A stretch of DNA of 64,000 nucleotides, taken from positions 27,118-91,117 of the forward strand of contig SCSN01000016.1 in NCBI GenBank assembly GCA_004322205.1, given 5' to 3'. Positions within the stretch are counted from its first letter, which is position 1; every line of letters starts with the position of its first letter. The position numbers and the translations under genes were made by a program. The stretch is from Patescibacteria group bacterium (lineage in GTDB: Bacteria; Patescibacteriota; Minisyncoccia; Phycocordibacterales; Zambryskibacteraceae). This document shows, in pieces, positions 1 through 64,000 of the stretch. The notes under the pieces were generated by a model, which saw only the letters and a list, made by a program, of their open reading frames with translations, was not told the DNA's origin and made no database searches.

Positions 1-601
1 AGATCGCCGGCAGATAGAGAAGAGCAATAAAAAGATGCACAAAGACCATGTAGTTGGCAATGGGAATTTCAAAGTCAAAGACAATTGCCCGGTCTATAAC
101 CGCGCCGAGGGAATAAAAGAGAAGGGAGGCGAGAATAAAATGTACATAGCGGGATTTGAAAAAAAATCTCACCGGATAGAGCAAATCATGTTGCGGGTCT
201 AGAGTAAGAATGTAGGAACCGACAATCATTGCGGCAATTCCCAGAATATCGCTGCCTCCAAGAACTTCTCCCAGTATCGCGTAACCCAAAAGGGCTGAAG
301 TGCCGGGACTTAAAGAAAGAAGCGGAGCGGCAAAACTAATCTGCAGATGGCGCACCGCCTTGGCTACCAGATAAAAAGCGATTGCCGCTGCCAGAGCGGA
401 GCCAAAGATAAGGGCAAGCGAGAAGAGCGTTACTTTAGAAAAATCGATAAAAAAGAGGAATGGTAGGGCGAGAATCACATTTACAAAAGCTACCGCTGCT
501 GAAAGATCAATAGTGTGAAGGCGTTTGAGAGCGTGCTTTTCCGCAATGGTTGAGGCGGAGAGAAAGAGGGCGGAGAGCAGTGCGAAAATAAACCAGGTCA
601 T
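1..601 (-). CDS. EamA/DMT-family membrane transporter, 5' partial (runs off window edge)
   Basis: Minus-strand translation from the ATG (reverse of cat at 599-601) gives a multi-TM hydrophobic protein (MTWFIFALLSALFLSASTIAEKHALKRL...) with EamA-like repeat organisation. It is not in the ORF track because it is truncated. Confidence 0.45.
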   Translation of the reverse strand, partial: MTWFIFALLSALFLSASTIAEKHALKRLHTIDLSAAVAFVNVILALPFLFFIDFSKVTLFSLALIFGSALAAAIAFYLVAKAVRHLQISFAAPLLSLSPGTSALLGYAILGEVLGGSDILGIAAMIVGSYILTLDPQHDLLYPVRFFFKSRYVHFILASLLFYSLGAVIDRAIVFDFEIPIANYMVFVHLFIALLYLPAI

Positions 602-668
602 GATAGATTTTCTTGAGCGCGGCGATTAGTGAATTATATTCACTCTTTTCCTTGATTTTCTTGATTTT

Positions 669-1154
669 CTAAATATGGCATGAACCAATCCCTCGTTTCA
701 TCAAATACTTCTGATGATATTCCTCGGCGCGGTAAAACTCTCCAGCCGCGACAATTTCGGTAACAATCGGCCTTCTATATGCGCCCGACTGTTCAAGTTT
801 CTCTTTTGACGCCCGTGCAAGTCTCTCCTGCCCCGGGCCGTGAAAGAAAATAACGGAGCGATACTGGCTGCCGACATCAGGACCTTGGCGGTTTGGAGTG
901 GTTGGGTCGTGGATTTTCCAGAACTTTGCGAGTAGCTCCTCGTAAGAAATTTCTATCGGGTCGTAGGTGATTTGCATCACTTCAGCGTATCCGGTTTTGT
1001 CAGTGCAGACATCTTCGTAGGTTGGGTTGTCGCTGTGTCCACCCATATAGCCAACTGCAGTTTCAATGACCCCCGGCAGCATCCGAAATGCTTCCTCCAC
1101 ACCCCAGAAGCATCCCGCGCCGAATGTCGCAATCTCGGTTTTATCCTTCTCCAT
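669..1154 (-). CDS. msrA: peptide methionine sulfoxide reductase MsrA
   Basis: The GAGCFWGVE active-site motif and full-length MsrA similarity are present. The start is trimmed to [18 protein letters not shown] because the longer ORF overlaps the upstream gene. Confidence 0.85.
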
Positions 1155-1161
1155 CTCCTGT

Positions 1162-1935
1162 TTATTTTTTGAAATAAAACTCAACACCGTCCCACCAGCC
1201 GTCTCCATCCGTATCTCTAACCGCCTGGTCAGTATGGGTGCAGTCCGACTCGTTAAGATACGAGCCGGTGCATAATTCCTGTTCATCAGTCAGCCCATCC
1301 TGGTCGGTATCAAGAACCATTGAATTAAGTCTCCGATTGACAAAATCGGGGTCGGTTTGACCGCCCGTATAAAACCAGCCTTGGGCCGGGTCAAAATATA
1401 AAATTTTCAGCACATTGCTTGGCCCCTTTACAAAGTAGATAAATCCCCTAAACACAGCCGGGGACCCCCCGCTGTCATTGCGCACCGGTGCTGTTGCCAG
1501 AATTATCTGCTTTCCATCTTCCCAAACGTGTACATAATCGTTTTCTTTCATCAACTTGCCGAGTTCAACCACATCATCCATGAGACCAAAACAAGCTTCT
1601 TTCTTTTCAGGGTCGGCGCAGGCGGCTGACTGCTGATACGACAGCTCCTTGAGACCGGCAATGTCGTGGGCTCGGGCGCGGGTGAGATATTCCTGAAGTG
1701 TCTGCCAAGCTCTGTCCTTCGAGGCTCCCGCCGCTGATCCTTTCGGCGGCGGGAAGGTTATGGAAGTGGTGGCGCTTGGAGCGGCCGGTGACGTTGAGGT
1801 GACTTCCGACTCCGTGGTCACATCTCCAGTCCGGGAAGCCGAGCGCAAAGAAACAACAAAATAGACCACGATAATCGCGGCAGCGATTACCAAGGCAACA
1901 AGCGAATACGTTTTTCTTCGTGCCATACTCTCCAT
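1162..1935 (-). CDS. membrane-anchored protein with C-terminal Asp-rich calcium-binding (thrombospondin type-3-like DxDxDG) repeats
   Basis: There is an N-terminal TM helix ([17 protein letters not shown]), and the C-terminus carries [12 protein letters not shown] and [10 protein letters not shown]. It is a paralogue in style of 58628..59671. Confidence 0.45.
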
Positions 1936-2001
1936 TATAGCAATCGTGTCAAGTTACTCTGCTTTGTCTCCTCCTGATTTGTCAACGTCCAAGAGAAATT
2001 T

Positions 2002-2460
2002 CTAGAGAACCTTTTGGACACCCTTCAGGGTGACGGCCGCGCTGTTTTCCTCTTTGACAGAGCCGGGTTCTTCTGCTATCTCATCAACTTCCTCCTGAAT
2101 TTCACCGATGTTTTCCTGAATCTCACCAATTTCCTCCTCGACTTCCTGCAGGCTCTGGGTATTGCGGTTGACAGTCATCTGAATAAAAATCGAAAGATAA
2201 ATTGCCTCAAGAGAAACAACGGTGGTTAGAATGAGGAGAACGACTTCCCAATCACGGTGAATATAGCCATAGAGAAAAAACAGGATAAAAAGAATTGTGT
2301 GTACCACAAGAGATGCGAGCGACCCAATCCATGTCCGACACCGACGTGACCATTCTTCCAGCAGTGACTTTTTTTGTTTCTGCAACATGAAAAGCAACAA
2401 TGACCCAATTGTATCAGCTTTTCTCAAGCACACAATGTGTGTAAAACAAAAGGGAGCCAT
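2002..2460 (-). CDS. small two-TM membrane protein (DUF1003-like), acidic C-terminal tail
   Basis: Two TM helices are followed by the ...QMTVNRNTQSLQEVEEEIGEIQ... motif reminiscent of DUF1003. Family assignment is weak. Confidence 0.3.
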   Translation of the reverse strand: MAPFCFTHIVCLRKADTIGSLLLFMLQKQKKSLLEEWSRRCRTWIGSLASLVVHTILFILFFLYGYIHRDWEVVLLILTTVVSLEAIYLSIFIQMTVNRNTQSLQEVEEEIGEIQENIGEIQEEVDEIAEEPGSVKEENSAAVTLKGVQKVL

Positions 2461-2693
2461 GTTTCAGACTCCCGATGTTTATAATTAACTCGTTTGATTT
2501 TTTGATGATGTATTTAAATTTCCGTAAATTACAGAACTGTCTTTAGTCATTATTTTCAGCTCTTTTTCCATTGCAAAAGTATATCAGCTCTAAAATCGTA
2601 CACTCGGGTGCCCCTCATAAACTCGGGATACTCCAAAAATATAGTCGCCTCTGATCTCCTTATTTTTGGGTGCCTACACCCGCGCCAATAACT

Positions 2694-2948
2694 CTATTGC
2701 AGGCTTTCTGATAACCTCTTTTTAAGTTGCGCGGGGACCCGGCCATCTTTTTTGAGAGCGGCTTCACGGCGACGGGTGTCCTTTTCGGCTGAATACGCCT
2801 CATAATATTTTAGCTTAAAAGGTGTGCGGGTTTTGGTAGATTGCACCTTGCCCTCGTTATGACCAGAAAGCCTGCGTCGCAAATCACTGGTCGAACCTAT
2901 GTATAATTTACCGTCTTTCAAACTTTTCAACACATAAAGGTAGTACAT
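2694..2948 (-). CDS. GIY-YIG nuclease domain protein (UvrC-N/Slx1-like small nuclease)
   Basis: The motif is YYLYVLKSLKDGKLYIGSTSDLRRRLSGHN (GIY-YIG ... R ... H N). The start is trimmed to MYYLY. Confidence 0.6.
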   Translation of the reverse strand: MYYLYVLKSLKDGKLYIGSTSDLRRRLSGHNEGKVQSTKTRTPFKLKYYEAYSAEKDTRRREAALKKDGRVPAQLKKRLSESLQ

Positions 2949-3147
2949 TGAGAAGACAATGAAATTATTGGCGTGGGTCGGGCACTGTCCGGAGTTATAA
3001 CCGTACTCGAGGACAGGGGTTATATGGTTACGGTACGCGAAAAAATCAACAATATCAAGCGCGTTGGCAAATTTTATGACTTCCCGATGCCGTACCAGCC
3101 GAAATAGCCAACTCACCCCAAGTCACCCTAACTCACCCGTTTTCGGC

Positions 3148-3365
3148 AAAAGTCCGGTCCAAACCATTTCACCTTATCCCACCAGTGGCCACCGGTTTTG
3201 AGCAAAAAATCCGGTCCAAAATCATTTAACCGCAACTGACCTTATTTAACCGTTTTTTGCCCAACTATTTGCCCCGGTGGCGAGCTTTGTGCCAGGAATC
3301 GACGTTCGCCCCACCTTGCAACCTCGACCACCGGTTTGACCAAATTTGAACCCTTGGGACGATTG
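3148..3365. repeat. array of about 4 imperfect direct repeats (about 38-bp unit ccggttttgAgcaaaaAatccggtccaaaAtcatttaacc), iteron-like
   Basis: Unit copies lie at 3148-3185 and 3203-3243, with partial copies at 3251-3275 and 3339-3365. The array is intergenic between the GIY-YIG gene and ORF 3427. Confidence 0.45.
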
Positions 3366-3426
3366 TGGGTAACTACGCCAAAATCAGCTTGGCTTCCGCG
3401 AAGGATAAGCATAGGGTTGGGCGTGC

Positions 3427-3735
3427 ATGGAAAATGACGACATTGAAGCGGTCGTCCAAGCCGCAAAAAATATACGACTCAAGTACCGGAAAGGCACGCT
3501 CAACCCGCTTTCTTTGCTTCCTGAATCGAAAGCCAAATTGAAAGCCGCGATCAAGGATCGCATCCGGCTATTGTCAGCCTCTTACATATCGCTCGCCGGC
3601 TTCGTCGATGATGACAATGTTCTTTTTGCGGAACGAAACCCCACATCAAAGAAAACCCGAAGAATTTACCTCAAAATAATCGAGGATATGGAAACGGCAC
3701 AAAAAGAACTGCGTTGTTTTCTTAAGAAGATTTGA
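3427..3735 (+). CDS. hypothetical protein (102 aa), 3' end overlaps the RT gene convergently
   Basis: It is an ORF only, with no recognisable domain. Confidence 0.25.
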   Translation: MENDDIEAVVQAAKNIRLKYRKGTLNPLSLLPESKAKLKAAIKDRIRLLSASYISLAGFVDDDNVLFAERNPTSKKTRRIYLKIIEDMETAQKELRCFLKKI

Positions 3736-4729
3736 TCGATTTTTCTTTGAGTATTTTCTGTCTCAACTTCCAGCTATTGCCGTGACTCATAAGACCGAGA
3801 TATGACTGCACCGTTTCTTCCTTTCCATCTTTCGCTTGTATATTCCTGAACATCCGTTTTTTGGTAGTCGTCCTTAAAACCCTGTGATCCGGAAAATGCA
3901 CCCAACCGAGAAAATCCACGCCCGATGCGACGGTCTGAATGAAAATCTTATCCGGATGCATGACGAGCTTGAGCTTGCTTCCCAAAAATTCCTGCATCGC
4001 CGGCAGAATGGTCTCAAGGTACACTTTGTCTGTCGAAAGGACGGCAAAGTCATCTGCATAACGCAGATAATATTTCGCCTTGAGTCGATGCTTCATAAAT
4101 TGGTCGAATTCATTCATGTATATGTTTACCAAAAGCTGGGACGTCAAATTGCCGAGCGGAAGTCCGACGCCTGCGGTTCTTGAATTAAAGCTCCGGACGA
4201 TGATCGACATGAGATCGAGGACATCTTGATCGGGAATATATTTAGCAGCTATATCCAAGAGAATTGCATGGTCGATGTTTGCGAAGAACTTTTTAATATC
4301 GCATTTGAGCACCCATACCGTCCGTATGTTGTTCTCGGATACCATGCCGATGAATTTTCTAAACCTGCGAAGAGCGCGGTGCGTGCCTTTCCCGTCTTGG
4401 CATGAATTCGAGTCGGGAATAAACGTCTTTGCGAAAAATGGCGACAGTTGCCTGTGCAATGCGTGATGCAAAAGCCGGTCCCGAACGTTGGCTTTGTGTA
4501 TATCGCGCGGTTTCGGATCGGCGATTTTGAAATGCTGATATGCCGAATGCGAATATTTTCTCGCGGCAAGCTCGCGGTGGAGCGCGATGATGTTCGTCAT
4601 CAAATCTCGCTCGAATTCCTGCACGTCTTTACGCGTTCGCTTGCCGCGGACGAATTCTTTCCACGCCTCGAGGAGATTTTCGAGCGAGATGATATTATTA
4701 TATGTATGATGAAATCTAATTTTGGGCAT
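3722..4729 (-). CDS. diversity-generating retroelement (DGR) reverse transcriptase
   Basis: RT motifs 1-7 are present. Close colinear similarity to the Bordetella phage bRT as recalled is seen in DSNSCQDGKGTH, VLKCDIKKFFANIDHAILL, GLPLGNLTSQLL (the DGR-type SQ motif), RYADDFAVL (YxDD) and LHP.K...GVDFLGW. The start is set at MPKIRF (4729). The longer ORF to 4834 only adds a translation of the (TTGG)n repeat. Confidence 0.8.
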   Translation of the reverse strand: MPKIRFHHTYNNIISLENLLEAWKEFVRGKRTRKDVQEFERDLMTNIIALHRELAARKYSHSAYQHFKIADPKPRDIHKANVRDRLLHHALHRQLSPFFAKTFIPDSNSCQDGKGTHRALRRFRKFIGMVSENNIRTVWVLKCDIKKFFANIDHAILLDIAAKYIPDQDVLDLMSIIVRSFNSRTAGVGLPLGNLTSQLLVNIYMNEFDQFMKHRLKAKYYLRYADDFAVLSTDKVYLETILPAMQEFLGSKLKLVMHPDKIFIQTVASGVDFLGWVHFPDHRVLRTTTKKRMFRNIQAKDGKEETVQSYLGLMSHGNSWKLRQKILKEKSIKSS

Positions 4730-4730
4730 A

Positions 4731-5150
4731 ATGGTGGTAACCAACCAACCAACCAACCAACCAACCAACCAACCAACCAATAAGATTTTACCGGTTTTAG
4801 GTAAAGTCAAGGAGTCGTACCTTTTGTGGTACAAATTTTATCTGGATTTACCAAAGACGCATCGTCATTCTCTTGGTCAGCGCATCGACACTTTATTTGT
4901 CGAAGTGATAGAGGCGATATCGGCCGCAAGTTTTCTCTCGCCTGCGGAGAAGCATCCGTATGTTCGTCTCGCGATCAAAAAAGCGGACACTCTCCGCGTA
5001 CTTCTTTTGGTGCTTTGGGAAACGAAATCTTTGGACGATAAAAAATACATCGCCCTTTCGGTAAAGCTGGACGAAGCCGGCAAAATGCTCGGCGGATGGA
5101 ACGGACAGCTCGCAAAACAAAACTCTCCAGCGAAAGCCGGAGAGAAATGA
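4731..5150 (+). CDS. avd: DGR accessory variability determinant (Avd; four-helix-bundle protein)
   Basis: It has a conserved four-helix-bundle/Avd-like core (KESYLLWYKFYLDLPKTHRHSLGQRIDTLFVEV...). The C-terminus (GKMLGGWNGQLAKQN) resembles the bAvd C-terminus as recalled. The N-terminus as drawn (ATG 4731) includes the CCAA repeat, and the real start is uncertain. Confidence 0.6.
   Translation: MVVTNQPTNQPTNQPTNKILPVLGKVKESYLLWYKFYLDLPKTHRHSLGQRIDTLFVEVIEAISAASFLSPAEKHPYVRLAIKKADTLRVLLLVLWETKSLDDKKYIALSVKLDEAGKMLGGWNGQLAKQNSPAKAGEK
4741..4780. repeat. tetranucleotide microsatellite (CCAA)10 / (TTGG)10
   Basis: There are ten perfect tandem CCAA units. They lie 12 nt upstream of the RT start on the minus strand and inside the 5' coding region of the plus-strand avd ORF (NQPTNQPTNQPT). 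Confidence 0.95.
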
Positions 5151-5156
5151 AGAGAG

Positions 5157-5282
5157 TTGCGACACGGCGAACGCGAACCCGTTGTCACGATTCCACCTGT
5201 TGTCAGGCCTGTCGTTGTACGCGTTGAGCCAGCGACCATCGTCGTTACGGTTCGCGTTCAGCAAGTTCGGATCGCCGTCGGA
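5157..5282 (-). repeat. DGR template repeat (TR)
   Basis: This 126 bp aligns with 5629-5754 at 111/126 identity. All 15 mismatches fall at positions that are T on the given strand, which is A on the minus (RNA-sense) strand. Confidence 0.85.
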
Positions 5283-5502
5283 TTGCGCGAAGCATCTTCC
5301 ATATCACCGCCCCTCGAATACTCTCAGGGTTGAATCGAATCCGGCATAGTAATGCCTTAATGCCTCGCGCCAAGTATCTTCTTTTTTATTGAAGTTTCTG
5401 CATGCACCACTCTATCCGAAACCGTAGCCGCGGATACTCCCGATGCATGGATACTGGGGTCGGTAGCGGAAAGCCTTGACCGTCCGCATATTCACCTACT
5501 GC

Positions 5503-5545
5503 CACGAATATTATATATGAAATTTATTTTTATGAAAAAATTTAG
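5503..5545 (-). promoter_or_regulatory. candidate sigma70-like promoter reading toward the TR (minus strand)
   Basis: The minus-strand sequence is ttcata-N17-taatat / tataat (the TATAAT-like box is around 5510-5515), lying between the target-gene terminator and the TR. Confidence 0.25.
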
Positions 5546-5572
5546 CCCTGCTCCGACGGATCGGAACAGGGC
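5533..5572 (-). terminator. rho-independent terminator of the DGR target gene
   Basis: The minus-strand hairpin gccctgttccgatccgtcggagcagggc is followed by a T-run (taaatttttt). Confidence 0.6.
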
Positions 5573-5589
5573 TAAGGGCTAAGCTCAAA

Positions 5590-5603
5590 GGGACTGAAGT
5601 CCC
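5590..5603 (-). other. short GC hairpin (gggac-ttca-gtccc) just 3' of the VR; candidate DGR homing hairpin
   Basis: It is a perfect 5-bp stem with a 4-nt loop 25 nt downstream of the VR 3' end. This is analogous in position to the hairpin that follows the VR in Bordetella phage. Confidence 0.35.
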
Positions 5604-5610
5604 AAGAGTC

Positions 5611-6249
5611 TTAGGATTGAGAACTGACTTGCGACACGGCGAACGCGAACCCGTTGTCACGATTCCACCTGCGGCCAGGCCTGACGATGAACGCGTCGAG
5701 CCAGCGACCACCGTCGCTACGGTCCGCGCCCAGCAAGCGCGGATCGCCGCCGGAGTCGTTGATGGGTTCGTGCATTGCGACGATCCACCAGAGGAGACCC
5801 ATGGCTTCGATCTCCTCATCCGTGAACTTCTCACGGATGAGGCAGGCCAGTTCGGCGTTCGGCTTGGACAGCTTGCGCTTGTCGGCTTCGGTGCGGATCT
5901 TCTTCGTGATCCGGTCGTTGTCCTCGAAGAGCATGCCCTTGAGAACGGCGACTTCGGTCGTCACGCCATTGGTCGGCTTGAAGTCCGGCGAACGGAGCAC
6001 CTGCTTGGCGTAGTCTCCGACGCGGAAACCGTTGCCTTCCAGACGCTTGATCCAGTCCTCGCCGGTCGTGCCGTCGCTGGTGACGCTGAAGTAGATGACG
6101 CCGTCTTCCTCGCGCCACGAACGGATCGGTTCGGAAACCGAGAGTTCGTCGCGGAGAAAACGGAGCGCCATGTCGTGGCCACCGAGCTTCTTGACGATGG
6201 CGTTGAGTTGGCCGGCGGTAAGACCGGCGGATGCGAATTCTGTGCTCAT
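5611..6249 (-). CDS. DGR variable (target) protein, C-terminal C-type-lectin-like VR region
   Basis: The 3' terminal 126 bp of the ORF is the VR. The C-terminus RWLDAFIVRPGRRWNRDNGFAFAVSQ has the pattern typical of DGR variable proteins. No obvious signal peptide is present. Confidence 0.7.
   Translation of the reverse strand: MSTEFASAGLTAGQLNAIVKKLGGHDMALRFLRDELSVSEPIRSWREEDGVIYFSVTSDGTTGEDWIKRLEGNGFRVGDYAKQVLRSPDFKPTNGVTTEVAVLKGMLFEDNDRITKKIRTEADKRKLSKPNAELACLIREKFTDEEIEAMGLLWWIVAMHEPINDSGGDPRLLGADRSDGGRWLDAFIVRPGRRWNRDNGFAFAVSQVSSQS
5629..5754 (-). repeat. DGR variable repeat (VR)
   Basis: It is the counterpart of the TR, with substitutions only at TR-adenine positions. At the amino-acid level AAC (Asn) codons in the TR correspond to G/D/S/I/R in the VR. 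Confidence 0.85.
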
Positions 6250-6399
6250 GATTTTATCTCCTGGGCTAATTTGCCCGTTTTCGTTTTCCTCTAATCCGAG
6301 GAGGAACCATGGCCTGTGTGGTCATAGCGAGGAATGGCCTAGTTTTAAGCCACTTTTCGCTATGACCAATCGCAAGTCTTATCAAAGAACTATACCTAC

Positions 6400-7760
6400 T
6401 ATCATACACCTAAACGCCATATTTGTCAATAGTCCCCCGAGGAAATAGGGTTGCCAAATAAAGGCCCAGTTAAGCAAAATTGCTTACGGGTTGCGTGACA
6501 GCTTGGTTGCCGACCGACAATCAAAAACCTATGAACAACAACGTATTAACGTATGCCGAATACCAAAAAAGACTGAAAGAATTGAAAACGCCCGAGGATA
6601 TCGCCTCGTTCGCCCAAGAGCTTATCGCTCCCGCCCTTGCCGGAAATATGACTCCGGAAAAGAAAGAGGATAAGCCGGATGAGCCGAAAGACGAAGCTCC
6701 GGAGGAACCTCGCAAGAAGCGCATCCTTCTGCCGAAGGAAAAACTCTATGCGATCCGAAAGCTTCAACTTACAGACGCGAACGTGATCAGTCCGTGGTAC
6801 GACGTGGTGGGCAACGATACCGATGCGATGGTAATCAGCCTCTACGCCAAAGGTCTGACGACGCGCGACATCTCAAGCTACCTTAAGAATATGCACGGGA
6901 TCGAAATCGCGCAACCGTCGATATCCGCAATCACCGACAAAGTGTTTCCGTTGGTGAAAGAATGGCAGATGCGATCTCTTTCGTCATGCTATCCGGTCGT
7001 ATACCTCGACGGTTTGCATTTCAAAGTCCGCGACGCCGGCAAGATCGTGTCCAAGGTCGCCTACATCGTGCTTGGCATAAATCAGTACGGACAAAAAGAG
7101 GTGCTTGGCATCTGGGTGAGCGAATCCGAGGGATCGAAGTTCTGGATGCATGTGCTCAATGACATGAAGAATCGAGGCGTCGATGACATACTCATCGCTT
7201 GTGTGGACGGTCTGAAAGGTTTTCCGGAAGCGATCAAAGCCATGTATCCTCACGTCGACGTGCAGGTGTGCATCGCGCATCAGATCAGACACACGATCAT
7301 GTTCATTCCGCACAAGGACAAGAAGCAATTCTGCGACGAGCTCAAATCCATTTACACGGCCGCGAATGAGGAAGCTGGCATGGACTCCCTCAAAGACATG
7401 ATGGAACGCTGGCCGCAGTACCGCTCGTATCTCAAGAGCTGGGAAACTCGATGGTCTGACTTGATACCGTTCTTCGGCTATCCGCAACCGATCCGAAAAA
7501 TGGTCTACACCACGAACGCCATCGAAAATCTCAATAGGCAGTTCCGCAAGGTGACCAAGACGACGACTATCTTCCCTCACGATGACGCGCTTATAAAGCT
7601 GTTATGGCTGGCGCAGGCCGACATCACGCAGGGATGGGTGCTTACCACAAGAAATTGGGGAGAAGTTATGGCTCAACTCAATATTCTGTTTCCGGATCGC
7701 GTACACTTCTAATCGCCGATCCAGTCGACATTAATTAACTAACCGGCCGGTCCAGAACTC
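6400..7760 (+). mobile_element. IS256-family insertion sequence (boundaries not resolved)
   Basis: The transposase gene is present, but I could not find convincing terminal inverted repeats by eye. The coordinates are only a bracket. Confidence 0.4.
6531..7712 (+). CDS. IS256-family (Mutator-type) transposase
   Basis: There is full-length similarity to IS256/mutator transposases (...CYPVVYLDGLHFKVRD...LIACVDGLKGFPEAI...CIAHQIRH...). The start is trimmed to MNNNVLTYAEY. Confidence 0.85.
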   Translation: MNNNVLTYAEYQKRLKELKTPEDIASFAQELIAPALAGNMTPEKKEDKPDEPKDEAPEEPRKKRILLPKEKLYAIRKLQLTDANVISPWYDVVGNDTDAMVISLYAKGLTTRDISSYLKNMHGIEIAQPSISAITDKVFPLVKEWQMRSLSSCYPVVYLDGLHFKVRDAGKIVSKVAYIVLGINQYGQKEVLGIWVSESEGSKFWMHVLNDMKNRGVDDILIACVDGLKGFPEAIKAMYPHVDVQVCIAHQIRHTIMFIPHKDKKQFCDELKSIYTAANEEAGMDSLKDMMERWPQYRSYLKSWETRWSDLIPFFGYPQPIRKMVYTTNAIENLNRQFRKVTKTTTIFPHDDALIKLLWLAQADITQGWVLTTRNWGEVMAQLNILFPDRVHF

Positions 7761-7850
7761 CGCACCCGACAAAAGCCGCTCGTCTCGAGTAGCTTTTGTA
7801 ATTCTTCAGAAATATCCGGATAAGAAATTTTGATGGCAACCGGAGAAAGA

Positions 7851-7870
7851 GGTATAATGAGGTATAATGA
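7851..7870 (+). repeat. tandem duplication ggtataatga x2 (two TATAAT boxes)
   Basis: It is an exact 10-bp tandem repeat immediately upstream of the methyltransferase remnant. Confidence 0.6.
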
Positions 7871-7928
7871 TGTTATCGGCCTATGCCACCAATCGCCAGC
7901 TCAATACAAAAACAGTTCAAAATACTAG

Positions 7929-8498
7929 AACCTCGCGAGGAGTGGTCTTCGAGATGCTGGTCGTTTTCAGACTACTGCTTTCTCTCACGACTATCATCGC
8001 TATCCGGCAAAATTCATTCCGCAAATCGTTCGAAAATTAATTGAAGATTACGCACCTAGTACCGAGCAAATAGTCTGCGACCCATTCGGTGGATGCGGGA
8101 CTACTCTGGTAGAAGCAAAACTGTTGGGACATCCGAGCATCGGTTTTGACATCAACCCTGTTGCGAAATTGATAACCCAAACAAAGACCACCGCGATCAA
8201 GCCACGTACCCTTACAAATCACAAGCAGAAATTTTTAGAATACTACGATACGGCACCTAAGATTTCCTACCAGCACCATCCTCGCATTACTTACTGGTTC
8301 GACGAGGAAACAATCGCTGAATTAGACAGAATTTATTTTGCGATAAAGAAAATAGAGAATCATAATGTCCGTAGGTTTTTCCTCTGCGCCTTTTCACACA
8401 ACCTTAAAAAGGGAAACTTATTCGGAAATTGGGTGCCTACTGGGATTTGCACCCAGTCTGATCCCTCCACAGGGGATAGTGCTGCTGTTACACCATAG
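7929..8498 (+). pseudogene. DNA (N6-adenine/N4-cytosine) methyltransferase remnant; lacks a canonical start and ends before any (D/N/S)PP(Y/F) catalytic motif
   Basis: The frame encodes ...FSHDYHRYPAKFIPQIVRKLIEDYAPSTEQIVCDPFGGCGTTLVEAKLLGH..., the AdoMet-binding motif I region of PF01555-type MTases. No ATG/GTG/TTG occurs before 8124, and the ORF stops after about 190 codons without a catalytic motif. Confidence 0.45.
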
Positions 8499-8574
8499 GC
8501 ACCATTTACCATGAGCCTGTCGAATGGTTCGACAAAGCTGCTGGAGCCGTACAGTTATATCATATACTAACTCC

Positions 8575-9111
8575 ATGACAAAGACTCTCGGTAAAGAATT
8601 CTTCAACAGAAAAACTCTTTTGGTTGCGCGAGATTTGATCGGGAAATATCTGATTAGGAGATTGTGCTCGACTTCGCGCAGACACTACGGCGTAGCAAGG
8701 GAAAAAATCATCGAGGTTGAGGCTTATGTTGGCCCGCACGATCTGGCATGCCATTCGTCAAAAGGAAAAACGCGGCGGACGGAAGTGATGTTTTGTGAGG
8801 CCGGGACGCTCTACGTGTATTTTGTCTATGGAATGTATTGGATGCTTAATGTTGTAACGGAAGAAAAGAACTATCCGGCAGCAATTCTCATTCGCGGCAC
8901 AGAACACTTCAGGAGACCCGGCGTGCTGACCCGCGAACTCAAAATCACTGGCGCTCTCAACGGCAGAGCCGCACGTAAAAGGACTGGGCTTTGGTTTGAG
9001 GATAGAGGAGAAAAAATTCCGCAGTCTAAAATCAAGCGCACTCCTCGTATCGGCATCTCCTACGCCGGGCCGATTTGGTCAAAGAAAAAATATCGCTTTA
9101 CTCTCAAGTAA
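8575..9111 (+). CDS. mpg: DNA-3-methyladenine glycosylase (Mpg/AAG family)
   Basis: FFNRKTLLVARDLIGKYL...EVEAYVGPHDLACHSSKGKTRRTEVMF...YVYFVYGMYWMLNVV...AILIRG is the PF02245 pattern. Confidence 0.8.
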   Translation: MTKTLGKEFFNRKTLLVARDLIGKYLIRRLCSTSRRHYGVAREKIIEVEAYVGPHDLACHSSKGKTRRTEVMFCEAGTLYVYFVYGMYWMLNVVTEEKNYPAAILIRGTEHFRRPGVLTRELKITGALNGRAARKRTGLWFEDRGEKIPQSKIKRTPRIGISYAGPIWSKKKYRFTLK

Positions 9112-9154
9112 AACGGGCCGCGCGCAAGCACGACCCGCCCTCCACTCACCCGGC

Positions 9155-9778
9155 CTAGGCGGATTCCAAGCGGCTTCCGCCAGAGAGACTGCGAAAAGCC
9201 CTCTCCTGATAACGGTGCCTGACCCATGAGATTTCCTCTTCCGAGGCCCCATCCGCCTTCGCAAGCCTTGCCCAATCAGTGTAGGCCCCCCAAACAGCAG
9301 TTACCGGGGAATCGAACACTTCTTGAGGCAGAAGCTGATAGCCGAACTTCTCCAAAACCCACAGCACCTCATGGCGAAGGCGGGAGAGAATGCCGGGAAA
9401 ACGCATAGCCCCGCGGAAACCATTCCTCACCAAGATAAGCGCCCATAACAAAGTGAGGTGATCAACATCTGCTTGAGGCAGAGGTTCGTCGCGCCCATGA
9501 CGCCCTGTGGCTAAATTGCCGTTCTCGGATACCCTCTTGTTGTAGCGCGAACGAATCGAGAGCAGTCTTTCGCCCACTGGCCAAAGAAAAAACTGATCAG
9601 GATCAGCCCTCCTGAATTCCTTTCCGGTTCTTTCCCTGAAAAGCTCGAGGCGGAAAGCCAGCTCCTCCTCGAAAAGCGAGCGGGAAAGACCGTTTTTGGC
9701 GGGGAAAAACCCCATACCGGCTGCGATCCGAAGCAACAGGCGCGCCAGCTTCAAGACAAAACTAGGCTTGGCAGCCAC
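9155..9778 (-). CDS. hypothetical protein
   Basis: It is a 207-aa ORF with no recognised domain. Confidence 0.3.
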   Translation of the reverse strand: MAAKPSFVLKLARLLLRIAAGMGFFPAKNGLSRSLFEEELAFRLELFRERTGKEFRRADPDQFFLWPVGERLLSIRSRYNKRVSENGNLATGRHGRDEPLPQADVDHLTLLWALILVRNGFRGAMRFPGILSRLRHEVLWVLEKFGYQLLPQEVFDSPVTAVWGAYTDWARLAKADGASEEEISWVRHRYQERAFRSLSGGSRLESA

Positions 9779-9901
9779 AATATCCTCCTTGGGTAAAAAG
9801 TTCTTCTGTTGTTATCTTACTCAAAACGCGGGGGAGTTGTCTATGTATATTGGGCAAGTAAATTCCACCGATCTTTTGCCAACAGCAAGTCAGATATTTT
9901 T

Positions 9902-10300
9902 CTAAAGTTCTTGTAAAAATTTTCTCTCGGTCCAGCTTGCATCGCCCAATCTATAATTCCATGTTAATTCCTCTCCTAAATTTATATCAACAGAAGAAAT
10001 GGTCGCACCCTCACTGGTGCCGTTTTCTGCGTCTTCTGTGTTTGCTTGATCAGAGTGGTTAAAAAAACGCGCGTTATCAACGCACAGAATATACTTCTTT
10101 GTTTTGTTGTTCTGGTACGAGTAACCTTTAATAAAATTCCGAATGGTTTCGGGCATGGACACTAGCTCGCTTTCTCCGAATTTCAAGTCAATTCCAGGAG
10201 TAAATTCCCAAATTTTTGTCCCTTTAGGGATAAACTGGTCGGCAAAGAGACCGATACCATGTAATTTACTTAGCCCAATTTTTGTCTTCACTAGAAGCAT
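9902..10300 (-). CDS. SET-domain protein (putative lysine methyltransferase)
   Basis: GIGLFADQFIPKGTKIWEF...NARFFNHSDQANTE...GEELTWNY are the SET signature motifs. Confidence 0.6.
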   Translation of the reverse strand: MLLVKTKIGLSKLHGIGLFADQFIPKGTKIWEFTPGIDLKFGESELVSMPETIRNFIKGYSYQNNKTKKYILCVDNARFFNHSDQANTEDAENGTSEGATISSVDINLGEELTWNYRLGDASWTERKFLQEL

Positions 10301-10495
10301 TAAATATATTGTATTCTTTGCTTCACTTGTGTTTACACTGAACGAGCTTGCGAGTCGAAGTGTGCGCGGGAGAGGAATTGCACCTCCACGCCTTGCGGCA
10401 CAGGAACCTCAATCCTGCGTGGCTACTATTACACCACCCGCGCGTCTGACAAATTATATAAAAAGATAAAAAGAGAAGAGACTTTCAACACAGCG

Positions 10496-10936
10496 CTATT
10501 TTTGAGGCAAAGACCCCTCTGCCGCTATTTTTTCAGATTCCTTTTCTTTTGGCTCAATTTCAGGGATTTCTTCTTCCTCTGCCGACACGAACTGGATATT
10601 TCTCATCTGGCGCTTGATTTCTTTGGCCGCTTTCTTGCGAATGTGGTAGAGCTTGGCGCGGCGGACTTTTGAACGCTTCACAATTTCAACCTTATCAACA
10701 ACCGGTGAATATAGGGGAAAGATTTTCTCCACTCCTACTCCGCTTGCTAGTCTACGGACGGTGAAAGTTGCTCCCGGCTCTCTGCCGTGTTTAACAGCAA
10801 GCACCAACCCCTCAAACGATTGCAGGCGCGTTTTGCCTTTCTCTTGAATTTTCTGGGAGACGCGAACTGTGTCCCCCGCCTTGAGGTCGAGTTTCTGGCG
10901 CTCGGTAATATCAATGGGAGAAATTTTTATTGCCAC
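10496..10936 (-). CDS. rplS: 50S ribosomal protein L19 with C-terminal acidic extension
   Basis: GDTVRVSQKIQEKGKTRLQSFEGLVLAVKHGREPGATFTVRRLASGVGVEKIFPLYSPVVDKVEIVKRSKVRRAKLYHIR is the L19 pattern. Confidence 0.85.
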   Translation of the reverse strand: MAIKISPIDITERQKLDLKAGDTVRVSQKIQEKGKTRLQSFEGLVLAVKHGREPGATFTVRRLASGVGVEKIFPLYSPVVDKVEIVKRSKVRRAKLYHIRKKAAKEIKRQMRNIQFVSAEEEEIPEIEPKEKESEKIAAEGSLPQK

Positions 10937-10974
10937 GATTGAAAATATTAGAGCACCACTTTATCACACACCCC

Positions 10975-11724
10975 TTACGGAGGCAAATGAACCAAGCCAA
11001 GCTCTCTAGCGGCACTCTGAAAATCTGGCGGATGAGAAGCCGTCACTGTGACGAGAATCCTTTCAAGATTGCGGAAGGTGAGAGAATAGGCGTGAAGGGC
11101 AAGCCGTTTAAATCCGAGGAGAGGCGGGCGCTTGGGTGCATAGAGTTTGTCGCAGACAATCGGGTGGTCCATTGCTTTGAAATGAACACGGATTTGGTGC
11201 GTCCGCCCGGTCTTTGGCCGCGCCTCAACAAATGTCGCATCTTTACCTCTCCCGAGCACCCAGAAGTAAGTGGTCGCCTCGCGCAGAGCGCCTCGCGCTC
11301 CGCGCTCGGCGGAGCGTTTGCGAAAATCGCTTCTGCTCCTGCCAATGGGCAGATTTATTATCCCCTCATTATCCTTGAGTACTCCATAGACAAAGCAGTG
11401 ATAGGTCTTCTCTATCTCCCTGCCTTGAAACTGTTTTTTGAGAGCGGCGAATGCTTCCTTGTTTTTCGCCAAAACCAAAACACCCGATGTTTCCCGGTCT
11501 AGCCGATGCACCACACCCGGACGCGGTATCTCGCGAGCTATAGATCGTGAACCGTTAATCTTTAGCGGTTCGCCAACTGTTGCCGACTGTGGGTAGCGAG
11601 TTAGCATCCAGTCTGTAATATCCTCCTCCTTCCTTCTGCCATCCGAATGCACGACGAGCCCCGGCGGCTTGTTTATAACAACAATATCCTTGTCCTCATA
11701 TAGAACAGAGATCTTCTGAATCAT
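10975..11724 (-). CDS. RluA-family 23S rRNA pseudouridine synthase (RluD-like)
   Basis: HRLDRETSGVLVLAKN is the catalytic Asp motif, and there is an N-terminal S4-like region. Confidence 0.85.
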   Translation of the reverse strand: MIQKISVLYEDKDIVVINKPPGLVVHSDGRRKEEDITDWMLTRYPQSATVGEPLKINGSRSIAREIPRPGVVHRLDRETSGVLVLAKNKEAFAALKKQFQGREIEKTYHCFVYGVLKDNEGIINLPIGRSRSDFRKRSAERGARGALREATTYFWVLGRGKDATFVEARPKTGRTHQIRVHFKAMDHPIVCDKLYAPKRPPLLGFKRLALHAYSLTFRNLERILVTVTASHPPDFQSAARELGLVHLPP

Positions 11725-11726
11725 TG

Positions 11727-11809
11727 TGGGCGAGGGGAGATTTGAACTCCCACGGGCTTGCGCCCATAGCGCCCTGAACGCTACGTGTCTGCCATTTCAC
11801 CACTCGCCC
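11727..11809 (-). tRNA. tRNA-Leu (anticodon CAG)
   Basis: A manual cloverleaf fits: acceptor GGGCGAG/CTCGCCC, anticodon stem TAGCG/CGCTA, loop TTCAGGG, long variable arm and T-loop TTCAAAT. Confidence 0.8.
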
Positions 11810-11810
11810 G

Positions 11811-11842
11811 AGTGGGTGCGCGGTGAGAGATTCGAATCTTAC
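11811..11842 (-). other. tRNA 3'-half-like fragment (resembles the acceptor and T-arm of the adjacent tRNA-Val)
   Basis: ggtgcgcggtgagagattcgaatct matches ggtgcgcgctgagagatttgaactc of the tRNA-Val 3' end at about 22/26. No complete cloverleaf could be folded. Confidence 0.3.
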
Positions 11843-11939
11843 AGATTCTGTAGGCCTTTCGCTTCACACTCGTTTCGCTCGCGCGACAAGCTCAAGGCCC
11901 TCTCATCTCTCACGCAAGCAAAGCAGTTTACTTGCTAGC

Positions 11940-12013
11940 GCGGTGCGCGCTGAGAGATTTGAACTCCCGGCCTACTGAGTGTAAATCAGTCGCTCTAACC
12001 AACTGAGCTAAGC
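11940..12013 (-). tRNA. tRNA-Val (anticodon TAC)
   Basis: A manual cloverleaf fits: acceptor GCGCGCT/AGCGCGC, D-arm GCTC/GAGC, anticodon stem ACTGA/TCAGT and loop TTTACAC. Confidence 0.8.
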
Positions 12014-12098
12014 GCGCGTTGCAATACATTATCCTATCTTGTCTCGTGACTGCAAGTTTTTGTACTTCTTTCGGGTTTCTATTATAGTTCTTATCAAC

Positions 12099-12674
12099 AT
12101 GAAAAAAACTTGCGAATGGCCGACGGGAGATAAACTTATGCTCCGCTACCACGACAGAGAGTGGGGTGTGCCGGTTCACAACGACAGGAAAATTTTTGAA
12201 TTTCTGGTGCTTGAGAGCGCGCAGGCCGGTCTTTCTTGGAGAATAATTCTTCATCGGCGCCATGGATACAAAAAAGCCTTCGCGAACTACAATCCGAAGA
12301 AAGTGGCGAAATTTTCTAAGAAAGATGCCGCGCGGCTTCTCAAAGACACCGGCATTATTCGCAATCGTCTAAAAATTGAAGCGACGATCAATAACGCAAG
12401 GCGATTTTTGGAGATTCAAAAAGAGTTTGGAAGTTTTGCTAAGTATATGTGGAGTTTTATCGGAGGGAAACCGATTGACGGCAAAAGAAAAACACTCAAA
12501 GATTTGCCCGCTGTAACCAGAGAGGCGGAAGTTTTTGCGGCAGACCTAAGGCGGCGAGGATTTAAATTTCTCGGACCGACTGTTGTTTACGCCCACATGC
12601 AGGCGGTGGGGATGGTGAACGATCATGTTGTTGAATGTTTCCGGTACAGAGAGATAAAAAGAAGAGCTCTGTAA
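12099..12674 (+). CDS. tag: DNA-3-methyladenine glycosylase I (Tag)
   Basis: CEWPTGDKLMLRYHDREWGVPVHNDRKIFEFLVLESAQAGLSWRIIL is the classic Tag N-terminus. The start is trimmed to MKKTCEW. Confidence 0.85.
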   Translation: MKKTCEWPTGDKLMLRYHDREWGVPVHNDRKIFEFLVLESAQAGLSWRIILHRRHGYKKAFANYNPKKVAKFSKKDAARLLKDTGIIRNRLKIEATINNARRFLEIQKEFGSFAKYMWSFIGGKPIDGKRKTLKDLPAVTREAEVFAADLRRRGFKFLGPTVVYAHMQAVGMVNDHVVECFRYREIKRRAL

Positions 12675-12694
12675 ATCTCCAGTTATTTGTGTAA

Positions 12695-12767
12695 GATAAA
12701 TCCACGCCCCCGTAGTTCAATGGACAGAACCGCGGACTTCTAAGCCGCTGATGTAAGTTCGATTCTT
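12695..12767 (+). tRNA. tRNA-Arg (anticodon TCT)
   Basis: Acceptor GCCCCCG/CGGGGGC, anticodon loop CTTCTAA and T-arm GTAAG-TTCGATT-CTTAC fit. Confidence 0.85.
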
Positions 12768-12797
12768 ACCGGGGGCGCAAAATTCGTAGTATAGTTA
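12765..12797 (+). repeat. 33-bp direct repeat X, copy 1 (gcgcaaaattcgtagtatagttaaaccacaaaa), starting in the last bases of tRNA-Arg
   Basis: It is identical to 14485-14517. Confidence 0.85.
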
Positions 12798-12813
12798 AAC
12801 CACAAAAGAACCC

Positions 12814-12844
12814 AAAGAAAAACATCGGCTCGAACCATATTTTA
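12814..12844 (+). repeat. recombinase-gene micro-remnant: aaagaaaaac fused to a reverse-complement copy of the 27-bp repeat (aaaaacatcggctcgaaccatatttta)
   Basis: It matches the reverse complement of 20605-20631 and 22026-22052 (one mismatch each) and also 13468-13493. Confidence 0.6.
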
Positions 12845-12889
12845 ATTTTGGGGGAAGAAAATTTTTTAATCCTTCTCTGATGATTACAA

Positions 12890-13339
12890 ATGACTTTACC
12901 TACACATGTATTAGCTGGACTAATAATTGGCAAAATAACAGGAGATTTTTCTACGGCAATCGCCGGTTCTCTGGTAATGGATTTAGACCATACTATTTCG
13001 TATTTTCGCCACGGAATTTTATTTAAACCTCGCCAATTATTTAAGGCAATATCTGACGAAGCAGACCCGTGGGGTGACCAAAGAAATTTTTTACACAGCA
13101 TTTTTAGTTGGGTTGTCATTTCTGTTGCGCTTTTAACAATTAATTTTAATTTTGGTTTAGTATTTTCCATAGCTTATTTTTTTCACTTAGTTTTTGACGC
13201 TTTGGATGGGGCTGATTTTTATCCATTTTTCCCTTTCAAAAAATTTGCGATAAAAGGGTTTGTAGAATATTACTCAAAACAAGAAATTATTTTTGACATT
13301 TTATTGATTCTCGTTTTTGTCGCTCTTTTTGTCATTTGA
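12890..13339 (+). CDS. YdjM-like membrane-bound metal-dependent hydrolase family protein
   Basis: MTLPTHVLAGLIIGKI...HLVFDALD gives a multi-TM protein with His/Asp motifs typical of PF04307. The assignment is moderate. Confidence 0.45.
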   Translation: MTLPTHVLAGLIIGKITGDFSTAIAGSLVMDLDHTISYFRHGILFKPRQLFKAISDEADPWGDQRNFLHSIFSWVVISVALLTINFNFGLVFSIAYFFHLVFDALDGADFYPFFPFKKFAIKGFVEYYSKQEIIFDILLILVFVALFVI

Positions 13340-13401
13340 TTCAGCTCCAATTTTTTGATAAAATCCGCTTGGTATTCGCTTCGCGAATTCTTGGATTAAA
13401 T

Positions 13402-13493
13402 GCCGCCAAAGAAAAACTTGAAATCGTTGCTTCGCTCTGCGAAGCCCAAACTGCCAAAGAACCTGAAAACAAATCGGCTCGAACCATATTTTG
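13402..13493 (+). pseudogene. internally deleted fragment of a large serine recombinase gene (codons about 30-55 joined to the 3'-end repeat)
   Basis: It translates AAKEKLEIVASLCEAQTAKEP, matching residues 31-53 of the intact recombinase at 21978. It is followed by aaacaaatcggctcgaaccatattttg, the reverse complement of the 27-bp repeat. Confidence 0.5.
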
Positions 13494-13634
13494 TAAGGGC
13501 AAAAGAAATTTTTTCATAAGGATTTTTGAAAACAGAAACTCGAAAGGGTTTCTGTTTTCAGTTGATTTTTATTGTTATTTCTGCTAGTTTGTCTATGGAA
13601 CCCCGACAACTAAACACAGAGAGGAGAGTTCTTT

Positions 13635-14270
13635 ATGACACAAGAAGCACTGATGACAGAGCTTCTTTCCATGCGAAAGCGAGCGGAACGAACGGCGCAG
13701 AGCATCGACCAAATCTCACGCAACCTTTCTTCCGAGCGTCAGACGCTCCGGCAGGTGGTCAAGGAATACGGAGCGAAGCGCGTCGAGCTCCTCAAGCAGG
13801 AACTTCAGGCGCGAGGGATGACCTGGTGCACCTGCTGCTCCGGGGCGATTCCCGAAAGCGAGTCTGAGCTTCTGTTCGTCGAAGGAGCTGAGGAACGCTC
13901 CGGTGGCTACGAGAATTCATGTTGGGGTTGCGAGCGGTTCTCGAAACTCCATCGAGTGTGCTCGGGCTGCCGCGACAAAGCACAAGATCGACATGGTACA
14001 CAGGGCCGCTACGACAACTTCAACAAGATTCAGGCATACTTCTACGCCTCTCGCGTAGAGAAGCGCGAGGGCGGCTACTACGCCCGCAAGTTCGGCAACT
14101 GGGTCAAGCTCGACGACGAGAACTGTAAGCTCGATGAGCCGTCGGGCCAACTAGTAGAGAGACTTGCGGAGGAGTGGAATCTCCCGCCACGAATCGAGGT
14201 CGAGCCGAAGTGGCCGAGCTCCGAGGGGAAGCTCGTCGTCCACGAGCGGATGCTGGCTGAAGCGGGTTAG
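13635..14270 (+). CDS. hypothetical Cys-rich protein (possible zinc-ribbon) in a GC-rich segment
   Basis: It is a 211-aa ORF with WCTCCSG...CWGCERF...CSGC. The segment 13.56-15.25 kb is noticeably more GC-rich than its surroundings. Confidence 0.4.
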   Translation: MTQEALMTELLSMRKRAERTAQSIDQISRNLSSERQTLRQVVKEYGAKRVELLKQELQARGMTWCTCCSGAIPESESELLFVEGAEERSGGYENSCWGCERFSKLHRVCSGCRDKAQDRHGTQGRYDNFNKIQAYFYASRVEKREGGYYARKFGNWVKLDDENCKLDEPSGQLVERLAEEWNLPPRIEVEPKWPSSEGKLVVHERMLAEAG

Positions 14271-14365
14271 CCATACGTCCCTAACAGAGGGTGTTCTGCC
14301 AAGTGCCGGACACCCTCATTTCTTTTTACAAAGAACATTTGTGCGTGCTTCGCACGCTAGAATTT

Positions 14366-14426
14366 GTATTCCGCCAAAGAAAAACTTAAAATTGTCAGTG
14401 TGCGCGGCGGAGCCGCTCATTTTTGG
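14366..14426 (+). repeat. about 60-bp direct repeat R1, copy 1 (gtattccgccaaagaaaaacttaaaattgtcagtgtgcgcggcggagccgc...)
   Basis: It is near-identical to 19037-19096. It covers codons about 31-38 of a recombinase (AKEKLKIV) followed by a non-recombinase sequence. Confidence 0.8.
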
Positions 14427-14484
14427 TGGGGGCTTCCTCGCCGCCTGCGGCGGCGAAATGCGTTCGGACTAATCCAAGAATACT

Positions 14485-14517
14485 GCGCAAAATTCGTAGT
14501 ATAGTTAAACCACAAAA
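14485..14517 (+). repeat. 33-bp direct repeat X, copy 2, followed by a perfect 12-bp palindrome (aaaacctgccgg/ccggcaggtttt)
   Basis: It is identical to 12765-12797, and the palindrome lies at 14513-14536. Confidence 0.85.
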
Positions 14518-15252
14518 CCTGCCGGCCGGCAGGTTTTGTGGTTTTGAGTTGACAGACTGACCAGAAATGTCAGAATAAAAAAAGAACATTCCACCGGGAG
14601 GTGTTGTGAAAAAGCTGATCTGGGGAACGGTTCTTTTTGTTTCCTCGCATGGGCAGAGCCGGTCCAGGCCCAAAAACTGATCAACAGGCACATACCCCAC
14701 TTCCTCACCAAAATAGCTACGGGAGTTGCGGCAACGGAAGGACTGAAGCTTTTTGGAGTCCCCCGCCCCAAGGCGGCGGTTCTCGGCGTGGTCGGCACGT
14801 GGGCCGCCTCGGTGGTGGTCTCCTGCATCCGCTGGTGCGGCAGTCGCGGCTATTCTCTGGTACCGGCGGCTTGCGACAAGGGAGCTGACCTGTTCGCCAC
14901 GACTCTGGTCGCAGTGCCGCTCAATGTCCGGTTGGGCCGGATAGGAAGGTTCGAGGTTATGGTCGGAGGAACTGGTCTTTACTTCCTCACCTTCGATCGG
15001 TGCGCCAGGCCCTGATCTTTCCTCGCCAAGCAAAAAGCACCCCGCACTCACGTGCGGGGTTTGCTCTTTTATGAGACATTGATCTCGTCTAGCGAATCTC
15101 GTACGTCACCGAAACCACAATGACTACCTCTTGGCTTCCCGACTGAAGCTCGGGTGTTCCCCCGCCCCCAAGGCCCAAGGGCACCGCCCGTTCCAGATAC
15201 TGAATCGGCGGGAAACCAGAATCGGACTCATTCAAAATTACTGCGTAAAAAC

Positions 15253-15591
15253 TTAGCGTGAAGGGTCCGGAAGTGATACCGGGCGCGTCTTGAGACTCTC
15301 GAGAATAGCTGCTCTTTCTTCAAAACGGGAAAGAGTTTGTCGGAGCAGATTCTCATCGATTGCCCCTTGCACTGCATCAGAGCCTTGCTTGATGACAAAA
15401 ACCTCTCCCTTACTCACCTTCACAAACAAGAGCAGGTTAAAAGCGACAACAAGAATAGTCATCAAAAGAGCAGAAAGGAGAACCAATCGCCAGTCGCGCG
15501 CCGCGCGCGTGGAAAGAGTTGGGAAATCTCGCCCCTGCAACTGAAACAAACTGATAATTTTCGAAAACGATAGACGCAGTTTCATAGTCAC
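15253..15591 (-). CDS. pilus-assembly-associated membrane protein (PilP-position ORF)
   Basis: It is a single-TM protein at the end of the pilMNO operon. It is called on context only. Confidence 0.3.
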   Translation of the reverse strand: MTMKLRLSFSKIISLFQLQGRDFPTLSTRAARDWRLVLLSALLMTILVVAFNLLLFVKVSKGEVFVIKQGSDAVQGAIDENLLRQTLSRFEERAAILESLKTRPVSLPDPSR

Positions 15592-16157
15592 TTGAGCTTG
15601 AGCACTGTAAAATCATAATACCCCTTCCAAAGCCTCCTGCCGCGAGCGCTATCGCTATCAAACAGCGGCTCCTTACCATCTTCCAGGGAGAAAATAACTT
15701 GATCCACCTCAACTCGATACGGGAGATGCTCGAGAACAGAGAGCAGTTCGGCGACCTCCGCCCAACTGCCAACCATCTCCACTTTAAGGCGCAAAAGTTC
15801 TTTGAAGTCGTCTTTGCTTTTTGTATCCGGCTCCACTGTCACCGCCCCGATCACCAGCGAGAGATCGTACTGGCGCCCAATGTTCTCCAGAAACTCGATG
15901 AAATGAGGTACACCATCGCGCGCCACAAAATATGAGTCGAGAGTAGCAATATTTGTGCTGTGCTGTCCCAAAGCGCGCTTTGCCGCCCGCAGGAACTCGT
16001 CATTTTTAATGTCCCGTTCCGCAGCATTCGCTAGAGCGTGGGCTTTTTCATTTACCTTTTTCACAATGTAGAAGAGAGTGCCGTAGGCGCCCCAAGCCAG
16101 CGCCGCCAAGACAGCGGTCAGAGCAAGGAGTTTTCTGATGTTTGAAAGGTGGTGCAT
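15588..16157 (-). CDS. pilO: type IV pilus assembly protein PilO-like
   Basis: It has an N-terminal TM region and a periplasmic domain and sits in the operon position after PilN. The start is trimmed to MHHLSNI so it abuts the PilN stop. Confidence 0.45.
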   Translation of the reverse strand: MHHLSNIRKLLALTAVLAALAWGAYGTLFYIVKKVNEKAHALANAAERDIKNDEFLRAAKRALGQHSTNIATLDSYFVARDGVPHFIEFLENIGRQYDLSLVIGAVTVEPDTKSKDDFKELLRLKVEMVGSWAEVAELLSVLEHLPYRVEVDQVIFSLEDGKEPLFDSDSARGRRLWKGYYDFTVLKLK

Positions 16158-16158
16158 G

Positions 16159-16689
16159 CTAGCGAACAGTAATCTGAATGGAGAAGCTGGCGTTCCGGTC
16201 TTTGGCAAAATCGGAGACTGGAATATTGACACGCCCAAACGATGGTTCGCTTTCAAGCAATTTCACAAACTGCGCCAGACTCTCCCGGTTTGCGGCAATC
16301 CCGGAGAACCTAAGCTCGTTGCCTCCCGCTTTTCGCTGGTACTCGAGAGAGCTCAAGCGGACAGATGAAATTCTCCTAGCAAGCAGACGTTCAAAGAGCG
16401 CCTCTGCCGACTGTGGGCTGGTGGTGGCAAGAGTCCGGATCTTGAGATTGGCGCTGGTGAGCTTGGTGTTGAGCTCATTGGCCTCCCGAAGAATGGTTGA
16501 ATGCCGCACTGCATCAATTCTGCCGGACACTTCCTTATAGCGAGAGTCCGACACTAAATACGACGGAACAAGAAAAATAAACGCCAAGGCGGCGGTCAGA
16601 GCAAGAAAGAGACAGACAAGAATCCCCACTCGAATGCGGTACTCCGCGAAGATGTGCTTTTTCTCTGCGTCAGGAAGGAGGTTAAACAT
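16159..16689 (-). CDS. pilN: type IV pilus assembly protein PilN
   Basis: The start MFNLLPDAEKK is the conserved PilN N-terminus, and there is a single TM region. Confidence 0.6.
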   Translation of the reverse strand: MFNLLPDAEKKHIFAEYRIRVGILVCLFLALTAALAFIFLVPSYLVSDSRYKEVSGRIDAVRHSTILREANELNTKLTSANLKIRTLATTSPQSAEALFERLLARRISSVRLSSLEYQRKAGGNELRFSGIAANRESLAQFVKLLESEPSFGRVNIPVSDFAKDRNASFSIQITVR

Positions 16690-16701
16690 GGTGGTGCGTG
16701 G

Positions 16702-17691
16702 TCAGAGGTGTGAGCGATACGAAAGAGCGGCGCCGATTACCGGGGCATATTCAAAAGCCTCTTCGCGGGAAAGGTCGGGTACAAATTGCTCAAGAGAAAA
16801 GACATTCTCCCAGACATCGGCAACCTTAAGCGGCAAGCCCAGAGGCGTCAGGGCAGCAGCCAGAGCGGGGTGATCGGCAAATTTCCCGGAGAGAATGAGC
16901 GCTTGCGGCTGCCCTCTCCGGTCACTCTCATCCTCATTTTCATTGTGCCAGTAGGAAATAACTTTCCTTGCCTCGCTTACGAGCTCTCCCGCCCACGGAA
17001 ATTCTCCGCTCTCCAAAGCGTTGGCCGAAAGTGGAATCGTGGCGGAAAAATGAACAGCGTTCTTGCGGACAACATATACCCCGACCTTCCGGGAAAAGAT
17101 GTGGATGACAGCATAGACAGCCGGATCATCGTGAGCCACCACTGCTTTGACTACCGCTTGCGACTCAATCTCAAAATGAAAGGGCGAGAGCTCAGCCGAG
17201 CGATAGACATCGAGGAACGAGCGGACAACGTGCTCGGGCACTACAGAGACCGCTACCTCAAATGGCTCCCGCCCCTCGCCCCCATCGCGAAGAACAGCAA
17301 AATCAAAAACCGCCTCCGAAAGTGAGAGGGGGACATTTTCCTCAATCGTAAACTCCACCGCGGTGCGGATGTCTCGTTCTCCGGCGCGGGAGATTTTAGT
17401 TTGAAAAAGATAGGCTTTCTCGTCCGGCAGAACGCAGCGAATATAGTGAAGGTCAAAGCGCTTGCGAAGCGAAGTCAGGGCGGTTGTGAGCTCTTGAGGT
17501 TTTTTAATTTCGCCTGAGACCAAGGTGCCTTCGGGTAGGGTCTCTTCGCCGTATCGTTTGAGAACTATATGGTCACCGACGTGCTGAAATTCAACACACC
17601 TTGCATGAGTATCTTCTAGAACTAGTCCTGGAGAGGGCATTTCCAAAAACTTCGGTGTCGGAAAAAAGTCAAAAAAGCTGCGGCTGGGCAT
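16702..17691 (-). CDS. pilM: type IV pilus assembly ATPase-fold protein PilM
   Basis: It has an actin-like fold with a PilM-like length and motifs and leads the pilMNO arrangement. Confidence 0.7.
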   Translation of the reverse strand: MPSRSFFDFFPTPKFLEMPSPGLVLEDTHARCVEFQHVGDHIVLKRYGEETLPEGTLVSGEIKKPQELTTALTSLRKRFDLHYIRCVLPDEKAYLFQTKISRAGERDIRTAVEFTIEENVPLSLSEAVFDFAVLRDGGEGREPFEVAVSVVPEHVVRSFLDVYRSAELSPFHFEIESQAVVKAVVAHDDPAVYAVIHIFSRKVGVYVVRKNAVHFSATIPLSANALESGEFPWAGELVSEARKVISYWHNENEDESDRRGQPQALILSGKFADHPALAAALTPLGLPLKVADVWENVFSLEQFVPDLSREEAFEYAPVIGAALSYRSHL

Positions 17692-17719
17692 AAGGGAAAT
17701 TATATCATTTCAGCGCGCG

Positions 17720-18046
17720 CTAACGAATTAGCATTCCAGAAGGAATTGCACTGCCGACTTCAAGAAGAGAGAGTGATTGTTTGGAGGCGGCGGCCAGAAT
17801 CATCGCTTCACTTATCTCTCCCAAAATCTGGCGCGGTTCAAGATTCGCGGCAAAGGCACAACGCTTGCCAACTAGTACAAAAGGGTCAAGAAAAAAGGGT
17901 GCGATGCCAGCAATAACCTGCCGCGGCCGCTCCTCGCCCAAGTCGACGGAGAGCTTGAGAAGTTTCTCCGACCCTTCCAGGCGCTCCGCCGAGAGAATTT
18001 CTCCAACCCGGATTTCTATTTTTTTGAAATCATCGTGGGTTACCAT
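17720..18046 (-). CDS. tRNA-binding (EMAP/CsaA-like) domain protein
   Basis: KIEIRVGEILSAERLEGSEKLLKLSVDLGEERPRQVIAGIA...NLEPRQILGEISEAMIL is the OB-fold tRNA-binding domain pattern. Confidence 0.7.
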   Translation of the reverse strand: MVTHDDFKKIEIRVGEILSAERLEGSEKLLKLSVDLGEERPRQVIAGIAPFFLDPFVLVGKRCAFAANLEPRQILGEISEAMILAAASKQSLSLLEVGSAIPSGMLIR

Positions 18047-18428
18047 TTCTGTTCTTGCGGTCCAAAAAACTGCGCAGAATTAGGGCGGCTGCCGAAGCGT
18101 CGAGAGATTCTTGTTTGCCCTGTATGCGCTCGGCTTCGATGCTCGTAAAAAACTCCGGCTCATAGTAAACCGGCAGACTGATTTTTCTTTCCAGTTCATT
18201 TTTAAACTTCTCAATCTCGGCAGTAATGGGGTTTTCTCCGCCCGCAAGTGTGCGTGACTCACCAAGAACAATTGCCCCGACACCTTCCTTTACACAAAGG
18301 GCAGCAATGTCATGAGTGAGGTGCGCTGGATTAGATAGAGTGGTTTTGGGAAAGGCAAGCTTTCCCTCTTCGTCAGAGACGGCAATGCCAACTCTTTTGC
18401 TGCCGTAATCAATTCCCAAAAATTTCAC
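18030..18428 (-). CDS. ruvX: Holliday-junction resolvase-like / pre-16S rRNA nuclease YqgF (RuvX)
   Basis: MKFLGIDYGSKRVGIAVSDEEGKLAFP is the YqgF N-terminus. Confidence 0.8.
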   Translation of the reverse strand: MKFLGIDYGSKRVGIAVSDEEGKLAFPKTTLSNPAHLTHDIAALCVKEGVGAIVLGESRTLAGGENPITAEIEKFKNELERKISLPVYYEPEFFTSIEAERIQGKQESLDASAAALILRSFLDRKNRNGNPR

Positions 18429-18475
18429 TCCTCTTAATATATCACCGTTTGCCTCCGCTTGGCCGCTCGTCTATT

Positions 18476-18727
18476 ATGAAGCCTATGGAGTCTTTCCTGC
18501 CGCAGATCGCTTTAGTGAATTCTTACCTTGAAGCTCACCCCGCCCTCACCATTTTTCTTGTCGTCTGGTCGCTTTTCTGGAAAGCCCAGGCTCTTTGGCG
18601 TTCGGCGCAGTTGTCTCACCGCTGGTGGTTTGTTATTATCCTGGTCTTAAACACCCTTGGCCTTCTGGAAATCTACTATCTCTACTTTGTCTCTCGCAAG
18701 TATTCAGTCCAGGTTGAAGAAGTCTAG
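18476..18727 (+). CDS. small hypothetical membrane protein
   Basis: It is an ORF with two predicted TM helices. Confidence 0.3.
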   Translation: MKPMESFLPQIALVNSYLEAHPALTIFLVVWSLFWKAQALWRSAQLSHRWWFVIILVLNTLGLLEIYYLYFVSRKYSVQVEEV

Positions 18728-18816
18728 GTGGGGTGGCAGAGTGGTTGAATGCACCGGTCTTGAAAACCGGAGTGTCCGAAAGGGCACCGTGAGTTCGAAT
18801 CTCACCCCCACCGCCA
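18727..18816 (+). tRNA. tRNA-Ser (anticodon TGA), CCA encoded
   Basis: Acceptor GGTGGGG/CCCCACC, anticodon stem CCGGT/ACCGG, loop CTTGAAA, long variable arm and a 3' GCCA fit. Confidence 0.85.
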
Positions 18817-18840
18817 GAAAGGATTTTGCAAATGCGAGTT

Positions 18841-18864
18841 GCCCGCCTCGCTTCGCTCGGCGGC
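18841..18864 (+). repeat. 23-bp GC-rich motif gccgcc-TCGCT-TCGCT-cggcggc (copy 1 of 3)
   Basis: It also occurs at 20537-20559, and in reverse complement with two 1-nt indels at 35963-35985. Confidence 0.7.
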
Positions 18865-18947
18865 TAATTTGTATGGGATTTTTGGCGAAAAAGAAATGCT
18901 TTTATCAATAAGGGCAAAAGAAATTTTTAATCATTTTTTGAAATCAT

Positions 18948-19060
18948 ATGAGATACGTAATTTACACAAGAAAATCGAGTGAAAGTGAGGAACGACAGAT
19001 TTTGAGTATTGAGGCGCAGCTCGCAGAGCTGCAAGAGTATTCCGCCAAAGAAAAACTTAA
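18948..19060 (+). pseudogene. N-terminal fragment (36 codons) of a large serine recombinase, then diverges into repeat R1
   Basis: MRYVIYTRKSSESEERQILSIEAQLAELQEYSAKEKLKIV matches the resolvase-domain N-terminus of the intact gene at 21978 (MRYVIYARKSTEDDDRQVLSIEAQLVELHEFAAKEKLEIV). After codon 36 it continues into the sequence shared with 14366-14426. Confidence 0.55.
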
Positions 19061-19215
19061 AATTGTCAGTGTGCGCGGCGGAGCCGCACATTTTTGCTCG
19101 CCTCACCCGAGCCGCGCGGAGCGCGGCGAGGGAATGCAGTTCGAGCTATTTCTAAAATACACCGCCAGTTAGGAAATCAGCTTTGAAATTTGACTTTGTG
19201 CTAAACTAGTAGTTA

Positions 19216-19674
19216 ATGACGGTAATAGCAGAACTTCTAGTCGCGCTTCTTGGGCTAGCGGGTTTTCTGCTCGCCAATTACATCCGCGCCACTAAGCGAA
19301 GACAGACACCGCTTGTTTGTCCAATCCACGGAAGCTGCGAAGTTGTTGTCCGAAGCCAATTCTCCGCTCTGCTTGGCATCCCGCTTGAATACTGGGGGAT
19401 GGCGTACTACTCTCTCATCACTCTCGCCTACTTTCTTTTTGCTCTCTCCCCTACGGCCGCCCCGGCGATTGTTTCTTACTTTATTTTGAGCCTCACTGCC
19501 ACCGCCTTTCTCTTCTCTCTCTACCTTACCGCCATTCAGGCAGTCGTTCTCAAACACTGGTGCACTTGGTGTCTCTGCTCGGCAGCGCTCTGCACTGTGA
19601 TTTTTTCACTGGTAATCTACGTCTCCGATCTTTCGCTCGCCGCTCTCACTGGCTCGTGGCTCTCACTCTTCTAA
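19216..19674 (+). CDS. vitamin K epoxide reductase (VKOR) family protein
   Basis: It is a multi-TM protein with the CTWC active-site motif (KHWCTWCL) and an additional Cys pair. Confidence 0.7.
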   Translation: MTVIAELLVALLGLAGFLLANYIRATKRRQTPLVCPIHGSCEVVVRSQFSALLGIPLEYWGMAYYSLITLAYFLFALSPTAAPAIVSYFILSLTATAFLFSLYLTAIQAVVLKHWCTWCLCSAALCTVIFSLVIYVSDLSLAALTGSWLSLF

Positions 19675-19723
19675 CTTCTGCGTGATACAATATTTACGAT
19701 GGAAGCGGGCAACTAATACAATG

Positions 19724-20185
19724 CGCAAACAAAATCCTCTTCACTGGCAAGCCCACGAATACGAGGAGCGGGTTCGCGGTGCCGACTGGTTTTGGGCAGT
19801 CGGCATTCTGACGGTGGCTATTTCCGTGACTGCCGTTATTCTCGGAAACATTCTCTTTGCTCTCGTCATTCTCCTCAGCGGCTTCTCACTCTCGCTCTAC
19901 GCCGCGCGCAAGCCGCGGCTCGTTGATATTGTTCTAAGCGACAAGGGGGTGCGTATTGACAACTACTTCTACCCTTACCACGCCCTCGAATCATTCTGGG
20001 TGGATGAACACAGCTCCTCGCCCAAGGCTCTTATCAAATCACAGAAACTTTTCATGCCCTACATCATCGTGCCGCTTGTTGAGGTGAACCCAGAGTGGGT
20101 GCGTCACTACCTTTCCCGGCATCTGCCGGAAATCTTCCATAGCGAATCTGTCTTTCATAAGCTGATGGATCATTTGGGATTCTAA
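19724..20185 (+). CDS. hypothetical membrane protein
   Basis: It is an ORF with two TM helices. The start is trimmed to MRKQNPLHW. Confidence 0.3.
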   Translation, partial: RKQNPLHWQAHEYEERVRGADWFWAVGILTVAISVTAVILGNILFALVILLSGFSLSLYAARKPRLVDIVLSDKGVRIDNYFYPYHALESFWVDEHSSSPKALIKSQKLFMPYIIVPLVEVNPEWVRHYLSRHLPEIFHSESVFHKLMDHLGF

Positions 20186-20319
20186 AGGCTTGAAGGTTCA
20201 ACCTTTAAGCTGTAAGCTCTAGTCCTCACCCCTCGTCGTTCAACTGGCCCGCCTACGGCAAAAAATATGAGTTCAGTTTGTTTTCAAGGGCAGGTAGGAC
20301 ATGCGAGATTGTTCCCGAT

Positions 20320-21978
20320 TTACCAAAGAACGAAGTGATTGGTTGTAAATCGCAATCCCGTTAAAAGTTCGCCCCTGTAGTTCAATGGATAGAATGCGAG
20401 ATTGCGGATCTCGTGATTCAGGTTCGAATCCTGACGGGGGCGCAGAATTAAGGACAAACTTTTTTGGGACGGAGCTTGTAATCGGGGTTCGATTCCTCGC
20501 GGGGGGGACACTTTAGAAAAGCGCAAGTCAGAGGAAGCCGCCTCGCTTCGCTCGGCGGCCATTTCGTATTGAATTTTGGGGGCAAAAACGAATTGGCGGT
20601 TTCGCAAAATATGGTTCGCGCCGATGTTTTTAAGAAATGTTGTCATTTTGGGATAATTATTTTCGGAAAGCAATTTTTCGGCTTGATTTAAGGATAAAAC
20701 GAACTCACGAGCCGGTTCGAGCCACGACAGGCCTTTCTGCTCAAAATCAACAACCTTCTCCTGTAAACGGACTTTTTCGGCCACCAATTTTTCTTTTTTG
20801 GCGGCGTATTCTGCTTGTGTAAGCGCGTTGTCTAAATATACATCAAGCAGTTTTTGGAGCTTCATTTCGTTTTGGGTTAATTTGCTTTTCAAAATATCAA
20901 CTCCAGCTTGAAATTCTTGTTTCGCGTTCTCCTGTTCTTTTGCTAACGCCGCCAAAACTTTTTCAGTGTCGTGGCTCGACAAAGAAACTTTTTGAAGAAA
21001 GGTTTTGATTTGCGCGGCTAACTCGTTTTCTTGGATATAGTGCTTTTCTTGGCATACGCCTTTCTTTTTCGTACATCGGTAGTAGGTATAAATGCCACCG
21101 TTGCCTTTGGCATATTGCGCGGTTATGGAGCAATCGCATGAGGCGCATTTCATCAAGCCGAGAAAAGCAAAGTGGTGTTTCTTTACTTCCTGAACCCTGC
21201 CGCGCTTCGCCATCACTTCTTGGCACAAATCAAAAAGTTTCTTTGAGATTAACGGCTCGTGTGTTCCCTCAAATATCTCACTTCGGTATCGCATGAGTCC
21301 GAAGTAGAATGGATTTTGTAGAAGGTGCCGAACATTGCTTACGGAAATTTCTTTGCCGAGATTTCCGCGCAAGCCGTTTTCCTTGCACCAATTTGCGAGA
21401 GAAAGAAATGTGTAGCTTCCGGTTGAATACATCTCAAAAAGTTTTCTGACCTTAGGTGCTTTTTCGGTATCAACATCAATACCTCGGGTCTTAGGGTTAT
21501 TCAAGTAGCCAATCGGAGCCCAACTTGGCCACACTCCATTTCGGATTTTTTGCCGCAAACCCCTTTTTACATTCTCTCGCAGATTGTCCACATAGTATTT
21601 TGATTGTCCAAAAGCAATATTCAGCATAAAAAGTCCTTGCGGTGTCGGTTCACACCAAAAAGTCGGAAATTTGAGGGAACGAATCAAGCCGCGGTCTATC
21701 ATGTGGATTATCTTTCCTCCGTCCACGGAATTTCTCGCAAGACGATCCGGGTGCCATGATAGTATTCCGTCAGCTTTTCCTTTTTCCAAAAATGACAACA
21801 TTTCTGCGAATTTCATTCGCCCGGGTTCTTTTGCGGTTTTCGCCTCTTGGAAAGAGGCGACAATTTCAAGTTTTTCTTTGGCGGCAAATTCATGAAGCTC
21901 AACGAGTTGAGCTTCAATAGAAAGTACTTGCCTGTCGTCATCTTCCGTTGATTTGCGAGCGTAGATTACATATCGCAT
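20320..21978 (-). CDS. large serine recombinase (integrase/transposase-like); true 3' end uncertain because the ORF reads through the repeat and the tRNA genes
   Basis: It has the resolvase catalytic domain (YARKST...DRQ...), a recombinase domain and a zinc-ribbon (CASCDCS...YYRC) followed by a coiled-coil. The last about 95 codons translate the tRNA-Arg and partial-tRNA region (…PRGIEPR…). Confidence 0.8.
   Translation of the reverse strand: MRYVIYARKSTEDDDRQVLSIEAQLVELHEFAAKEKLEIVASFQEAKTAKEPGRMKFAEMLSFLEKGKADGILSWHPDRLARNSVDGGKIIHMIDRGLIRSLKFPTFWCEPTPQGLFMLNIAFGQSKYYVDNLRENVKRGLRQKIRNGVWPSWAPIGYLNNPKTRGIDVDTEKAPKVRKLFEMYSTGSYTFLSLANWCKENGLRGNLGKEISVSNVRHLLQNPFYFGLMRYRSEIFEGTHEPLISKKLFDLCQEVMAKRGRVQEVKKHHFAFLGLMKCASCDCSITAQYAKGNGGIYTYYRCTKKKGVCQEKHYIQENELAAQIKTFLQKVSLSSHDTEKVLAALAKEQENAKQEFQAGVDILKSKLTQNEMKLQKLLDVYLDNALTQAEYAAKKEKLVAEKVRLQEKVVDFEQKGLSWLEPAREFVLSLNQAEKLLSENNYPKMTTFLKNIGANHILRNRQFVFAPKIQYEMAAERSEAASSDLRFSKVSPPRGIEPRLQAPSQKSLSLILRPRQDSNLNHEIRNLAFYPLNYRGELLTGLRFTTNHFVLW
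20371..20442 (+). tRNA. tRNA-Arg (anticodon reads GCG, unusual)
   Basis: Acceptor GCCCCTG/CGGGGGC, anticodon stem CGAGA/TCTCG and loop TTGCGGA fit. A GCG anticodon is atypical for bacteria, so it should be re-checked with a tRNA finder. Confidence 0.7.
20460..20512 (+). other. partial tRNA-like element (T-arm plus acceptor-like, no D-arm)
   Basis: gggacggagcttgtaatcggggttcgattcctcgcggggggg contains a GGTTCGATTCC T-loop but no complete cloverleaf. It is a possible att-site remnant. Confidence 0.3.
20537..20559 (+). repeat. 23-bp GC-rich motif copy 2
   Basis: gccgcctcgcttcgctcggcggc. Confidence 0.7.
20605..20631 (+). repeat. 27-bp direct repeat DR2 copy (caaaatatggttcgcgccgatgttttt), inside the 3' coding end of the recombinase
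   Basis: It is identical to 22026-22052. On the minus strand it encodes ...KNIGANHIL... Confidence 0.85.
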
Positions 21979-22025
21979 AGTTTTGTTGGATTAAATTGAT
22001 TAAAAATTTTTCCGTCCCCCAATAT

Positions 22026-22052
22026 CAAAATATGGTTCGCGCCGATGTTTTT
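22026..22052 (+). repeat. 27-bp direct repeat DR2 copy, 48 bp upstream of the recombinase start
   Basis: It is identical to 20605-20631. Confidence 0.85.
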
Positions 22053-22238
22053 CTCAGGGTTCTTTTGCGGTTTTTATCGGTGCGGCTCCGCCGGATTTCG
22101 GATTTTTCGCGGGGGGCTTTCCTCGCCGCCTGCGGCGGCGAAAACGGTTCGCACTATTTCAAGAATACTGGACACTTTAGGAAAACAAAAACATCCTATG
22201 TTCCCAAGAAACATAGGATGTTTTTGTTCGCAGAGAGG

Positions 22239-22502
22239 TTATGAAATTTTTCTCACCATCACCGAGAGGCGGGACTTTTTGCGGGCAGCGGTATTCTTTT
22301 TGATGATTCCTCTCTTTGCGAGCTTATCGAACGCTTTCTGAACTTGAGGAAAGAGAGCTTCAGCTTCCGCACGTTTTTTTGCAGCGATAAGTCCTCTGAG
22401 TTTCTTAATAACTTGCCGAGCCGCTTGCAGCTGTCGGAGATTTAGCGCTCGGCGACGAATCGACTGGCGAAGCGCCTTTTTGGCTGATTTGGTAATTGGC
22501 AT
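22239..22502 (-). CDS. rpsT: 30S ribosomal protein S20
   Basis: MPITKSAKKALRQSIRRRALNLRQ is the S20 pattern. Confidence 0.85.
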   Translation of the reverse strand: MPITKSAKKALRQSIRRRALNLRQLQAARQVIKKLRGLIAAKKRAEAEALFPQVQKAFDKLAKRGIIKKNTAARKKSRLSVMVRKIS

Positions 22503-22610
22503 TCCCCAGATACTATCTTAGCTTTCGTGATTAAGCAATGTTCTTAAAGAGCTGGGAAGACTAAAAGCCGAAAGCTGGCAGCTGAAAGCTCTGGTTGCTA
22601 TGATGGTGCT

Positions 22611-23183
22611 ATGATTGCTCGCCTCACAGGCTCTATTGCCCACCGCGGAGAATCGTTCGTCGTAATCGAAGCGGGGGGCATTGGGTATAAAGTTTTTGTC
22701 ACTGGCGCCGCGCTTAAAAAATTGGAGGATGGCAAGGAAACAAGTTTCTGGACTTACTTAGCGGTGCGCGAAAACGCTCTCGATCTGTTTGGGTTTGAGG
22801 GCCGCGAGGAACTTGAGCTCTTTGAAATTCTCATCACTGTCCCCGGTATTGGACCAAAAACCGCTCTCAATGTTCTCAACGTCGCTTCCGCGGAAATCCT
22901 CAAGCATGCTGTCTTTTCAGAAAACACCGCCGAGCTGGTGAAAGTCTCCGGCATCGGCAAAAAAACCGCCGAGAAAATCGTTCTCGAACTGCGCGGCAAG
23001 CTCGGCGCTCCGCGCGAGGTAAGCGGCAAATTTTTGCGCGACGAAAGCGACGCTCTTGAAGCTCTAGTCTCTCTTGGCTATTCTCGGGAGCAGGTTCGCC
23101 AGACTCTCAAGCGCCTGCCGCAGGAGGTAACCGGCACAAACGAGCGGGTCAAACATGCCCTGAAACTCTTGAGCGGGCAATGA
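22611..23183 (+). CDS. ruvA: Holliday junction DNA helicase RuvA
   Basis: MIARLTGSIAH...IEAGGIGYKVFV...ELFEILITVPGIGPKTALNVL fits RuvA domains I-III. Confidence 0.9.
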   Translation: MIARLTGSIAHRGESFVVIEAGGIGYKVFVTGAALKKLEDGKETSFWTYLAVRENALDLFGFEGREELELFEILITVPGIGPKTALNVLNVASAEILKHAVFSENTAELVKVSGIGKKTAEKIVLELRGKLGAPREVSGKFLRDESDALEALVSLGYSREQVRQTLKRLPQEVTGTNERVKHALKLLSGQ

Positions 23184-24502
23184 TATCGCTCATCAAAAAA
23201 CTCATTCCTGACTGGCTTTATAAGAGAGTGCAATCTCCCTATCACTTTTTACTTGCTTGCCTTGGAGCGCTTCTTTATCGTTTCCCTTCGCGTTCCATTC
23301 AAGTTGTCGGCGTTACCGGCACCAAAGGAAAGACGACCACCACCGAGCTCGTGGCGAGTATTCTGGAGGAAGCGGGGATGAAAGTGGCGCTGGCTAGCAC
23401 GCTGCGTTTCAAGATAGGCGCAAAGAGTATGCGTAATCTCCACAAAATGACTATGCCGGGGAGATTTTTTATGCAGCGTTTTCTGCGGCAGGCGGTGGAG
23501 CGCGGCTGCCGCTGGGCGGTGATTGAGATGACTTCAGAGGGGGTTGCGCAATGGCGCCATCTTTTCATAGACTTAGACGCCCTAATTTTTACAAACATCT
23601 CACCCGAACACATTGAGTCACACGGCTCGTTTGAAAAATATCTTCAGGCGAAACTGGCTCTTGGCAGAGCACTTGCAAATTCGCCCAAGAAACACCGTGC
23701 AATTATCGTCAACAAAGATGACGCCCGCGGCATTGATTTTCTTTCCTTGCCCATTCCCAACAAATACCCATTCTCCATCTCCCAAGCCACGTCGTACGAA
23801 ACAAGAGACGACGGGGTTTCGCTTACTTTTGAAGGGGTGCGCATTATCTCTTCTCTCCGCGGTCTTTTCAACATTTACAACATCCTTGCCGCCGCCAGCC
23901 TCGCCTCTGCCTTTGGCATTTCTCCGCAGACAATCAAGAGAGGAATCGAGCGGGTTGGCGCGGTGCGCGGCAGAGTGGAATTTGTAAAAATCGACCAACG
24001 ACAAACTACCAACGACCAACGACACAAAGCGCAGAATTTCGATGTGGTTGTTGACTATGCCCACACGCCAGATTCGCTGGAAAAACTCTATCAGGCATTC
24101 GATGACCGGAGAAAAATTTGTGTTTTGGGAAATACCGGCGGGGGACGAGACAAGTGGAAACGGCCGGAAATGGGACGCATCGCCGACAGCTATTGCGAGC
24201 ACATAATTCTCACCAACGAAGATCCTTACGACGAAGATCCTCTAGAAATTCTAAATCAAATGAAAGAAGGCATTAAAAACAAACCCTTTGAAATTGTTTT
24301 GGATCGTCGCGAGGCAATAAAAAAAGCCATCACGTTAGCCAAAATATCAAGGTTAAACCTTGATAAGGGGGAGCGAAAAAACATCATAGTTTTAGTGACT
24401 GGCAAGGGTACGGATCCATATATCATGGGGCCAAAGGGAAGCAAAACTCCGTGGGATGACGCGACGGTGGTGAGAGAGGAGTTGGAGAAAGTTCCACAAT
24501 AG
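23180..24502 (+). CDS. murE: UDP-N-acetylmuramoyl-tripeptide ligase (MurE-like Mur ligase)
   Basis: The P-loop GVTGTKGKTTT and DYAHTPDSLE are the MurE signature. There is a short Q/T/N/D-rich insertion encoded by tandem ccaacgac repeats (about 23995-24035). Confidence 0.75.
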   Translation: MISLIKKLIPDWLYKRVQSPYHFLLACLGALLYRFPSRSIQVVGVTGTKGKTTTTELVASILEEAGMKVALASTLRFKIGAKSMRNLHKMTMPGRFFMQRFLRQAVERGCRWAVIEMTSEGVAQWRHLFIDLDALIFTNISPEHIESHGSFEKYLQAKLALGRALANSPKKHRAIIVNKDDARGIDFLSLPIPNKYPFSISQATSYETRDDGVSLTFEGVRIISSLRGLFNIYNILAAASLASAFGISPQTIKRGIERVGAVRGRVEFVKIDQRQTTNDQRHKAQNFDVVVDYAHTPDSLEKLYQAFDDRRKICVLGNTGGGRDKWKRPEMGRIADSYCEHIILTNEDPYDEDPLEILNQMKEGIKNKPFEIVLDRREAIKKAITLAKISRLNLDKGERKNIIVLVTGKGTDPYIMGPKGSKTPWDDATVVREELEKVPQ

Positions 24503-24597
24503 AAAAGAGCCCTTCGGTAAAAACCTAAATAGGCCTAATATTAAAGAGGTTCTAAAACAAGCTAGTTGTTAATATCTAAAACCTATAAGCTATTCCT

Positions 24598-25554
24598 GTG
24601 CCTGAACTTCCCGAAGTACAGACGACAGTCAACGGAATCAATCGCTCATTGCGAGGTTTAAAAATTGTTGATGTCTGGACAGACTACCCCGTGCGAAGTT
24701 ACGACCATTTACAATGGTCGACTTCTAACGGGGCTGGTACTCGGCAAATTAAAAATCGACATTTTTTTGACTATTTCAAAAAACAAGTTGTTGGGAAAAA
24801 AATTGTTGGAGCAACCCGCAGAGCGAAAAATGTTTTGATTCATCTCTCAAACGGAAAAACAGTGCTAGTTCATATGAAGATGACAGGACATCTACTTTTC
24901 GGTAAATACCGAAAAGTAAAGTTGAAAGTTAAAAGTGGAAAGTTAAAAGATAGATGGATAGCCAGAGAAGCTGGACCTCTGCGAGATGATTCGTATAATC
25001 AGTTCATTCACTTGGTCTTTACTCTTTCAAATGACAAACATTTAGCGCTCTCTGACGTCAGAAAATTTGCCAAGGTTACGGTTTTGCCAACACAAGATTC
25101 AGAAAAGGAACTTGGCAAGCTTGGCCCGGAGCCACTTGAAAAAAACTTTACTGCCCGCGTTCTGGCAGAGAGATTGAAGAAGAAACCAAACGGAAAAATT
25201 AAACAAGTGCTTATGGATCAGAGTATTATTTCAGGCATTGGCAATATCTACTCTGACGAAATCCTCTGGGCGGCTGGCGTTCACCCCTTGCGGAAAATCA
25301 AAACCCTCTCTAAAAAAGAAGTCGAGCTTATCTGGAAAAACATAAAGACAATACTCAAAAAAGGCATTGACTTTCGGGGCGACTCCCTCTCCGACTACCG
25401 CAACCTCAACGGTCGTCGGGGCGGATTCCAATATCACCACAGAGCCTACCAACAGACAGGAAAACCTTGCTCGTGGCCTGGATGCAAAGGTACAATTCAG
25501 AGGATTGTTTTAGGCGGACGAAGTGCTCACTTCTGCCCCGCGCACCAGAAATAA
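24598..25554 (+). CDS. mutM: formamidopyrimidine-DNA glycosylase (Fpg/MutM, Nei family)
   Basis: The N-terminus is MPELPEV, and the C-terminal zinc finger is CSWPGC...CPAHQK. An internal insertion makes it about 318 aa. Confidence 0.8.
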   Translation: MPELPEVQTTVNGINRSLRGLKIVDVWTDYPVRSYDHLQWSTSNGAGTRQIKNRHFFDYFKKQVVGKKIVGATRRAKNVLIHLSNGKTVLVHMKMTGHLLFGKYRKVKLKVKSGKLKDRWIAREAGPLRDDSYNQFIHLVFTLSNDKHLALSDVRKFAKVTVLPTQDSEKELGKLGPEPLEKNFTARVLAERLKKKPNGKIKQVLMDQSIISGIGNIYSDEILWAAGVHPLRKIKTLSKKEVELIWKNIKTILKKGIDFRGDSLSDYRNLNGRRGGFQYHHRAYQQTGKPCSWPGCKGTIQRIVLGGRSAHFCPAHQK

Positions 25555-25556
25555 CA

Positions 25557-26153
25557 ATGCTTGAGTACATTCTCTTTTTCATCGGCATCATGGTTCTGGG
25601 GGACATTGCGCTTATTCCGCTAGTTTACTTCGCAGTAACCCACGCCTTAAGCTTACCCTCGGTTCTTTTGGCGGGCTTCTTGGCAGAACTGGGGAGTGAT
25701 TGCGTCTGGTATTGGATCGGGTACTCGTTCAACAAAGAATCGGTGTACCGCTTTTTCAAACTTAATCGATTGCAAAGCAAAAATCCTGAATTTTTCTCCG
25801 AATTCGCAAAGCGAGCCGACAAAATCCTTTTTCTATCAAAGTTCCTTTACGGCATCCGCGTTCCTGTACGAGTGCTCTACGGCATTGAAAAGCTTCCGTT
25901 CAAAAACTACTTGGCGATTAACATCTGGGGCTCGGTTCTGTGGCTTCTGCTTATTTCAGGTCTTGCTTTCACCCTTGATGTTAGCGCCGAGGAGCTCAAG
26001 CTCTACGTGCGGCGCGGCGAAATCGGGTTTACGGTCTTTTTCTTGTTTGTCTTTCTATTTGAAGTTTGGGCGAAAAGATACCTCAAGCGCTTTCTCGACT
26101 TCAAGAACAAATCATCCGGAACACAGTCACGCCCACGGCCACAGAAACATTGA
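25557..26153 (+). CDS. DedA/VTT-domain membrane protein
   Basis: It is multi-TM with ...FLSKFLYGIRVPV... typical of the DedA family. The start is trimmed to MLEYILFF. Confidence 0.65.
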   Translation: MLEYILFFIGIMVLGDIALIPLVYFAVTHALSLPSVLLAGFLAELGSDCVWYWIGYSFNKESVYRFFKLNRLQSKNPEFFSEFAKRADKILFLSKFLYGIRVPVRVLYGIEKLPFKNYLAINIWGSVLWLLLISGLAFTLDVSAEELKLYVRRGEIGFTVFFLFVFLFEVWAKRYLKRFLDFKNKSSGTQSRPRPQKH

Positions 26154-26574
26154 GAGACTCCTTTTTACCGTGCATGGGGATTTCAGCGATCACGTCAGCC
26201 AAATTTAAGACGCTTTCAGTCAGTCCGCCCACTTCGCTGCCGAAGATAAAGACGCAGGGAAATTTAATTTTAGCTTTTCTGTAATCTCTTGCTCGTCTCT
26301 CCTGTTCGACAGCAACCACAAACACTTTTTCTCTTTTGAGATTTTCAATAAGACGCCCGATATCTTTCCTCTTCTCCCACGACATCGTTCTCTCCGCTCC
26401 CAGCGCCACTTTGGCAATTTCTTTGACCCCGCGGCCAAAGCGATCGTGCGGTGCCGGCGTGTAACCGGTGAGATATATTTTCGAAACACCCGCCGCATCA
26501 GCCGTTCGAAAAATCGAACCGACGTTGTGGCAGCTTCTTATGTTGTGCAGAATAAGATAAACCTCTCTTTTCAT
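26101..26574 (-). CDS. SpoU/TrmH-family RNA 2'-O-methyltransferase
   Basis: YLILHNIRSCHNVGSIFRTADAAG...IFGSEVGGL are SPOUT motifs. Confidence 0.8.
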   Translation of the reverse strand: MKREVYLILHNIRSCHNVGSIFRTADAAGVSKIYLTGYTPAPHDRFGRGVKEIAKVALGAERTMSWEKRKDIGRLIENLKREKVFVVAVEQERRARDYRKAKIKFPCVFIFGSEVGGLTESVLNLADVIAEIPMHGKKESLNVSVAVGVTVFRMICS

Positions 26575-26654
26575 TTTATTCAGTCATCCGCCCGGCAGGC
26601 TCATCAAAACACCTATCTGACTTCCGACCTTAACTTTCATGCTAATATAACATT

Positions 26655-27059
26655 ATGCTGAATCCCTTCCCAAATCTCCTCGCCTATGGACTATTGGCAC
26701 CGTTGATTCTACGCCTTGTATTGGGACTTATTTTCCTTAACCTCGGCTACCTCAAACTCCGAGGAGAGCGCGAGCGTTGGCAGAAAGGTTTTGAGGTACT
26801 CCGTCTGCGTCCGGCGCGGGAGCTGGTAAAATTACTCGCTATAATTGAAATCGTCGGAGGCGCAGCTCTCATCGCGGGGTTCTACACTCAAATCGCGGCG
26901 CTTGTTTTTGCCGTCATAACTGCCCTTGAACTCTTCATCGAGTACCGAGAGGAAACACTTCTCAAACGCGACTTCGTTTTCTACTTTCTCGTCTTTGCCA
27001 TCTCACTCTCTCTTCTCTTCTCCGGCGCCGGTTTTTTTGCATTCGATTTACCGCTGTAG
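26655..27059 (+). CDS. DoxX-family membrane protein
   Basis: It has four TM helices with a DoxX-like pattern. Confidence 0.65.
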   Translation: MLNPFPNLLAYGLLAPLILRLVLGLIFLNLGYLKLRGERERWQKGFEVLRLRPARELVKLLAIIEIVGGAALIAGFYTQIAALVFAVITALELFIEYREETLLKRDFVFYFLVFAISLSLLFSGAGFFAFDLPL

Positions 27060-27094
27060 CAAATCGTACCTCGATTTGATACCATTTAAGGTAG

Positions 27095-27165
27095 CCCCCC
27101 ATAGCTCAATGGTAGAGCAACGGACTTTTAATCCGCTGATATGGGTTCGATTCCTATTGGGGGGA
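27095..27165 (+). tRNA. tRNA-Lys (anticodon TTT)
   Basis: Acceptor CCCCCCA/TGGGGGG, D-arm GCTC/GAGC, anticodon loop CTTTTAA and T-arm ATGGG-TTCGATT-CCTAT fit. Confidence 0.8.
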
Positions 27166-27167
27166 AT

Positions 27168-27998
27168 GTGAACACTTTCAAACAAATTTGCATAGAACTT
27201 AGACAAAAAGATCACACCCTTAATGAGATCGCAAGAATTACAAAAAGACCAAAAACATCAATATTTTTTCATATTCAAAATGTGCCATTAAGCCAAAAAA
27301 AGAAGAAAGAAATTATCAGGGCGAACATCGAAAGGCTCAAAAGAACTTCACCAAACAAAAAAGGTAAGAGTTTAAAATCTTTTAAGAAATTCGGAAAGTG
27401 GAATAAGAATAATGTTTTTTTTATTTCACACTTTCTTTTTGATGGAGAAATTAGGTATAACGGTTGTGTATATATAAACAGAAGTAAAATCTTGATTAAT
27501 AAAATGAAAGATGCAATAGGAAAAATCTACTCATATCCTCCTAAAAACTATTTCATTCAGGAAAGTGGTGTTTACAAAATTGCCTATTACAATGTTGCTT
27601 TAGCTAGTTATATTAAAAAAAGGTCTATACAACTAATCAAACAGGCGCCATATTTAGTCAAAGAACTTAAAAGAAAATTGATTCAGGCTTTTTTTGATGA
27701 TGAGGGTTGTATAGATTTTCGCCCAAAGGCTAACACCCGCAGGATTAGAGGATATCAAAAAAATATTTTTGTTCTTGAACTCATTCAAAAACTATTAGTG
27801 GATTTTGATATGGGTTCAAAAATTGTAAAACCAAATGAAATTGTCATCACGGGAAAAGAGAACTTAAATAAATTCCAAAAAGAAATTAATTTTTCAGCTG
27901 GAGTAAAAATAAATGGAAATCGTTCAAATAGTACATGGAAAAAATCTCTGGAGAAAAGAGAAATTTTAGATAGAGCAATTCACTCCTATCAGAATTGA
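27168..27998 (+). CDS. LAGLIDADG-family homing endonuclease (double-motif), AT-rich
   Basis: Two dodecapeptide-like motifs (ISHFLFDGEIRY and LIQAFFDDEGCIDF) about 105 aa apart resemble those of I-SceI-type enzymes. GC content is about 30% against about 50% in the flanks. The start codon is uncertain (GTG 27168 or internal), and the ATG at 27141 lies inside the tRNA. Confidence 0.55.
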   Translation: MNTFKQICIELRQKDHTLNEIARITKRPKTSIFFHIQNVPLSQKKKKEIIRANIERLKRTSPNKKGKSLKSFKKFGKWNKNNVFFISHFLFDGEIRYNGCVYINRSKILINKMKDAIGKIYSYPPKNYFIQESGVYKIAYYNVALASYIKKRSIQLIKQAPYLVKELKRKLIQAFFDDEGCIDFRPKANTRRIRGYQKNIFVLELIQKLLVDFDMGSKIVKPNEIVITGKENLNKFQKEINFSAGVKINGNRSNSTWKKSLEKREILDRAIHSYQN

Positions 27999-28002
27999 TA
28001 CA

Positions 28003-28035
28003 AGGTCAAGAACGCCACGAGTTCGATTCCTAATG
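28003..28035 (+). repeat. degenerate duplicate of the tRNA-Lys 3' end (gagttcgattcctaatgagggata) flanking the HEG insertion
   Basis: It matches about 22/26 to 27142-27167 (gggttcgattcctattggggggaa). Confidence 0.6.
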
Positions 28036-28387
28036 AGGGATATAAACACCCCTCTCCATCAGTCGCGCTACACTAAATACGGATGCACACAGCCATCAGG
28101 AGGTCGTATGTTCTCGTCCTATGAGGTCTATCTTTCAATTGAAAGAAGGGCGAATGGGATAATGCACGTGCGACACTTCTGCTGTAACGGGAAGACACAC
28201 GTCGTCAGGCTTGAAGTCCTCGAACAACAAGGCAAGCGAGAAGTCGTTGCCAGAATCCGCTACCTTATGTGGCGTGATTGTGACAGAAGCTGCCTCGGAC
28301 GTGAGATCGTCGGCATTGTGGTATGCCCCGCGCACCCTTGAACGCCACCCCACCTCGGATGGCGTTCATTCATTTCAAATTTCAATT

Positions 28388-29110
28388 CTAAATCCCCAGC
28401 ACAAATCTCTCGAGGGCAATATCAAAATCTAAAATGCCGCGGCGGGTGTCGTGGTAGAGCCGCACTAAATCAGAAGAGAGTTTGTTGAGTTCGTCTTTGG
28501 TGAAGTTTCTGGCAAAGCCCAGCGACTTGCGGTAGACAAAAGGATTAAGCCCTGCCTCGCTCGCCCCTTTTGAACCGCGCGCGGCAATCATGGCCTTGAC
28601 TTGCCAGAAAAAGAGACGATGCATCTCTTCCGGCTCAATTCCCTCTCGCAATCCTCGCTGAAACAAAATCCAGAGACGCTTGCGGTCTCTAGCGCCAAGA
28701 GCATCAGTCAGAGTAAAAACATTGAATTCCTTGACAGTAGACTTTGTTTTTTTGGCGTCAGAAAATTCCTGGACCCGCTCGACATACTTTGAAACCCGTT
28801 TAATGAGCTCCTTGGGCATCTCTCCTTCAACAAAAATAAAAATGTTTGGAGAAAGAGAAATTTCTTCGAGTTTACTAAGCACCACCTCGCCCGACTCTGG
28901 CAGGAGAAGCAAACCGTCGAGTACTATGAGGAAGCGCGTGATAAAAAGGCCTTGGCTAGACGTAAATTCTTCGAGCCTGCCCTCACTCCAGTTGTCCTCA
29001 CTGATGCGGAAGTGGGCGGCGTCGGGTTTTTTCTTCATCTGTGAATTGACAATCTGGCGCAACTTGCCGCGCACTTTATTGAAATTGTTGCCGTGGAGAA
29101 GGTAGATCAT
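28388..29110 (-). CDS. holA: DNA polymerase III delta subunit (HolA)
   Basis: The N-terminus MIYLLHGNN is typical of delta subunits, with matching length and helical C-terminus. Confidence 0.65.
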   Translation of the reverse strand: MIYLLHGNNFNKVRGKLRQIVNSQMKKKPDAAHFRISEDNWSEGRLEEFTSSQGLFITRFLIVLDGLLLLPESGEVVLSKLEEISLSPNIFIFVEGEMPKELIKRVSKYVERVQEFSDAKKTKSTVKEFNVFTLTDALGARDRKRLWILFQRGLREGIEPEEMHRLFFWQVKAMIAARGSKGASEAGLNPFVYRKSLGFARNFTKDELNKLSSDLVRLYHDTRRGILDFDIALERFVLGI

Positions 29111-29119
29111 AAAAACGAA

Positions 29120-31546
29120 TCACGAATCACGGATATCAAGCCCGTTCATCTCTCCCCAATTTTTGCCGCAGGCGGCGTTGGCAGTACAGACAATTCCCTC
29201 TGATTTTTCTTTCGGCACAATGCTCTCCATAATTTTTTTTATTTGCGGCGCGACCGTATCCACCAGAGAACTTTTAACTTCAAAGAGGAGCTCATCGTGG
29301 ATTTGCAGAATCATGCGCACGTTGTCGCCAAGCCCCTCTTTCTCAACCCAGCGGGCAATGTCGCGCATAGCAATTTTTATAATATCGGCCGCCGTGCCCT
29401 GAAAGGGGGCATTGACTGCCATCCGCTCCGCTGCCGCCTTTATGTAGGGAATTTTTGACTTAATCCCCTCAAAGTACCTGCGCCTGCCGAAAAGAGTCTC
29501 AGTGTAGCCCTTCCTCTCCGCTTCCGACTTGACGTGATCAAGATAGCGCGCAAGAACACTAAATGTTTTAAAGTACTCGGCCAGATAGGCGGCAGCATCA
29601 CCGCGCGATGTGCCGAGGTTGCCCCGGAGAGCGTTTACTCCCATACCGTAGAGAATTCCGAAATTAATGACTTTGGCGCGGCGGCGCATCTCTTTGTCAA
29701 CCTTCTCCTGCGGCACCTTGAAAACATAAGAAGCCACGGCGGCGTGAACGTCTTCGTCATTTCGGAAGATCCGGAGAAGTTTTGAATCCTTGGAGAGAAT
29801 GGCCGCCACTCGCAGTTCAATCTGGGAGTAGTCAAAAGAAAGCAGAGTAAATCCGCGTTCGGCAGTGAAAGCCCGCCGGATGTTTCTCCCTAGCTCGGTT
29901 TTAATGGGGATGTTTTGGAGGTTGGGAGAGGTCGAAGCCATTCTGCCGGTAGTTGTCCCCGCTTGCTTGAGGTTCGTGTGCAAGCGATTGCCAGCGTCGA
30001 GAAGCGGCGGTATATTATCAATGTAGGTAGAGAGAAGTTTGGCAAACTCCCGATACTCTAGAATATGAGAAACAATCGGGTGAGCTCGGAGTTTCTCAAG
30101 CTCCGACTCACGCGTCGAGCGCATGCCGCCGGGAGTCAAACGCTCTCTCTTGGCGGAAAGACCAAGCTTGTCGAAGAGAACAGTCCCAAGCTGACGGGGG
30201 GAGTTAATGTTGAATTCTTCCCCGGCTTCGCTCCAAATCCGTTTCTCACGCTCGCCAAGCTCGCGGTGATACTCTTTGGAGAGAGCTTTCAAATAGGCGC
30301 GGTCAATTTTGACTCCCCGCTCTTCCATTGCTCTCACCACCGGAACGAGCGGTTTCTCGATTTCTTCATAAACAAAGGTGAGGTTTCGCCGCTTTATTTC
30401 GGCGAGAACTTTCTCTTTGGCCTGCGTAAACGAGCGCGTTCGGGCGAAGCGGAGAATATCGTCAAGCGTCGGATTGGTGGTGTTTGAATCTATAAGCCAG
30501 AGCGCGAGTGCTATCTCCTCGACCTCTTGCGGGGAGAGATTTTCGTTTTCGACGACATTGAACGAAGGCTGCGCTCGCTCTACACGCTGCCCATCATTTT
30601 GCCGAAGCGCTTCCTTGAGACGACTGCCGAGTGTTCGGAATTCAAAACGGGCGAAGGTCTGCTCTGCTTTTCCCATATCAAAACCCTCCCGCCACAGACG
30701 CTCTGGGAGAGCAAAGACAATAGGTACATCGCGGCGGATAGTGGCGAGCATTTTGGAGAAGTGCGCTTCTTCTTCGTTGTCGGCTAAAAGTTTCACTTGC
30801 CGTTTGGTGAAGCCCTTCTGTGAGAATTTTTCAGGGTGCTTCTTTAGCTCTTGGTACATCTCTTCGATAGAGCCGAAGTTTTTCACAAGAATGGAGGCGG
30901 TCTTTTCCCCAACGCCCTTGACTCCGGGGATATTGTCCGATGGATCGCCTCGCAGTCCCTTAAAATCCGGCAGAAGTTCGGGCGGGAATCCGAAGCGCTC
31001 TGCCACGCGCTTCTCGTCATAGAGCACGGTGTCGGAGAGACCCTTACGCAGGGTATAGACCACCACCCGATCTCCCTCGACCAGCTGAAGCGTGTCCATG
31101 TCGCCCGAGGCGATAATGATTTTGAGACTCTCGTTTTCCTTCGTTTGTTCCACAATGGCTCCCAAAATGTCGTCCGCCTCAAAGCCCGGTTCGGCATAAA
31201 CCGGAATGGCAAGAGCTTCAAAGAGTTCGCGAGAATGCTCGATTTGAAAGGCAAGATCGTCTTCAAGCTTGGGACGCTTGGCTTTGTACTCCTCATAGGC
31301 TTCATGGCGATAGGTGGGGCCGGGCAGATCGTAGGCGGCGGCGACATAGTCAGGTTTGAGATCAGAGAGCGCCCGGATGAGCATTGCCGCCAGCCCGTAA
31401 AGAGCACCCGTCGGTTCACCTTGCGAAGTTGAAAACTCGGGCAGGGCGTGATAGGCGCGGTGGAGAATGGCATGAGCGTCAAGCAGGACAAGAGTTTTCC
31501 TGTCGCCGTCCCCAACCTTCCCTCTTTCAGATTTGCCTTTAATCAT
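29120..31546 (-). CDS. polA: DNA polymerase I
   Basis: It has a 5'-3' exonuclease domain and a polymerase domain with motifs RRRAKVINFGILYGMG and QIHDELLFE. Confidence 0.9.
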   Translation of the reverse strand: MIKGKSERGKVGDGDRKTLVLLDAHAILHRAYHALPEFSTSQGEPTGALYGLAAMLIRALSDLKPDYVAAAYDLPGPTYRHEAYEEYKAKRPKLEDDLAFQIEHSRELFEALAIPVYAEPGFEADDILGAIVEQTKENESLKIIIASGDMDTLQLVEGDRVVVYTLRKGLSDTVLYDEKRVAERFGFPPELLPDFKGLRGDPSDNIPGVKGVGEKTASILVKNFGSIEEMYQELKKHPEKFSQKGFTKRQVKLLADNEEEAHFSKMLATIRRDVPIVFALPERLWREGFDMGKAEQTFARFEFRTLGSRLKEALRQNDGQRVERAQPSFNVVENENLSPQEVEEIALALWLIDSNTTNPTLDDILRFARTRSFTQAKEKVLAEIKRRNLTFVYEEIEKPLVPVVRAMEERGVKIDRAYLKALSKEYHRELGEREKRIWSEAGEEFNINSPRQLGTVLFDKLGLSAKRERLTPGGMRSTRESELEKLRAHPIVSHILEYREFAKLLSTYIDNIPPLLDAGNRLHTNLKQAGTTTGRMASTSPNLQNIPIKTELGRNIRRAFTAERGFTLLSFDYSQIELRVAAILSKDSKLLRIFRNDEDVHAAVASYVFKVPQEKVDKEMRRRAKVINFGILYGMGVNALRGNLGTSRGDAAAYLAEYFKTFSVLARYLDHVKSEAERKGYTETLFGRRRYFEGIKSKIPYIKAAAERMAVNAPFQGTAADIIKIAMRDIARWVEKEGLGDNVRMILQIHDELLFEVKSSLVDTVAPQIKKIMESIVPKEKSEGIVCTANAACGKNWGEMNGLDIRDS

Positions 31547-31565
31547 TAAACTAAATCAGAGACTT

Positions 31566-32078
31566 TTAGCTTCCCAGCTTCATTGGCTTTTTAGGAAGGG
31601 CGATGCGTCGGGAAGTTTCATTGATAAATCGGAAACGGACAATCTGTGTGCCGCGAGGCAGAATCTCGCGCACTCGTTCAGGCCATTCAAGGAGAATTAG
31701 GTTTCGAGGATCGGAGACAATTTCGCGCCAGCCGAGACGCAGAAGTTCTTCGGGTTTTTCAATACGGTAGGCATCAACGTGAATTAGATGCAACCAGCGA
31801 CCAACCTGCCTTGCCGGCAGGCGGGCAACTGACAACCGACGATCGGGAGACGAAATTTTGAAAGTTTTCATGATTACAAAAGTTGGGCTGGTAACCGTCT
31901 CCCTGACACCAAGGAGTTTTGCTACGCACTTGGCGAAGGCCGTTTTACCGGCCCCGAGATTACCGGCAAGACCAAGAACGGTCGCGCCACCCTTCTGCGG
32001 CGCAAGAGTTTTGAGAAGTTGTCTGGCGCATCGCTCGGTTTCAGCAATGTTTTTGGAAAGAAGCACTCTCATTCTCAA
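31566..32078 (-). CDS. tsaE: tRNA threonylcarbamoyladenosine biosynthesis ATPase TsaE
   Basis: The P-loop GNLGAGKTAF, the SPTF motif and HVDAYR are present. Confidence 0.8.
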   Translation of the reverse strand: MRMRVLLSKNIAETERCARQLLKTLAPQKGGATVLGLAGNLGAGKTAFAKCVAKLLGVRETVTSPTFVIMKTFKISSPDRRLSVARLPARQVGRWLHLIHVDAYRIEKPEELLRLGWREIVSDPRNLILLEWPERVREILPRGTQIVRFRFINETSRRIALPKKPMKLGS

Positions 32079-32162
32079 GACTCCATTCTAGTTTTTCGGC
32101 ACAAAAAGGAAAGGGCGCGGAACATTGTTCGTTCCGCGCCCGCCTGCCCGCAGACAAGAGCT

Positions 32163-32711
32163 CTAGTAGCTACCGTTGGTCTGGACGAAGGCACACCGGC
32201 CCTGCTCATCGGCAAGCTTGCCGATGAGCGCGATGGACTGACCTCCGTATCCGTAAGAAGAGTACGAGTAGCTATACCCGTAGCCCTGCTGGTAGCCAGG
32301 GATAAACACCCGGACTACCGCGCAGCCTACGGGTTCTGCCTGTCTCTCTCGAAATCCAACAACGAGATACTCTCGCGTCTCGTTGTTGCAAGTCGTTCCC
32401 CCGTAGTAGTGGGGGGAGAAGCTGCGGCGCCGTCCACGCCCATAGTAGTAGCCGTAGTAGGCGTAAGGATTGTAGCACTCCCTATTGAGCGCGCGGAAGT
32501 GAATAAGATCACCGCGCCGCCCAACGGCCAGAGTGTCCGGTCCCTCAACTACCACTACGTAGTCAGCGTCAGGTCCGTTGTAAATCATCTGGACCCGAGG
32601 GCGAGTGTCGAGCCAGTTGCGGACCTCGGACGCGGGAGCCGTCTCCACACGCAGGACACCACAACCACCGAGAAATGCGGCAAGCACGAGTGTGAAAAGA
32701 ACCTTGGACAT
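32163..32711 (-). CDS. Tyr/Gly-rich lipoprotein (hypothetical)
   Basis: It has a signal peptide with lipobox LGGCG, then a YGYSYSYSSYGYGG low-complexity region. It is GC-rich. Confidence 0.45.
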   Translation of the reverse strand: MSKVLFTLVLAAFLGGCGVLRVETAPASEVRNWLDTRPRVQMIYNGPDADYVVVVEGPDTLAVGRRGDLIHFRALNRECYNPYAYYGYYYGRGRRRSFSPHYYGGTTCNNETREYLVVGFRERQAEPVGCAVVRVFIPGYQQGYGYSYSYSSYGYGGQSIALIGKLADEQGRCAFVQTNGSY

Positions 32712-32835
32712 TTGGAACCTCCAGGAAAGAGTTCGGTCATTCGGGATTTATTTAATTATACCATACTTCGTATTAAAATGTCAAGCAAAACCTGTGCACG
32801 GAAAAGGGCTAACTTTGGTGCTACAATGAGGAGAA

Positions 32836-34521
32836 ATGGTAGTCGAATTTAACGAAGAAAAACAGGAGAAGAAAATAGCCGATCTGCGGAAGCGTGAGGA
32901 AGAAGAACTGGCTCGCGCTCTCTCCGCCAAATATGGCGTGAGCTACCTCGACCTCTCGGCCGTACCCATTAACATTGGGGCCCTGCGCACCGTCCCGGAA
33001 GCAGAGGCCAGAGCGGCAAACATCGCTCCCTTCAATATCGTTAACAAAAACATCGACGTAGCGGTGCTCTCGCCCGAGCACCCAAAAACTCTTGAAGCTC
33101 TGGAGAGTCTTCGCCAAAAAGGATACAACCCCACCCCCTACATGGTCTCCCACGAGAGCCTAAGCAAAGTCTGGGGACGCTACAAGGATCTCTCATTCTC
33201 ATTTGAAACCAGAAGCGGAGCGATTGATATCTCAAATGAAGAAATCGTCGAGCTTCTTAAGCATGTCACCTCCCTCTCCGCCATCAGGGCAAAAATCGAG
33301 GAGGTTCTGGCGCAGACAGCGGGCTTTCGCATCTCGCGAATCCTCGAAATCATCATCGCCGGAGCTCTTTCCGTCAACTCCTCCGACGTACATTTTGAAC
33401 CGGAAGAAGACGACGTGCGCTTGCGCTACCGCCTCGACGGAGTGCTCACTGACATTCTTCGCTTTGATCAGGAAACTTATCGCTTTCTGCTCTCGCGCGT
33501 CAAACTTGTCTCGAATTTGAAACTCAACATCACCGGAGCGCAGGACGGACGCTTCACCATTAAACTCCCCGAGGTGGAGATTGAAATCCGCACCTCAATC
33601 CTGCCCGGCGCCTACAACGAGACGATTGTGCTGCGCATTCTCAACCCCTCGGCTATTTCTGTGCCCCTTGAGAAACTTGGTATTCATCTGCTACTTCTGG
33701 AAATTCTCCAGCGTGAAATCGCTAAACCGACTGGCATGATTCTTGCCACCGGGCCCACTGGCTCGGGGAAAACCACAACCCTCTACGCCTTTTTAAAGAA
33801 AGTCCACAAACCGGAAATCAAGATTATTACAATCGAAAACCCCATTGAGTATCACCTGCCGGGCATTGTCCAGACCCAGACCAACCCCGATCGTGGTTAC
33901 ACTTTTTCCGAAGGGCTTCGCTCTGCGCTGCGGCAGGACCCCGACATCATCATGGTCGGTGAAATCCGCGACGCCGAAACAGCAGAAATCGCCGTGAACG
34001 CCGCCCTGACCGGACACTTGGTCTTCTCCACCTTGCACACCAACGACGCCGCCGGTTCATTCCCCCGCCTTATTGATCTTGGCGTTAACCCCAAGATTAT
34101 TACCTCCGCCATCAATGTCTCCATCGCCCAGCGTCTGGTCCGCCGGCTCTGCCCAGACTGCAAGCAAAAAGTTTCTCCCTCCGCCGTCGAGAAAAAACTT
34201 ATTAATGAAACGCTTGAGAGTATTAGAGACCGCCGCTACCTTGAGGGTGTGGAGCAAGAGTTTGTCTGGAAAGCCGACGGTTGCGAGCGCTGCCAGATGA
34301 CAGGATATAAAGGGAGAATAGGGATTTTTGAGGCAATCCTCACTGATGAAGCTGTTGAAGCGGTGGTCCGTGAAAACCCAAGTGAACGTGAAGTCAAACG
34401 CGCGGCGGCTCCCCAGAATATTCTTGATTTGCGGCAAGACGGCATACTCAAGGTGCTCAGCGGCACCACTTCACTTGAAGAACTCGGACGCGTCGTTGAT
34501 CTTGGCGCTAAGCTTTCGTGA
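32836..34521 (+). CDS. pilB: type IV pilus assembly / type II secretion ATPase (PilB/GspE family)
   Basis: Walker A is TGPTGSGKTTT. It also has the Asp box, Walker B, His box, an N-terminal GSPII_E_N region and a zinc tetracysteine CPDC...CERC. Confidence 0.85.
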   Translation: MVVEFNEEKQEKKIADLRKREEEELARALSAKYGVSYLDLSAVPINIGALRTVPEAEARAANIAPFNIVNKNIDVAVLSPEHPKTLEALESLRQKGYNPTPYMVSHESLSKVWGRYKDLSFSFETRSGAIDISNEEIVELLKHVTSLSAIRAKIEEVLAQTAGFRISRILEIIIAGALSVNSSDVHFEPEEDDVRLRYRLDGVLTDILRFDQETYRFLLSRVKLVSNLKLNITGAQDGRFTIKLPEVEIEIRTSILPGAYNETIVLRILNPSAISVPLEKLGIHLLLLEILQREIAKPTGMILATGPTGSGKTTTLYAFLKKVHKPEIKIITIENPIEYHLPGIVQTQTNPDRGYTFSEGLRSALRQDPDIIMVGEIRDAETAEIAVNAALTGHLVFSTLHTNDAAGSFPRLIDLGVNPKIITSAINVSIAQRLVRRLCPDCKQKVSPSAVEKKLINETLESIRDRRYLEGVEQEFVWKADGCERCQMTGYKGRIGIFEAILTDEAVEAVVRENPSEREVKRAAAPQNILDLRQDGILKVLSGTTSLEELGRVVDLGAKLS

Positions 34522-34897
34522 TCACTCCACCTCAAGCAATTCCCAAAAAGCAAATCCACAATATACATTGCGCCCCACAACAAAGTGTGAATAATGAGGA
34601 GAGAAAGAGAAATCCCCCTGTGAGATGGTCCCGCATGCGCGGAGCGACATCTCACGGGGGATCTCCAAGCCACGAACCTCTAAGCAACACTTTTAATAGA
34701 AGTACTAAAAGTCCGACACTTCTCAGAGGATAGCCCCAGGGACGTCGAGACGCACCAGAACGTCCTCGATGAAGTGGCTGATCGGCTCTTGCGAGCCTTG
34801 TTGCTTAGAGATTCGTTGCTTGGAAGAACTTCCAGAAACTCCAGAAGGGAGCACCGGGGAACTGGGAACAACCAGAGTTTAGCATAAAAATCTTCCC

Positions 34898-35917
34898 ATG
34901 TCAAGAAACACGGCAAAGGCGAACGGGGGCAACACTCTCGAGAGCTTGGACCAGGCACTCCGCCCAACCCGTTGGGACGAATACGTTGGGCAGGAAACGG
35001 TCAAAAAAAACCTCCAGATTCTCCTGGATGCTGCTCGAGAGCGTGCTCACCTACCCGAACACCTTCTCTTCTACGGACCGCCGGGGCTCGGCAAAACTAC
35101 CCTCGCTCATCTAATTGCCAAGGAGGCTGCCGCCGCCATGAAAGCCACCTCCGGACCCGCTCTCGAGAAGGTCGGGGACTTGGCGGCTATCCTCACGAAC
35201 TTATCGCCGGGCGACATCTTTTTTATTGATGAGATCCACCGTCTCAACAAAACTATCGAGGAGGTTCTCTACCCGGCAATGGAATCTGGAACACTGGATA
35301 TTATCATAGGCAAGGGTCCTTCAGCAAGAACCATCGCTCTTGAGCTCCCCCCCTTCACCCTCATCGCCGCCACTACCAAAATAGCCCTTATCTCCTCGCC
35401 CCTGCGCTCCCGCTTTTCCGGTGGAATTTTCCGTCTTGATTTCTATTCAGTGCCAGAAATTGAGAAAATTCTCCGCCGCTCTGCTCAAATTCTTGGTGTG
35501 ACGGTCGCCCCTGACGCCCTAGCCGAAATTGCCAGACGAAGCAGATTCACTCCACGCACCGCCAACTATCTTCTCAAGCGCTCACGAGACTTCGCCCAGG
35601 TGCATAAACAAAAGATGAACCGCAAGACCGTGGAGGAAGCGCTTGAGCTTCTCGGTGTCGATGGGGAGGGGCTGGCACCGTCCGACCGCGCCATCCTCGA
35701 AGCTATCGCTTTCAAGTTTTCCGGCGGTCCTGTCGGTCTCAACACTCTGGCCGCTTCTCTAGCCGAAGAAGAGGCAACGATTGAAGAATTCAACGAGCCC
35801 TATCTCATGCAGATTGGCTTTCTGGAACGCACTCCGCGAGGTAGAGCCGTCACTCCGCGAGGCTTCGAACACATTCGCGCTATATCTCAGTTAGCGAAAC
35901 AAGAAAAACTTCTATGA
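34898..35917 (+). CDS. ruvB: Holliday junction DNA helicase RuvB
   Basis: LLFYGPPGLGKTTLAHLIA (AAA+ Walker A) and full-length RuvB similarity are present. Confidence 0.9.
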   Translation: MSRNTAKANGGNTLESLDQALRPTRWDEYVGQETVKKNLQILLDAARERAHLPEHLLFYGPPGLGKTTLAHLIAKEAAAAMKATSGPALEKVGDLAAILTNLSPGDIFFIDEIHRLNKTIEEVLYPAMESGTLDIIIGKGPSARTIALELPPFTLIAATTKIALISSPLRSRFSGGIFRLDFYSVPEIEKILRRSAQILGVTVAPDALAEIARRSRFTPRTANYLLKRSRDFAQVHKQKMNRKTVEEALELLGVDGEGLAPSDRAILEAIAFKFSGGPVGLNTLAASLAEEEATIEEFNEPYLMQIGFLERTPRGRAVTPRGFEHIRAISQLAKQEKLL

Positions 35918-35920
35918 AGT

Positions 35921-36018
35921 AAGGCACGCAAGCACTTTTCTGAAAAATTCCTTCCCGCGCCGTCCGAGCGTTCCGCCGAAGCGAAGCGGAGGCGGTCAGG
36001 AATTTTTCAGAAAAGCGG
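35921..36018. repeat. about 100-bp imperfect hairpin (31-bp arms) immediately after ruvB, with the 23-bp GC-rich motif (reverse complement, copy 3) in its loop
   Basis: Arm 35921-35952 aaggcacgcaagcacttttctgaaaaattcct pairs with arm 35988-36018 aggaatttttcagaaaagcggttcgtgcctt. The loop contains ccgccgaagcgaagcggaggcgg at 35963-35985. Confidence 0.7.
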
Positions 36019-36222
36019 TTCGTGCCTTGTTGTAAAGATGCTCCTTAGTGTCTTGCACCAACTATATTGTTTTTTAAGATCAGAATTGATCTTTATCTAC
36101 CACCCCAAGCCGTAGCCGAGAGTGCCAGGAGATAAAGTCATTATATAGAAAAAGGGCGCCTCCACGGAAGCACCCCTTGGACCCAGGTCATCCGTCCCGC
36201 CTGCGGGACGGATGACAAAGGG

Positions 36223-36924
36223 TCAGTTGCGAGAGAGTACCTGGTGGCCAGCGCGCCAGTTGCCCGGGTCCTCGACGGAGTAGGCGTCGACACCCCAGCC
36301 ACGGCCGTCGTACCAGCTCGCGTTCACCGCCCAGAGAAGGCCATGAGGGCCATTCTCGTCACGGATGTAGGCAATGATTGCATATCCGTTGGTGAGAAGT
36401 GGCCCCCTTTCACCTCTGCCCTGGGCTTGGAGAAGAGCCCAAAACTGGGAAAGAGCGACCTCCTCGTGACTGCCGCCGAGCTCGGAGCGGATCTTCCTGT
36501 CCAGAGCGTTCCTCGTGAGTCGGGAGACCGCAAGGTTGGTCTCCCCGACTGGCTCCTCAACCTTGCCGAGGAAGTGGTCCTTGAAATTGTCTCCCAAGAA
36601 CCAGGTCTTCACTCTGGCGGTGTCGCTCCCATCCTCCTTGAAGCAGTCGCGAGCGACGAAGCGGGGTTGGACCGGCAGGCGGACGGTTCTGACGAAGTCA
36701 AGGATTAACTTCGGAACCTCCGGTTTCTGCGCGGCCCCGTTTGGCGGGGCGAGCTTGGGACACCCAGCCCGCAAGTACTCTGCAAGGTTACGCCTCGCAG
36801 CCTTGTCGTTCATCGGGCGCGTGAGGTCTTCGAGTCTCACGCCTTCCTTGCCGAGAACTCTGACGAGCTTGGCTGCCGTGTCGAGCGAATCGCTCATGTT
36901 CTCGAGGGATGCGATGTTTGACAT
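36223..36924 (-). CDS. hypothetical protein (GC-rich ORF)
   Basis: It is a 233-aa ORF with no recognised domain, and its GC content is about 60%. Confidence 0.4.
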   Translation of the reverse strand: MSNIASLENMSDSLDTAAKLVRVLGKEGVRLEDLTRPMNDKAARRNLAEYLRAGCPKLAPPNGAAQKPEVPKLILDFVRTVRLPVQPRFVARDCFKEDGSDTARVKTWFLGDNFKDHFLGKVEEPVGETNLAVSRLTRNALDRKIRSELGGSHEEVALSQFWALLQAQGRGERGPLLTNGYAIIAYIRDENGPHGLLWAVNASWYDGRGWGVDAYSVEDPGNWRAGHQVLSRN

Positions 36925-36966
36925 CGTGTGCCTCTCCTATTTAGGGTTTGCTTGGCAACGGGGTGT

Positions 36967-37078
36967 CGCCATAGCCCCCCACTTTCTATGTAGACTAAAG
37001 AAAGTGGTTATTTATCACCTCTCATAATTCATCCAACTAAGAGATTGGAGGAGAGATAAAAAGTGGGGGGCTACGGCG
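36967..37078. other. nested inverted repeats able to form mutually exclusive hairpins in the divergent intergenic region
   Basis: The 20-bp arms cgccatagccccccactttc (36967-36986) and aaagtggggggctacggcg (37059-37078) pair with one mismatch. The inner 9-bp stem is ccactttct (36979-87) with agaaagtgg (36998-37006), and the shared segment can pair with either partner. Confidence 0.6.
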
Positions 37079-37184
37079 ATTCTGCAAGTAGTACCTCAAT
37101 GTTCTTTCCGCTTCCAATTATACACCCAAACCGATTTTATGTCAAGGACTTTTACATGATTATCATTAGCTATAAGCTGGTGTC

Positions 37185-37712
37185 ATGAGCGGTCATAATA
37201 AATGGTCAAAAATCAAGAGGCAGAAAGAGCAAACGGATGCAGAGAAAAGCAAGCTTTTCGGGAAGCTTTTGCGGGCAATTTCCGTAGAGGCAAAAAGGTC
37301 AGGCGGTGACGTGAGTTCATCGTCTCTACGACAAGCCATTGAAAAGGCCCGCGCCGCCAATGTGCCGAGCGATAACATCGAACGGGCAGTGAGACGCGCC
37401 CGGGAGGACGCACAGCATCTCGAGGAGATCAGCTATGAAGCTTATGGTCCGGGCGGCTGCGCTCTTATGATTAAGGCGCTCACCCAAAACAGAAACAAGG
37501 CAACGCAGGAGATTAAGCAAATTCTCTCCGCTCATGGTTCCTCACTCTCCGAGCCGGGCAGCGCCGCTTGGGCATTTGAAAAAACCGCCGAGGGATGGCG
37601 ACCGAAGAGCGTTGTACCAATCTCCCCGAAGGACGGGAAAGAACTCTCCTCCCTCACCCAGGCGCTTGAAGAAAGTGACGAGGTGCAAGAGGTATTTACA
37701 AATGCTCAATGA
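37185..37712 (+). CDS. YebC/PmpR-family transcriptional regulator (short form)
   Basis: MSGHNKWSKIKRQKEQTDAEKSKLFGKLLRAISVEAKRSGGD is the YebC N-terminus. It is 175 aa against a typical length of about 240. Confidence 0.75.
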   Translation: MSGHNKWSKIKRQKEQTDAEKSKLFGKLLRAISVEAKRSGGDVSSSSLRQAIEKARAANVPSDNIERAVRRAREDAQHLEEISYEAYGPGGCALMIKALTQNRNKATQEIKQILSAHGSSLSEPGSAAWAFEKTAEGWRPKSVVPISPKDGKELSSLTQALEESDEVQEVFTNAQ

Positions 37713-38212
37713 CGAATGCTCGGAGAGAAAAACTAAAGCGGGTGGCGGGTATCGACCCCGGCTACGGGCGAGCGGGAGTAGCGATTGTCGGGCGAGAGAG
37801 AGGCAAGGAGAAACTCGTCTTCTCCAAATGTCTTACTACCAGTCAATCTCTCTCTCATGAGAAACGGTTGGAGCGCATCGGGGACGAAGTGGGGAAACTC
37901 CTGCGGCGCTATCGTCCGGAGGCAGTGGCAGTTGAAAAGCTCTTCTTTGCCGCCAATCAAAAAACCGCCCTGCAGGTTGCCGAGGCGCGCGGGGTAATTC
38001 TGTCCGAGGCAGCGAAGCAGAACCTGCCGGTCCACGAATTTACTCCTCTCGAGATCAAACTTGCCGTCACCGGCGACGGCCGCGCCGACAAGCGGCAGGT
38101 GATCGCTATGGTAGAGCGCCTGATCGCAATCAAAAGAGAGAAACCGCAGGACGATGAGTACGACGCTATTGCCGCTGCTCTAACTCTCCTTGCCACTATC
38201 CGCTCTCACTAG
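37709..38212 (+). CDS. ruvC: crossover junction endodeoxyribonuclease RuvC
   Basis: GIDPGYGRAGVAIV...VEKLFF...EYDAIAAAL fits the RuvC catalytic residues. Confidence 0.85.
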   Translation: MTNARREKLKRVAGIDPGYGRAGVAIVGRERGKEKLVFSKCLTTSQSLSHEKRLERIGDEVGKLLRRYRPEAVAVEKLFFAANQKTALQVAEARGVILSEAAKQNLPVHEFTPLEIKLAVTGDGRADKRQVIAMVERLIAIKREKPQDDEYDAIAAALTLLATIRSH

Positions 38213-38338
38213 GAGCGTTATCCACATAGTGACCTCATTTGTATTGCAAAAAAAATTCCATCTGATACAAATAGAAAATCCTAAAAGGATCGTCCGCCTG
38301 CGCGGCGCGGTCGTTTACAAGATGTAACTCTTTTGTAT

Positions 38339-38512
38339 ATGCCAGACGACGTAAGAGACGAGTTCGGGAACACCCTGGGTGAAGACGAACTTAGTCCAGA
38401 CGAAGAAGAAGAGGGGAAGGAAGACGACGAAGGAGAAGACGGAGACGACGAAAAAGAACTAGAGGAAGAAGAGAAACCGGGCGAAGAAAGTCCCGGCGAC
38501 GAACAGCGATAG
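38339..38512 (+). CDS. small highly acidic peptide (57 aa; D/E-rich), not in the ORF track because it is under 60 aa
   Basis: The ATG at 38339 opens MPDDVRDEFGNTLGEDELSPDEEEEGKEDDEGEDGDDEKELEEEEKPGEESPGDEQR, and it is followed directly by a strong terminator. Confidence 0.3.
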   Translation: MPDDVRDEFGNTLGEDELSPDEEEEGKEDDEGEDGDDEKELEEEEKPGEESPGDEQR

Positions 38513-38545
38513 TAAAGGCCCCGCCTGCGCGGGGCCTTTACATTT
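38513..38545 (+). terminator. rho-independent terminator
   Basis: aaggccccgc-ctgc-gcggggcctt is followed by tacatttt. Confidence 0.6.
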
Positions 38546-38575
38546 TCGAGAGAAGAGCCGTGGCGTTCCGCTCCT

Positions 38576-39958
38576 TCACTTGGGGATTAATTTTACAAAG
38601 CGCTTTTTGCCAATCCGGATCGTCATAGGCTCAGAAACAACAAAGTCGGGAGAGGTGATGGTGAGTTTTTTTTCAAGCGCCTCAAGCGCCCCTCCTGCAA
38701 GCAGTCGGCGAAACTCTGAATTCGACGCCACCAATTTGTGGCGGAGGAGCGCTTCGGCCAAAGAGGTACCGGGCTCGAGAGAAAGCTCGAGGATATCCGT
38801 GGGAATCTCATGGTCCCGGAAAGTCTTCTCAAAATGTTCCTGCGCCAAGCGACCTGCCTCCTTTCCGTGATACATCTCAACAACTTCCCTAGCTAGGCGC
38901 GACTTGGCGTCGCGGGGGTGAAGTCTACCTCCCTCAAGATCCCCCGCTATTTTCTCAATATCGTCGAGGGGAGTGTAAGTACAGAGGGAAAAGTAGCGAA
39001 TCAGAAGAGTGTCGGGCAGCGACATGATTTTTCCAAACATCTCACTTGGCACATCGGCAATGCCAACATAGTTATTAAGGCTTTTGCTCATCTTCTCCTT
39101 GCCGTCAAGACCCTCGAGGAGCTCGCAGGCAAGGACAGCCTGGGGCTCTTGGTCATTGGCTTTCATAATATCGCGTCCCATGAGCATGTTGAAAATCTGA
39201 TCTGTGCCACCCATCTCAAGATCGCAGGAACCGTAAATGCGGGCGAGCACCGAAGAGTCAATGCCCTGAAGAACGGGGTAGAGCATCTCATGCATATAGA
39301 GCTCTTCGCCCTTCTTGATACGTTCTTGAAACATGTCCCGTTCGATGAGCCGAGCGTGCGTCACCCGCTGTAAGGTTGTCAAAAAGGTTCGGAGACTGAC
39401 GTTATGTATTTCGCTTAGCTTGAGATGGGTTTTCTGCATCCGGCTGCTGTCATAGACTGCCGTCTTGGCAAAAAAAGAGTTGACCGGAAAAATTACACTG
39501 GCTTTGGTGGCATTGTCAGTGTAAATCACGGGAGTGCCGACAAAAAGGTCGGTGATGTTTAGAAACCAATCAGAGTTGCGAATCCAGGAGAAAACTTCCG
39601 GCTCGGTGGAGAGAATCTTGCCCACCTGGTCGAGATAAGTTTTCATATTCGCCTCAATCTCACCTTGACTAAGCTGCGGGCGAACCTTGCTCTTGCCCGA
39701 AGGGTCTCCGATCTGAGCAGTAAAATCACCGATTAAAAAAACTACCTTGCAGCCCAGGTCCTGAAACTTCCGAAGTTTCCGCAGAATGACCGCATGGCCG
39801 AGGTGAATATCAGGGCAGCTCGGGTCTGCCCCCAACTTGATGACAATCTCCCGCGGCTTCTCCTCGAGCTTCCGACGAAAGGCGCCGTCGGGGTCGATAA
39901 GCTCGCCGACCCCGCGAGTGAGCAGGTCATCGAGAGCTTGGCGCGCGCTTTCTTTCAT
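38576..39958 (-). CDS. tyrS: tyrosyl-tRNA synthetase with C-terminal S4-like domain
   Basis: The HIGH motif (PDIHLGHAV), KMSKS (KMSKSLNNY) and the class I TyrRS pattern are present. The start is trimmed to MKESARQ. Confidence 0.85.
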   Translation of the reverse strand: MKESARQALDDLLTRGVGELIDPDGAFRRKLEEKPREIVIKLGADPSCPDIHLGHAVILRKLRKFQDLGCKVVFLIGDFTAQIGDPSGKSKVRPQLSQGEIEANMKTYLDQVGKILSTEPEVFSWIRNSDWFLNITDLFVGTPVIYTDNATKASVIFPVNSFFAKTAVYDSSRMQKTHLKLSEIHNVSLRTFLTTLQRVTHARLIERDMFQERIKKGEELYMHEMLYPVLQGIDSSVLARIYGSCDLEMGGTDQIFNMLMGRDIMKANDQEPQAVLACELLEGLDGKEKMSKSLNNYVGIADVPSEMFGKIMSLPDTLLIRYFSLCTYTPLDDIEKIAGDLEGGRLHPRDAKSRLAREVVEMYHGKEAGRLAQEHFEKTFRDHEIPTDILELSLEPGTSLAEALLRHKLVASNSEFRRLLAGGALEALEKKLTITSPDFVVSEPMTIRIGKKRFVKLIPK

Positions 39959-40025
39959 TGTCCTTAATCTACCACACTTTTTCTTGCCAGCGATAGCCCG
40001 AGCCCGTATGCTATAGAAACCTCTC

Positions 40026-42551
40026 ATGCGCAGATCACTCACCTCCGCAGTATTTTCTCAAAGGCGGAGAGACACGGTAATTCTTGCCGCTGCAATCTTG
40101 CTGCTTCTGGTCGGTCTCTCTTTCGTTTGGGTGGCCTCTCTTGAACTACCGACACTCTCGGCGGTGCGCGAGCGTAAGGTCTCCGAATCCACAAAGATTT
40201 ACGATCGGACGGGGAAGACCCTCCTCTACGACGTAAACCAAAACGTCAAGCGTACCGTTATTCCCTTTGAAGAAATCTCCCGCCACATCAAGAACGCGAC
40301 CATCGCCATCGAAGATCGGGAATTCTATGAGCATCGCGGCGTCAAACCGCGCTCAATGCTTCGGGCTCTCCTTAAAAACACCAGCACTTTGCAGTTTAGC
40401 CAGGGAGGTTCGACCATTACCCAGCAAGTGGTGAAAAATTCTCTTCTCTCCGGGGAAAAGAAAGTTACAAGAAAAATCAAAGAGATTGTGCTAGCTCTCA
40501 AGCTCGAACGTACACTTAGCAAGGACGAGATTCTTTCTCTCTATCTCAACGAAATTCCCTATGGCGGAAGCATCTACGGCGCGGAAGAGGCAAGTCAAAC
40601 ATTTTTCGGCAAGAGCGCCGCTGAAGTTGACCTGGCCGAAGCCGCATACCTGGCGGCCCTGCCAAAAGCACCGACCTTCTACTCGCCTTACGGCGTGCAT
40701 CGGGATAAACTCGAAGAGCGTAAGAATCTGGTGCTTGATTTGATGCAGCAGTACAGCTTCATAAGCGAAGAAGAATATCGCGCGGCGCGCAAGGAGCAGG
40801 TTTTCTTTCAGCCGAAAAAAAGTTCAAGCATTAAGGCGCCCCATTTTATCTTCTTTGTTCTCGACTACCTTGAGCGGCGCTACGGTGAGAATCTACTTCA
40901 GAACGGAGGGCTAAGGGTCAAAACGACGCTCGATTACAACATTCAGGAAAAAGCTGAAGATATTGCGCGGCGTAATGCTCTAGCCAACAAAGAAAAGTTC
41001 AACGCTGAGAACGCCGCCTTCGTTGTCATTGATCCAAAAACCGGAGACATTTTCTCCATGGTCGGCTCGCGAGATTACTTCGACAATGAGATTGACGGCA
41101 ACTTTAACATTGCCACTGCCTATCGTCAGCCCGGCTCGACCTTCAAGCCGTTTGTCTACAGCACTGCTTTTCTCAAGGGTTACACCCCGGAAACCGTGCT
41201 CTTCGACCTCCCGACTCAGTTTGCCGCCGAGTGCGCTCCCGACAACTTTGACAGTGAGAACAATTGCTACGCGCCAAGCAATTACGACAACCGCAACCGC
41301 GGACCAATAACGCTACGCGAATCGTTGGCTCAATCAATCAACATCACCTCAGTCAAAACTCTCTATCTTGCCGGGGTACGCGACTCAATCGCTCTGGCTA
41401 GACAGATGGGAATTAGTACTTTGGAAGACCCAAACCGTTACGGCTTGACCTTGGTGCTCGGCGGTGGTGAAGTCTCCCTGCTGGATCTGACAAGTGCCTA
41501 CAGTGTTTTCGCAAACGGAGGCGTGCGTAACCCATACCGGTCAGTTCTTGAAGTAACCGACAAGGACGGAGTAATTCTCGAGCAAAGCGAACTTCGACCC
41601 AGTGGAGTTCTGTCGCCCGAAATCGCCTCGACTATTTCTGACATTCTCTCCGACAACGTCGCCCGCGCCCCCGCTTTTGGAGAAACTTCTTATCTCTACA
41701 TTCCCAGCCGCCAAGTCGCTGTCAAAACAGGAACTACTAATGACTACCGAGACGCTTGGATTATTGGCTACACGCCAAGCATTGCCATCGGCGCTTGGGC
41801 GGGCAACAACGATAACTCACCTATGGAGAAGAAAGTGGCAGGATTCATTGTGGCACCAATGTGGCGGGAACTCATGGACCAGATTCTGCCACTTCTCCCA
41901 AACGAAGCATTCCCCACACCGAGTCGTGAGGATTCCTTTGAGTTGAAACCGGTGCTGCGCGGGCGCTGGGAGGGAGGAACTTCCCATCTCATTGACACTG
42001 TTTCAGGCAAGTTTGCCACCCGCTACACCCCAAAGGAAACCACAAAAGAACTTCTCTCCGGAGGGGTGTACAGTATTCTCTATTGGGTCGATAAAGATAA
42101 TCCTCGGGGAGTGCAGCCGGCGCGTCCAGAGAATGATTCTCAATTCCGTCTCTGGGAGTATGGGGTCCAAAAGTGGGTAGCCGATAACAACAAATTTCAG
42201 CCAGTTGAGATCACTCTTCCCCAGGGGCTTGACGACGTCCATACTCCCGAGAATGCCCCGAAGGTTTCAATCTCCATTCCTTCCGATACCTTTTCCTCAA
42301 GTGACCAGATTGTCGCACGGGTGTCAGCTGCGGGGCGGTATCCGCTCCGTAAGGCGGAGTATTTCGTCAACGGCGCTTTTGTCGGTGAATCGAGCGTTTC
42401 ACCTTTCTCATTCACCTTGAACCCCGCTGATCTCGATTTTCTCGGAGAAAACAACACCTTGCGAGTTGTGGTGACCGACTCGGTTTACAACCGCGGAGAA
42501 GCAGAGAAAACGTTTCACCTGATTCCATCGGAGACTTTACCTAATATCTAA
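40026..42551 (+). CDS. penicillin-binding protein 1A (bifunctional transglycosylase/transpeptidase) with C-terminal extension
   Basis: GT51 motifs (EDREFYEHRGV, TITQQVVKN) and a transpeptidase domain are present. Confidence 0.85.
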   Translation: MRRSLTSAVFSQRRRDTVILAAAILLLLVGLSFVWVASLELPTLSAVRERKVSESTKIYDRTGKTLLYDVNQNVKRTVIPFEEISRHIKNATIAIEDREFYEHRGVKPRSMLRALLKNTSTLQFSQGGSTITQQVVKNSLLSGEKKVTRKIKEIVLALKLERTLSKDEILSLYLNEIPYGGSIYGAEEASQTFFGKSAAEVDLAEAAYLAALPKAPTFYSPYGVHRDKLEERKNLVLDLMQQYSFISEEEYRAARKEQVFFQPKKSSSIKAPHFIFFVLDYLERRYGENLLQNGGLRVKTTLDYNIQEKAEDIARRNALANKEKFNAENAAFVVIDPKTGDIFSMVGSRDYFDNEIDGNFNIATAYRQPGSTFKPFVYSTAFLKGYTPETVLFDLPTQFAAECAPDNFDSENNCYAPSNYDNRNRGPITLRESLAQSINITSVKTLYLAGVRDSIALARQMGISTLEDPNRYGLTLVLGGGEVSLLDLTSAYSVFANGGVRNPYRSVLEVTDKDGVILEQSELRPSGVLSPEIASTISDILSDNVARAPAFGETSYLYIPSRQVAVKTGTTNDYRDAWIIGYTPSIAIGAWAGNNDNSPMEKKVAGFIVAPMWRELMDQILPLLPNEAFPTPSREDSFELKPVLRGRWEGGTSHLIDTVSGKFATRYTPKETTKELLSGGVYSILYWVDKDNPRGVQPARPENDSQFRLWEYGVQKWVADNNKFQPVEITLPQGLDDVHTPENAPKVSISIPSDTFSSSDQIVARVSAAGRYPLRKAEYFVNGAFVGESSVSPFSFTLNPADLDFLGENNTLRVVVTDSVYNRGEAEKTFHLIPSETLPNI

Positions 42552-42794
42552 CAACTTCCTTTCTCCGCAACACTCACCAACTGCCGCCAAGAGCTCTTCC
42601 TTATGAAGCATAATCTCACTGCGAAGAGTCGGCGAAACCTTGAGATAGACAACATGTTCGGCAAACGATAGAGTATTTTTTTTTAGGCTGGTATGAAATC
42701 GTTTTTCAAGCAGGGAGAGCAAAGCGTCTCTGACACATTCTTGGGGAAACAAGCGGCTTTGGATAATTTTGAAAAAGGAGGCGGCGTCTTTCAT
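42537..42794 (-). CDS. small protein downstream of dnaN (DUF721-like)
   Basis: It is called on conserved position and size only, and the family assignment is tentative. Confidence 0.35.
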   Translation of the reverse strand: MKDAASFFKIIQSRLFPQECVRDALLSLLEKRFHTSLKKNTLSFAEHVVYLKVSPTLRSEIMLHKEELLAAVGECCGERKLLDIR

Positions 42795-43891
42795 TTATTC
42801 ATTGGCATGACGAGATAAAGAAAACTCGAATCCGACACTCCGCGCACAACCATGGGTTTGCCCGCGCCGTCGAGGGAAAGCGCAACACTGTCAGAGGCAA
42901 CAGGTTGAAAGGCGTCGGAGAGATAGCGGTGGTTGAAAGAAAGCGTCACCCCGTCACCCCGCAGCGCCCCACCAACTAGAGTCGCACTCTCTCCCACTTC
43001 AGCATTGCGAGTCCGAATTTCAAAGATTTTATCTTTGGGAGCAATGCGGAAAGTTACCTGCTGAAAAGCGTCGGAGAAAATGTGGGCAAGTTTGAGAGCG
43101 TTTACGAGTTCAGCTTTGAGCGCCACCACCTCTGTCTTTCCTTCTTTGGGAAGAATTTGCTTGTAGTCAGGAAATGTTCCATCAATGGTTCGGGAGACCA
43201 GAGCGACACTATCCCAGAGAAAGGCAACCTGATTCGTCCCGATGGTCAGAGTGAAACTTCCTGGAATCGATTCGAGGAGACGAACGAGTTCCGGCACATT
43301 TTTTAGAGGGATGAGAACATTACTGATCTCCTCCTTTTTTTTGAGAGGGATTCGCTTCTCAGCCAGACGGAATGAGTCAGTGGCAACAAAGACGAGTTCC
43401 TGGTCTTCAGCGTGGAGATAGACGCTTGAGAGCTCCGGCTTGACGCTTGAGAGTGCCGCACTAAACCAAACAGACCGCAAACCCCTCAAGAGATCGTCCG
43501 AGGAAAGGCTTTTGATTTCCGCTCCCGTAACCTTCGGCAGAGTTGGAAAGTCCTCATGAGGGAAAGTTTTAATGAGAGCTGCTGTCGCCTTACTGCCGAC
43601 CCGAATCCCTCCTTCATCCTGCTCAAGGATAACGTTTTTCTCCTCCGGAATATGATTGAGAACGTGGGTAAGAACGTTACCGAGAAGCGCTGCCGAACCG
43701 GGGCGGACAACCTTGACCGGCAGAGTAAGCTCAATTCCTAAATCGAGATTCGTGGCGCGGACAGTAAGAAGGTTATTCTTCGCTTCCAGAAAGATGCATT
43801 TGAGAATGGGAAGGGAGAGATTTTTACCAGTCAGACGCTCCGCCTTTGTAATTCCGTCTGTTAATTTTTCTTTTAGACATTCGATCTTCAT
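42791..43891 (-). CDS. dnaN: DNA polymerase III beta sliding clamp
   Basis: It is a full-length DnaN with a three-domain pattern, and it sits downstream of dnaA. Confidence 0.9.
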   Translation of the reverse strand: MKIECLKEKLTDGITKAERLTGKNLSLPILKCIFLEAKNNLLTVRATNLDLGIELTLPVKVVRPGSAALLGNVLTHVLNHIPEEKNVILEQDEGGIRVGSKATAALIKTFPHEDFPTLPKVTGAEIKSLSSDDLLRGLRSVWFSAALSSVKPELSSVYLHAEDQELVFVATDSFRLAEKRIPLKKKEEISNVLIPLKNVPELVRLLESIPGSFTLTIGTNQVAFLWDSVALVSRTIDGTFPDYKQILPKEGKTEVVALKAELVNALKLAHIFSDAFQQVTFRIAPKDKIFEIRTRNAEVGESATLVGGALRGDGVTLSFNHRYLSDAFQPVASDSVALSLDGAGKPMVVRGVSDSSFLYLVMPMNK

Positions 43892-44107
43892 ATTATTTTC
43901 TCTTTTAAGATTATTAGTGTTATTAGAGGTGTGAATATGGGCAAAATTATTTTTATCAATGAGGCTCTTGGTTAAATAGGGAGATTGGTCAGGCGAGCGG
44001 TGGGAGATAATGTGGAAAAGTCAGGTTGTATGAGAAATAGAAGGAGTTTTTTCTTGATAGTAGGAATTCTTCCAGTCTGTTTCCACACCTTATTAAACTC
44101 TTCTCCC
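43892..44107. promoter_or_regulatory. candidate oriC (AT-rich dnaA-dnaN intergenic region with DnaA-box-like sites)
   Basis: It is AT-rich, with TTTTCCACA-like boxes at about 44014-44023 (as reverse complement tgtggaaaa) and 44078-44086 (tttccacac) in opposite orientations. A further tgttgataa / tgttgatga pair lies upstream of dnaA at about 45770-45790. Confidence 0.4.
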
Positions 44108-45469
44108 CTAGACAATGAGGGAGCGGAGTTGGTTAATTTCCTGAAGCAGAACAGCGTCATGCTTTAGCTCACCTTTCACTTTTTCACAAGAGTGGATGAC
44201 GGTGGTGTGGTCCCGTCCGCCAAGTTTTTGACCGATCGAAGGGTAGGAAATGCTGAAATCCTCGCGCAGGATATACATTGCTACCTGGCGCGGTTTGATG
44301 ATTTCCTTCCTTCGGGTTTTCTCGTAAATGTTTTCCTCATCAATCTGGTAGAAATCCGCCACAATTTTTACCACTTCCTTGATGGAAATTGCTTTTTTTG
44401 GTTTGGCGTTGGTTTTGATGAAGCTTTTGATTTCGTGCAGGGCGAGGTCACGGTTTTTGAGTTGGGTCTGGATGGAAACGGAGTTGAGAACTCCTTCAAG
44501 ATCGCGAACATTGCCGGTAATGGTATGGGCAAGAAATTCGACAATCTCCTCCGATAGGCTGAGACTGCTCGTCGCCGCTTTTGCTTTGAGGATGGCGACC
44601 CGGGACTCGTAGTCTGGGGCGGGGATGTCAACAATCATGCCCGCGGAGAAGCGAGACTTTAGACGGTCCTCGAGATTGGGAATGAAATTTGGATGCTTGT
44701 CCGAGGAGAAGACAATTTGTTTGTTCGTGTCATAGAGGGTATTGAAGAGATGGAAAAGCTCTTCGGCAGTCTTTTCTTTGTTGGTCAGAAACTGGACGTC
44801 ATCCATAATAAGAACATCGTAGCGGCGGTACTTCTCCTTGACTTGGTTTATTTTCCCCGTCTGAATGGCGTTGATGATATCAGAGGCGAAGCGCTCGGAG
44901 GTGACGTAGAGGACTCGCTTGTCTTTGGAGGTGTGTTTGATGAAGTTGCCGACCGCTTGAATCAGATGGGTTTTGCCGTGACCGGTGTTGCCGTAGATGA
45001 AGAGAGGGTTATAGACGATCCCCGGTTTTCTGATAACGGCCTGCGAAGCGGCGTGGGCAAGTTCGTTGAATGGTCCTACTACAAAAGTCTCGAAAGTGTA
45101 GCGGGGGTTGAGATTGTCTTCTTTGTTGATGTAATACTCCTGGAGAGGCAGTTCCCTGGTGGGAAGTGACGTAACTTGCTCGGGGCGTTCGAGAGAGCGC
45201 AGCCGGCCGTCGTCTCGCGCCACTAGGTATTCAATGGCATGAATGGCGGAGGAGAGATTGCGAAGATGTTTGAGGATAGTGGCGTGGTATTTGCTGACCA
45301 GCCATTCTTTGACGAAGGCGTTGGGAACGCAGAGGTAGACGATGCCGTCGTCGAATTTGCTGATGTGAGTGTCCTTGAACCAAGTAGTAAAACTTGCCTT
45401 TGAAACAGAGAGCTCGATTTCGACGAGGACGCTGTCCCAGAGTTGTTTTGTGTCCATGGTAAGTTCCAT
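44108..45469 (-). CDS. dnaA: chromosomal replication initiator protein DnaA
   Basis: It has AAA+ motifs GNTGHGKTHL and DDVQFL and the C-terminal DnaA-box-binding domain. The start is at MELTMDTKQLW. Confidence 0.9.
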   Translation of the reverse strand: MELTMDTKQLWDSVLVEIELSVSKASFTTWFKDTHISKFDDGIVYLCVPNAFVKEWLVSKYHATILKHLRNLSSAIHAIEYLVARDDGRLRSLERPEQVTSLPTRELPLQEYYINKEDNLNPRYTFETFVVGPFNELAHAASQAVIRKPGIVYNPLFIYGNTGHGKTHLIQAVGNFIKHTSKDKRVLYVTSERFASDIINAIQTGKINQVKEKYRRYDVLIMDDVQFLTNKEKTAEELFHLFNTLYDTNKQIVFSSDKHPNFIPNLEDRLKSRFSAGMIVDIPAPDYESRVAILKAKAATSSLSLSEEIVEFLAHTITGNVRDLEGVLNSVSIQTQLKNRDLALHEIKSFIKTNAKPKKAISIKEVVKIVADFYQIDEENIYEKTRRKEIIKPRQVAMYILREDFSISYPSIGQKLGGRDHTTVIHSCEKVKGELKHDAVLLQEINQLRSLIV

Positions 45470-45874
45470 CCCGTTAGAGGCAGGCCCCGTTAGAAATTTT
45501 ACATTCAAACGAACGTGTACTTCCAACTTTACTGCATCTATTGTTAATACATCGGTGACTCATCTGGTTTGAAAATTTCTCGCGGGGCAGGTCGCGGTCA
45601 GCCAATCCTGTCTGGTGTTATTTTGGTAAATATTTCGTCCCGACATCATAATTTGTACCTGCCTACCACTGGTCCCACGATCGCTGACTCTAACGGGATC
45701 CATGCTCCTCTTTGGCAGTACTCAAGTATATACTTTCTAACTCTTCCGAGAACTTGATGGAAGAAGGAATTTATGTTGATAACATGTTGATGAATTGTGC
45801 AAAGGAAGCTCTTGCAAAATCAACTGTTTTTTCTCTTGAAAAAGTGGGTGGGAGACAATACAATAGGGCATAAT

Positions 45875-46009
45875 ATGTCCCAGACATATCAACCCAAGAA
45901 GCGCAAGCGTCGAAAGACCCACGGCTTTATTGTTCGAAAGCGAACGGCGGGCGGCAGGCGGGTCCTTCGCAGACGCCGCCGCAAGGGCAGAGGGCGGCTT
46001 GCTCTCTAA
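45875..46009 (+). CDS. rpmH: 50S ribosomal protein L34
   Basis: [44 protein letters not shown] is the L34 pattern. Confidence 0.85.
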
Positions 46010-46012
46010 ATC

Positions 46013-46360
46013 ATGCTTCCGAAAAGCCGCAGAATCCCCCGCAAACTCTTTGCCACCATCTCCTTCGAGGGCGCTCCGCTCCGCACCCCTCTTTTTAACC
46101 TGCGGTACTCGCGGGGGCGGCGGTCGCCCAGCCGGGCGGCGGTGGTAGTTTCGGTTAGGGTGGCGCGCCGGGCGGCGGAGCGGAATCGTATCCGCCGCCG
46201 ATTGACCGCTGCCCTCGAATCGTATCTTCCCCAGCTCCAACCGGGTTTCTTTCTCGTTTTTTATCCAACGGCGGAAGCGCGGCGTGCGAAATTTTCACTC
46301 ATCCGCCAAGCAGTTGGCGGCGCTCTGGCACACATTGGCGCATTCCCACTTTCACAGTGA
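46013..46360 (+). CDS. rnpA: RNase P protein component
   Basis: It is a basic 115-aa protein in the conserved position after rpmH, and RNR-like motif remnants (NRIRRRL) are present. Confidence 0.75.
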   Translation: MLPKSRRIPRKLFATISFEGAPLRTPLFNLRYSRGRRSPSRAAVVVSVRVARRAAERNRIRRRLTAALESYLPQLQPGFFLVFYPTAEARRAKFSLIRQAVGGALAHIGAFPLSQ

Positions 46361-46415
46361 CGCTCCGCACGGTATAGAGCGTAGCTCTTGGAAGACAGCC
46401 GGGATATTCAACGAT

Positions 46416-47150
46416 CTATGTTTTACGTTCCGTGTTCTGCGATTTGAGTTTCTTCCGGACTACCAACTCCTGCCCCAGAGTGAAGAGATTGCTGGTGAAC
46501 CAATAAAGCGCAACAGCCCCGGAAATATTGTAGGAAATGAAAAAAACAATGATGGGAAAGACATAGCGCATCTGGATATTCATACTTCGCGCCAAATCAT
46601 CACGAAATGAGCGCACGGTAGACGGTTTGTGGGGTTGGACAGAAAAGCGAATTTGAAAAAAACTCGAGACGCCAGCCAGAAGAGCAAGCAGATAATTCTT
46701 ACCAGCGATATCAATGAGACCGAGGAATGCCATGTTGATATTTTCCGGCCTCGGCACGAAAGAGTAGAGCAGAGTTTCGTTGACGGCCGGCAGACCCGAG
46801 CGAAGAAAAACAAAGTATAGAGCGAGGACAATGGGCAGTTGGATGAAAATGACAAAAATACTTGAGAACGGGTTGACTTTTTTGGTTTTATAAAGATCCA
46901 TGGTTCGTCGCGCTTGCTCCTGCTTGTCTTTATACTTTTCTCGAATCTGTGTGAGTTCGGGTTCAATTTGTTTCATGGAAAGCTGAGCGGTGATAGCTTT
47001 CCGCGAAAGAGGAAAGAGAGCGAGCTTAACGAGAAGAGTGAAAAGAATCACCAACACTCCTGCGTCCAGCCACGGAAAAAAATCAAAGAGAACAATAAAA
47101 GCATTGTAGAGCGGCTGGAAAAAGAAGGTGCGAAAGAGTGATGAGATCAC
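46416..47150 (-). CDS. yidC: membrane protein insertase YidC (short form)
   Basis: It has five TM helices and the YidC/Oxa1 core pattern (…FPLSRKAITAQLSMKQIEPEL…). Confidence 0.75.
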   Translation of the reverse strand: MISSLFRTFFFQPLYNAFIVLFDFFPWLDAGVLVILFTLLVKLALFPLSRKAITAQLSMKQIEPELTQIREKYKDKQEQARRTMDLYKTKKVNPFSSIFVIFIQLPIVLALYFVFLRSGLPAVNETLLYSFVPRPENINMAFLGLIDIAGKNYLLALLAGVSSFFQIRFSVQPHKPSTVRSFRDDLARSMNIQMRYVFPIIVFFISYNISGAVALYWFTSNLFTLGQELVVRKKLKSQNTERKT

Positions 47151-47157
47151 AACATTA

Positions 47158-48426
47158 CTATAGTGTTTTGAGTGTCCAGAGAGTCAGGTCGTTCTTATTT
47201 CTGAAGAGAAGTAAGTCTTCTCTCGGAGAGAGTTGGGGATCAATGATGTCAATGTCTCCGCCACTCAAATCTTTGAGGTTAGCAACGAGCTCGGTTTCTC
47301 CCGTTTCCAGATTGAATTTCCAAATATCGTCGGAGAAGGAAACTATCCCCTGATACCACTGGTCGGGTAGCTCGCCGCGCAGCGCTGCCCGCGGCACACC
47401 GCAATAGAGGATCAAAACGGAGAGCTTACTCCAGACGCACTTCTCCGGGAAGGTGGCGGGAGAAACCTGCGTTGTCCCTTCTTTTCGGTTGAAGAGGTTA
47501 AGAAGGATTAGGTCTTGTCTACCTTCCGAAAAGATAGTCCACTCGCCGCCGAGGTGGGTTAAACTTGTGAAGGCTCCTTCACTCCGGAGAACTCTAGAGA
47601 AGTTTTTTGTTTTTGGGTTGAGGAAGAAGAGATAGCCGGGTGCCAGGACGCTCGATTTGCTGGTGAGGGCAATGGTGTCGTCCTTCGGCCAGAGAGCAGT
47701 CCATTCGGAGAGGGGCGACTGCCAGATGAGCGCTGGCTTGTCTCCCTCGGCAGTTCCGAGATAGCCGCGTGAGCCGTTTGAATCTTTCGCGACGTAGAAC
47801 AACTGGTTTCCTTTGGGTGAGAGAGCCAGAGCGGAGATATTTACCGGCAGGAATTTCACGCGGAGCCCCCCAACTTCTTGGCTTGTGGTGGTTGAGGTGG
47901 TTGCTTCCGTCAAAGTTGCGGCGAAAGTTTCAATACCTTCGTCTTTCTCGAGTTGGGCGAGGAAAAGCGAGCCGGACGGACCCCAAAGGACGTTTGCGAT
48001 TTTCGGTATTGTAGTGTTGCTTATTTTTTTCACCGAGCCCGTTTCTGGTTGGGACTCATAGACATGGCCGGTTGCAGCCTCAATGAATCTCACGAAAGTT
48101 ATTCCGGCGGCGCTGAATATTCCGGCGCCGGAAACCGGCACGTCGGAAATTTTCCTTAAGGCGCCGAAAGTTTGTGTTTGGAGCTGGGTTGCTTCTCCTC
48201 CTCCGCTCGGGACTGATACCGGCACGTTGGCTTGTGACCCCGAGGGCGGAGTACCAAAGGGAGATGTGCTCCCGCCAGTTTTTTCTTCTGGGTTTCCCTT
48301 TGAAAAGAAGAAGTACCACCCTCCTCCTAATAAGATGAGGAAGATAAGAATACCGATGCCTGTTAAAATCCTTTTATTCATGCTGATTAATATATGTGGA
48401 AGTGAGGTACAGCTCCTGTAACCCAA
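47158..48426 (-). CDS. hypothetical membrane-anchored / secreted protein
   Basis: It has an N-terminal TM region, a Gly/Pro-rich linker, and a large domain with no confident assignment. Confidence 0.35.
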   Translation of the reverse strand: MGYRSCTSLPHILISMNKRILTGIGILIFLILLGGGWYFFFSKGNPEEKTGGSTSPFGTPPSGSQANVPVSVPSGGGEATQLQTQTFGALRKISDVPVSGAGIFSAAGITFVRFIEAATGHVYESQPETGSVKKISNTTIPKIANVLWGPSGSLFLAQLEKDEGIETFAATLTEATTSTTTSQEVGGLRVKFLPVNISALALSPKGNQLFYVAKDSNGSRGYLGTAEGDKPALIWQSPLSEWTALWPKDDTIALTSKSSVLAPGYLFFLNPKTKNFSRVLRSEGAFTSLTHLGGEWTIFSEGRQDLILLNLFNRKEGTTQVSPATFPEKCVWSKLSVLILYCGVPRAALRGELPDQWYQGIVSFSDDIWKFNLETGETELVANLKDLSGGDIDIIDPQLSPREDLLLFRNKNDLTLWTLKTL

Positions 48427-49301
48427 ATATATCCTGCAGAGACCCCAGCTCTTACGAGCGCTTGTTTGTCTGCGTCTGTTTTTACCTCGTAAGCACCTTG
48501 GAAACCATTTCCTAGGGCTGCTCTTAAAACACTCTTTATCTGTTGTGCTGTTGGACTGGAAATATAGACGAAGTTTATGTCAACACAAGTTCCATTTCTG
48601 TGGCAGTCACTTAGATGTGGAACAGTGGGGGGCCAGGCTTCAGTTATCCAGTATGGTATACCAAGGGTCTGAAGATCTGTGTCAAGGTTTGTTAATTTGT
48701 CCGAGAGCCCCCTTTCTACTTGGTCGTTGTTTTTAACTCTGAAACCGAGTCTTCTTAGGGAAACACAGTTTGTGCATTGACAGGGAACTTGGCTACCTGA
48801 TGTTGTTCCAATACATATGCCTGTCGTCACAGCAGAAGGCTTGGCCACCGGCGGTCTCTGGGCTTTGATTTTGCTCAAGTCGAACTGAAGAGTTCCTGAG
48901 CTTATGGTGTTCAAGAGCGCGAAGGCGCCTATGGCAAGCACCAGTCCCCAGATGGCATTGGTTATAGTTTTCTTTCCCTCTTCCTTCTTGAAAACAGCGT
49001 CGGTTGAAAGGTACTCGATGCCGCCAATAACGATTCTCGCTACCGCCAGCACCCCGGCAATACCAATTGCCAAGTAGAAAATTTTAGGGATGTAGTCGGT
49101 TGGCTTTACCTTGCATTTTGGGTCCTTCACATAGTTGGGGTCGCTCGGGTCGCATGTCCCTACGGTGGTTCCCGGCAGAGGCGAGAGCGGTGTGTATTGT
49201 ATTCCTTGAGCGTCTAGAACGGTGAGGCTTGCAGAAAAAATAAAAATCGCAAGGAAGCTGGTTGCTAAAAGCCGGGGAATATTTTTTGTAGATGCATGCA
49301 T
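48387..49301 (-). CDS. secreted/membrane protein with two TM helices, possible VirB2/TrbC-like pilin of the T4SS-like cluster
   Basis: It has a signal peptide (MHASTKNIPRLLATSFLAIFIFSASL) and two hydrophobic helices (IFYLAIGIAGVLAVARIVIGGIEYL and AIWGLVLAIGAFALL) like VirB2-type pilins. The cysteine-rich C-terminal domain is unassigned. Confidence 0.35.
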   Translation of the reverse strand: MHASTKNIPRLLATSFLAIFIFSASLTVLDAQGIQYTPLSPLPGTTVGTCDPSDPNYVKDPKCKVKPTDYIPKIFYLAIGIAGVLAVARIVIGGIEYLSTDAVFKKEEGKKTITNAIWGLVLAIGAFALLNTISSGTLQFDLSKIKAQRPPVAKPSAVTTGICIGTTSGSQVPCQCTNCVSLRRLGFRVKNNDQVERGLSDKLTNLDTDLQTLGIPYWITEAWPPTVPHLSDCHRNGTCVDINFVYISSPTAQQIKSVLRAALGNGFQGAYEVKTDADKQALVRAGVSAGYIWVTGAVPHFHIY

Positions 49302-49302
49302 G

Positions 49303-50325
49303 CTATTGGCCAAATGAAACAAAGAAATCCTTCTTATCGGATTGGAGCAGGCGTGATATATTTTGCACCGAGAGCGAGATTTGCGATTTGCCCCGAGCTT
49401 CGTCTTCCTGTCGCAGAGTAATTGTGTCTCTCTCATCCTGGCTTTGCGCGGGGTTACTATTTAGACTCCACTGGAATTCAAGCTGTGGGTCGCCACGTTC
49501 CGCCGCGCTGAAGAAATAGGGAACGGCGAGTACTGAAACCTCCTTGTTCTTGAGAGCGAATTCATTTCCCACCGCCTGGTTGTAGAGGGGACCGAAAAGC
49601 GGGTGGTTCTCGTAGAAAACGATTCGCGGGCTGACCGGAGTTATGGTGATTGATTTTTTTGCCCGGAAACGCCCGTCGGTTGACTGCACCTCAACTGCCA
49701 CCACTTCTCTTTTTTCAAAAAGTGAGCCGGTGAAAGTAAAAGAACCTCTCCCGTAGCCAGAGACGCCACCGAGAACAGTTCCGTTGTTTGACCACTGGTA
49801 GATCAAGTTTTCTCTTGGCAGTGTTCGGCTGTTTGAATCTACAAAATGCGGCAGTGCCGCTACAGTGATGTCGCTTTCTTGCGAGTAGAGCGCTTTGCCG
49901 CGGTAGAAAGACGGCGTATATGTTCGTGCCTCCCATAGAAGATCAACAAGAGCCGGACGGATAGTGACCGTATCGCTAAATGGAAGACCATTCAATGGTT
50001 GAACGTAAATTCCAACCGTGGTAACACCGCCCAACCCTCCGGTGGTAATGACTAACCTCTTTTCACCCACGCCCCTTCTTTCAACTTTTCCGTTCACTGT
50101 CCAGCTAATGTTTGCTGCATTGAGATCAACTATAAAACTTTCTGCCTCAATCGAGACGCTCTCGTTTGGACCGGGAGTTTCCGGTATAAGAGTGACGGAA
50201 AGCTGTGATGCTTGAAGGCCGAAGTTAGCGAGCTGGGCAGAGAGTTTTCCTTGGAATCCGGGAAACAGAGTAAGAGCAACGAGAAGGGGGGAAATAAAAT
50301 ATACTATCGAGCTTCTCTTTTTCAT
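49303..50325 (-). CDS. hypothetical secreted protein
   Basis: It has a signal peptide (MKKRSSIVYFISPLLVALTLFPGFQG) and no other assignable domain. Confidence 0.35.
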   Translation of the reverse strand: MKKRSSIVYFISPLLVALTLFPGFQGKLSAQLANFGLQASQLSVTLIPETPGPNESVSIEAESFIVDLNAANISWTVNGKVERRGVGEKRLVITTGGLGGVTTVGIYVQPLNGLPFSDTVTIRPALVDLLWEARTYTPSFYRGKALYSQESDITVAALPHFVDSNSRTLPRENLIYQWSNNGTVLGGVSGYGRGSFTFTGSLFEKREVVAVEVQSTDGRFRAKKSITITPVSPRIVFYENHPLFGPLYNQAVGNEFALKNKEVSVLAVPYFFSAAERGDPQLEFQWSLNSNPAQSQDERDTITLRQEDEARGKSQISLSVQNISRLLQSDKKDFFVSFGQ

Positions 50326-50361
50326 GTATTTCTATTATACCTTTTCCCAGCGAAGTAGTTG

Positions 50362-50817
50362 TCAGGCAGCCCGCTGCAACTCACTGTCCTCGTTTGTTCT
50401 CGGTTCAATTTTTCCGACAACCCTCCCTTCTGTCGGTTGTGTTTTTCTACCAGCCTGGGGGAAGCCAGCGATTTTTTCTAGGGCTTGTATTCCAACGTGG
50501 GAGGCAAGCCGCTCCGCTTTCTCTATCCCGATGAGAAAGATAACTGCCACCGTCCAGCCCGGAAGGATGCTTAACACGGGGATTATCTCAATAATCGCGC
50601 CCGCGCCCATGGCAAGGGTTCTTTTGGGCGAAAGAAAGCTCCGCCCGTAAATTTTGAACCAGAGGTAAAAGGTCAGAAAGGCGAAAATCCAGATTATCCA
50701 ATAGACCATCTGTCCAACGATCGGCAAAAGCTGAATGCCGCCGCCGACAACGTCGTAGAGAAGAGCAACCGAGACCATAAGCCACATCGTGCCGTTGCTG
50801 ATTTCTTTTCGCTCCAT
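50362..50817 (-). CDS. small polytopic membrane protein in the T4SS-like cluster
   Basis: It has four hydrophobic helices. The start is trimmed to MERKEISNGTMW to abut the upstream gene. Confidence 0.35.
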   Translation of the reverse strand: MERKEISNGTMWLMVSVALLYDVVGGGIQLLPIVGQMVYWIIWIFAFLTFYLWFKIYGRSFLSPKRTLAMGAGAIIEIIPVLSILPGWTVAVIFLIGIEKAERLASHVGIQALEKIAGFPQAGRKTQPTEGRVVGKIEPRTNEDSELQRAA

Positions 50818-50818
50818 G

Positions 50819-52645
50819 TTATTGGGTGCCTTGCCCTTCAAGCTCTTGGCGCGCCTTTTGAATTGCCAAAATCTGTGATGGGTCGGAGGTGATAATTTGA
50901 TCTTCGGTATAAGAAGCGATGACCTTGATGGCGACGTGCTTGAGTCCGGCAAAGAAAATTCCCTCTCCAACGTTTGATTCAAGCAGAAGGTATTTTTCTT
51001 CATCGGTCAGGTTGAAAACCTCTTGAAGGTGGTCGATTGCCGTAGGCGACTGTTTCATCAGAAGTTGAATGGACGAATTGGTGATGATGGGAGTGCCGTA
51101 GGGCGAACGCAAGAAGTCGTCCACGTCTTGGGTAATGGTGGAGACTCCGAGGTAATATTTTCTTCCGCGCTTGGCGACGTTCAAAAGAAAAGAGGCGGTA
51201 TCTTCCGACTTCATCATCCACCAAGCCTCGTCAATCACCAGGAGCCGCTTCTTGAGTTCCTTGCGAATGGCGTTCCAAATATAGTGGGTGACGATGTACA
51301 TGGCGATGGGTTTGAGCTCGTCTTCCATGTCGCGCAGGGAGAAGACGACGAATTTTTTGTTAATGTCTACGTTGCTTGGCTGGTTGATGAAGCCTGCCCA
51401 GGTGCCCTTGGTGTATTTGGTAAGTCGCTGGGCAAGCGACTGCCCGCCCTCGAGCCCGGAGAGGACCAGTTCGAAGTCGGAGAGAAGCGGTGGCGAAGCG
51501 CTGCGAAAGTCGGAGTCGGGGGTGATGTCCTTGAGAGCATATGTCTCGGTGATGGCGCGATCAATGAGGGCGTCCTCCTCAGCGGAGAGCCCTCCGAGCA
51601 TCAGTCGAAAGAGACCGACGAGGTTTATGATGTTTGAACGCAAAACATTTGCTCCCGACTCACCCTCGGTCGGCACCGGCAGTTCAAAGGGGTTGATGTG
51701 ATGTTCTGAAGTCAGAGAGATTTTAAAATACCTTCCGCCGACCGCCTCTGCCATGTATTCATACTCCCGTTCGGGATCAATGACCATGATGTCGGTGTCA
51801 AACATGAGAGTGCGCAGAATCTCGAGTTTAGTGGCGTAAGATTTGCCCGCACCGGATTTGGCGAAAATGATTGAGTTGTAGTTCTCGAGCGAAAAGCGGT
51901 CGAAGAGAATGAGGCTGGAATTGTGTCGGTTGATGCCGTAGAGAATTCCCTTGTCAGAAGTGAGGTCAAAAGAAATGAAGGGGAAAAGGCTGGAGAGCGG
52001 TGTTGAGTTGAGTTTAGAGTTTACCGAAAGCAAATCTGTGCCGAGGGGCAGAATGGTCTTGAAACCCTGCTCCTGCTGAAAGAGCGCCGGTTTGACATAG
52101 ACAAGCTTGGATTCAAGGATGGAGCGGATTTCCGATTCAATCTTGTCAAGTTCAGCATCATCTTCGGCGTAGATAGAAATGTAGAGCCCGACGTCAAAAA
52201 GTTTTTCCTGCGCCTGCTGAAGGGCGTCGCGCAGGTTCTCAAGATCCTGATAGGCGGTGTCTAGCATGGGATCGCGCACCAGCCCCTTCTCCTCACGGGC
52301 GTGAATTTGGCTCTGCACTTCGGCGACCTTCTTTTGAAACTGCTTAAGAACCCGCGATGTCTCAATGGGGTGAATGAAAATGGAAACGTCAAAGACTCGG
52401 TCGAGGTTAATGATCGGAGCAAACCAGCTCTCTCCGAGAAAGCGCGGATAAGAGATGACAAAAAAGCTGCGGACGATTTTCTCTCCCAAGTTGAGTTCCT
52501 TAGGACTGACCTTGAGAGCGCTCGGGGCAATTATGTCTCTGAGCTCCAGAGTATTTGCCTCATATATCTCATGCGGCAAAATAGATACACCACCTTCTTC
52601 AGTTCCACTCCTCTTTTTTAATTTGAGAAAATCTAGTAAGGCCAT
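50819..52645 (-). CDS. VirB4/TrbE/TraC-family conjugal-transfer-type ATPase (ATPase portion)
   Basis: Walker A is AKSGAGKSYATK, Walker B is LLVIDEAWWMM, and GYPR...WL is the N-terminal signature of this family. Confidence 0.7.
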   Translation of the reverse strand: MALLDFLKLKKRSGTEEGGVSILPHEIYEANTLELRDIIAPSALKVSPKELNLGEKIVRSFFVISYPRFLGESWFAPIINLDRVFDVSIFIHPIETSRVLKQFQKKVAEVQSQIHAREEKGLVRDPMLDTAYQDLENLRDALQQAQEKLFDVGLYISIYAEDDAELDKIESEIRSILESKLVYVKPALFQQEQGFKTILPLGTDLLSVNSKLNSTPLSSLFPFISFDLTSDKGILYGINRHNSSLILFDRFSLENYNSIIFAKSGAGKSYATKLEILRTLMFDTDIMVIDPEREYEYMAEAVGGRYFKISLTSEHHINPFELPVPTEGESGANVLRSNIINLVGLFRLMLGGLSAEEDALIDRAITETYALKDITPDSDFRSASPPLLSDFELVLSGLEGGQSLAQRLTKYTKGTWAGFINQPSNVDINKKFVVFSLRDMEDELKPIAMYIVTHYIWNAIRKELKKRLLVIDEAWWMMKSEDTASFLLNVAKRGRKYYLGVSTITQDVDDFLRSPYGTPIITNSSIQLLMKQSPTAIDHLQEVFNLTDEEKYLLLESNVGEGIFFAGLKHVAIKVIASYTEDQIITSDPSQILAIQKARQELEGQGTQ

Positions 52646-52650
52646 ACGTT

Positions 52651-53304
52651 CTATGTTTGTAACTGAATCGGTTTCTCTGTTTCCCCCGGGTTCATGATTT
52701 TGTAGAAGAGCTCGATAATCTCTTCTGTTCCCAAGCGAACAACTCGCAAGCCCGAGCGCGCCAGCCCCTGCTCAACCACCGCCAGTCTTTGCTCCAGCTG
52801 GCTGCGGTTTTCCTCGAACGCCTCTTCTTTATTTTCGGAGACAGTTTGAGTGGACTGCTTTTTTGAAAGGAAGGGGATTTTTTGAACTACTCCCCCGCCT
52901 TTCATTTGAAGGAGGGCCGGAGTGTACGGAACAACCGCAAAGAAGTTTTTGGTCATAACATTAGTGCTCTCTGTAAAGGCGCGGATGAACTCAACGTATT
53001 CCTGAATTTGGATTTTGAGAAGGTCATTGGTGATGTTTTTCTTTTGATTTTCGAGTAAGGCAAGGTAGGGGCGGATGTCGTGCTTCCGCGATTGGACAAA
53101 GATTTGGAGAGAAAAATCGAGGGAATTTAGAAAGTCCTGAAATTGCAGTAAAATGGCCGTTTTCTCGTCTTCCGACTTGAGTGAGAAGTTGAGCGATGAG
53201 ACAAGCAAAATAGCTCGCAACCCCCCATCTTTGAGGATGACAACTCCGTCTCGAACATCTTCGATGGGAACAAATTCTTGAGTTGGTTTTGCAGCGACAG
53301 CCAT
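52651..53304 (-). CDS. VirB4 N-terminal-domain-like protein (separate ORF ending 6 nt before the ATPase ORF)
   Basis: …VILKDGGLRAILLVSSLNFSLKSEDEKTAILLQFQDFLNSLDFSLQIFVQSRK… resembles the CagE/TrbE/VirB N-terminal region. The combined length of 217 + 608 aa matches VirB4. Confidence 0.4.
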   Translation of the reverse strand: MAVAAKPTQEFVPIEDVRDGVVILKDGGLRAILLVSSLNFSLKSEDEKTAILLQFQDFLNSLDFSLQIFVQSRKHDIRPYLALLENQKKNITNDLLKIQIQEYVEFIRAFTESTNVMTKNFFAVVPYTPALLQMKGGGVVQKIPFLSKKQSTQTVSENKEEAFEENRSQLEQRLAVVEQGLARSGLRVVRLGTEEIIELFYKIMNPGETEKPIQLQT

Positions 53305-53391
53305 GGAAATAACTTACAACCCACAACCAACAACTTACAATTAAATTCTAACACATCTATTCTATGCTTTATTCTTTCAGCAACCTTTTGC

Positions 53392-53832
53392 CTAATTGTT
53401 TGCTTTTTCGTTGTAAGTTGTCTGTTGTTGTTTGTCTGTTGGTTGTTTGACACCCAGCGTCCAAGATAGATCACGAAGCTTGCTGTTGGAGAGACGGGGA
53501 ACGTAAAGCTGCGGATTTTCTTTTTCCTCTCCCGGCTTTTTTACTACTTTTTTCTCCCCCTTTCTCCAGAGATAGAGCCTGCTTCCAACCAAATACTTGA
53601 GAGCAGCCTCGAGGATGTTGATGAAAGGCTTATTGTTGACCTTAAAGAAGGCAAGGGCCAGGGAGAGAGCAACGATGGGAGCGGAAATGAGAAGGGCGAG
53701 AAATTTCGGGAGCAGGCTAAAGAAAACCATCACAAATCCTGCTCCTCCGGCAAGGTAGATAAATTGCCGCAGAGTGAGCGGCCCCACAATTTTGTCCTCA
53801 ACCTCGATGAATTGTGGAACTTGGAATCTCAT
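53392..53832 (-). CDS. PrgI-family protein (VirB3-like T4SS component)
   Basis: MRFQVPQFIEVEDKIVGPLTLRQFIYLAGGAG is the PrgI signature, and it has two TM helices. Confidence 0.6.
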   Translation of the reverse strand: MRFQVPQFIEVEDKIVGPLTLRQFIYLAGGAGFVMVFFSLLPKFLALLISAPIVALSLALAFFKVNNKPFINILEAALKYLVGSRLYLWRKGEKKVVKKPGEEKENPQLYVPRLSNSKLRDLSWTLGVKQPTDKQQQTTYNEKANN

Positions 53833-53872
53833 GTGGTGGAATAAGGAATGTGGAATAGTGAATAAAGAAAAG

Positions 53873-54241
53873 TTAGGAATAAAATTCTTTGGATTTGTTA
53901 ATCAATCCCCGACAAATCCTCTCCGCCTTCATGGACCGATTGTTTATCTTATCAAATTCAGCTTCTGAAATATATCCTATGTCTTTTGCTATGATCAGTT
54001 GGTTTTGAATTTCAATAATAGAACCGGGGGCAATTTGATAGAAATGATTTTTGTCCTTGTATGAAGATCTGCCGAAACCCTCAGCAATGTTAGACGTGAT
54101 TGATACAACCGCTCGCCTCATTTGATTTGCAAGACCGAACTGCTCTTCTTTTGGAAACTTCTTTGTGCTCCTGTAAATAAGAATTACAAGCCCGTGACTT
54201 TCTTTCCAAACGTCAAGGTCTCTGAATGACTGAATCTTCAT
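53873..54241 (-). CDS. four-helix-bundle protein (TIGR02436 / Avd-like)
   Basis: FRDLDVWKESHGLVILIYRSTKKFPKEEQFGLANQMRRAVVSITSNIAEGFGR...IAPGSIIEIQNQLIIAKDIGYISEAEFDKI is the classic pattern. Confidence 0.75.
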   Translation of the reverse strand: MKIQSFRDLDVWKESHGLVILIYRSTKKFPKEEQFGLANQMRRAVVSITSNIAEGFGRSSYKDKNHFYQIAPGSIIEIQNQLIIAKDIGYISEAEFDKINNRSMKAERICRGLINKSKEFYS

Positions 54242-54300
54242 TGTTCTTTATTCCCCATTCATTATTCAAATCCAACATTCTTGCAGCTTGAGTCTCGAAG

Positions 54301-55095
54301 CTAGATTGGTGGTTCGCGATACGGGTCCTGATCTCTATACTGCGCCACGCGGTCTTGTTCTTGCTCCGCTCCCTTGCCCGTTATCTCTGCGAGTTTTTCT
54401 TCAACTGCAGTTTGGAGCGGAACGTGACCAGCTTGGCTTGGAGAAGTGCTTGGAGCGGCGGCCTCCCCAGTGGGTAAATTAAAGAGCGGTTCGTTTGGTT
54501 TGCTCTCTGATTCTTGCTTCTCCGGCGGAGTCAGTTCTTCTCTATACGGCATAACATCTTTATTTATTTTTGGTTGTTGGTCGTTAGTTGGAGGTTGTTG
54601 GCTGTCTATCGCCTGCGCCTCTTCCCACCACTTTTTTTCTTGGAGTTGCGTTTGTTGTGTGAATGTTGTCGGAGTAGCTTGAGTCGGAGTTTCTGGTGCC
54701 GCTGGTGATTGAGCGTTGCTTGTTATTTGTTGCTCCATTGTCTGTTGTTGGCTGTTTGTCGTTGGTTGTAAGTTGTCCGGTTCTTTTTCCTTCGGTAGCC
54801 ACCCTTTAACTTCTTTGAAAATTCTTTCCTGCACTTCGGCATCAATGTCACGGGCAAACAGTTCGGGAATAGAGAGCTCTCTTTGGATGTTTGTCTTGAA
54901 GTCGCCAAAAAATTCCAGTCCGATCAGAACGAACAGCACCTCGTTTTCAAGAGCGGTAGATTGATCGCTAGAAAAATTATTTTTCTTTGCGATTTCAGAT
55001 ATTACCAAGGACCACCGATTCTGCGAGAGAAAATTTCTTATCTCCTTCGGCGCGGTTTTTATTTGTTCTCCTAATGTCTCTCGTGTTTCATCCAT
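54301..55095 (-). CDS. hypothetical protein with Q/T/P/N-rich low-complexity centre
   Basis: It is an ORF whose middle region is encoded by TTG/GTT-rich simple sequence. Confidence 0.35.
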   Translation of the reverse strand: MDETRETLGEQIKTAPKEIRNFLSQNRWSLVISEIAKKNNFSSDQSTALENEVLFVLIGLEFFGDFKTNIQRELSIPELFARDIDAEVQERIFKEVKGWLPKEKEPDNLQPTTNSQQQTMEQQITSNAQSPAAPETPTQATPTTFTQQTQLQEKKWWEEAQAIDSQQPPTNDQQPKINKDVMPYREELTPPEKQESESKPNEPLFNLPTGEAAAPSTSPSQAGHVPLQTAVEEKLAEITGKGAEQEQDRVAQYRDQDPYREPPI

Positions 55096-55098
55096 AGT

Positions 55099-57099
55099 TT
55101 ATGGCCTCGGAGGGGAACCTCCAGGTGTGGTTCCAGCCGGCGGCGGAGCGGCTGGAGGTGTTGTTGGTGCCGCTCCTGGCGGCGCGCCCGCTGGCGGCGG
55201 AGCGGCAGCTGCTACCTGTTTTTTGACTTCTTCATCGATGATTTCTTTAAGTTTATCGCCGGTTGTTTTTTCCTTAATGTCTTTTCTAATCTTTTCAGCC
55301 GCGACCTTATGTTTCCTGCTCACCAAAGGCGACCAGAATGTTCTTCTTTCTATATGCTCTGCGTATTGCCTGGCTCTTTCTTTTCCTTCTCTTTCAGTTT
55401 CTATTCTCGCTTTACTACGAGCGTCGGTTATTTCTTTTTGATATCGCTCTTCAATTATACTTGCGTCTGCTTTGTATTTCTCTTGAGCAGCGTCCTCCAT
55501 TTTTTTTGCTTGTGCTGGATTAGTTTGTTTTATAGCAGCTGCCTGCCTCCTTGCTTGATTTAATTGATTTTTGGAGATGTCAAGATCGAAATCTCTCTTA
55601 AGTTTTGCGCCGAGCACTTTACTTTTTGCTTTATCATGTACCTCAACATCGGAGACTCGCTTGAATTCTTTACCAAGCTCTTCTCTTCTCTTCACTTGTT
55701 TCTCGAAGAACGCTTCGTATCCCCCCTTGCCGCCAGCTTTTCCTATTCCTAAGTCTCCCGCACCGACCGCTTCGCCGACCTTGCCAAGCGGTGTTCGCAC
55801 ATCAAAGCCCCCCTTTGCGATGGCTTTGCTAGTGCCGAGTGTGAGTCTGGCAAGACGACTCTCCGGCGCTCTTTTTCTCAACCATTCGCTTTCAGCAAAT
55901 TTGCTGGCGGCGCGGCCGATTGTCTGTCTGCCAACAAACCCAGCTGTTCCCACCGCCCCTCCCAACACCTTTCCCATAATTTTTTCTCCGACACTGCCTG
56001 CCTGACCAGCGACGGTTTTGGAAATGATGAGTGTGGCGACTGCAAAAATGATGACGATGACAAAGTTCATGACCAGCCCGAATGTTCCCTGCTGGGCTGC
56101 TCCTCCCGCCCCTCCCCCTGCTATACCAGACAGACTACTTGCGAGAACTGATGTGCTGGTAGTGACGCTTCCCGCGGGCGTGCTGGATATCCCTGTTTGG
56201 GCAACGGAACTGCTTATGACTGTAAGCACAACCCAAGTGAGGATCATATAGAGCGGGGCGAAGACTGCTTCTCCCGTGAGCTTACTGCTCCAGAAATTGC
56301 TTACTTTCTCCCCCCAACCGCCCGGCAGAACCGCCCGCAGAAATACCACGGGCGACAAGATAAGAAGAAAAATAAAGTTCACGTATCGTATGAGAAACAT
56401 TATTGAGACAGCAAGAAAGACAAATGCCAACACGACAAAAAAAGCTGATCCGCCGAAAGAGATCGTGGCAAGCTTCCCGAAATCGTTACCGACTTGCTCT
56501 AATATTTTTCCACCCTGTGTTGGGTCAAAGAAGCTCGTCAGACCAAGCGGTTGCATAAAACTGTTGGAGAGTCCGGAACCGAAGATGTCTATTCTCCCAC
56601 TAGGGTTGGCTATGGGAGCTATTCTTTCGTAAAAGAGAACCGCCACAATATTCGAAGCGTCAATGATGAGTTTGGTGAAGAATAAGCTGAAGTTTATGAG
56701 AAGAGCGGCGATGATGATGCCGACGAGTGTCTTCTTCCAGTTCACTTTTTCAAGTCCGAGTATGGTGCCGATGGCGATGTAGAGGAGGATGAAAATGAAC
56801 GCCATATTGGCAACGTCCCGAATCACTCCCCAGGCGATGTTTATGCCCGTGATGCCAGAGAGATTTTGCGCAAGATCCACAACGGTGAATTGCAAAACCG
56901 CATTGAGAAGCACCCCCGCCAGCCAGAGTATCCAGCTTGAGAGCAGCAGTGGTATTGTGATCAGGTCAGCAAACGCTTCGCAAATTCCTCCGAACGGGAA
57001 ACTGCACTTTGCTTCGGCAAAGTAAAAACCAAAAGGGCCGGCCGCAAGAAGGACAAAAAGGACAACAATCAGACCTATTCGAAAGTATTTTTTCATCAC
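55099..57099 (-). CDS. VirB6/TrbL-like polytopic membrane protein with Lys/Glu-rich and Pro/Ala-rich C-terminal tail
   Basis: It has at least 7 TM helices in the N-terminal 420 aa, and a charged coiled-coil followed by a PPAGAPPGAAPTTPPAAPPPAG tail. Confidence 0.5.
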   Translation of the reverse strand: MMKKYFRIGLIVVLFVLLAAGPFGFYFAEAKCSFPFGGICEAFADLITIPLLLSSWILWLAGVLLNAVLQFTVVDLAQNLSGITGINIAWGVIRDVANMAFIFILLYIAIGTILGLEKVNWKKTLVGIIIAALLINFSLFFTKLIIDASNIVAVLFYERIAPIANPSGRIDIFGSGLSNSFMQPLGLTSFFDPTQGGKILEQVGNDFGKLATISFGGSAFFVVLAFVFLAVSIMFLIRYVNFIFLLILSPVVFLRAVLPGGWGEKVSNFWSSKLTGEAVFAPLYMILTWVVLTVISSSVAQTGISSTPAGSVTTSTSVLASSLSGIAGGGAGGAAQQGTFGLVMNFVIVIIFAVATLIISKTVAGQAGSVGEKIMGKVLGGAVGTAGFVGRQTIGRAASKFAESEWLRKRAPESRLARLTLGTSKAIAKGGFDVRTPLGKVGEAVGAGDLGIGKAGGKGGYEAFFEKQVKRREELGKEFKRVSDVEVHDKAKSKVLGAKLKRDFDLDISKNQLNQARRQAAAIKQTNPAQAKKMEDAAQEKYKADASIIEERYQKEITDARSKARIETEREGKERARQYAEHIERRTFWSPLVSRKHKVAAEKIRKDIKEKTTGDKLKEIIDEEVKKQVAAAAPPPAGAPPGAAPTTPPAAPPPAGTTPGGSPPRP

Positions 57100-58631
57100 G
57101 GATTTACGAAAATGAGTCTTATTTGCGTCTGCGCCCTATCACCCACCAAATCTGTCACGTCGTATCGTAGTGAGTAAAGGCCAGAAGTGTTTGTATCAAC
57201 CGTTCCTGACACGGTAACTCTTGAAGTTATGTCTCCATCCTCTGCGTCAGTTGCCACAAACCCCGGCTCGTTGTAGGTGTCCCCAACCTTAAGATTCATT
57301 GTCTTAGGGTCGTTGAGAGTGACAACAGGCGGAGTGTTTGTAATCGGTCCGAAGGGAAATCCGCCGCCGGGTCCGGTGACACTCGGTTGAACAATAATTG
57401 TGCGGATTGCTTGCGCTGTTTGCCCTGAAGAGTTGGTTACTGTGTAGGTCAAGTTGTATGTACCGGGCACCGAAGTGTCCACAATTCCTGAAACTACAAC
57501 TTGCCCTGTGAGACTGCCCTCGTTGGGATCGAGGGCGACATAGCCGGGTTCGATGTATGCATCGCCCACCGAAAGTGTCATGGGATTTGGATCTGCCAAG
57601 AAAATTGTAAGGGTGGCGGGGGAGCCAGGTATAGCCACCCCACCGGAGCCGCCAGAGAGCTGCTGCCCGTTAAACAAGCCGCTGCCCCCGAACACTTCAC
57701 CGAGAACCTTGCCAATAATTGCATCTATAACAGCCCCGATCGTTTCGTCCAGTTCGTCCGCGACCTCAAGAGATCTTTGTTTTGTTCCCAAAACTTGATT
57801 GAGTCCCTCCTCTATGACAACACCCGGTGTTTTTGTCGGTCCTCGCTTTAGACATTTTCCAGAACCAGTCATTCCACTCTGGGCGTCGGCAAAATCATCT
57901 CGTTCGAGACAATCTGAGAAAGAAAGAAAACCATCTGCCCAGTTAAGACGGGTAAGCTCAATACTTTTCTCACCGGCAAGTCTTACAGAGAGTTGAGCTT
58001 GCGCGTCCAAAACGGCGCTGTAAGGATTTCCCTGCGGTGTTTGCGTTAGTTGATACCAACCGCCCCACCCTCCCTGGCTGAAATCGCCTTTGATGAACTG
58101 ATCTACGTTTTGCACCACCCCACTCAAGGTACAGCTTCCGATGTATGGGTCGCGTGAGCGTATTCGCGAACTGTTGTAGTTAAGAGCAATTGCTTGTTGA
58201 ACTTCAAGTCGAAACGGACTGCAGAGCGCTCCGAACCCAGAGCTTCGGATGAAGTCTCCGGCAACCACGTCTCCTACTCCAAGAAAAAACTGTTCGGGGT
58301 CTGTGGCAAAAAGTGGTCCTCCTTCAAACCCCCTTTTTGCCCAATTGGTGATGCTCTGAGTGATGGCACTCGCGGCGACCTTGGCGGCAACCCAGGCCAG
58401 ACCATCAAGGCTGGTGGGGATGCCAAGTCTGGACAAAACACTCAGTAATCCACCTTTTCCTGTTTCTTTTTCTCGCAATTTTCCCTCGCTTACCGGGACG
58501 TCTCCACTCCCAAGAATACTAATGGCTTCGGTCTCTCGAGGATAAAAGAAAGCGAGGTTTGCGAACAAAAGGGAAACAATCAAAGCCGCAGCCGCGGTAT
58601 TTCTCGCTCGTGTAAGTAGAGAGCGTCTCAT
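57096..58631 (-). CDS. secreted protein with two C-terminal Ig-like (DUF5011-type) domains
   Basis: It has a signal/TM region, and the tandem repeats LSVGDAYIEPGYVALDPNEGSLTGQVVVSGIVDTSVPGTYNLTYTV and LKVGDTYNEPGFVATDAEDGDITSRVTVSGTVDTNTSGLYSLRYDV are Ig-like. Confidence 0.5.
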   Translation of the reverse strand: MRRSLLTRARNTAAAALIVSLLFANLAFFYPRETEAISILGSGDVPVSEGKLREKETGKGGLLSVLSRLGIPTSLDGLAWVAAKVAASAITQSITNWAKRGFEGGPLFATDPEQFFLGVGDVVAGDFIRSSGFGALCSPFRLEVQQAIALNYNSSRIRSRDPYIGSCTLSGVVQNVDQFIKGDFSQGGWGGWYQLTQTPQGNPYSAVLDAQAQLSVRLAGEKSIELTRLNWADGFLSFSDCLERDDFADAQSGMTGSGKCLKRGPTKTPGVVIEEGLNQVLGTKQRSLEVADELDETIGAVIDAIIGKVLGEVFGGSGLFNGQQLSGGSGGVAIPGSPATLTIFLADPNPMTLSVGDAYIEPGYVALDPNEGSLTGQVVVSGIVDTSVPGTYNLTYTVTNSSGQTAQAIRTIIVQPSVTGPGGGFPFGPITNTPPVVTLNDPKTMNLKVGDTYNEPGFVATDAEDGDITSRVTVSGTVDTNTSGLYSLRYDVTDLVGDRAQTQIRLIFVNP

Positions 58632-59671
58632 TGAGATTTAGTGATGAAAACTCCGCCTGATTCAGAGAAAATTATACCACGCGTCGCCAGATAATTTTCT
58701 AATGTTTTCAACAAAGATGACTCTTCGGCGCTGTTCTCCTTGATTTTTCTGATGGATGTTAACCCCGGCAGAGGATCGGACTTGATAAGCAGAAGGTTTT
58801 TGAATTCGGCCGACGTTTGCAGGTAGTTATTCATGAGAGAGACTTGGGTAGCGGCGATTTCTTTCGGTACAGACAGTTTCTGCAGGTCTTGTGCAAGCGC
58901 AATATAGGCATCCGAGACTTGAGTGATACGTTCCTTAAATTTAGGACTTTCTGGATCAACCAGTTGTTTGTAGTCAGCGGAAGCCCCTTCAAGTTTACTG
59001 CGTGTGTTTTGGTAGACAGAGAGGAGGTTGTTGGCATAGCTAAGCAAGGTCGCCTGCGTTGCCCCCGTCGGGATGATTTGTAAGTCTGCTAGGGAGTATG
59101 TCTTTTTCGGCTGCGGTGTGGATATACTTCCGGCAGCTCGAGCGGCAATATCAAAAATAGAGTCGGGGTTAATGCCCCCCGACTGCTTCATGGACAGATA
59201 ATCAGCAAAAAGTTTTTTACTGATCTCATCTGTTTGGTTTTCACTCTGATTTGCCGTCGAGTCATTCCTTTCGAATATCGGCAGAGCTGAATTCGCTGTT
59301 TCTTTTTGTTTTGCTATCTCCTTCTCGTCTGTCAAGCCGTTACCGTTTGTATCGGGATTGTCTGGATCGGTTCCCCAGATCACCTCTTCCCAGTCCTTGA
59401 GCCCGTCGCCGTCGCTGTCGAGCTCTGAAACAGCGGGCAGGTTTTGGGACGAGGAGGGCTTTGTTTGGGAATAGATTGCCGGTTTCTGATTTTGCGAAAA
59501 GTAAAATATTGCCCCCACCAATGCGGCAGCAAGGATGAAGATGAGGATGATCTTTTTGCTCGGCACGCTCTTATTATAGCCCGCATTTGAGAAGTTTGGT
59601 ATAATTAAAGAGCTTATGCGACATCTTCTCTTGCCGTTTTTTCTCGCCTTTCTTTTTGTTGTTTGGCTCAC
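58628..59671 (-). CDS. membrane-anchored protein with Asp-rich calcium-binding (thrombospondin type-3-like) repeats
   Basis: It has a TM helix (IILIFILAAALVGAIFYF) and SELDSDGDGLKDWEEVIWGTDPDNPDTNGNGLTDEKE. The true start is probably downstream of 59671, because the first about 35 codons are dubious and overlap ORF 59616. Confidence 0.45.
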   Translation of the reverse strand: MSQTTKRKARKNGKRRCRISSLIIPNFSNAGYNKSVPSKKIILIFILAAALVGAIFYFSQNQKPAIYSQTKPSSSQNLPAVSELDSDGDGLKDWEEVIWGTDPDNPDTNGNGLTDEKEIAKQKETANSALPIFERNDSTANQSENQTDEISKKLFADYLSMKQSGGINPDSIFDIAARAAGSISTPQPKKTYSLADLQIIPTGATQATLLSYANNLLSVYQNTRSKLEGASADYKQLVDPESPKFKERITQVSDAYIALAQDLQKLSVPKEIAATQVSLMNNYLQTSAEFKNLLLIKSDPLPGLTSIRKIKENSAEESSLLKTLENYLATRGIIFSESGGVFITKSQ

Positions 59672-59978
59672 CCCTGTGGGGGCGCTTGCCTTGAGTCTGG
59701 GTTCTGCCGCCGCGCGGACATTTGGCGGTAGGATTTTGGCTGTGATTGGTTGTAATGCCGGAGGCTCGGCAGTGCTCGTTGGGCCGCCGAAACCGGGACT
59801 GTTTTTATACCAGCCGCCCGCCTCGACGCTCTATAACAGAAAGAATCTCACACCCGTGAGGTGGGTTCTCGGCAACTATACTCCCGGCGGGGTCTGCGTC
59901 ATTACGATTGGCGGGCTTATTCCAACTCCTGTAGCTTTGCCAATTCAGGGAACGATAAGCAAAATCGGCACCTCATAA
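59616..59978 (+). CDS. small Gly-rich secreted protein (hypothetical)
   Basis: It is an ORF with a signal peptide (MRHLLLPFFLAFLFVVWLTPVGALA). Confidence 0.3.
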   Translation: MRHLLLPFFLAFLFVVWLTPVGALALSLGSAAARTFGGRILAVIGCNAGGSAVLVGPPKPGLFLYQPPASTLYNRKNLTPVRWVLGNYTPGGVCVITIGGLIPTPVALPIQGTISKIGTS

Positions 59979-60800
59979 GTGCTTTGAGAGACAGAGCCAA
60001 TCTTTGGCGGAGAGGTTTTCAGGACGATTCAAGAGGTTGAGCCTGCAGGCGGTAAATGACTTTTCTATTTCTTCCCGCTCGAATTCTCTTTCTAAGACCC
60101 TCGAGAGTTTCTTTCTTTTCTGCGAAAAACCGGCTCTGACGATCTCGAAAAATTTTTTCTCGTTAAGGCGGCGGAAATTTTTTCTTGAAATGTCTTCGAC
60201 AGCAAGAATTGCTGAATCAACTTTGGGCGGAGGAAAGAAGTTTCCTCTTTTGACGATTGAAACGATTCGAGGAGTGCCGTAGGTTTTGACGCTTATGGAA
60301 AGAATGCTTTCCTTTTTGTCGCGCGCGACAATGCGCTCTGCCACTTCTTTTTGTAATAGAAGAATCATGTCGTTCGGCTGGTTTTTGCTCGAGAGAAATT
60401 CTTTCAAGAATCTGCCGGTGATATAGTAGGGAATATTTGCCACGATTTTGTAGCGCTGACCACGGAACACAGAGCGCAAATCCATTTCAAGAATGTCGCC
60501 GTGAATTATTTTCAAATCTCCGCTCTTGATCTCTTTTACAAAACGCTCTTGCAGAAGCGGTATGAGTCTATCGTCTTTTTCAACTGTTACCACCCGCGCG
60601 CCGGCGTTAAGAAGCGCTGTTGTTAGGTTTCCCTTTCCTGGTCCCACTTCGAGCACTCGCTCTCCACTTTTTATTTTTGCGGCGGCAACAATTTTTTGAA
60701 AAATGCCCGGCGAATGCAGAAAATGCTGCCCCAGAGATTTTTTTGCCCAGAAGAATTTTTTTACAAAAGGCTTGCCTTCTCTGTTTTCATTCCGTTTCAT
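59973..60800 (-). CDS. rsmA: 16S rRNA (adenine1518/1519-N6)-dimethyltransferase
   Basis: LGQHFL, VLEVGPGKGNLT and NIPYYIT are KsgA motifs. Confidence 0.85.
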   Translation of the reverse strand: MKRNENREGKPFVKKFFWAKKSLGQHFLHSPGIFQKIVAAAKIKSGERVLEVGPGKGNLTTALLNAGARVVTVEKDDRLIPLLQERFVKEIKSGDLKIIHGDILEMDLRSVFRGQRYKIVANIPYYITGRFLKEFLSSKNQPNDMILLLQKEVAERIVARDKKESILSISVKTYGTPRIVSIVKRGNFFPPPKVDSAILAVEDISRKNFRRLNEKKFFEIVRAGFSQKRKKLSRVLEREFEREEIEKSFTACRLNLLNRPENLSAKDWLCLSKHL

Positions 60801-60856
60801 TTTTTGACTCCCGACAACATGTTTGGAGTGCGCTGAAAATTTGCCGGTTTTCATAA

Positions 60857-62785
60857 TTAAAATTTTATGACGCGCAAGGGTTTACGCAGGAGACCGTAGT
60901 TCCCTTCCTCCTCGATAATCCAGCGCTCTGGGATGTCGGTGATAAACTCGGAAGGAATGTTTATTTGCCGAGTGCCATAGAGAGTCCGGATCTGCGTGTA
61001 TGAGAGAAAAATTTTCTTCCGCGCTCGAGTCAGCGCCACGTAAAAGAGCCGCCGCTCTTCTTCGGCCTCCTCGGCAGTTATAGCGGTGTCGCGCTCGTGG
61101 GGGAAAAGTCCTTCTTCAAGTCCGGTAATAAAGACATAGTCGAATTCGAGACCTTTAGCGGCGTGCACTGTCATGAGTTTCACTCCCTTCTTCGGTCTTT
61201 CCAGATCGTCTTGCTCACTGGCAAGTGCGGCTTCTGTTAGAAGCCGCACGACTCCCTCACCGCTTGCGAGATTGTCATAGCGGCTGGCGAAGGTGACAAG
61301 CTCCTTGAGGTTCTCGAGGCGCTCGGTGTCTTCCTCGCCCCCCCGCTCCAGTTCTTCCCGGAGCCCCGAGGTTTCGAGAATAAAACGCAGTGTCAAAGAG
61401 ACAGGCTCGCCTCCCATGCGCCCTCGGATCTCCTCGAGGAATTTTTTAAGATTACCCCACCCGTCGCGAGCCTTGCCCGAAAGCTCTCCCTCTTTACCCT
61501 CGAAGATTTTGAGAAGCGAGATCTTGCCGATGCCGCGTGTCGGGACGTTTATGATGCGTTTGAGGTCGGAAAGACTCCCCGGGTTAAGTGCGGCGCGCAG
61601 GTAGGAGAGCAGGTCTTTGACTTCTTTGCGTTCAAAAAATCGCGTCCCAACTATTTGGTAAGGGATGTCGTAGGAGAGAAATGCCTCTTCTAGAGCGCGC
61701 GACTGAAAATTTGCCCGGAAAAGCACTGCTATCTCCTCAAGTCTCACTCCTTGCTCGCGAAGCCTGCCGGCAGTGGCGGCGACAAACTCCGCTTCACTTC
61801 CCTCGTCCGGCGCTTCATAGAGAGAAATTGCTTCGCCAACCGGATTTTTTGTGAAGAGTCGCTTTTCTTTGCGATAGATATTTTTTGCAATGATAGCATT
61901 AGCCGCATCGAGGATGGTTTTTGTTGAGCGGTAGTTCTCTTCAAGAACAATAATTCTTGCTTCCGAGTAGTCTTTTTCAAAGTCCAGAATGTTGCGAAGC
62001 CGCGCCCCCCGCCAGCTGTAGATGTTCTGATCAATGTCGCCGACCACGCAGATGTTTTGATCTGAAGCGGCAAGCTTGCGGACGAGGAGATATTGAATAT
62101 GATTGGTGTCTTGATACTCGTCGATGTGGATGTAGCGCCACTGTCTCTGATACTTGGCGAGAACCTCTTTGCGGCGCAGAAGCCCTTCGGCGGCGGTGAG
62201 CAGGTCGTCGAAGTCAAGGGCGCGCTCCCGCGAGAGAATGCGCTCATACTCCTCCCAGATTCTGCCAATTTCCCTGCCGATATACTCGCCGCTCTCACGC
62301 GCCTGAAACTCCTCTAAAGATATGCCGTTACCTTTTTCTTTTGAGATAACTCCGAGAATCCGCGCCGGATCAAATTGTTTGGGGTCAAGCCCGGCCGCTT
62401 TGACCGCCTGACGGATGGCTTGCCGCGAATCGGCGCGGTCGAAAATGGCAAAATGGCGCGGCAAGTCAAGAAGTCTGGCGTGCTCGCGGATAATGTGGGC
62501 GGCGAGACTATGGAAGGTGCTTACAAAGGGGGTTTCGCCGGAAGCCAAAGCGCTTATTTCAGTGGTATCTGTGAGAAGCCCCCTTATCCGCTCTCTCATT
62601 TCCGAGGCGGCTTTGTTAGTGAAAGTAATGGCAAGAATTGAGGTCGGCGCCACCCCCATCCGAATGAGGTTCCCAATTCGCTCAACAATAACTCTGGTTT
62701 TCCCCGCTCCGGCTCCGGCAAGGATAAGGACCGGTCCCTTGATGGTTTCAACCGCCTCTCTTTGGGCTGGGTTGAGGCTGTTCAT
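60857..62785 (-). CDS. pcrA: ATP-dependent DNA helicase PcrA/UvrD
   Basis: LNPAQREAV, AGAGAGKTRV, DEYQDTN and other SF1 helicase motifs are present. Confidence 0.9.
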   Translation of the reverse strand: MNSLNPAQREAVETIKGPVLILAGAGAGKTRVIVERIGNLIRMGVAPTSILAITFTNKAASEMRERIRGLLTDTTEISALASGETPFVSTFHSLAAHIIREHARLLDLPRHFAIFDRADSRQAIRQAVKAAGLDPKQFDPARILGVISKEKGNGISLEEFQARESGEYIGREIGRIWEEYERILSRERALDFDDLLTAAEGLLRRKEVLAKYQRQWRYIHIDEYQDTNHIQYLLVRKLAASDQNICVVGDIDQNIYSWRGARLRNILDFEKDYSEARIIVLEENYRSTKTILDAANAIIAKNIYRKEKRLFTKNPVGEAISLYEAPDEGSEAEFVAATAGRLREQGVRLEEIAVLFRANFQSRALEEAFLSYDIPYQIVGTRFFERKEVKDLLSYLRAALNPGSLSDLKRIINVPTRGIGKISLLKIFEGKEGELSGKARDGWGNLKKFLEEIRGRMGGEPVSLTLRFILETSGLREELERGGEEDTERLENLKELVTFASRYDNLASGEGVVRLLTEAALASEQDDLERPKKGVKLMTVHAAKGLEFDYVFITGLEEGLFPHERDTAITAEEAEEERRLFYVALTRARKKIFLSYTQIRTLYGTRQINIPSEFITDIPERWIIEEEGNYGLLRKPLRVIKF

Positions 62786-62923
62786 GGAGCTACTATAGCA
62801 TGGCTGTGTCATACCGATATTACAAATCAACCCCAGAATGGCTATAAATAAGCCCGGTTTGTGCTATTCGTAATATTCTTTAGTTCGTATGTTTATCTTG
62901 TCCACAGAGGTGGAAAACTTTTG

Positions 62924-62951
62924 TTGACGCACAGGCCTCCGGAGCTATAAT
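62924..62951 (+). promoter_or_regulatory. sigma70-like promoter (TTGACG-N16-TATAAT)
   Basis: TTGACG lies at 62924-29 and TATAAT at 62946-51, upstream of the peptidase gene. Confidence 0.45.
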
Positions 62952-63138
62952 TGTTCCTAACCGGTGTGATGAACGATTGAAAAAGTGGCTCTACAGAGCC
63001 ACGTAGTGTCTGGACGAAAGAATTATCAGTAAACAGAGGCTTATTTTACCATCTTCTCCACGGCGGACCCGCTTTTCGCGGTTTCTTGCAAGGGTCCGAA
63101 CCATACGTTTTCCCCTGACGGGGCTTTCAATTAGTGCC

Positions 63139-64000
63139 TTGCTCGTTTTTAGTTTGAGCTTTCCGAGCGGTGTCTCCGCCGGGCTTCTTTCTTTTGTCTC
63201 TGTTTTCTTTGGCTCAGGAGTGAAGGGAGAATCTCACGAGAGGGTTCAAAATTCCCAGACCATGCCCCTCCTACAGGGCGTGCTTAACATTAACCCCAAT
63301 GCGCCGCGGGGCGGCGGCGATATTACTATTGTCGGCGGCACGGCACTTCTTTTTGAGGGATTAGGCGGGCTTTCGGAGAATCTCGACGACCGCCCCATTT
63401 CCGACCAAATTAGCATCTATGTGGTGAGAGAGGGCGATACACTCTCGGGAATCGCCAAGATGTTCGGGGTTTCGGTAAATACCATTCGCTGGAACAACGA
63501 GATCCGCGGCTCGGCTATTTCTCCCGGTCAGACTCTTGTCATTCTACCCGTTTCCGGTATCCGCCACACAGTAAAGAAAGGTGAAACTCTAGCTGGTATT
63601 GCCAAGCTCTATAGGGGCGATTTGGGGGAAATCAAGCGGTATAACAACATTACCGAATCTACCAGGCTTGCGGTCGGCGACGTGGTGATTGTTCCGGATG
63701 GCGAACTGCCGGCGAGCACTCCAGCAAGTTCACAGGTCAAGTTCGTGACAAGCACGAAAGTATATGAGGGGTATTATCTGCGACCGGTGGGCGGCCCAAA
63801 GACGCAGGGTGTTCACGGCTATAACGGTGTTGACCTTGGCTCGCCTCTGGGCACGCCCATTCTTGCCTCGGCTTCCGGCAGAGTGATTATAAGCAGAAAT
63901 TCCGGCTGGAACGGCGGCTATGGTCGCTACATTGTCATTCAGCATGGTAACGGCACCCAGACACTCTATTCTCACAACAGCGAAAATATTGTCTTTGAGG
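63139..64000 (+). CDS. LysM-domain M23-family metallopeptidase, 3' partial (runs off window)
   Basis: It has an N-terminal TM/signal region, two LysM repeats (YVVREGDTLSGIAKMFGVSVNTIRWNN and HTVKKGETLAGIAKLYRGDLGEIKRYNN), then M23 motifs (HGYNGVDLGSPLGTPILA... HGNGTQTLYSHN). The start is uncertain (TTG 63139/63154 or ATG 63262). Confidence 0.7.
   Translation, partial: MLVFSLSFPSGVSAGLLSFVSVFFGSGVKGESHERVQNSQTMPLLQGVLNINPNAPRGGGDITIVGGTALLFEGLGGLSENLDDRPISDQISIYVVREGDTLSGIAKMFGVSVNTIRWNNEIRGSAISPGQTLVILPVSGIRHTVKKGETLAGIAKLYRGDLGEIKRYNNITESTRLAVGDVVIVPDGELPASTPASSQVKFVTSTKVYEGYYLRPVGGPKTQGVHGYNGVDLGSPLGTPILASASGRVIISRNSGWNGGYGRYIVIQHGNGTQTLYSHNSENIVFE

Follow-up and report, generated by a model that had tools for sequence, protein, structure and literature searches.

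An intact diversity-generating retroelement of the Patescibacteria clade, with a simple-sequence repeat at its avd/RT junction and a structured RNA 5′ of its template repeat

The 64-kb window (the whole stretch of DNA that was analysed) almost certainly contains a complete and intact diversity-generating retroelement (DGR) of the Patescibacteria (CPR) clade. Its template repeat/variable repeat (TR/VR) pattern, reverse transcriptase (RT), Avd protein, target fold and family layout identify it as a new addition to the known CPR DGR clade. The open reading frames lie where a preliminary description of this DNA had placed them, with the RT at 3722–4729 (minus strand), the Avd ORF at 4731–5150 and the target gene at 5611–6249 (minus strand). 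We observed adenine-only TR/VR differences, RT and Avd homologies, RNA covariation and family hypervariability at TR-adenine codons, and with these we count the lectin-like fold predicted for the target. The locus as a DGR is ordinary by itself, since its kind is already known from Patescibacteria, and membership alone would be routine annotation in a well-populated clade. Three clade-wide features matter more, namely a simple-sequence repeat (SSR) at the avd/RT junction, a structured RNA 5′ of the TR and a motif array downstream of the VR; we found none of the three described in the searchable DGR literature.

The TR (5157–5282, minus strand) is intergenic and lies 428 nt from the RT start, while the VR (5629–5754, minus strand) covers codons 166–207 of 212 in the 3′ part of the target gene. 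The VR had been taken for the last 126 bp of that gene, which is not literally correct, as the stop codon comes 15 nt after the VR end. Realigning the two repeats without gaps (offset 472, 126 bp) reproduced the 15 differences noted earlier, and 15 of 15 fall on TR adenines of the minus (RNA-sense) strand; the probability of all of them falling by chance on the 30 TR adenines among 126 nt is 1.5e-11. Read from TR to VR on the plus strand, the mismatches comprise 10 T>C, 3 T>A and 2 T>G. Twenty-nine of the 30 adenines stand at codon positions 1 or 2, as do all of the mismatches, every one of which alters the amino acid. The 12 codons altered from TR to VR read N>R/G/D/S/D/I/R, D>G/G/V/G and Y>F, with no synonymous change, so that the earlier statement that TR Asn codons stand opposite diversified VR codons was borne out codon by codon. 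No second TR-like copy was found elsewhere in the 64-kb window. Over its 3′-most 43 nt the VR does not differ from the TR; beyond them the two diverge completely. The identical stretch holds five adenines in codons that are hypervariable across the family. DGR hallmarks, after Guo et al. (2011, PMC3240598), include an IMH at the 3′ end of the VR that differs from its TR counterpart, IMH*, and, beyond the VR, a GC-rich hairpin. No IMH/IMH* mismatch pair was recognisable here, the last 43 nt of TR and VR being equal.

The same pattern extends through the family. A TR/VR pair occurs at the same place in 105 related Patescibacteria loci, with 70–100% of the mismatches on TR adenines, and the four-part layout recurs in more than 100 loci. 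The preliminary description had expected VR polymorphism limited to TR-adenine positions, and the relatives display it: across 117 target homologues (83–93% identity) entropy peaks only at residues 167–199, on TR-adenine codons, and two genomes that are 99% identical over 6 kb (L124 and L126) show 17 VR differences, all on TR adenines.

The RT (3722–4729, minus strand; 335 aa) carries an LPLGNLTSQ motif and a catalytic YADD and matches Pfam RVT_1 with an E-value of 2e-23. Its closest solved relative is 8ub7_A (E 7.9e-45 over residues 8–320), which corresponds to the brt product of Bordetella phage BPP-1 (100% identity). The alignment with bRT pairs LGNLTSQ with IGSLTSQ and YADD with YMDD, in agreement with the motif-4 pattern [I/L]GxxxSQ of DGR RTs and with the DGR-diagnostic motif recognised previously, and 160 relatives of the RT with 57–91% identity are found in Patescibacteria genomes and metagenomes. 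The next-best solved RTs are those of group II introns and retrons, with E-values of about 1e-18 as against 7.9e-45, which places the enzyme nearer to DGR RTs, as had been proposed. We weighed a rival account in which the 126-bp pair arose simply by duplication of part of a gene, and an unrelated RT of group II intron or retron type happens to lie close to it. The best NCBIfam match of the RT is indeed a group II RT/maturase model, but at 132.8 bits it is far under the cut-off of 300 in a library that apparently holds no DGR-RT model, and no group II or retron NCBIfam family is listed above its cut-off. A duplication beside an unrelated RT is refuted by mismatches on one base of one copy only (p = 1.5e-11), and a group II or retron identity by the lead of bRT, 26 orders of magnitude in E-value; with the four-part layout present in more than 100 loci, we consider this explanation practically discounted.

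Avd is encoded at 4731–5150 on the plus strand, opposite to the RT, TR and target, with a conserved, predicted four-helix core from position 4785. The ORF matches NCBIfam NF033474 'DGR protein Avd' (DivGenRetAVD) with E 9e-15 and 54.9 bits (curated cut-off 80), aligning profile positions 1–102 of 104 with residues 20–123, and Pfam bAvd PF22296 with E 3e-9 and 37.6 bits (curated cut-off 40) over nearly the full profile; PF22296 is present in 120 of 120 Avd homologues among the matches listed. The suggestion of an Avd-like ORF between RT and TR thus stands as to position and profile matches, albeit below the cut-offs. The ORF does not share the orientation of TR and RT: avd and RT are arranged head to head with their two ATGs 1 nt apart. 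No PDB Avd chain was matched by sequence, either with the single Avd sequence or with the family profile. The target protein (212 aa; 5611–6249, minus strand) has, according to a high-confidence model, a C-type-lectin-like fold that displays the VR at its C terminus, and neither a Pfam domain nor a signal peptide was seen in it.

Directly 5′ of the TR lies a structured RNA leader with six helices (5285–5449, minus strand). RNAalifold on 75 loci gave 37 pairs, 34 of them with compensatory changes; 94.4% of the leader cells are paired, compared with 37–50% when the partners are slid, and the covariation score of 0.786 (at most 0.215 in controls) was reached by none of 500 shuffles. A covariance model (R1) has a single match in the window, at 5279–5375 with 91 bits, and gives one match per locus in 68 of 100 held-out loci, with position and strand unchanged throughout; no Rfam family matches the leader. 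In its 12-bp helix, 5359–5370 pairs with 5285–5296, the 3′ strand ending 3 nt short of the TR, and we regard the leader as a candidate RT/Avd-binding domain and cDNA stop. Downstream of the TR by 13 nt and antisense to the C-terminal tail of Avd, a terminator-like match at 5113–5144 (minus strand) consists of a 9-bp stem (CUCUCCGGC/GCUGGAGAG) with a UUUC tetraloop (5123–5144) and then UUUUGUUUUG (5113–5122). Nearly every related locus has this element, CUCUCC...GGAGAG-UUUUGUUU, after its TR, with varying upper stems. The stem-loop is a candidate Avd-binding element and/or terminator of the TR RNA. Handa et al. (doi 10.1101/2023.10.23.563531) describe two RNA elements of DGRs, an Avd-binding stem-loop of 9 bp with a tetraloop, reported shortly after the TR in 207 of 278 systems, and a stop duplex at the TR 5′ edge. 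Both have counterparts here in the 5123–5144 stem-loop and the 12-bp helix, but the partner strand of the latter is upstream rather than downstream.

A putative promoter for the TR RNA, TTTTCA-17-TATAAT, is located at 5510–5538 (minus strand), and the T, A and final T of its −10 hexamer (5515–5510) are invariant in 99 loci. Between this site and the target gene, an intrinsic-terminator-like hairpin with a 15-bp stem and a T-run (5542–5575, minus strand) putatively ends the target-gene transcript; the promoter-like site for the target gene itself (6401–6429, minus strand; TTGACA-17-TATGAT) is assigned by an 11/12 consensus match only. The VR-proximal flank (5579–5628, minus strand) contains short GGAC/GTCC-type hairpin units, such as GGGAC-UUCA-GUCCC at 5590–5603, and has a folding z-score of −5.3. 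It belongs to an array of CTT[ATG]G motifs with 7–8-nt spacing, which occur 3.1 times per 80 nt after the VR (100 loci) versus 0.23 elsewhere and form no array after the TR. No hairpin at a fixed position in the flank is conserved across loci, and the array is a candidate VR-specific target-site marker.

By analogy with the Bordetella phage system, on which we base the sequence of steps, the site of priming, the stop and the function given to the VR flank, the retroelement most likely works as follows. A non-coding RNA of about 390 nt would be transcribed on the minus strand from the conserved −10 box near 5510, comprising the leader (5285–5449), the TR (5282–5157) and the 9-bp tetraloop stem-loop with its U-run (5144–5113). 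The RT (3722–4729) and a pentamer-forming Avd (4731–5150, opposite strand) would bind this RNA and copy the TR into cDNA with misincorporation opposite adenines, and synthesis would stop at the 12-bp helix abutting the TR 5′ edge. The cDNA would then replace the homologous VR (5629–5754), so that as many as 18 codons for Asn, Asp and Tyr, all in the ligand-binding tip of the small C-type-lectin-fold target, would be recoded.

Could the cassette be a fossil, with recognisable parts and a target that is no longer diversified in this genome? The identity of the 3′ 43 nt of the VR with the TR, including N196, D198 and N199, which vary in the family, would fit such a state, as would the IS256-family transposase that adjoins the cassette. 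In contrast, every ORF is intact and the catalytic YADD is present, the junction repeat keeps avd in frame with the ATG at 4731, and the −10 box, leader RNA and stem-loop are undamaged, with scores similar to those in relatives. Each of the 15 VR changes is non-synonymous and none creates a stop codon, which is what a recent product that has passed selection should look like, and VR turnover is ongoing in near-identical relatives. We therefore judge a fossil DGR to be improbable. The preliminary proposal of a mutagenic-retrohoming system that diversifies the C terminus of the protein encoded at 5611–6249 is supported, all of its named diagnostics that were tested having held; the opposite strand of avd, the AACC tract between avd and RT and the RNA structure near the TR are additions to that description.

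The head-to-head avd/RT junction contains a perfect simple-sequence repeat, (AACC)10.5, at 4739–4780. The tract lies 9 nt upstream of the RT ATG and within the avd ORF, where it codes for (NQPT)n, and TRF run on the 64-kb window reported it with 100% matches as the sole such repeat. Among 145 related loci with a divergent avd-RT pair, 129 have an SSR at the junction (116 G/C runs of at least 8 and 13 other repeats), whereas 1.14 Mb of sequence beyond the junction contains 11. Clade-wide the repeat units are G, GT, GA, five tetranucleotides and one heptanucleotide, that is, 1, 2, 4 or 7 nt and never 3 or 6. Relatives of the window carry (AACC)3.5 and (AACC)4.5 instead of 10.5. Apart from three CCAG units, contigs from different samples (L166/L168 and L167/L169) match completely over 1.5–2 kb. 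L041 and L106 show just two differences in 5013 nt, a 2-nt indel in the tract and one substitution, and L076 and L136 are identical over 3262 nt apart from one G of the tract, homopolymer lengths in assemblies being subject to a possible error of one. On sequence, then, the features that mark an SSR contingency locus are a perfect non-triplet tract in the window and length polymorphism on an otherwise near-identical background in its relatives.

We think it probable that the (AACC)n tract is functional as a slipped-strand contingency switch on the DGR. Phase switching is the leading reading of the junction SSR, and frame logic and promoter geometry suggest how it may operate. Adding or removing a 4-nt unit would decide whether the upstream ATG reads into the Avd core; in the poly-G relatives, tract length would instead change the spacing within a leaderless RT promoter. 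Both routes would toggle mutagenic retrohoming itself on and off, stochastically and reversibly. In the window no ATG, GTG or TTG occurs between the repeat and the Avd core, and as the ATG at 4731 is in frame with the core only through the repeat, avd would currently be in the 'ON' frame. Upstream of the tract, in the antisense of the first 18 RT codons, one frame is open in 79% of loci and has an ATG in 70% (48% and 19% in controls), while the remaining frames are free of stops in 11% and 2% of loci, where control blocks give 45% and 34%, a pattern that points to translation through the tract. The two unique loci that lack a repeat, L005 (L083 being one and the same contig) and L006, are both in frame with this upstream ATG. 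The poly-G tract of 26 unique loci directly adjoins TAnnnT, with the RT ATG 7 nt further on; this geometry is absent from the window, so the frame and promoter-spacing mechanisms are not separable at this locus.

An alternative is that the repeat does no switching: prone to slippage but tolerated, it would serve as a linker or as an unstructured leader rich in C and A, kept only to fill the tiny avd-RT spacer to a roughly fixed length. The 'ON' frame is found in only 23–33% of poly-C loci, which is the chance level, and a TTG or ATG at Avd codon 2 offers a possible start downstream of the repeat in 45% of loci. The units are C/A-rich in the avd sense and would be unstructured, and tract and spacer taken together vary little in length, tract length being negatively correlated with the adjacent spacer (r = −0.23), which also fits a spacing role rather than a frame role. 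A filler would not need to be a perfect repeat, however. Here at least ten unit sequences are found at the same spot, more than 1000-fold enriched over the flanks, and the unit sizes avoid multiples of three. Tract length is moreover the sole difference between otherwise identical contigs (one pair also with one substitution), and the frame bias in the antisense upstream of the tract suggests that translation runs across it. We find the linker explanation doubtful and favour a switch.

More broadly, and tentatively, it is possible that in Patescibacteria, the largest cellular DGR clade, retrohoming is phase-variable through the avd/RT-junction SSR (by Avd frame or RT promoter spacing) and, at the same time, uses a permuted Bordetella-type RNA with the protein-binding domain and cDNA-stop helix 5′ of the template. 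A hypermutation system without silencing would erase useful variants as fast as they are made. If true, a switch on Avd or RT would give each lineage a heritable and reversible ON/OFF state, allowing it to diversify and then lock a variant in, and metagenomic reads already available could be used to address the question, with tract length set against VR diversity. For reconstituting a CPR DGR, the covarying leader RNA and the array beside the VR provide concrete mutable elements, and they allow its RNA-protein architecture to be compared with the single system solved so far.

In host group and in its small, domain-less target, the locus resembles the CPR/Patescibacteria DGRs described as 'B3 architecture' (Wu et al. 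2018 NAR, PMC5758913) and 'DGR clade 2' (Roux et al. 2021, PMC8144416), the latter restricted to Patescibacteria, with targets that lack transmembrane or conserved domains. There is no difference in gene content from these systems, of which the locus is a member, and 'B3', as far as the accessible text of Wu et al. 2018 (PMC5758913) goes, probably denotes exactly the present arrangement.

With the prototype, the Bordetella phage BPP-1 DGR (mtd-avd-TR-brt), the locus shares an RT of the same clade (E 8e-45), an Avd helper, adenine-specific TR-to-VR transfer with AAC-rich template codons and a VR at the C terminus of a predicted C-type-lectin-fold protein, as well as a tetraloop stem-loop of roughly 9 bp just 3′ of the TR and a duplex abutting the TR 5′ edge. 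Unlike in BPP-1, avd is inverted and placed between TR and RT, head to head with the latter, and the TR RNA looks separate, with its own conserved −10 box and terminator-like end, where BPP-1 has a 140-nt spacer into brt. The helix at the TR 5′ edge pairs upstream, in contrast to the downstream partner in BPP-1, most of the conserved structure is 5′ of the TR, and no IMH/IMH* pair is recognisable. The host is cellular rather than a phage, and an SSR is present at the avd/RT junction.

SSR contingency loci include the tetranucleotide repeats of Haemophilus influenzae lic1 and mod, the (TA)n tract that separates the divergent promoters of hifA and hifB, and the poly-G tracts of Neisseria and Campylobacter. 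The junction SSR resembles these in its perfect mono-, di-, tetra- and heptanucleotide tracts at an ORF 5′ end or promoter spacer, in units that are not a multiple of three and in a copy number that is the sole difference between otherwise identical sequences; as in hif, the tract lies between divergent genes. In contrast to the known loci, the genes under control would be a mutagenesis machine rather than a surface structure or methyltransferase, and the hosts are uncultured groundwater Patescibacteria rather than host-adapted bacteria.

An ungapped comparison of the two 126-bp copies, the template repeat (TR; 5157-5282, minus strand) and the variable repeat (VR; 5629-5754, minus strand), at an offset of 472 gave 15 differences. 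At all 15 the TR base is T on the plus strand, i.e., A on the minus strand, and with 30 minus-strand adenines in the TR the probability that every difference falls on an adenine by chance is 1.5e-11. This confirmed the preliminary description, which had restricted the mismatches to TR adenines, and led us to reject chance duplication as the source of the pair. No third copy was found within the 64-kb window. In the frame of the 212-aa target ORF (5611-6249, minus strand), 29 of the 30 TR adenines occupy codon positions 1 or 2, and 12 codons are altered in the VR; all of the changes fall at position 1 or 2 and all are non-synonymous: Asn codons of the TR correspond to R, G, D, S, D, I and R in the VR, Asp codons to G, G, V and G, and Tyr to F. 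The VR had been described as the last 126 bp of the target gene; it does lie near the 3′ end, but 15 nt separate it from the stop codon. The last 43 nt of the VR (5629-5671) are identical to the TR, including five adenines of codons that are hypervariable in the family (196, 198 and 199). Upstream, ~68% of TR adenines are changed in the VR, and on that basis the unchanged 3′ end has a chance of ~0.3%. Possible causes are selection, a partial conversion tract and TR-VR recombination.

The reverse transcriptase (RT; 3722-4729, minus strand) contains an RVT_1 domain. Its closest solved relative is 8ub7_A (E = 7.9e-45, residues 8-320), which by comparison is 100% identical to the brt product of Bordetella phage BPP-1 (bRT); the LGNLTSQ and YADD motifs of the RT align to IGSLTSQ and YMDD of bRT. 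Group II intron and retron RTs came next, at E ~1e-18, and we therefore rejected either identity for the enzyme, which belongs with bRT as had been proposed. The accessory-protein ORF between RT and TR (Avd; 4731-5150) is encoded on the plus strand. It had been called Avd-like, which is supported by matches to nearly the whole of the NCBIfam profile 'DGR protein Avd' (E = 9e-15) and of Pfam bAvd (E = 3e-9), both of them below the curated cut-offs; neither the single sequence nor a family profile gave a match in the PDB. The C-terminal tail of Avd (..KQNSPAKAGEK) is encoded opposite a stem-loop and U-run of the TR RNA (5113-5150), so that one stretch of DNA serves both a protein tail and an RNA structure.

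The source of the contig is a Patescibacteria MAG, in which EPN83_03160 is a target protein with 100% identity; exact-protein matching of the RT (with both possible starts) and of the target returned no contig in the index searched. RT scans recovered 160 related loci (57-91% identity), nearly all labelled as CPR lineages. In 146/146 loci holding both genes, avd is immediately upstream of the RT and divergently oriented, and a TR/VR pair with adenine-dominated mismatches occupies the same place in 105 loci. Two loci that are 99% identical over 6 kb (L124 and L126) show 17 VR differences, all at TR adenines. The TR/VR pattern, the protein matches, the family layout and the L124/L126 differences support the reading of the window locus as a diversity-generating retroelement (DGR) and a further member of a known Patescibacteria clade; both the earlier observation of a complete DGR and its interpretation as hypervariabilising the target C terminus were correct. 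In a second pair, L061 and L115, 5.5 kb of sequence is identical except at 12 positions, all within the TR (L115:3465-3526; L061:200-261), with A in L061 and another base in L115 at every one; either the assembly joined TR and VR reads into a chimera or the template was itself mutagenised. [quoted passage not shown] As a DGR alone the locus is of modest interest, which is raised by three clade-wide features: a repeat at the avd/RT junction, a leader RNA 5′ of the TR and a motif array after the VR.

Sequence searches with the target protein gave nothing meaningful in Pfam (E up to 10) or the PDB. An AlphaFold model built from an alignment of 83-93% identical homologues reached a pLDDT of 41 and was discarded; a deeper alignment remedied this. 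More than 2000 target homologues, 83-93% identical, occur across many CPR classes, and entropy per column has peaks at residues 167-199, on TR adenine codons, and nowhere else. This level of identity in the non-variable part exceeds that of the linked RTs, which fall to ~60%, and points to a target module that is strongly constrained or often transferred. A helical N-terminal motif of ~35 aa, ..GQ(L/M)(N/E)A(V/I)..KLGG.E....FLRGEL.V, is common to the targets of the window, L022, L049, L055 and others, which otherwise belong to different target families; no signal peptide was found in the proteins that share it. The window target carries one extra Trp at residues 154-155 (LLWWIV), where 19/19 close homologues compared have LWY or LWI. 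The target gene (5600-6250) has a GC content of ~61%, against ~46% in its neighbourhood, and an IS256-family transposase (NF033543, E = 6e-97; 6480-7712, plus strand) adjoins its promoter region.

At the junction, the RT ATG (4729-4727) and the first ATG of the avd ORF (4731) lie 1 nt apart on opposite strands, beside a perfect (100%) (AACC)10.5 tract at 4739-4780, the only such repeat in the window. Almost every relative has a repeat at the same spot. In ~120 loci it is a poly-G tract of 7-14; other units, in RT sense, are (GGTT), (ATTG), (TTCG), (TGGC), (TGAC), (GT) and (GA), and some loci carry a heptanucleotide tract, (CAATCAG)n in avd sense, which was verified in the DNA. No units of 3 or 6 nt occur among the related loci. 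Of the G/C runs of at least 8, 116 fall within the junctions of 145 loci and 4 within the other 1.14 Mb. Close pairs differ in the tract itself: for L166/L168 and L167/L169, which come from different samples, the sole difference in 1.5-2 kb of sequence is three CCAG units; a single tract G is all that separates L076 from L136 in 3262 nt; in 5013 nt, L041 and L106 are distinguished by a 2-nt tract indel and one substitution; and L012 and L089 differ by 10 nt in (GT)n. Relatives at 87-89% nucleotide identity to the window have (AACC)3.5 and (AACC)4.5. Called Avd N-terminal extensions translate the tract (PPPP, NQPTNQPT, SQPASQPA, THTHTH and NQQSAIS repeats), and where it is out of frame gene callers give truncated Avd proteins that fall in the same 90% clusters. 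We conclude that the junction tract is hypermutable and selected to remain a repeat. A second long tract, (AACC)24 at L047:12316, lies 6 kb from the avd-RT junction of that locus and may be part of another DGR copy.

The most economical reading, which on balance we favour, is that the junction tract switches the DGR on and off, and two non-exclusive mechanisms both fit. Firstly, tract length could set the translation frame of Avd. No potential start codon (ATG, GTG or TTG) separates the Avd core (from 4785) from the tract in the window, and ATG 4731 is in frame with the core only through the tract. Opposite the first 18 codons of the RT, the codon-aligned antisense frame is open in 79% of 107 unique RTs and contains an ATG in 70%, compared with 48% and 19% in control blocks, and the other two antisense frames are open in 11% and 2% (45% and 34% in controls). 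In the two unique repeat-less loci Avd is in frame with the upstream ATG. His is encoded by CAT (antisense ATG) in 13/13 sequences matched (p = 0.02), a sample too small to lean on. Against a strict frame switch, the upstream ATG is in frame with the Avd core in 23-33% of poly-C loci, which is the chance level, and 45% of loci have TTG or ATG at Avd codon 2. Secondly, tract length could set the spacing of an RT promoter. A TAnnnT motif (T 25/26, A 24/26, T 26/26) follows the tract in 26 unique poly-G loci, and exactly 7 nt separate it from the RT ATG. Judged from sequence, this arrangement is that of a -10 box serving a leaderless mRNA; the window junction does not have it. Tract length correlates negatively with the adjacent spacer (r = -0.23, p = 0.01). 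A G-quadruplex role was rejected, as ATTG, TTCG and GT units cannot form one, and so was a pairing role, as there is no complementary tract elsewhere. Among the papers open to full-text search, none linked DGRs to phase variation, simple sequence repeats, homopolymers or poly-G, and an earlier description may exist.

Searching downstream of the VR for a positionally conserved hairpin found none, and a motif-array test was used instead. CTT[ATG]G motifs at 7-8-nt spacing follow the VR in the window (5541-5628, minus strand) and in the 80 nt after the VR in the related loci (L001-L160), with a mean of 3.1 per 80 nt versus 0.23 elsewhere in the same loci (100 unique loci). The array is absent after the TR and may mark the VR as the recipient copy. 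Its units are mutually complementary (GGAC/GTCC) and can fold into several small hairpins. Among the tRNA genes at 12797-22170 lie several families of dispersed direct and inverted repeats (47-121 nt), unrelated to the DGR.

On the minus strand, a promoter-like site of the target gene (6429-6401) lies upstream of that gene, and a strong terminator-like hairpin (5575-5542) after its end is followed directly by a second promoter-like site (5538-5510), whose -10 box shows no variation in its T, A and final T across 99 loci. The leader (5285-5449, minus strand), which is both structured and conserved, lies directly 5′ of the TR. RNAalifold on 75 loci predicted 37 pairs, 34 with compensatory changes; 94.4% of alignment cells pair, compared with 37-50% when partners are slid, and the covariation score of 0.786 (otherwise at most 0.215) was reached in 0/500 shuffles. 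A covariance model of the 98-nt TR-proximal part gave one match in the window and one match per locus in 68/100 loci that had not been used to build it, in every case on the RT strand and at an unchanged distance. The only Rfam matches in the window were tRNAs, with no credible one near the TR. Within the leader, a 12-bp helix (5359-5370 paired with 5285-5296) ends 3 nt before the TR. Beginning 13 nt after the TR, a stem-loop (5144-5113) combines a 9-bp stem, a UUUC tetraloop and a U-run. Only 4 of its pairs were recovered by RNAalifold because the length of the upper stem varies; its conservation was instead judged from per-sequence folds, in which it is kept in nearly every locus.

These elements can be compared with the DGR RNAs surveyed by Handa et al. 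(doi 10.1101/2023.10.23.563531), who described an Avd-binding stem-loop of ~9 bp with a tetraloop just downstream of the TR in 207/278 DGRs, and a stop duplex at the TR 5′ edge built from upstream and downstream strands. The stem-loop at 5144-5113 fits the former. The 12-bp helix has the position expected of the stop duplex, but its partner lies upstream; as that survey took in only 40 nt upstream of the TR, it would have missed such a partner. The TR RNA would be ~390 nt long, and the position of its structured domain, on the 5′ side of the template, would make it a permuted form of the phage RNA.

Follow-up and report, generated by a model that had tools for sequence, protein, structure and literature searches.

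We found that a simple-sequence tract occupies the divergent junction between the reverse transcriptase (RT) gene and the accessory gene avd in a diversity-generating retroelement (DGR) of an uncultivated Patescibacterium, and that such a tract is a family-wide feature and not a one-off, most relatives having a poly-C run in its place. In our judgement it is probable that the tract is a contingency (phase-variation) switch in avd that acts through the reading frame; the features of contingency loci that were examined at the sequence level, i.e. repeat position, length polymorphism and ON and OFF alleles with an intact gene, were all present. The wider proposal is that the mutagenic retroelement itself is phase-variable across a large Patescibacteria DGR family (at least 566 species-level genomes and thousands of RT homologues), with a selected hypermutable tract in a leaderless avd, a diversifying state (Avd ON), a state with frozen variable repeat (Avd OFF) and possibly a co-tuning of RT via head-to-head promoters; we hold its chances to be about even.

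The retroelement and the repeat at its junction

The DNA analyzed here is a stretch of 64,000 nucleotides (the window), and its locus is a complete, genuine DGR with RT, Avd, a template repeat/variable repeat pair (TR/VR) and a target gene. The RT gene (3722..4729, minus strand, start ATG at 4729-4727) matched Pfam RVT_1 with E=2e-23, and LGNLTSQ and YADD motifs are present in its translation; homologues numbered in the thousands, from Patescibacteria, and the RT start was ATG in 97 of 107 relatives. TR (5149..5282, minus strand) and VR (5621..5754, minus strand) are 134-nt repeats, the latter at the 3' end of the target gene (ORF 6249-5611, minus strand) and ending 10 nt ahead of its stop. 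In the TR/VR body, 15 of 15 substitutions fell at TR adenines (minus strand) and all other differences were confined to the last 8 nt; this adenine-specific divergence is an indirect sign that points to mutagenic retrohoming by the window DGR. The tract and VR are less than 1 kb apart. Exact-protein look-ups found no identical copies of the window RT (335 and 370 aa) or Avd elsewhere, and the window's own strain yielded no sibling whose flanks were identical.

Directly past the TR 3' end, antisense to the avd C-terminal codons, there is a hairpin with a T run (5113..5144, minus strand), which resembles a terminator or 3' element of the TR RNA and is conserved (-8 kcal/mol or lower in 95 of 110 unique relatives, with changed inner stem pairs). 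A promoter-like site, TTTTCA-17-TATAAT (5510..5538, minus strand), lies upstream of TR. Because of the terminator-like hairpin after TR and the promoter-like site before it, the TR RNA is probably a separate transcript, and RT probably requires its own promoter. The Rfam scan of 3500-6400 returned a single chance miRNA match and nothing else.

On the plus strand, the avd ORF as drawn in the preliminary description (4731..5150, from the internal ATG 4731) reads MVVTNQPTNQPTNQPTNKILPVL... into an Avd-type protein, of which the conserved core (ILPVL... to the stop, 4785..5150, plus strand) forms the predicted four-helix bundle. Pfam bAvd matched the window Avd with E=3e-9 and 37.6 bits, slightly below the cut-off of 40, and the homologues of the window Avd carry PF22296. 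The AF2 model had a pLDDT of 84 with helices at 20-37, 42-67, 71-97 and 103-130, and the repeat-encoded residues 1-16 had a pLDDT below 50. With Foldseek, this model matched the Avd chains of 4DWL and 8UB7 (TM 0.86-0.90); when the Avd alignment was used as a profile against PDB sequences, nothing matched, and the Avd likeness came from the fold search. Judged by its model, the product is an Avd-type accessory protein with a four-helix bundle. Conservation in the alignment begins at K18/I19, and Avd homology, conservation and predicted helix 1 all begin directly after the tract. The avd core ORF was intact in 142 of 144 loci; as the reading phase varies, gene callers have assigned avd at least seven lengths, from 86 to 223 aa.

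The tract of the window is a perfect tetranucleotide repeat, (AACC)10.5, at 4739..4780, putatively hypermutable. Tandem Repeats Finder reported a period of 4 and 10.5 copies of AACC with 100% matches and no indels, in agreement with the preliminary description of ten perfect CCAA units at 4741-4780 that start 12 nt from the RT start (4741 is 12 nt from 4729); the AACC array itself is separated from the RT ATG by nine nt (4730-4738). The 12-mer CCAACCAACCAA occurred 8 times in the window, always within the array, and 0 times in 100 dinucleotide-preserving shuffles. The sole other simple repeat in the 64-kb window was (TC)5 at 37847, and the window had no C/G runs of 8 nt or more.

The tract in related loci

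About 190 related elements were compared. Searching with RT among GTDB species representatives found 566 relatives, labelled Patescibacteria/CPR nearly throughout, from which 80 loci were taken, and 80 further loci were taken from metagenomes via the Avd core; RT and avd were divergent in all fetched loci (80 GTDB and 80 metagenome). The tract census covered the 148 loci whose junction could be used. Among them, a run of 7-14 C (mode 9-10) was present on the avd strand in 101, a tetranucleotide repeat (AACC, AATC, AGCC, AGTC, AACG) in 21, a dinucleotide repeat in 5 and a heptanucleotide repeat in 1, so that 128 of the 148 had a C run or another simple repeat at the homologous position of the junction; the remaining junctions had degenerate C-rich remnants. 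The tract always ended 2-7 nt ahead of the conserved Avd codons Ile19-Leu20-Pro21, and its distance to the RT ATG was 8-20 nt. In 830 kb of related loci, 96 C/G runs of 8 nt or more were located at the junction compared with 3 in the roughly 820 kb outside it, and the density of tracts was about 2,700-fold in excess over the flanking DNA. Moreover, tracts of 8-14 C were kept at one site across species whose avd was 27-98% identical.

A G-quadruplex, or another sequence property common to the tracts, was considered and ruled out, because the RT-strand units GATT, GACT, CGTT, TG and TC are without G runs. As the units have no common sequence property and several of them are without G or C runs on both strands, it is the repetitiveness itself that is conserved.

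Tract length was polymorphic in an otherwise identical context in five sets of relatives. L096 and L097, with 100% identical 200-nt flanks, had (TCAG)7 and (TCAG)5, and L116 and L122, again with 100% identical 200-nt flanks, had C9 and C10. Among contigs with the same RT protein, G11 and G9 were present in L163 and L164 (P0278), (GT)8 in L177 and L180 and (GT)7 in L178, L179 and L181 (P0297), and G9 in the three contigs L183-185 and G10 in L186 (P0338); the differences of a single nucleotide in G9-G11 runs could be sequencing or assembly errors, but those in repeats with 2- and 4-nt units could not. The contig of L182, from the P0297 set, terminates within the GT run. As tract-less controls, two RT proteins with six contigs each had identical junctions (6 and 6 invariant), and a short (CTGG)3 tract was identical on two contigs. 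The nearest AACC relatives of the window had 2.75, 3.75, 11.5 and 12.75 units, and one relative with flanks 94-96% identical had AATC in place of AACC. Slipped-strand slippage would account for these changes of length, and the differences between samples suggest switching within one population.

Start and reading phase of avd

In the window, an extended -10 box, TGATATTAT (4690..4698, plus strand), is embedded in RT codons 11-14 of the opposite strand and is followed by N7 and then ATG (4690-4708); this ATG, at 4706, is the complement of the RT His8 codon CAT (RT codon 8, opposite strand). The arrangement TAnnnT-N6-8-ATG was present upstream of the tract in 96 of 118 loci compared with 12% of 944 control windows, which were taken on the same strand deeper within RT genes, and TGnTAnnnT-N7-ATG was present at the junction in 75 of 118 loci compared with 0 of the 944 controls. 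The His codons at RT residues 4-12 were CAT 114 times and CAC once, whereas elsewhere in the same genes 61% were CAT, and RT Ile13, which supplies the G of the TG motif, was ATC in 63 of 91 cases against a background of 31%. Since the neighboring RT Tyr10 was unbiased (TAT 31, TAC 30), the CAT bias was not a general AT bias of the 5' end. This synonymous bias toward CAT and ATC argues that the antisense ATG and the extended -10 are under selection, and therefore that the tract lies inside the avd reading frame.

The -10 ends about 7 nt before ATG 4706 and no Shine-Dalgarno (SD) sequence was found there, as is expected of a leaderless start. Elsewhere in the window, 8 of 14 matches to the same signature open ORFs of at least 100 aa, compared with 16% of all ATGs, and in relatives the ATG of the signature reads through into Avd. 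Because the signature precedes genuine genes elsewhere in the window, the avd mRNA appears to be leaderless, with transcription starting at ATG 4706; such an overlapping leaderless avd start is currently missed by gene annotation.

For the window's clade, a start of avd after the tract was ruled out: the Leu20 codon is TTA there, and ATG, GTG and TTG are all missing between the repeat and helix 1 in 24 of 28 loci; the Ile19 codon ATT of the window is ATC or ACT in relatives. In the poly-C class, a TTG, GTG or ATG is located just past the tract in 80 of 101 loci (TTG at Leu20 in 54), so that Avd might arise there from an internal start whatever the phase. An enrichment of in-frame upstream starts among loci without a post-tract start was tested and not found.

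Read from the conserved ATG, the frame passes through the tract as PPP in poly-C loci and as NQPT, SQPA, HT and similar in the others, and past the tract it either enters Avd or stops shortly afterwards. The unique tract-bearing junctions comprised 26 ON and 68 OFF alleles, uniform over the three phases (chi-square p=0.30); the share of ON alleles, about 28%, was no more than chance, which fits free switching but also a tract whose phase is irrelevant. Unique tract-less junctions comprised 8 ON and 2 OFF, both OFF junctions keeping C5 remnants, and they differed in phase from the tract-bearing ones with Fisher p=0.002 (unique junctions) or p=1e-7 (all loci), these p-values, like that for the uniformity of phases, being inflated because the sequences are phylogenetically related. 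L116 (C9) is ON and reads MSELDFTHTAKCTPPQRLLPLL... into Avd, whereas L122 (C10) is OFF and terminates; L186 (G10) is in frame, whereas L183-185 (G9) are out of frame. Thus in-frame and out-of-frame alleles coexist while avd stays intact.

In the window allele, the frame of ATG 4706 (4706..4783, plus strand) is a 25-codon ORF, MMKSNFGHNGGNQPTNQPTNQPTNQ*, closed by TAA at 4781-4783 immediately past the repeat, and frame 1 has a TAA at 4738, so the avd frame is joined to ATG 4731/GTG 4734 only. ATG 4731 is not conserved, being ACG in four of the closest relatives (L081, L086, L088 and L114), while the equivalent of ATG 4706 reads into Avd in L081, L082, L086/L114, L088 and L084/L001. As the real start would be ATG 4706, which is out of phase, we predict that the window allele (10.5 units) is OFF or weakly expressed, and the internal ATG at 4731 could support weak expression at most; an allele of 9.5 or 12.5 units would have ATG 4706 in frame with Avd (ON).

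These results bear on several proposals of the preliminary description. Repeat number, which it expected to vary in sibling sequences, does so, both among AACC relatives (2.75-12.75 units) and in the five sets that differ in tract length alone. Its proposal that a change of one unit shifts the avd frame is supported by the varying length among relatives, by the position of the tract between the start and the Avd core, and by the ON and OFF alleles. It had also placed the repeat within the avd frame, as read from ATG 4731: the tract does lie between start and Avd core, but the conserved start is ATG 4706 and not 4731. The mapping of the avd start that it called for puts it upstream of the repeat, as indicated by the 24 of 28 clade loci without a later start, the conserved TGnTAnnnT-N7-ATG, the CAT selection in the overlapping RT and the repeat-less loci in frame with the ATG 4706 equivalent.

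Proposed mechanism, rival explanations and known systems

We propose that avd would be transcribed from the extended -10 TGATATTAT (4690-4698) within the first codons of the divergent RT gene, giving a leaderless mRNA that would be translated from its 5'-terminal AUG (4706), and that the ribosome would have to cross the tract before reaching the four-helix bundle of Avd, which begins at codon ILPVL (4785). The tract would code for a disordered linker alone, NQPT repeats in the window and PPP in poly-C relatives, and slipped-strand gain or loss of units (4 nt in the window, 1 nt in poly-C relatives) would change the phase, so that one tract length in three would give Avd. In the Bordetella DGR, Avd and RT act as a complex and cDNA synthesis needs both. 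For this reason the tract should switch mutagenic retrohoming ON and OFF in a stochastic and reversible manner; for the DGR described here, this consequence of tract phase is a presumption drawn from the Bordetella system.

It is also conceivable that the tract is hypermutable and selected but acts on transcription, i.e. as RT promoter spacer or 5' leader within shared head-to-head promoters, and so tunes RT or RT and avd together, the ATG-led frame being a mere upstream ORF and Avd being made from a post-tract start. The tract may plausibly influence the RT promoter or 5' UTR, and this explanation is compatible with the avd frame switch, the two not being mutually exclusive; as the account of the tract in place of the frame switch we regard it as unlikely. 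In the window, a candidate RT promoter (4785..4810, minus strand) consists of TTGACT (4810-4805), 14 nt and TAAAAT (4790-4785; formed by avd codons 19-20), directly upstream of the repeat on the RT strand, and its TAnnnT was kept in 20 of 20 inspected repeat-clade relatives (TAAAAT, TAAGAT, TAAAGT, TATAAT); with TAAAAT as the RT -10, the repeat, (GGUU)n and here (GGUU)10, would be the RT leader, and its pairing with the ACCACC and AUG region is predicted to strengthen with unit number, from -7 kcal/mol (3 units) to -16 (10 units). In the poly-G class, a TAnnnT stands 6-8 nt before the RT ATG in 32 of 80 RT genes and is abutted by the G run in 20 of those 32, where the run would occupy the RT promoter spacer. 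The canonical start just past the tract in 80 of 101 poly-C loci, and the terminator-like hairpin that seems to end the TR RNA and to leave RT in need of its own promoter, also favor action on transcription. However, the candidate promoter would be weak because of its short spacer, and TTGACT-14-TAAAAT was not called by the promoter consensus scan. No convincing -35 was found at a fixed distance across the poly-G run, the tract and its adjacent segment are only loosely constrained in length (rho -0.38, a weak correlation), in the window's clade neither an SD nor a -10 was found in the interval from the repeat to the RT ATG (0 of 27), and 24 of 28 loci of that clade have no start after the tract. 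Action on transcription also leaves unexplained the 114:1 preference for CAT, by which the antisense ATG is preserved, and the in-frame state of tract-less loci.

The C9-C11 runs give stretches rich in CCC, avd is intact although the majority of loci are out of frame, and homopolymer slippage rescues frameshifted genes in some bacteria, all of which would suit a recoding in which RNA polymerase slippage or ribosomal frameshifting sets a constant low level of Avd and the variation of DNA length is incidental. We nevertheless rate recoding as improbable: the unique poly-C loci require +1 in 32 cases, -1 in 24 and no shift in 15, so that a programmed frameshift, which would need the same direction of shift throughout at a conserved slippery site, does not fit; the C run is replaced in the window's clade by tetra-, di- and heptanucleotide repeats, which to our knowledge are not substrates for such recoding; and the length differences are seen directly in the DNA. 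We give as little credence to a neutral mutational hotspot, e.g. a by-product of overlapping head-to-head promoters, whose phase would be irrelevant; the uniform distribution of phases and the degenerate tracts in several lineages speak for it, but perfect stretches of 8-14 C have been kept at a single site with the roughly 2,700-fold excess of density, repeats of differing sequence occupy this same site, and in lineages that lost the tract the in-frame state relative to the conserved ATG is fixed. That the tract is an artefact of sequencing or assembly is very improbable indeed, for although homopolymers and microsatellites are error-prone and the L182 contig ends within its GT run, about 130 independent assemblies, which come from many projects and assemblers, contain the tract, the 8-nt difference between (TCAG)7 and (TCAG)5 is unlike an error, and the repeat-less control loci are invariant. 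The frame switch in avd therefore remains our preferred reading.

We know of no regulatory switch in the very abundant DGRs of Patescibacteria. If the avd switch is true, it would give a mechanism to alternate diversification with fixation of a useful VR variant, and so would address the question of how cellular DGRs avoid continuous mutation of their target and retain useful variants; it would join contingency loci and retrohoming, two classical routes of hypervariation, in one element. A phase-variable DGR would thus provide a heritable and reversible second-order control over targeted hypermutation. About 80% of the RTs of Patescibacteria are DGR RTs (PMC8632793). In the literature on DGRs and on leaderless mRNAs of Patescibacteria, we found no description of a DGR phase-variation tract or of such an avd switch, and an earlier mention is possible.

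Among the known systems, H. influenzae has the tetranucleotide contingency loci lic1A (CAAT), lic2A and lgtC, and its lic1 has ATGs in two frames, the remaining frame being closed by a stop. A published account covers the role that tetranucleotide simple sequence repeats play in general (PMC2651432). The window resembles these loci in having a perfect tetranucleotide repeat a few codons past the ORF start with a unit number that differs between strains, and in both the unit is not a multiple of 3, therefore gain or loss of a unit changes the phase. Like lic1, the window has upstream ATGs in two frames (4706 and 4731), and strong, weak and off states would be expected. It differs in that the gene encodes an accessory factor of a mutagenic retroelement and not a surface-structure enzyme, in that the start is leaderless-looking and antisense inside another gene, and in that the host is an uncultivated Patescibacterium. 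The likeness is one of sequence, and switching in the window family is putative.

Poly-G/C tracts within ORFs of phase-variable genes of Campylobacter, Neisseria and Helicobacter have been described (e.g. PMC8355987, PMC5084427). Similarly, most relatives of the window DGR have C7-C14 in the 5' part of the avd frame, ON and OFF alleles with an intact gene, and polymorphism of one nucleotide in identical backgrounds. In contrast to those genera, the avd tract is found at one orthologous site in many species and is not scattered over surface genes, and avd is a retroelement accessory gene with a leaderless-looking antisense start in an uncultivated Patescibacterium host.

Repeats in promoter spacers or between divergent genes are represented by (TA)n of hifA/hifB in H. 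influenzae and by poly-C of fim in Bordetella. The poly-G of N. meningitidis porA likewise belongs here (PMC3639595). The DGR tract resembles these in lying between divergent genes and in abutting an RT -10-like hexamer in about a quarter of the poly-G relatives. It differs in that no -35/-10 pair was found bracketing the tract and in that the repeat of the window's clade is downstream of the candidate -10; when the tract was examined as a promoter spacer, 20-32 of the 80 poly-G loci had a -10-like hexamer abutting the G run, with no -35 recognized, as against 0 of 27 loci of the window's clade.

The DGR of Bordetella phage BPP-1 is arranged as avd-TR-brt, with structures in 4DWL and 8UB7 (reviewed in PMC8632793). 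The window shares with it the RT, the Avd fold (TM 0.86-0.90), the adenine-specific TR/VR pair and a VR that closes the target gene at its 3' end, whereas in the window avd and RT diverge, with avd overlapping the 5' end of RT, the avd stop is closely followed by TR on the other strand, and avd contains a putatively hypermutable tract, of which BPP-1 has no described counterpart. Programmed transcriptional slippage or frameshifting on homopolymers is a known mechanism, in which, as in these loci, a homopolymer in an ORF parts the start codon from an out-of-frame functional domain; the DGR loci differ in that the direction of the shift is inconsistent among them and non-homopolymer repeats substitute for the run. 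Relative to the classical contingency loci, what would be new is the target, an accessory gene of a mutagenic retroelement, and the position of its promoter and start, antisense within the RT gene.

Overlap of the RT and avd reading frames

The reading frames of the reverse transcriptase gene (RT, 4729 to 3722, minus strand) and of the divergent accessory gene avd overlap head to head by 24 nt in the window (4706-4729). The complement of the RT His8 codon is the avd ATG and RT codons 11-14 contain the -10 box of avd; therefore, this stretch is dual-coded. Related loci L017, L095, L144, L153, L156, and L159 have a variant architecture, in which an insert of 25-40 nt separates the RT start from the C run and brings a -10-like box and an ATG of its own (in L156, for instance, the layout is ATG-N15-C10); here the avd-RT overlap is gone, and the frame still passes through the C run. 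In the lineage formed by L087 and L165-L170, with an identical sequence on six independent contigs, the repeat has decayed to AATCAACCATT and ATA stands in place of the avd ATG because RT has Tyr, not His. The reading frame still runs unbroken into Avd, and avd in this lineage may be inactivated or may be started from a non-AUG codon.

Gene callers gave lengths of 86, 92, 97, 108, 117, 130-142, and 217-226 aa for this one avd family (protein clusters P0003-P0039), a scatter that arises because the tract phase varies and the RT antisense frame is open. Public annotations of avd starts in these clusters are unreliable. At the repeats themselves, the contig end of L182 falls within a (GT)n run, and L102, whose array of 17 units is the longest, has an unrelated sequence directly ahead of its avd start; in both cases, heterogeneity of the repeat may have broken the assembly.

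Candidate signals around the template repeat

Immediately 3' of the template repeat (TR, 5282-5149, minus strand) the window holds a hairpin, CTCTCCGGC-TTTC-GCTGGAGAG, followed by TTTTGTTTTG (5113-5144, minus strand), which is antisense to the codons of the avd C-terminal tail (NSPAKAGEK*), a region disordered in the AF2 prediction. An equivalent hairpin was found at the same position in L001-L160, where the inner stem pairs are changed and the hairpin is kept. It folded at -8 kcal/mol or below in 95 of the 110 unique sequences of relatives, with a mean folding energy of -11.9 kcal/mol vs -3.4 for shuffles. This element resembles a terminator or 3' element of the TR RNA and would be dual-coded with avd. 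On the other side, between the TR and the 15-bp hairpin/terminator of the target gene (5542-5575, minus strand), lies a promoter-like site, TTTTCA-17-TATAAT (5510-5538, minus strand), a candidate TR-RNA promoter.

Flanking genes and leaderless-type starts

Directly beyond the target gene, an IS256/Mutator-family transposase gene (6480-7712, plus strand; Pfam E=1e-84) is preceded by a 23-nt inverted repeat (6319-6368), and a GIY-YIG domain protein (2694-3116, minus strand) is encoded on the other side of RT. Many genes of this genome have a TGnTAnnnT box 6-8 nt ahead of the start without a Shine-Dalgarno sequence, which suggests that leaderless mRNAs are widespread in this Patescibacterium; ORFs of at least 100 aa opened at 8 of the 14 TGnTAnnnT-type sites in the window, where examples of such starts are 17691(-), 1926(-), 32836(+), 62785(-), 39958(-), and 22611(+).

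Follow-up and report, generated by a model that had tools for sequence, protein, structure and literature searches.

The window, a 64,000-nt stretch of DNA from a member of the Patescibacteria, carries tRNA genes for tRNA-Arg(TCT) (12706-12778; also matched by Rfam tRNA), tRNA-Ser(TGA) (18727-18816) and tRNA-Arg(GCG) (20371-20443), all identified with ARAGORN on the plus strand. The 3′ part of a tRNA-Arg(TCT)-like pseudo-tRNA lies on the same strand at 20479-20516 and can be compared with the targeted tRNAs of two other loci (L001 and L026). A minus-strand ORF at 20320-21978 encodes a 552-aa large serine recombinase with the Pfam domains Resolvase, Recombinase and Zn_ribbon_recom. The family-conserved part of the ORF spans 20518-21978, and its last ~65 codons are a read-through into the antisense pseudo-tRNA and tRNA-Arg(GCG). 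A first-pass annotation had ended the gene at about 20600, but in homologues ~32 residues beyond that point are still conserved (RNRQFVFAPK..AERSEA..), to about 20518.

The repeats and recombinase fragments listed in that annotation are all present in the sequence, with small coordinate corrections. A 27-bp motif (motif A) occurs in exact copies at 20605-20631 and 22026-22052 and, in the opposite orientation and with 2-3 mismatches each, at 12818-12844 and 13467-13493; no match was expected from shuffled sequences. The exact copies do bracket the recombinase gene as reported, but the upstream copy is itself part of a junction of recombinase codons 47-52 with the motif that is found at three sites (12797-12844, 13447-13493 and 22026-22074). 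An exact 33-bp direct repeat occupies 12775-12807 and 14485-14517, its first copy having been placed 10 nt too early, at 12765. What had been called a 60-bp repeat at 14366 and 19037 extends over 79 nt at 87% identity (14366-14444 and 19037-19115), the first ~60 nt being nearly identical. The N-terminal fragment starting at 18948 comprises codons 1-40 and ends at 19067, rather than 36 codons ending at 19060, and the supposed mini-copy at 13400-13493 consists of codons 31-52 plus the 27-bp motif. It is highly probable that this apparent mosaic represents three insertions of one compact modular element family (units 1 to 3), each at the 3′ end of a tRNA gene, as the earlier attribution of the fragments to serine-recombinase mobile elements inserting at such ends had correctly anticipated. 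All three are non-canonical derivatives.

Unit 3 (20517-22169), the intact recombinase unit, has the order U-leader-recombinase-B. It is not inserted at tRNA-Arg(GCG), which is a bystander; the actual junction is at the pseudo-tRNA. Block B (20517-20604, minus strand) encodes the conserved C-terminal ~30 residues, and its complement forms a hairpin with a T-run just 3′ of the tRNA. Motif A inside the gene (20605-20631, minus) encodes KNIGANHIL (codons 449-457) with almost no synonymous variation across the family. A hairpin at codons 41-46 (21841-21858, minus; GCCTCTTtccAAGAGGC) separates two near-invariant stretches, codons 31-40 and 47-52, and a comparison of 49 genes shows compensatory variants of its stem, some of which alter amino acids. 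In addition, an inverted repeat at codons 58-65 (21782-21805, minus) pairs with one at codons 441-448 (20633-20656), with 90% of positions paired and three compensatory pairs. Synonymous-site variation is largely lost in codons 31-40, motif A and these paired repeats. Directly 5′ of the recombinase lies a type I leader (21979-22074, minus) composed of block C (21979-22025), motif A (22026-22052) and codons 47-52 (22057-22074), in flipped orientation relative to the canonical form. The distal end is block U (22075-22169, minus), 85% identical to the U block of locus L021. The direct repeat GGACACTTTAG marks the ends of the unit at 20506-20516, where it forms the end of the pseudo-tRNA, and at 22170-22180. 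On the plus strand the right copy is followed by a perfect 19-bp hairpin (22184-22228), probably the tRNA's native terminator. With both ends intact, unit 3 is possibly still mobile. The 27-bp repeats were considered as ends of the integrated element and rejected; the ends are the tRNA 3′ end and block U.

Unit 1 (12808-14484), at tRNA-Arg(TCT), is a two-cassette unit without a recombinase, and all of its features lie on the plus strand. The left 33-bp copy (12775-12807) comprises the final 4 nt of the tRNA and 29 nt of native downstream sequence and ends in AAACCACAAAA, which overlaps recombinase codons 47-50. It is followed by a type I cargo leader (12808-12889) consisting of a remnant of codons 50-52 (12808-12817), motif A (12818-12844) and block C (12845-12889); this leader was seen 5′ of cargo genes in more than 20 loci. 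Cargo gene 1 (12890-13339) encodes a 149-aa YdjM-family membrane protein (PF04307, E = 1.4e-10). An inter-cassette joint of the tRNA-Ser subfamily type (13400-13525) contains codons 31-52 with the hairpin GCTTCGC..GCGAAGC (13400-13463), motif A (13467-13493) and a type II block C (13494-13525). Cargo gene 2 (13635-14270) is GC-rich and encodes a 211-aa protein for which a Pfam search returned no family. The cargo trailer (14366-14484) joins codons 31-40 (14366-14396) to an inverted block U (14397-14484), with a terminator-like inner hairpin, GCGGCGGAGCCGC, and a T-run. The right 33-bp copy (14485-14517, within 14485-14544) then runs into the tRNA's native 19-bp perfect terminator hairpin (14507-14544). 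The 33-bp repeat was rejected as an attachment-site duplication: its inner end coincides with 11 nt of microhomology shared by the terminator stem of the tRNA (AAACCACAAAA) and codons 47-50 (AAACCGCAAAA). Unit 1 appears to have kept two cargo cassettes and lost the recombinase and the tRNA-proximal end, and would for that reason be fixed in place.

Unit 2 (18817-19159, plus strand) is a 343-bp remnant of a tRNA-Ser-subfamily element at tRNA-Ser. It consists of an inverted B block (18817-18908) with a terminator-like hairpin at 18848-18863, a type II block C (18909-18947), recombinase codons 1-40 (18948-19067) and an inverted U block (19068-19159), and its ends are marked by the direct repeat CACCGCCA at 18809-18816, the last 8 nt of the tRNA, and 19160-19167. 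A deletion between two copies of codons 31-40 could have produced it.

The element consists of a large serine recombinase gene and a swappable one-gene cargo unit made from pieces of that gene. As a rule, a canonical member is about 2.3-3 kb long and has two modules, E1 and E2, side by side. E1 runs from an inverted B through block C, the recombinase gene, motif A and block B to the tRNA; its B blocks are ~100-nt inverted repeats, one copy of which codes for the last ~30 recombinase residues, and the recombinase ORF, lacking its own stop codon, terminates within the antisense tRNA. E2 consists of U, a leader (codons 47-52, the 27-bp motif and block C), one cargo gene that changes between genomes, codons 31-40 and the inverted U, the trailer comprising these codons and a terminator-like hairpin; its U blocks are 93-nt inverted repeats. 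Blocks U and B are GC-rich, and block C is promoter-like, with no match in a sigma-70 consensus scan. Cargo genes encode a symporter, methyltransferases, Exo_endo_phos, a Na/Ca exchanger, HAD, PD40, bPH_2, HNH, Metallophos and YdjM proteins. Inverted copies are 97-98% identical within one element and 82-90% between elements. The same module order was found in ~30-40 loci from unrelated genomes of different CPR lineages. Homologues are 74-92% identical. Since fragment boundaries and order are identical in these genomes, the fragments are inherited building blocks of a conserved architecture and constant components of both the cargo module and the leader preceding the recombinase. The element is small, and its family is common in the CPR/Patescibacteria and apparently undescribed; no description was found in the searchable literature.

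The tRNA lies antisense at a fixed distance of ~94 nt after motif A in 60 of 79 GTDB loci. The main subfamily targets tRNA genes for Arg, Leu, Lys, Gly, Ile, Val, Tyr, Phe, Ala and Glu, a subfamily at 58-60% identity targets tRNA-Ser only, and one at 52% targets Trp. Insertion is exactly at the tRNA 3′ end, where the element supplies A73-CCA; in about 55 of the 60 targeted tRNAs the terminal sequence is GCACCA or CCGCCA, and only ~25 of the 77 untargeted tRNAs of the same loci encode CCA. The junctions read B+TGGTGC+tRNA next to the tRNA, B+TGGTGCA+U between modules and unconserved flank+GTGCA+U at the far end. At L008 (tRNA-Gly) and L009 (tRNA-Arg) the same element was found, with identity beginning at GTGCA-U and ending at B-TGGTGC; the two loci are 100% identical in E2 and in the outer 70 nt of each B copy, and only 78-94% in the recombinase body. 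The distance between an invariant CGAAC and TGGTGC is 13 nt in the tRNA arm and 18 nt in the U arm. In serine integrases, such a 5-bp shift separates attB from attP half-sites. These observations suggest that the B-TGGTGCA-U junction acts as attP and is recombined by the large serine recombinase with the tRNA 3′ end as attB, with a crossover that would fall within a few shared bases, most consistently tRNA G71-C72. The element would thereby swap the tRNA's 3′ tail for A73-CCA and set the hairpin and T-run of the B complement behind the tRNA. We infer the catalytic role of the recombinase solely from where it lies and which domains it has. Being palindromic, a GC core would not set orientation, and one locus (L036) has AC in place of the expected GC. 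The presumed attP arms, at the B and U ends, are dissimilar to each other, which is unusual among serine integrases. Neither an excised circle nor an empty site nor same-locus polymorphism was observed: a test for terminal overlap found none, metagenome searches gave no matches, and a look-up of the window proteins found them absent from the records.

Simple attP × attB integration does not explain the strong DNA-level conservation of motif A, codons 31-40 and 47-52, and the hairpin. The repeated 20-100-nt blocks act as joints for the inversion, deletion or exchange of modules, and events of this kind can account for the origin of all three window copies from the canonical form. Reshuffling of modules at repeated joints is documented between genomes: end points of deletions and inversions between family members (L033, L080, L091-L094 and the window) fall exactly at motif A and the codon 31-40 and 47-52 blocks, in line with the first-pass suggestion that the recombinase gene's own sequences act as recombination joints. 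E1 occurs alone, as a unit bounded by inverted repeats, in L013 and is flipped in L080; cargo is fused at codon 31 in L033. In L091-94 the order is recombinase-A-C-cargo, with a stop/start overlap (ATGA) and a recombinase 29 residues shorter at its end. Degenerate recombinase copies (e.g., L012, L062, L091) and other cassette arrays (e.g., L006) were also found.

Four other readings were weighed. Under the one favored previously, independent rounds of integration, excision and decay left random recombinase gene fragments near tRNAs. Unit 2 is a real deletion remnant, unit 1 lacks a recombinase and degenerate copies exist at L012, L062 and L091; however, end points (codons 31-40, 47-52 and 449-457) and order are identical in ~30-40 unrelated genomes, which independent decay would not predict, boundaries do not vary from locus to locus, and the fragments border intact, variable cargo genes, so that we regard this history as highly improbable. 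The annotation's alternative, a MITE-like family descended from an insertion sequence with a serine recombinase, is correct in that the cargo module is non-autonomous and bounded by inverted repeats: E2 has 93-nt terminal inverted repeats, no recombinase and internally deleted recombinase sequence inside, and E1 alone forms a similarly bounded unit in L013. The modules are not miniature, however; they measure 0.9-1.6 kb, each has an intact, variable protein gene with a leader and terminator of its own, they are located at tRNA ends instead of being dispersed, they are cargo modules and not miniature non-coding elements, and the match to IS607-type transposases scored 26 bits against a cut-off of 110. 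As a separate explanation it is distinctly unlikely, and it is largely subsumed in the modular element family.

A DNA-inversion switch, in which inverted repeats (C/C around 244 bp, A/A around 1.6 kb, B/B around the recombinase) flip and toggle recombinase or cargo expression or change the recombinase C-terminus, would account for inverted copies that are 97-100% identical within elements, for E1 in both orientations (canonical and L080), for the flipped leader in the window, and for L091-94, where the recombinase stops 29 residues early, overlapping the cargo ATG. We consider it very unlikely, given that the recombinase converges on the tRNA in 60 of 60 tRNA-adjacent GTDB loci and that alternative states occur in different genomes only, never at one locus; frequent switching is therefore not indicated. 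It is also doubtful that the element is a serine-recombinase cassette platform, in which the hairpin with codons 31-40/47-52 and motif A form secondary recombination sites, recognized by the enzyme, through which promoter-gene-terminator cassettes are captured, exchanged and arrayed site-specifically, as in integrons. Each cassette has one gene and constant borders, the two-cassette array in the window is joined by intact codons 31-52, A and C (with further arrays, as at L006), block conservation at the DNA level within the gene is extreme, with compensatory hairpin changes overriding the protein sequence, motif A holds TCGAACC at the 13-nt spacing of the tRNA arm, and deletions and inversions stop exactly at these blocks. 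Yet the junctions flank the hairpin and do not split it, unlike a serine-recombinase crossover site, the two bases 5′ of motif A are unconserved, a search for an empty U|U palindrome found none, and all rearrangements seen are equally explicable as RecA-type events between 20-100-nt repeats.

Compared with known systems, the modular element family shares with phage large serine integrases (A118/LI, Bxb1 and phiC31 type) the Resolvase, Recombinase and zinc-ribbon order, the N-terminal motif YARKS10T, a distant match to the DNA-binding region of A118 integrase (E = 1e-5), the presumed attP × attB logic with a short shared core, and the 5-nt shift of a conserved motif between element and target arms. 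It differs in lacking a phage and a recombination directionality factor gene, in its size (1.7-3 kb for the whole element), in targeting the 3′ ends of many different tRNA genes, in an ORF without its own stop that crosses the junction, in its 93-100-nt terminal inverted repeats and in using part copies of the recombinase gene as module borders. In serine-recombinase transposons and SCC, a DNA segment moves through a circular form with a 2-bp core, and the large serine recombinase is sufficient for this. Tn4451 (TnpX), Tn5397 (TndX) and SCC (CcrAB/C) likewise use large serine recombinases, and weak NCBIfam matches to Ccr and XisF were found, far under the family cut-offs (88 vs. 900 bits and 92 vs. 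375). The known elements exceed the present ones in size, are not targeted to tRNA ends and have neither long inverted repeats nor a cassette design. SSV-type integrases of archaeal fuselloviruses target tRNA genes, and their attachment site is linked to the recombinase ORF in such a way that this ORF is altered or split at the junction. The elements described here resemble these systems in their tRNA targets and in a junction affecting the recombinase ORF, but SSV-type integrases are tyrosine recombinases of archaeal viruses. The E2 order, codons 47-52, A-C and codons 31-40, resembles what would result from opening a circularized recombinase gene at an internal point, and no intact permuted recombinase gene was found in this family.

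Tycheposons, the tRNA-targeting cargo elements of Prochlorococcus, use tyrosine recombinases in 474 of 501 cases, have replication or packaging modules and leave partial-tRNA repeats (bioRxiv 10.1101/2020.12.28.424599). The present elements are similar in tRNA gene integration, cargo genes, and tandem arrays and degraded remnants beside the tRNA; they differ in repeating only 4-11 nt, in their large serine recombinase and in a one-gene cargo held in a stereotyped cassette. As in integrons, a recombinase gene stands beside one-gene cassettes with constant, hairpin-containing borders that can form arrays. Integrons, however, have the tyrosine recombinase IntI, attC sites and a single common promoter, whereas here the recombinase is of the serine type, each cassette has a leader and a terminator-like hairpin of its own, and the borders are copied from the recombinase coding sequence.

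Analysis of the window with ARAGORN identified three plus-strand tRNA genes, tRNA-Arg(TCT) (12706-12778), tRNA-Ser(TGA) (18727-18816) and tRNA-Arg(GCG) (20371-20443), together with a minus-strand ORF (21978->20320) that encodes a 552-aa protein. The translation contains a resolvase catalytic domain (PF00239; residues 4-150; E = 1.6e-22) with the nucleophilic-serine motif YARKS(10)T, followed, above cut-off, by a Recombinase domain (PF07508; E = 5.4e-18) and a zinc ribbon (PF13408; E = 3.3e-07); the enzyme is a large serine recombinase (LSR) by domain content. Its relationship to characterised serine recombinases is only distant: the A118 integrase matched at E = 1e-5, and XisF and Ccr models scored far under their cut-offs. 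The IS607 transposase model (NCBIfam NF033518) gave 26 bits against a cut-off of 110. Protein searches returned full-length homologues with 74-92% identity, nearly all from Patescibacteria/CPR assemblies. Conservation among them extended ~32 residues past a 27-bp motif (AAAAACATCGGCGCGAACCATATTTTG), through KNIGSNHIL-RNRQFVFAPKIEYKLVAERSEA...FPxWC, beyond which the tails diverged (ESNPH, DSNL, etc.) into translations of antisense tRNA T-arms. The gene therefore extends to about 20518. The first-pass annotation had the recombinase frame running on through a tRNA, which is real and is explained by a gene that lacks its own stop codon, so that translation continues into the downstream tRNA.

Scanning GTDB with a single genome for each species yielded 79 loci, in 60 of which an antisense tRNA started ~94 nt past the 27-bp motif. 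Target tRNAs of the main subfamily were Arg, Leu, Lys, Gly, Ile, Val, Tyr, Phe, Ala and Glu; a subfamily at 58-60% identity targeted tRNA-Ser only, and another at 52% identity targeted tRNA-Trp. Short modules were mapped by blastn-short, and three loci were read completely. Four repeated blocks were recognized: the 27-bp motif itself, at codons 449-457 (A); the final ~95 nt of the recombinase gene (B); ~30 nt immediately 5′ of the ATG (C); and a GC-rich block of 93 nt (U). On the recombinase strand, the canonical order was flank, U, inverted codons 31-40, an opposite-strand cargo gene, inverted C, inverted A, inverted codons 47-52, inverted U, TGCACCA and inverted B, followed by C, codons 1-448, A, B, TGGTGC and the antisense tRNA. 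The element thus consists of a recombinase module flanked by inverted copies of B (E1) and a module with a single cargo gene flanked by inverted copies of U (E2). The leader of E2 is made of codons 47-52, A and C, and its trailer of codons 31-40 and the inner hairpin of U; conservation of the leader reached ...TTTTTTAATCAT, with the cargo ATG directly after it in several loci. Pieces of the recombinase gene that had been taken for independent debris are instead the constant borders of the cargo module, the same across loci. The architecture is conserved and the cargo varies by locus: a sodium:solute symporter, methyltransferases, an endonuclease/exonuclease/phosphatase protein, a Na/Ca exchanger, a HAD hydrolase, a PD40 propeller, a bPH_2 protein, an HNH nuclease and a metallophosphatase were found. 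Each element carried the recombinase and one unrelated cargo gene, with no directionality factor and no phage genes. Some otherwise intact recombinase genes (L024, L030; protein P0049) were missing most of the in-frame 27-bp motif (FLKN|RNREF) and retained its inverted leader copy upstream. On contigs encoding the homologue P0040 (L082; 4170-4955), ARAGORN called no tRNA after the recombinase, and a further ORF ~500 nt downstream resembled an IS110-type transposase by eye; possible explanations are a pseudo-site and a later insertion.

The family is specific for tRNA ends. In a comparison of junctions across ~25 loci, the tRNA-side junction read B + TGGTGC + tRNA, the internal joint B + TGGTGCA + U, and the far-side junction an unconserved flank + (xx)GTGCA + U. 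A GCACCA end (CCGCCA in the Ser subfamily) was found in about 55 of the 60 targeted tRNAs. Of the 77 untargeted tRNAs at these loci, only ~25 encoded CCA, and many ended at A73-C74; A73-CCA is thus supplied by the element. The crossover was placed within the GCAC of the tRNA 3′ end, in a GC register that fits all loci except L036, and the recombinase probably catalyses integration at this GC core. In the tRNA-Arg(TCT) unit of the window, a 33-bp repeat keeps the native site and the junction is compatible with a G71-C72 crossover. Block A fits the spacing of a mimic of the tRNA arm at the GC core, but its presumed core dinucleotide was unconserved, and we rejected this role. An invariant CGAAC lies 13 nt past TGGTGC in the tRNA arm (T-loop) and 18 nt past it in the U arm. 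In serine integrases, attB and attP half-sites differ in the position of the zinc-ribbon motif, which is shifted by 5 bp; by analogy, the spacing of CGAAC is a lead, not proof, towards an attB/attP signature. Both the complement of B, located 3′ of the tRNA, and, behind each cargo gene, the inner end of U consist of a hairpin and a T-run and were flagged by a simple terminator scan; both would serve as terminators. Block C is a putative promoter by its position and was not called by a sigma-70 consensus scan. In an Rfam scan of 12-23 kb, the three tRNAs alone passed; U, B and a hairpin at codons 41-46 of the recombinase gene matched no known RNA family.

Evidence for movement came from two species' genomes (L008 and L009) in which the same composite was found at tRNA-Gly(CCC) and tRNA-Arg(TCG), respectively, with identity beginning at GTGCA-U and ending at B-TGGTGC. 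The composite therefore moves between tRNAs. Between the two, E2 was 100% identical, as were the outermost ~70 nt of each B copy, whereas the recombinase body was only 78-94% identical, indicating module exchange via recombination inside B. Inverted copies were 97-98% identical within one element versus 82-90% between elements. Several loci equalled the canonical form with an inversion or deletion ending at repeated blocks: L013 contained E1 alone; in L080 (protein P0082) E1 was flipped, and the recombinase read via B-TGGTGCA-U into the leader; L091-L094, from four samples, had the order recombinase-A-C-cargo, in which the cargo ATG overlaps the stop codon of the recombinase, i.e., the flipped form without the segment between two direct A copies; and in L033 the cargo was fused at codon 31 of a recombinase without codons 1-30. 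Modules are thus exchanged and rearranged at the repeated blocks. The left flanks of L008 (1-713) and L009 (26-738) were homologous (87%), with right-hand tRNAs Gly-CCC and Arg-TCG, respectively, which suggests that chromosome rearrangement is mediated by element copies at different tRNAs.

Either enzyme catalysis or ordinary homologous recombination could have produced the rearrangements at blocks A and C and at codons 31-40 and 47-52. A fold-back assembly artefact does not account for the recombinase-A-C-cargo contigs, since the downstream A-C differs from the upstream copy and the same join occurred in four samples. Frequent flip-flop of E1 through the B repeats was not supported, as a single orientation was found in all 60 tRNA-adjacent GTDB loci. 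The L080 contig was considered as a possible circle and showed no terminal overlap; it represents instead a chromosomal arrangement with flipped E1. Metagenome scans for the 33-bp repeat of the window (occupied or empty site) and for an empty U|U palindrome gave 0 matches each, and an exact look-up found neither the recombinase nor the YdjM protein of the window on record; neither an excised circle nor an empty site was seen in the L080 overlap test, these scans or the look-ups.

Every repeat described in the first-pass annotation was recovered by our repeat search with slightly corrected coordinates, and the 27-bp motif occurred four times in the 64 kb versus 0 times in shuffled sequences. 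The repeats resolve into three units. Unit 3 (20517-22169, minus strand) has the order U, codons 47-52, A, C, recombinase, A, B and is bordered by GGACACTTTAG at 20506-20516 and 22170-22180. It adjoins the 3′ part of a tRNA-Arg(TCT)-like pseudo-tRNA, not tRNA-Arg(GCG), and its identical 27-bp direct repeats are the leader copy and the gene copy of A. These repeats could be the ends of a 1421-bp recombinase-only circle, but no 'U-leader-A-B' empty site was seen; more simply, the arrangement equals a composite with flipped E1 from which recombination between the two C blocks dropped the cargo module. Both outer junctions of unit 3 are intact and its gene is 91-92% identical to that of L001/P0002, so the unit may still be mobile. 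Within 20444-20516, the junction tRNA is a 3′ fragment only, which resembles the tRNA-Arg(TCT) of L026 and lies 35 nt past the intact tRNA-Arg(GCG), with an intact tRNA-Arg(TCT) at 12706; the fragment may have been brought in by the element or may be a decayed duplicate gene.

Unit 1 (12808-14484) consists of a type I leader, a YdjM gene, an intact block of codons 31-52, A and C of the tRNA-Ser subfamily type, a 211-aa ORF, codons 31-40 and inverted U, to the right of which are the last 4 nt of the tRNA and native flank. At its left border, the tRNA terminator stem (AAACCACAAAA) matches codons 47-50 (AAACCGCAAAA), and the 33-bp repeat is accordingly read as a by-product of microhomology. Unit 1 is best read as the product of a microhomology event that would have removed E1 and U, fixing two cargo genes in place. 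Unit 2 (18817-19159), flanked by CACCGCCA, has the order inverted B, type II C, recombinase codons 1-40 and inverted U, which is the remnant that deletion between copies of codons 31-40 would leave of a composite with flipped E1. The previously described 60-bp repeat is real; it is the junction of codons 31-40 with the inner U hairpin that units 1 and 2 have in common. Just upstream of these units, four minus-strand tRNAs (His, Leu-GAG, Leu-CAG and Val-TAC; 8431-12017) were all free of family modules by module mapping. Further downstream, an AT-rich stretch (GC 0.32 at 27001-28000) starts at tRNA-Lys(TTT) (27095-27165), whose 3′ end is overlapped by an ORF (27141-27998) with a weak LAGLIDADG_3 match (E = 2.5e-4, just below cut-off); the region 27095-27998 is possibly a further insertion at a tRNA, though of another kind.

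In a codon alignment of 49 recombinase genes, synonymous codon entropy was ~1.2-1.5 across most of the gene, 0.24-0.30 at codons 31-40 and 0.16-0.37 at motif A. Other minima occurred at codons 54-62, 245-250, 326-332 and 415-419; a second GGCTCGAACC lies at codons 415-419. The stem of the hairpin at codons 41-46 varied in a compensatory manner (GCTTCC/GGAAGC, GCCTCT/AGAGGC, GCCTCG/CGAGGC, GCTTCG/CGAAGC), with substitutions that change the protein (FQ, LC, FH) between invariant flanks. This hairpin is an unlikely classical crossover site, given that junctions flank its 17 nt and do not split it. Codons 58-63 paired with codons 441-447 (90% paired, three compensatory pairs) and codons 245-250 with codons 325-330 (96% paired). 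In the window, these form nested inverted repeats at 20633-20656/21782-21805 (codons 58-65 with 441-448) and 20995-21015/21223-21243; both were kept in the 49 homologues, with synonymous change suppressed and some compensatory pairs. Taken as a whole, the alignment shows that selection acts on the DNA or RNA of the recombinase gene beyond the protein, and the constrained segments are concrete candidates for extra recombination or regulatory sites. They are also the basis for a reading that we regard as improbable, namely that the 27-bp motif and the hairpin with its neighbouring codons 31-40/47-52, as copied from the recombinase gene, function as secondary recombination sites of an integron-like, tRNA-docked platform on which a large serine recombinase captures and exchanges genes. 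If so, CPR bacteria with reduced genomes would gain a dedicated means to swap single, ready-to-express genes, and the permuted block order would reflect an ancestral element whose recombinase gene enclosed the attachment site.

The genomes of CPR/Patescibacteria are tiny, and few mobile elements have been recognised in them. For these bacteria, a very compact, abundant element that delivers single, ready-to-express genes to tRNA loci would be a main route by which genes are gained and genomes rearranged; L008 and L009 exemplify the rearrangement, as the element links their homologous left flanks to different tRNAs. The design is unusual among serine recombinases in that the target tRNA completes the ORF; in addition, the element changes the 3′ end of the tRNA so that CCA is encoded and would provide the tRNA terminator, its inverted repeats are long and near-identical, and its module borders consist of recombinase coding sequence. 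As a distinct clade with natural, conserved targets (tRNA genes), these recombinases are of interest as practical tools in genome engineering.

No description of this CPR element family was found in the literature searched, the coverage of which was incomplete. Phage-type serine integrase systems have a separate directionality factor and phage genes, neither of which occurs in these elements. IS607-family insertion sequences encode a small serine transposase, and the window recombinase falls outside the IS607 type. The MITE-like family offered as an alternative in the first-pass annotation would consist of short, non-coding units with terminal inverted repeats; the units here share inverted repeats, but each carries an intact cargo ORF. 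Integrons employ the tyrosine recombinase IntI with attI and attC, whereas here a serine recombinase is present and the cassette borders are recombinase-derived blocks. The nearest concept is that of tycheposons, which are tRNA-targeting cargo elements mostly based on tyrosine recombinases (bioRxiv 10.1101/2020.12.28.424599). Like them, the elements described here adjoin tRNA genes and carry cargo, but they possess a serine recombinase in place of the tycheposon-clade tyrosine recombinase and lack replication or packaging hallmarks. The family is a serine-recombinase integrative element whose bipartite, cassette-bearing design is distinctive.
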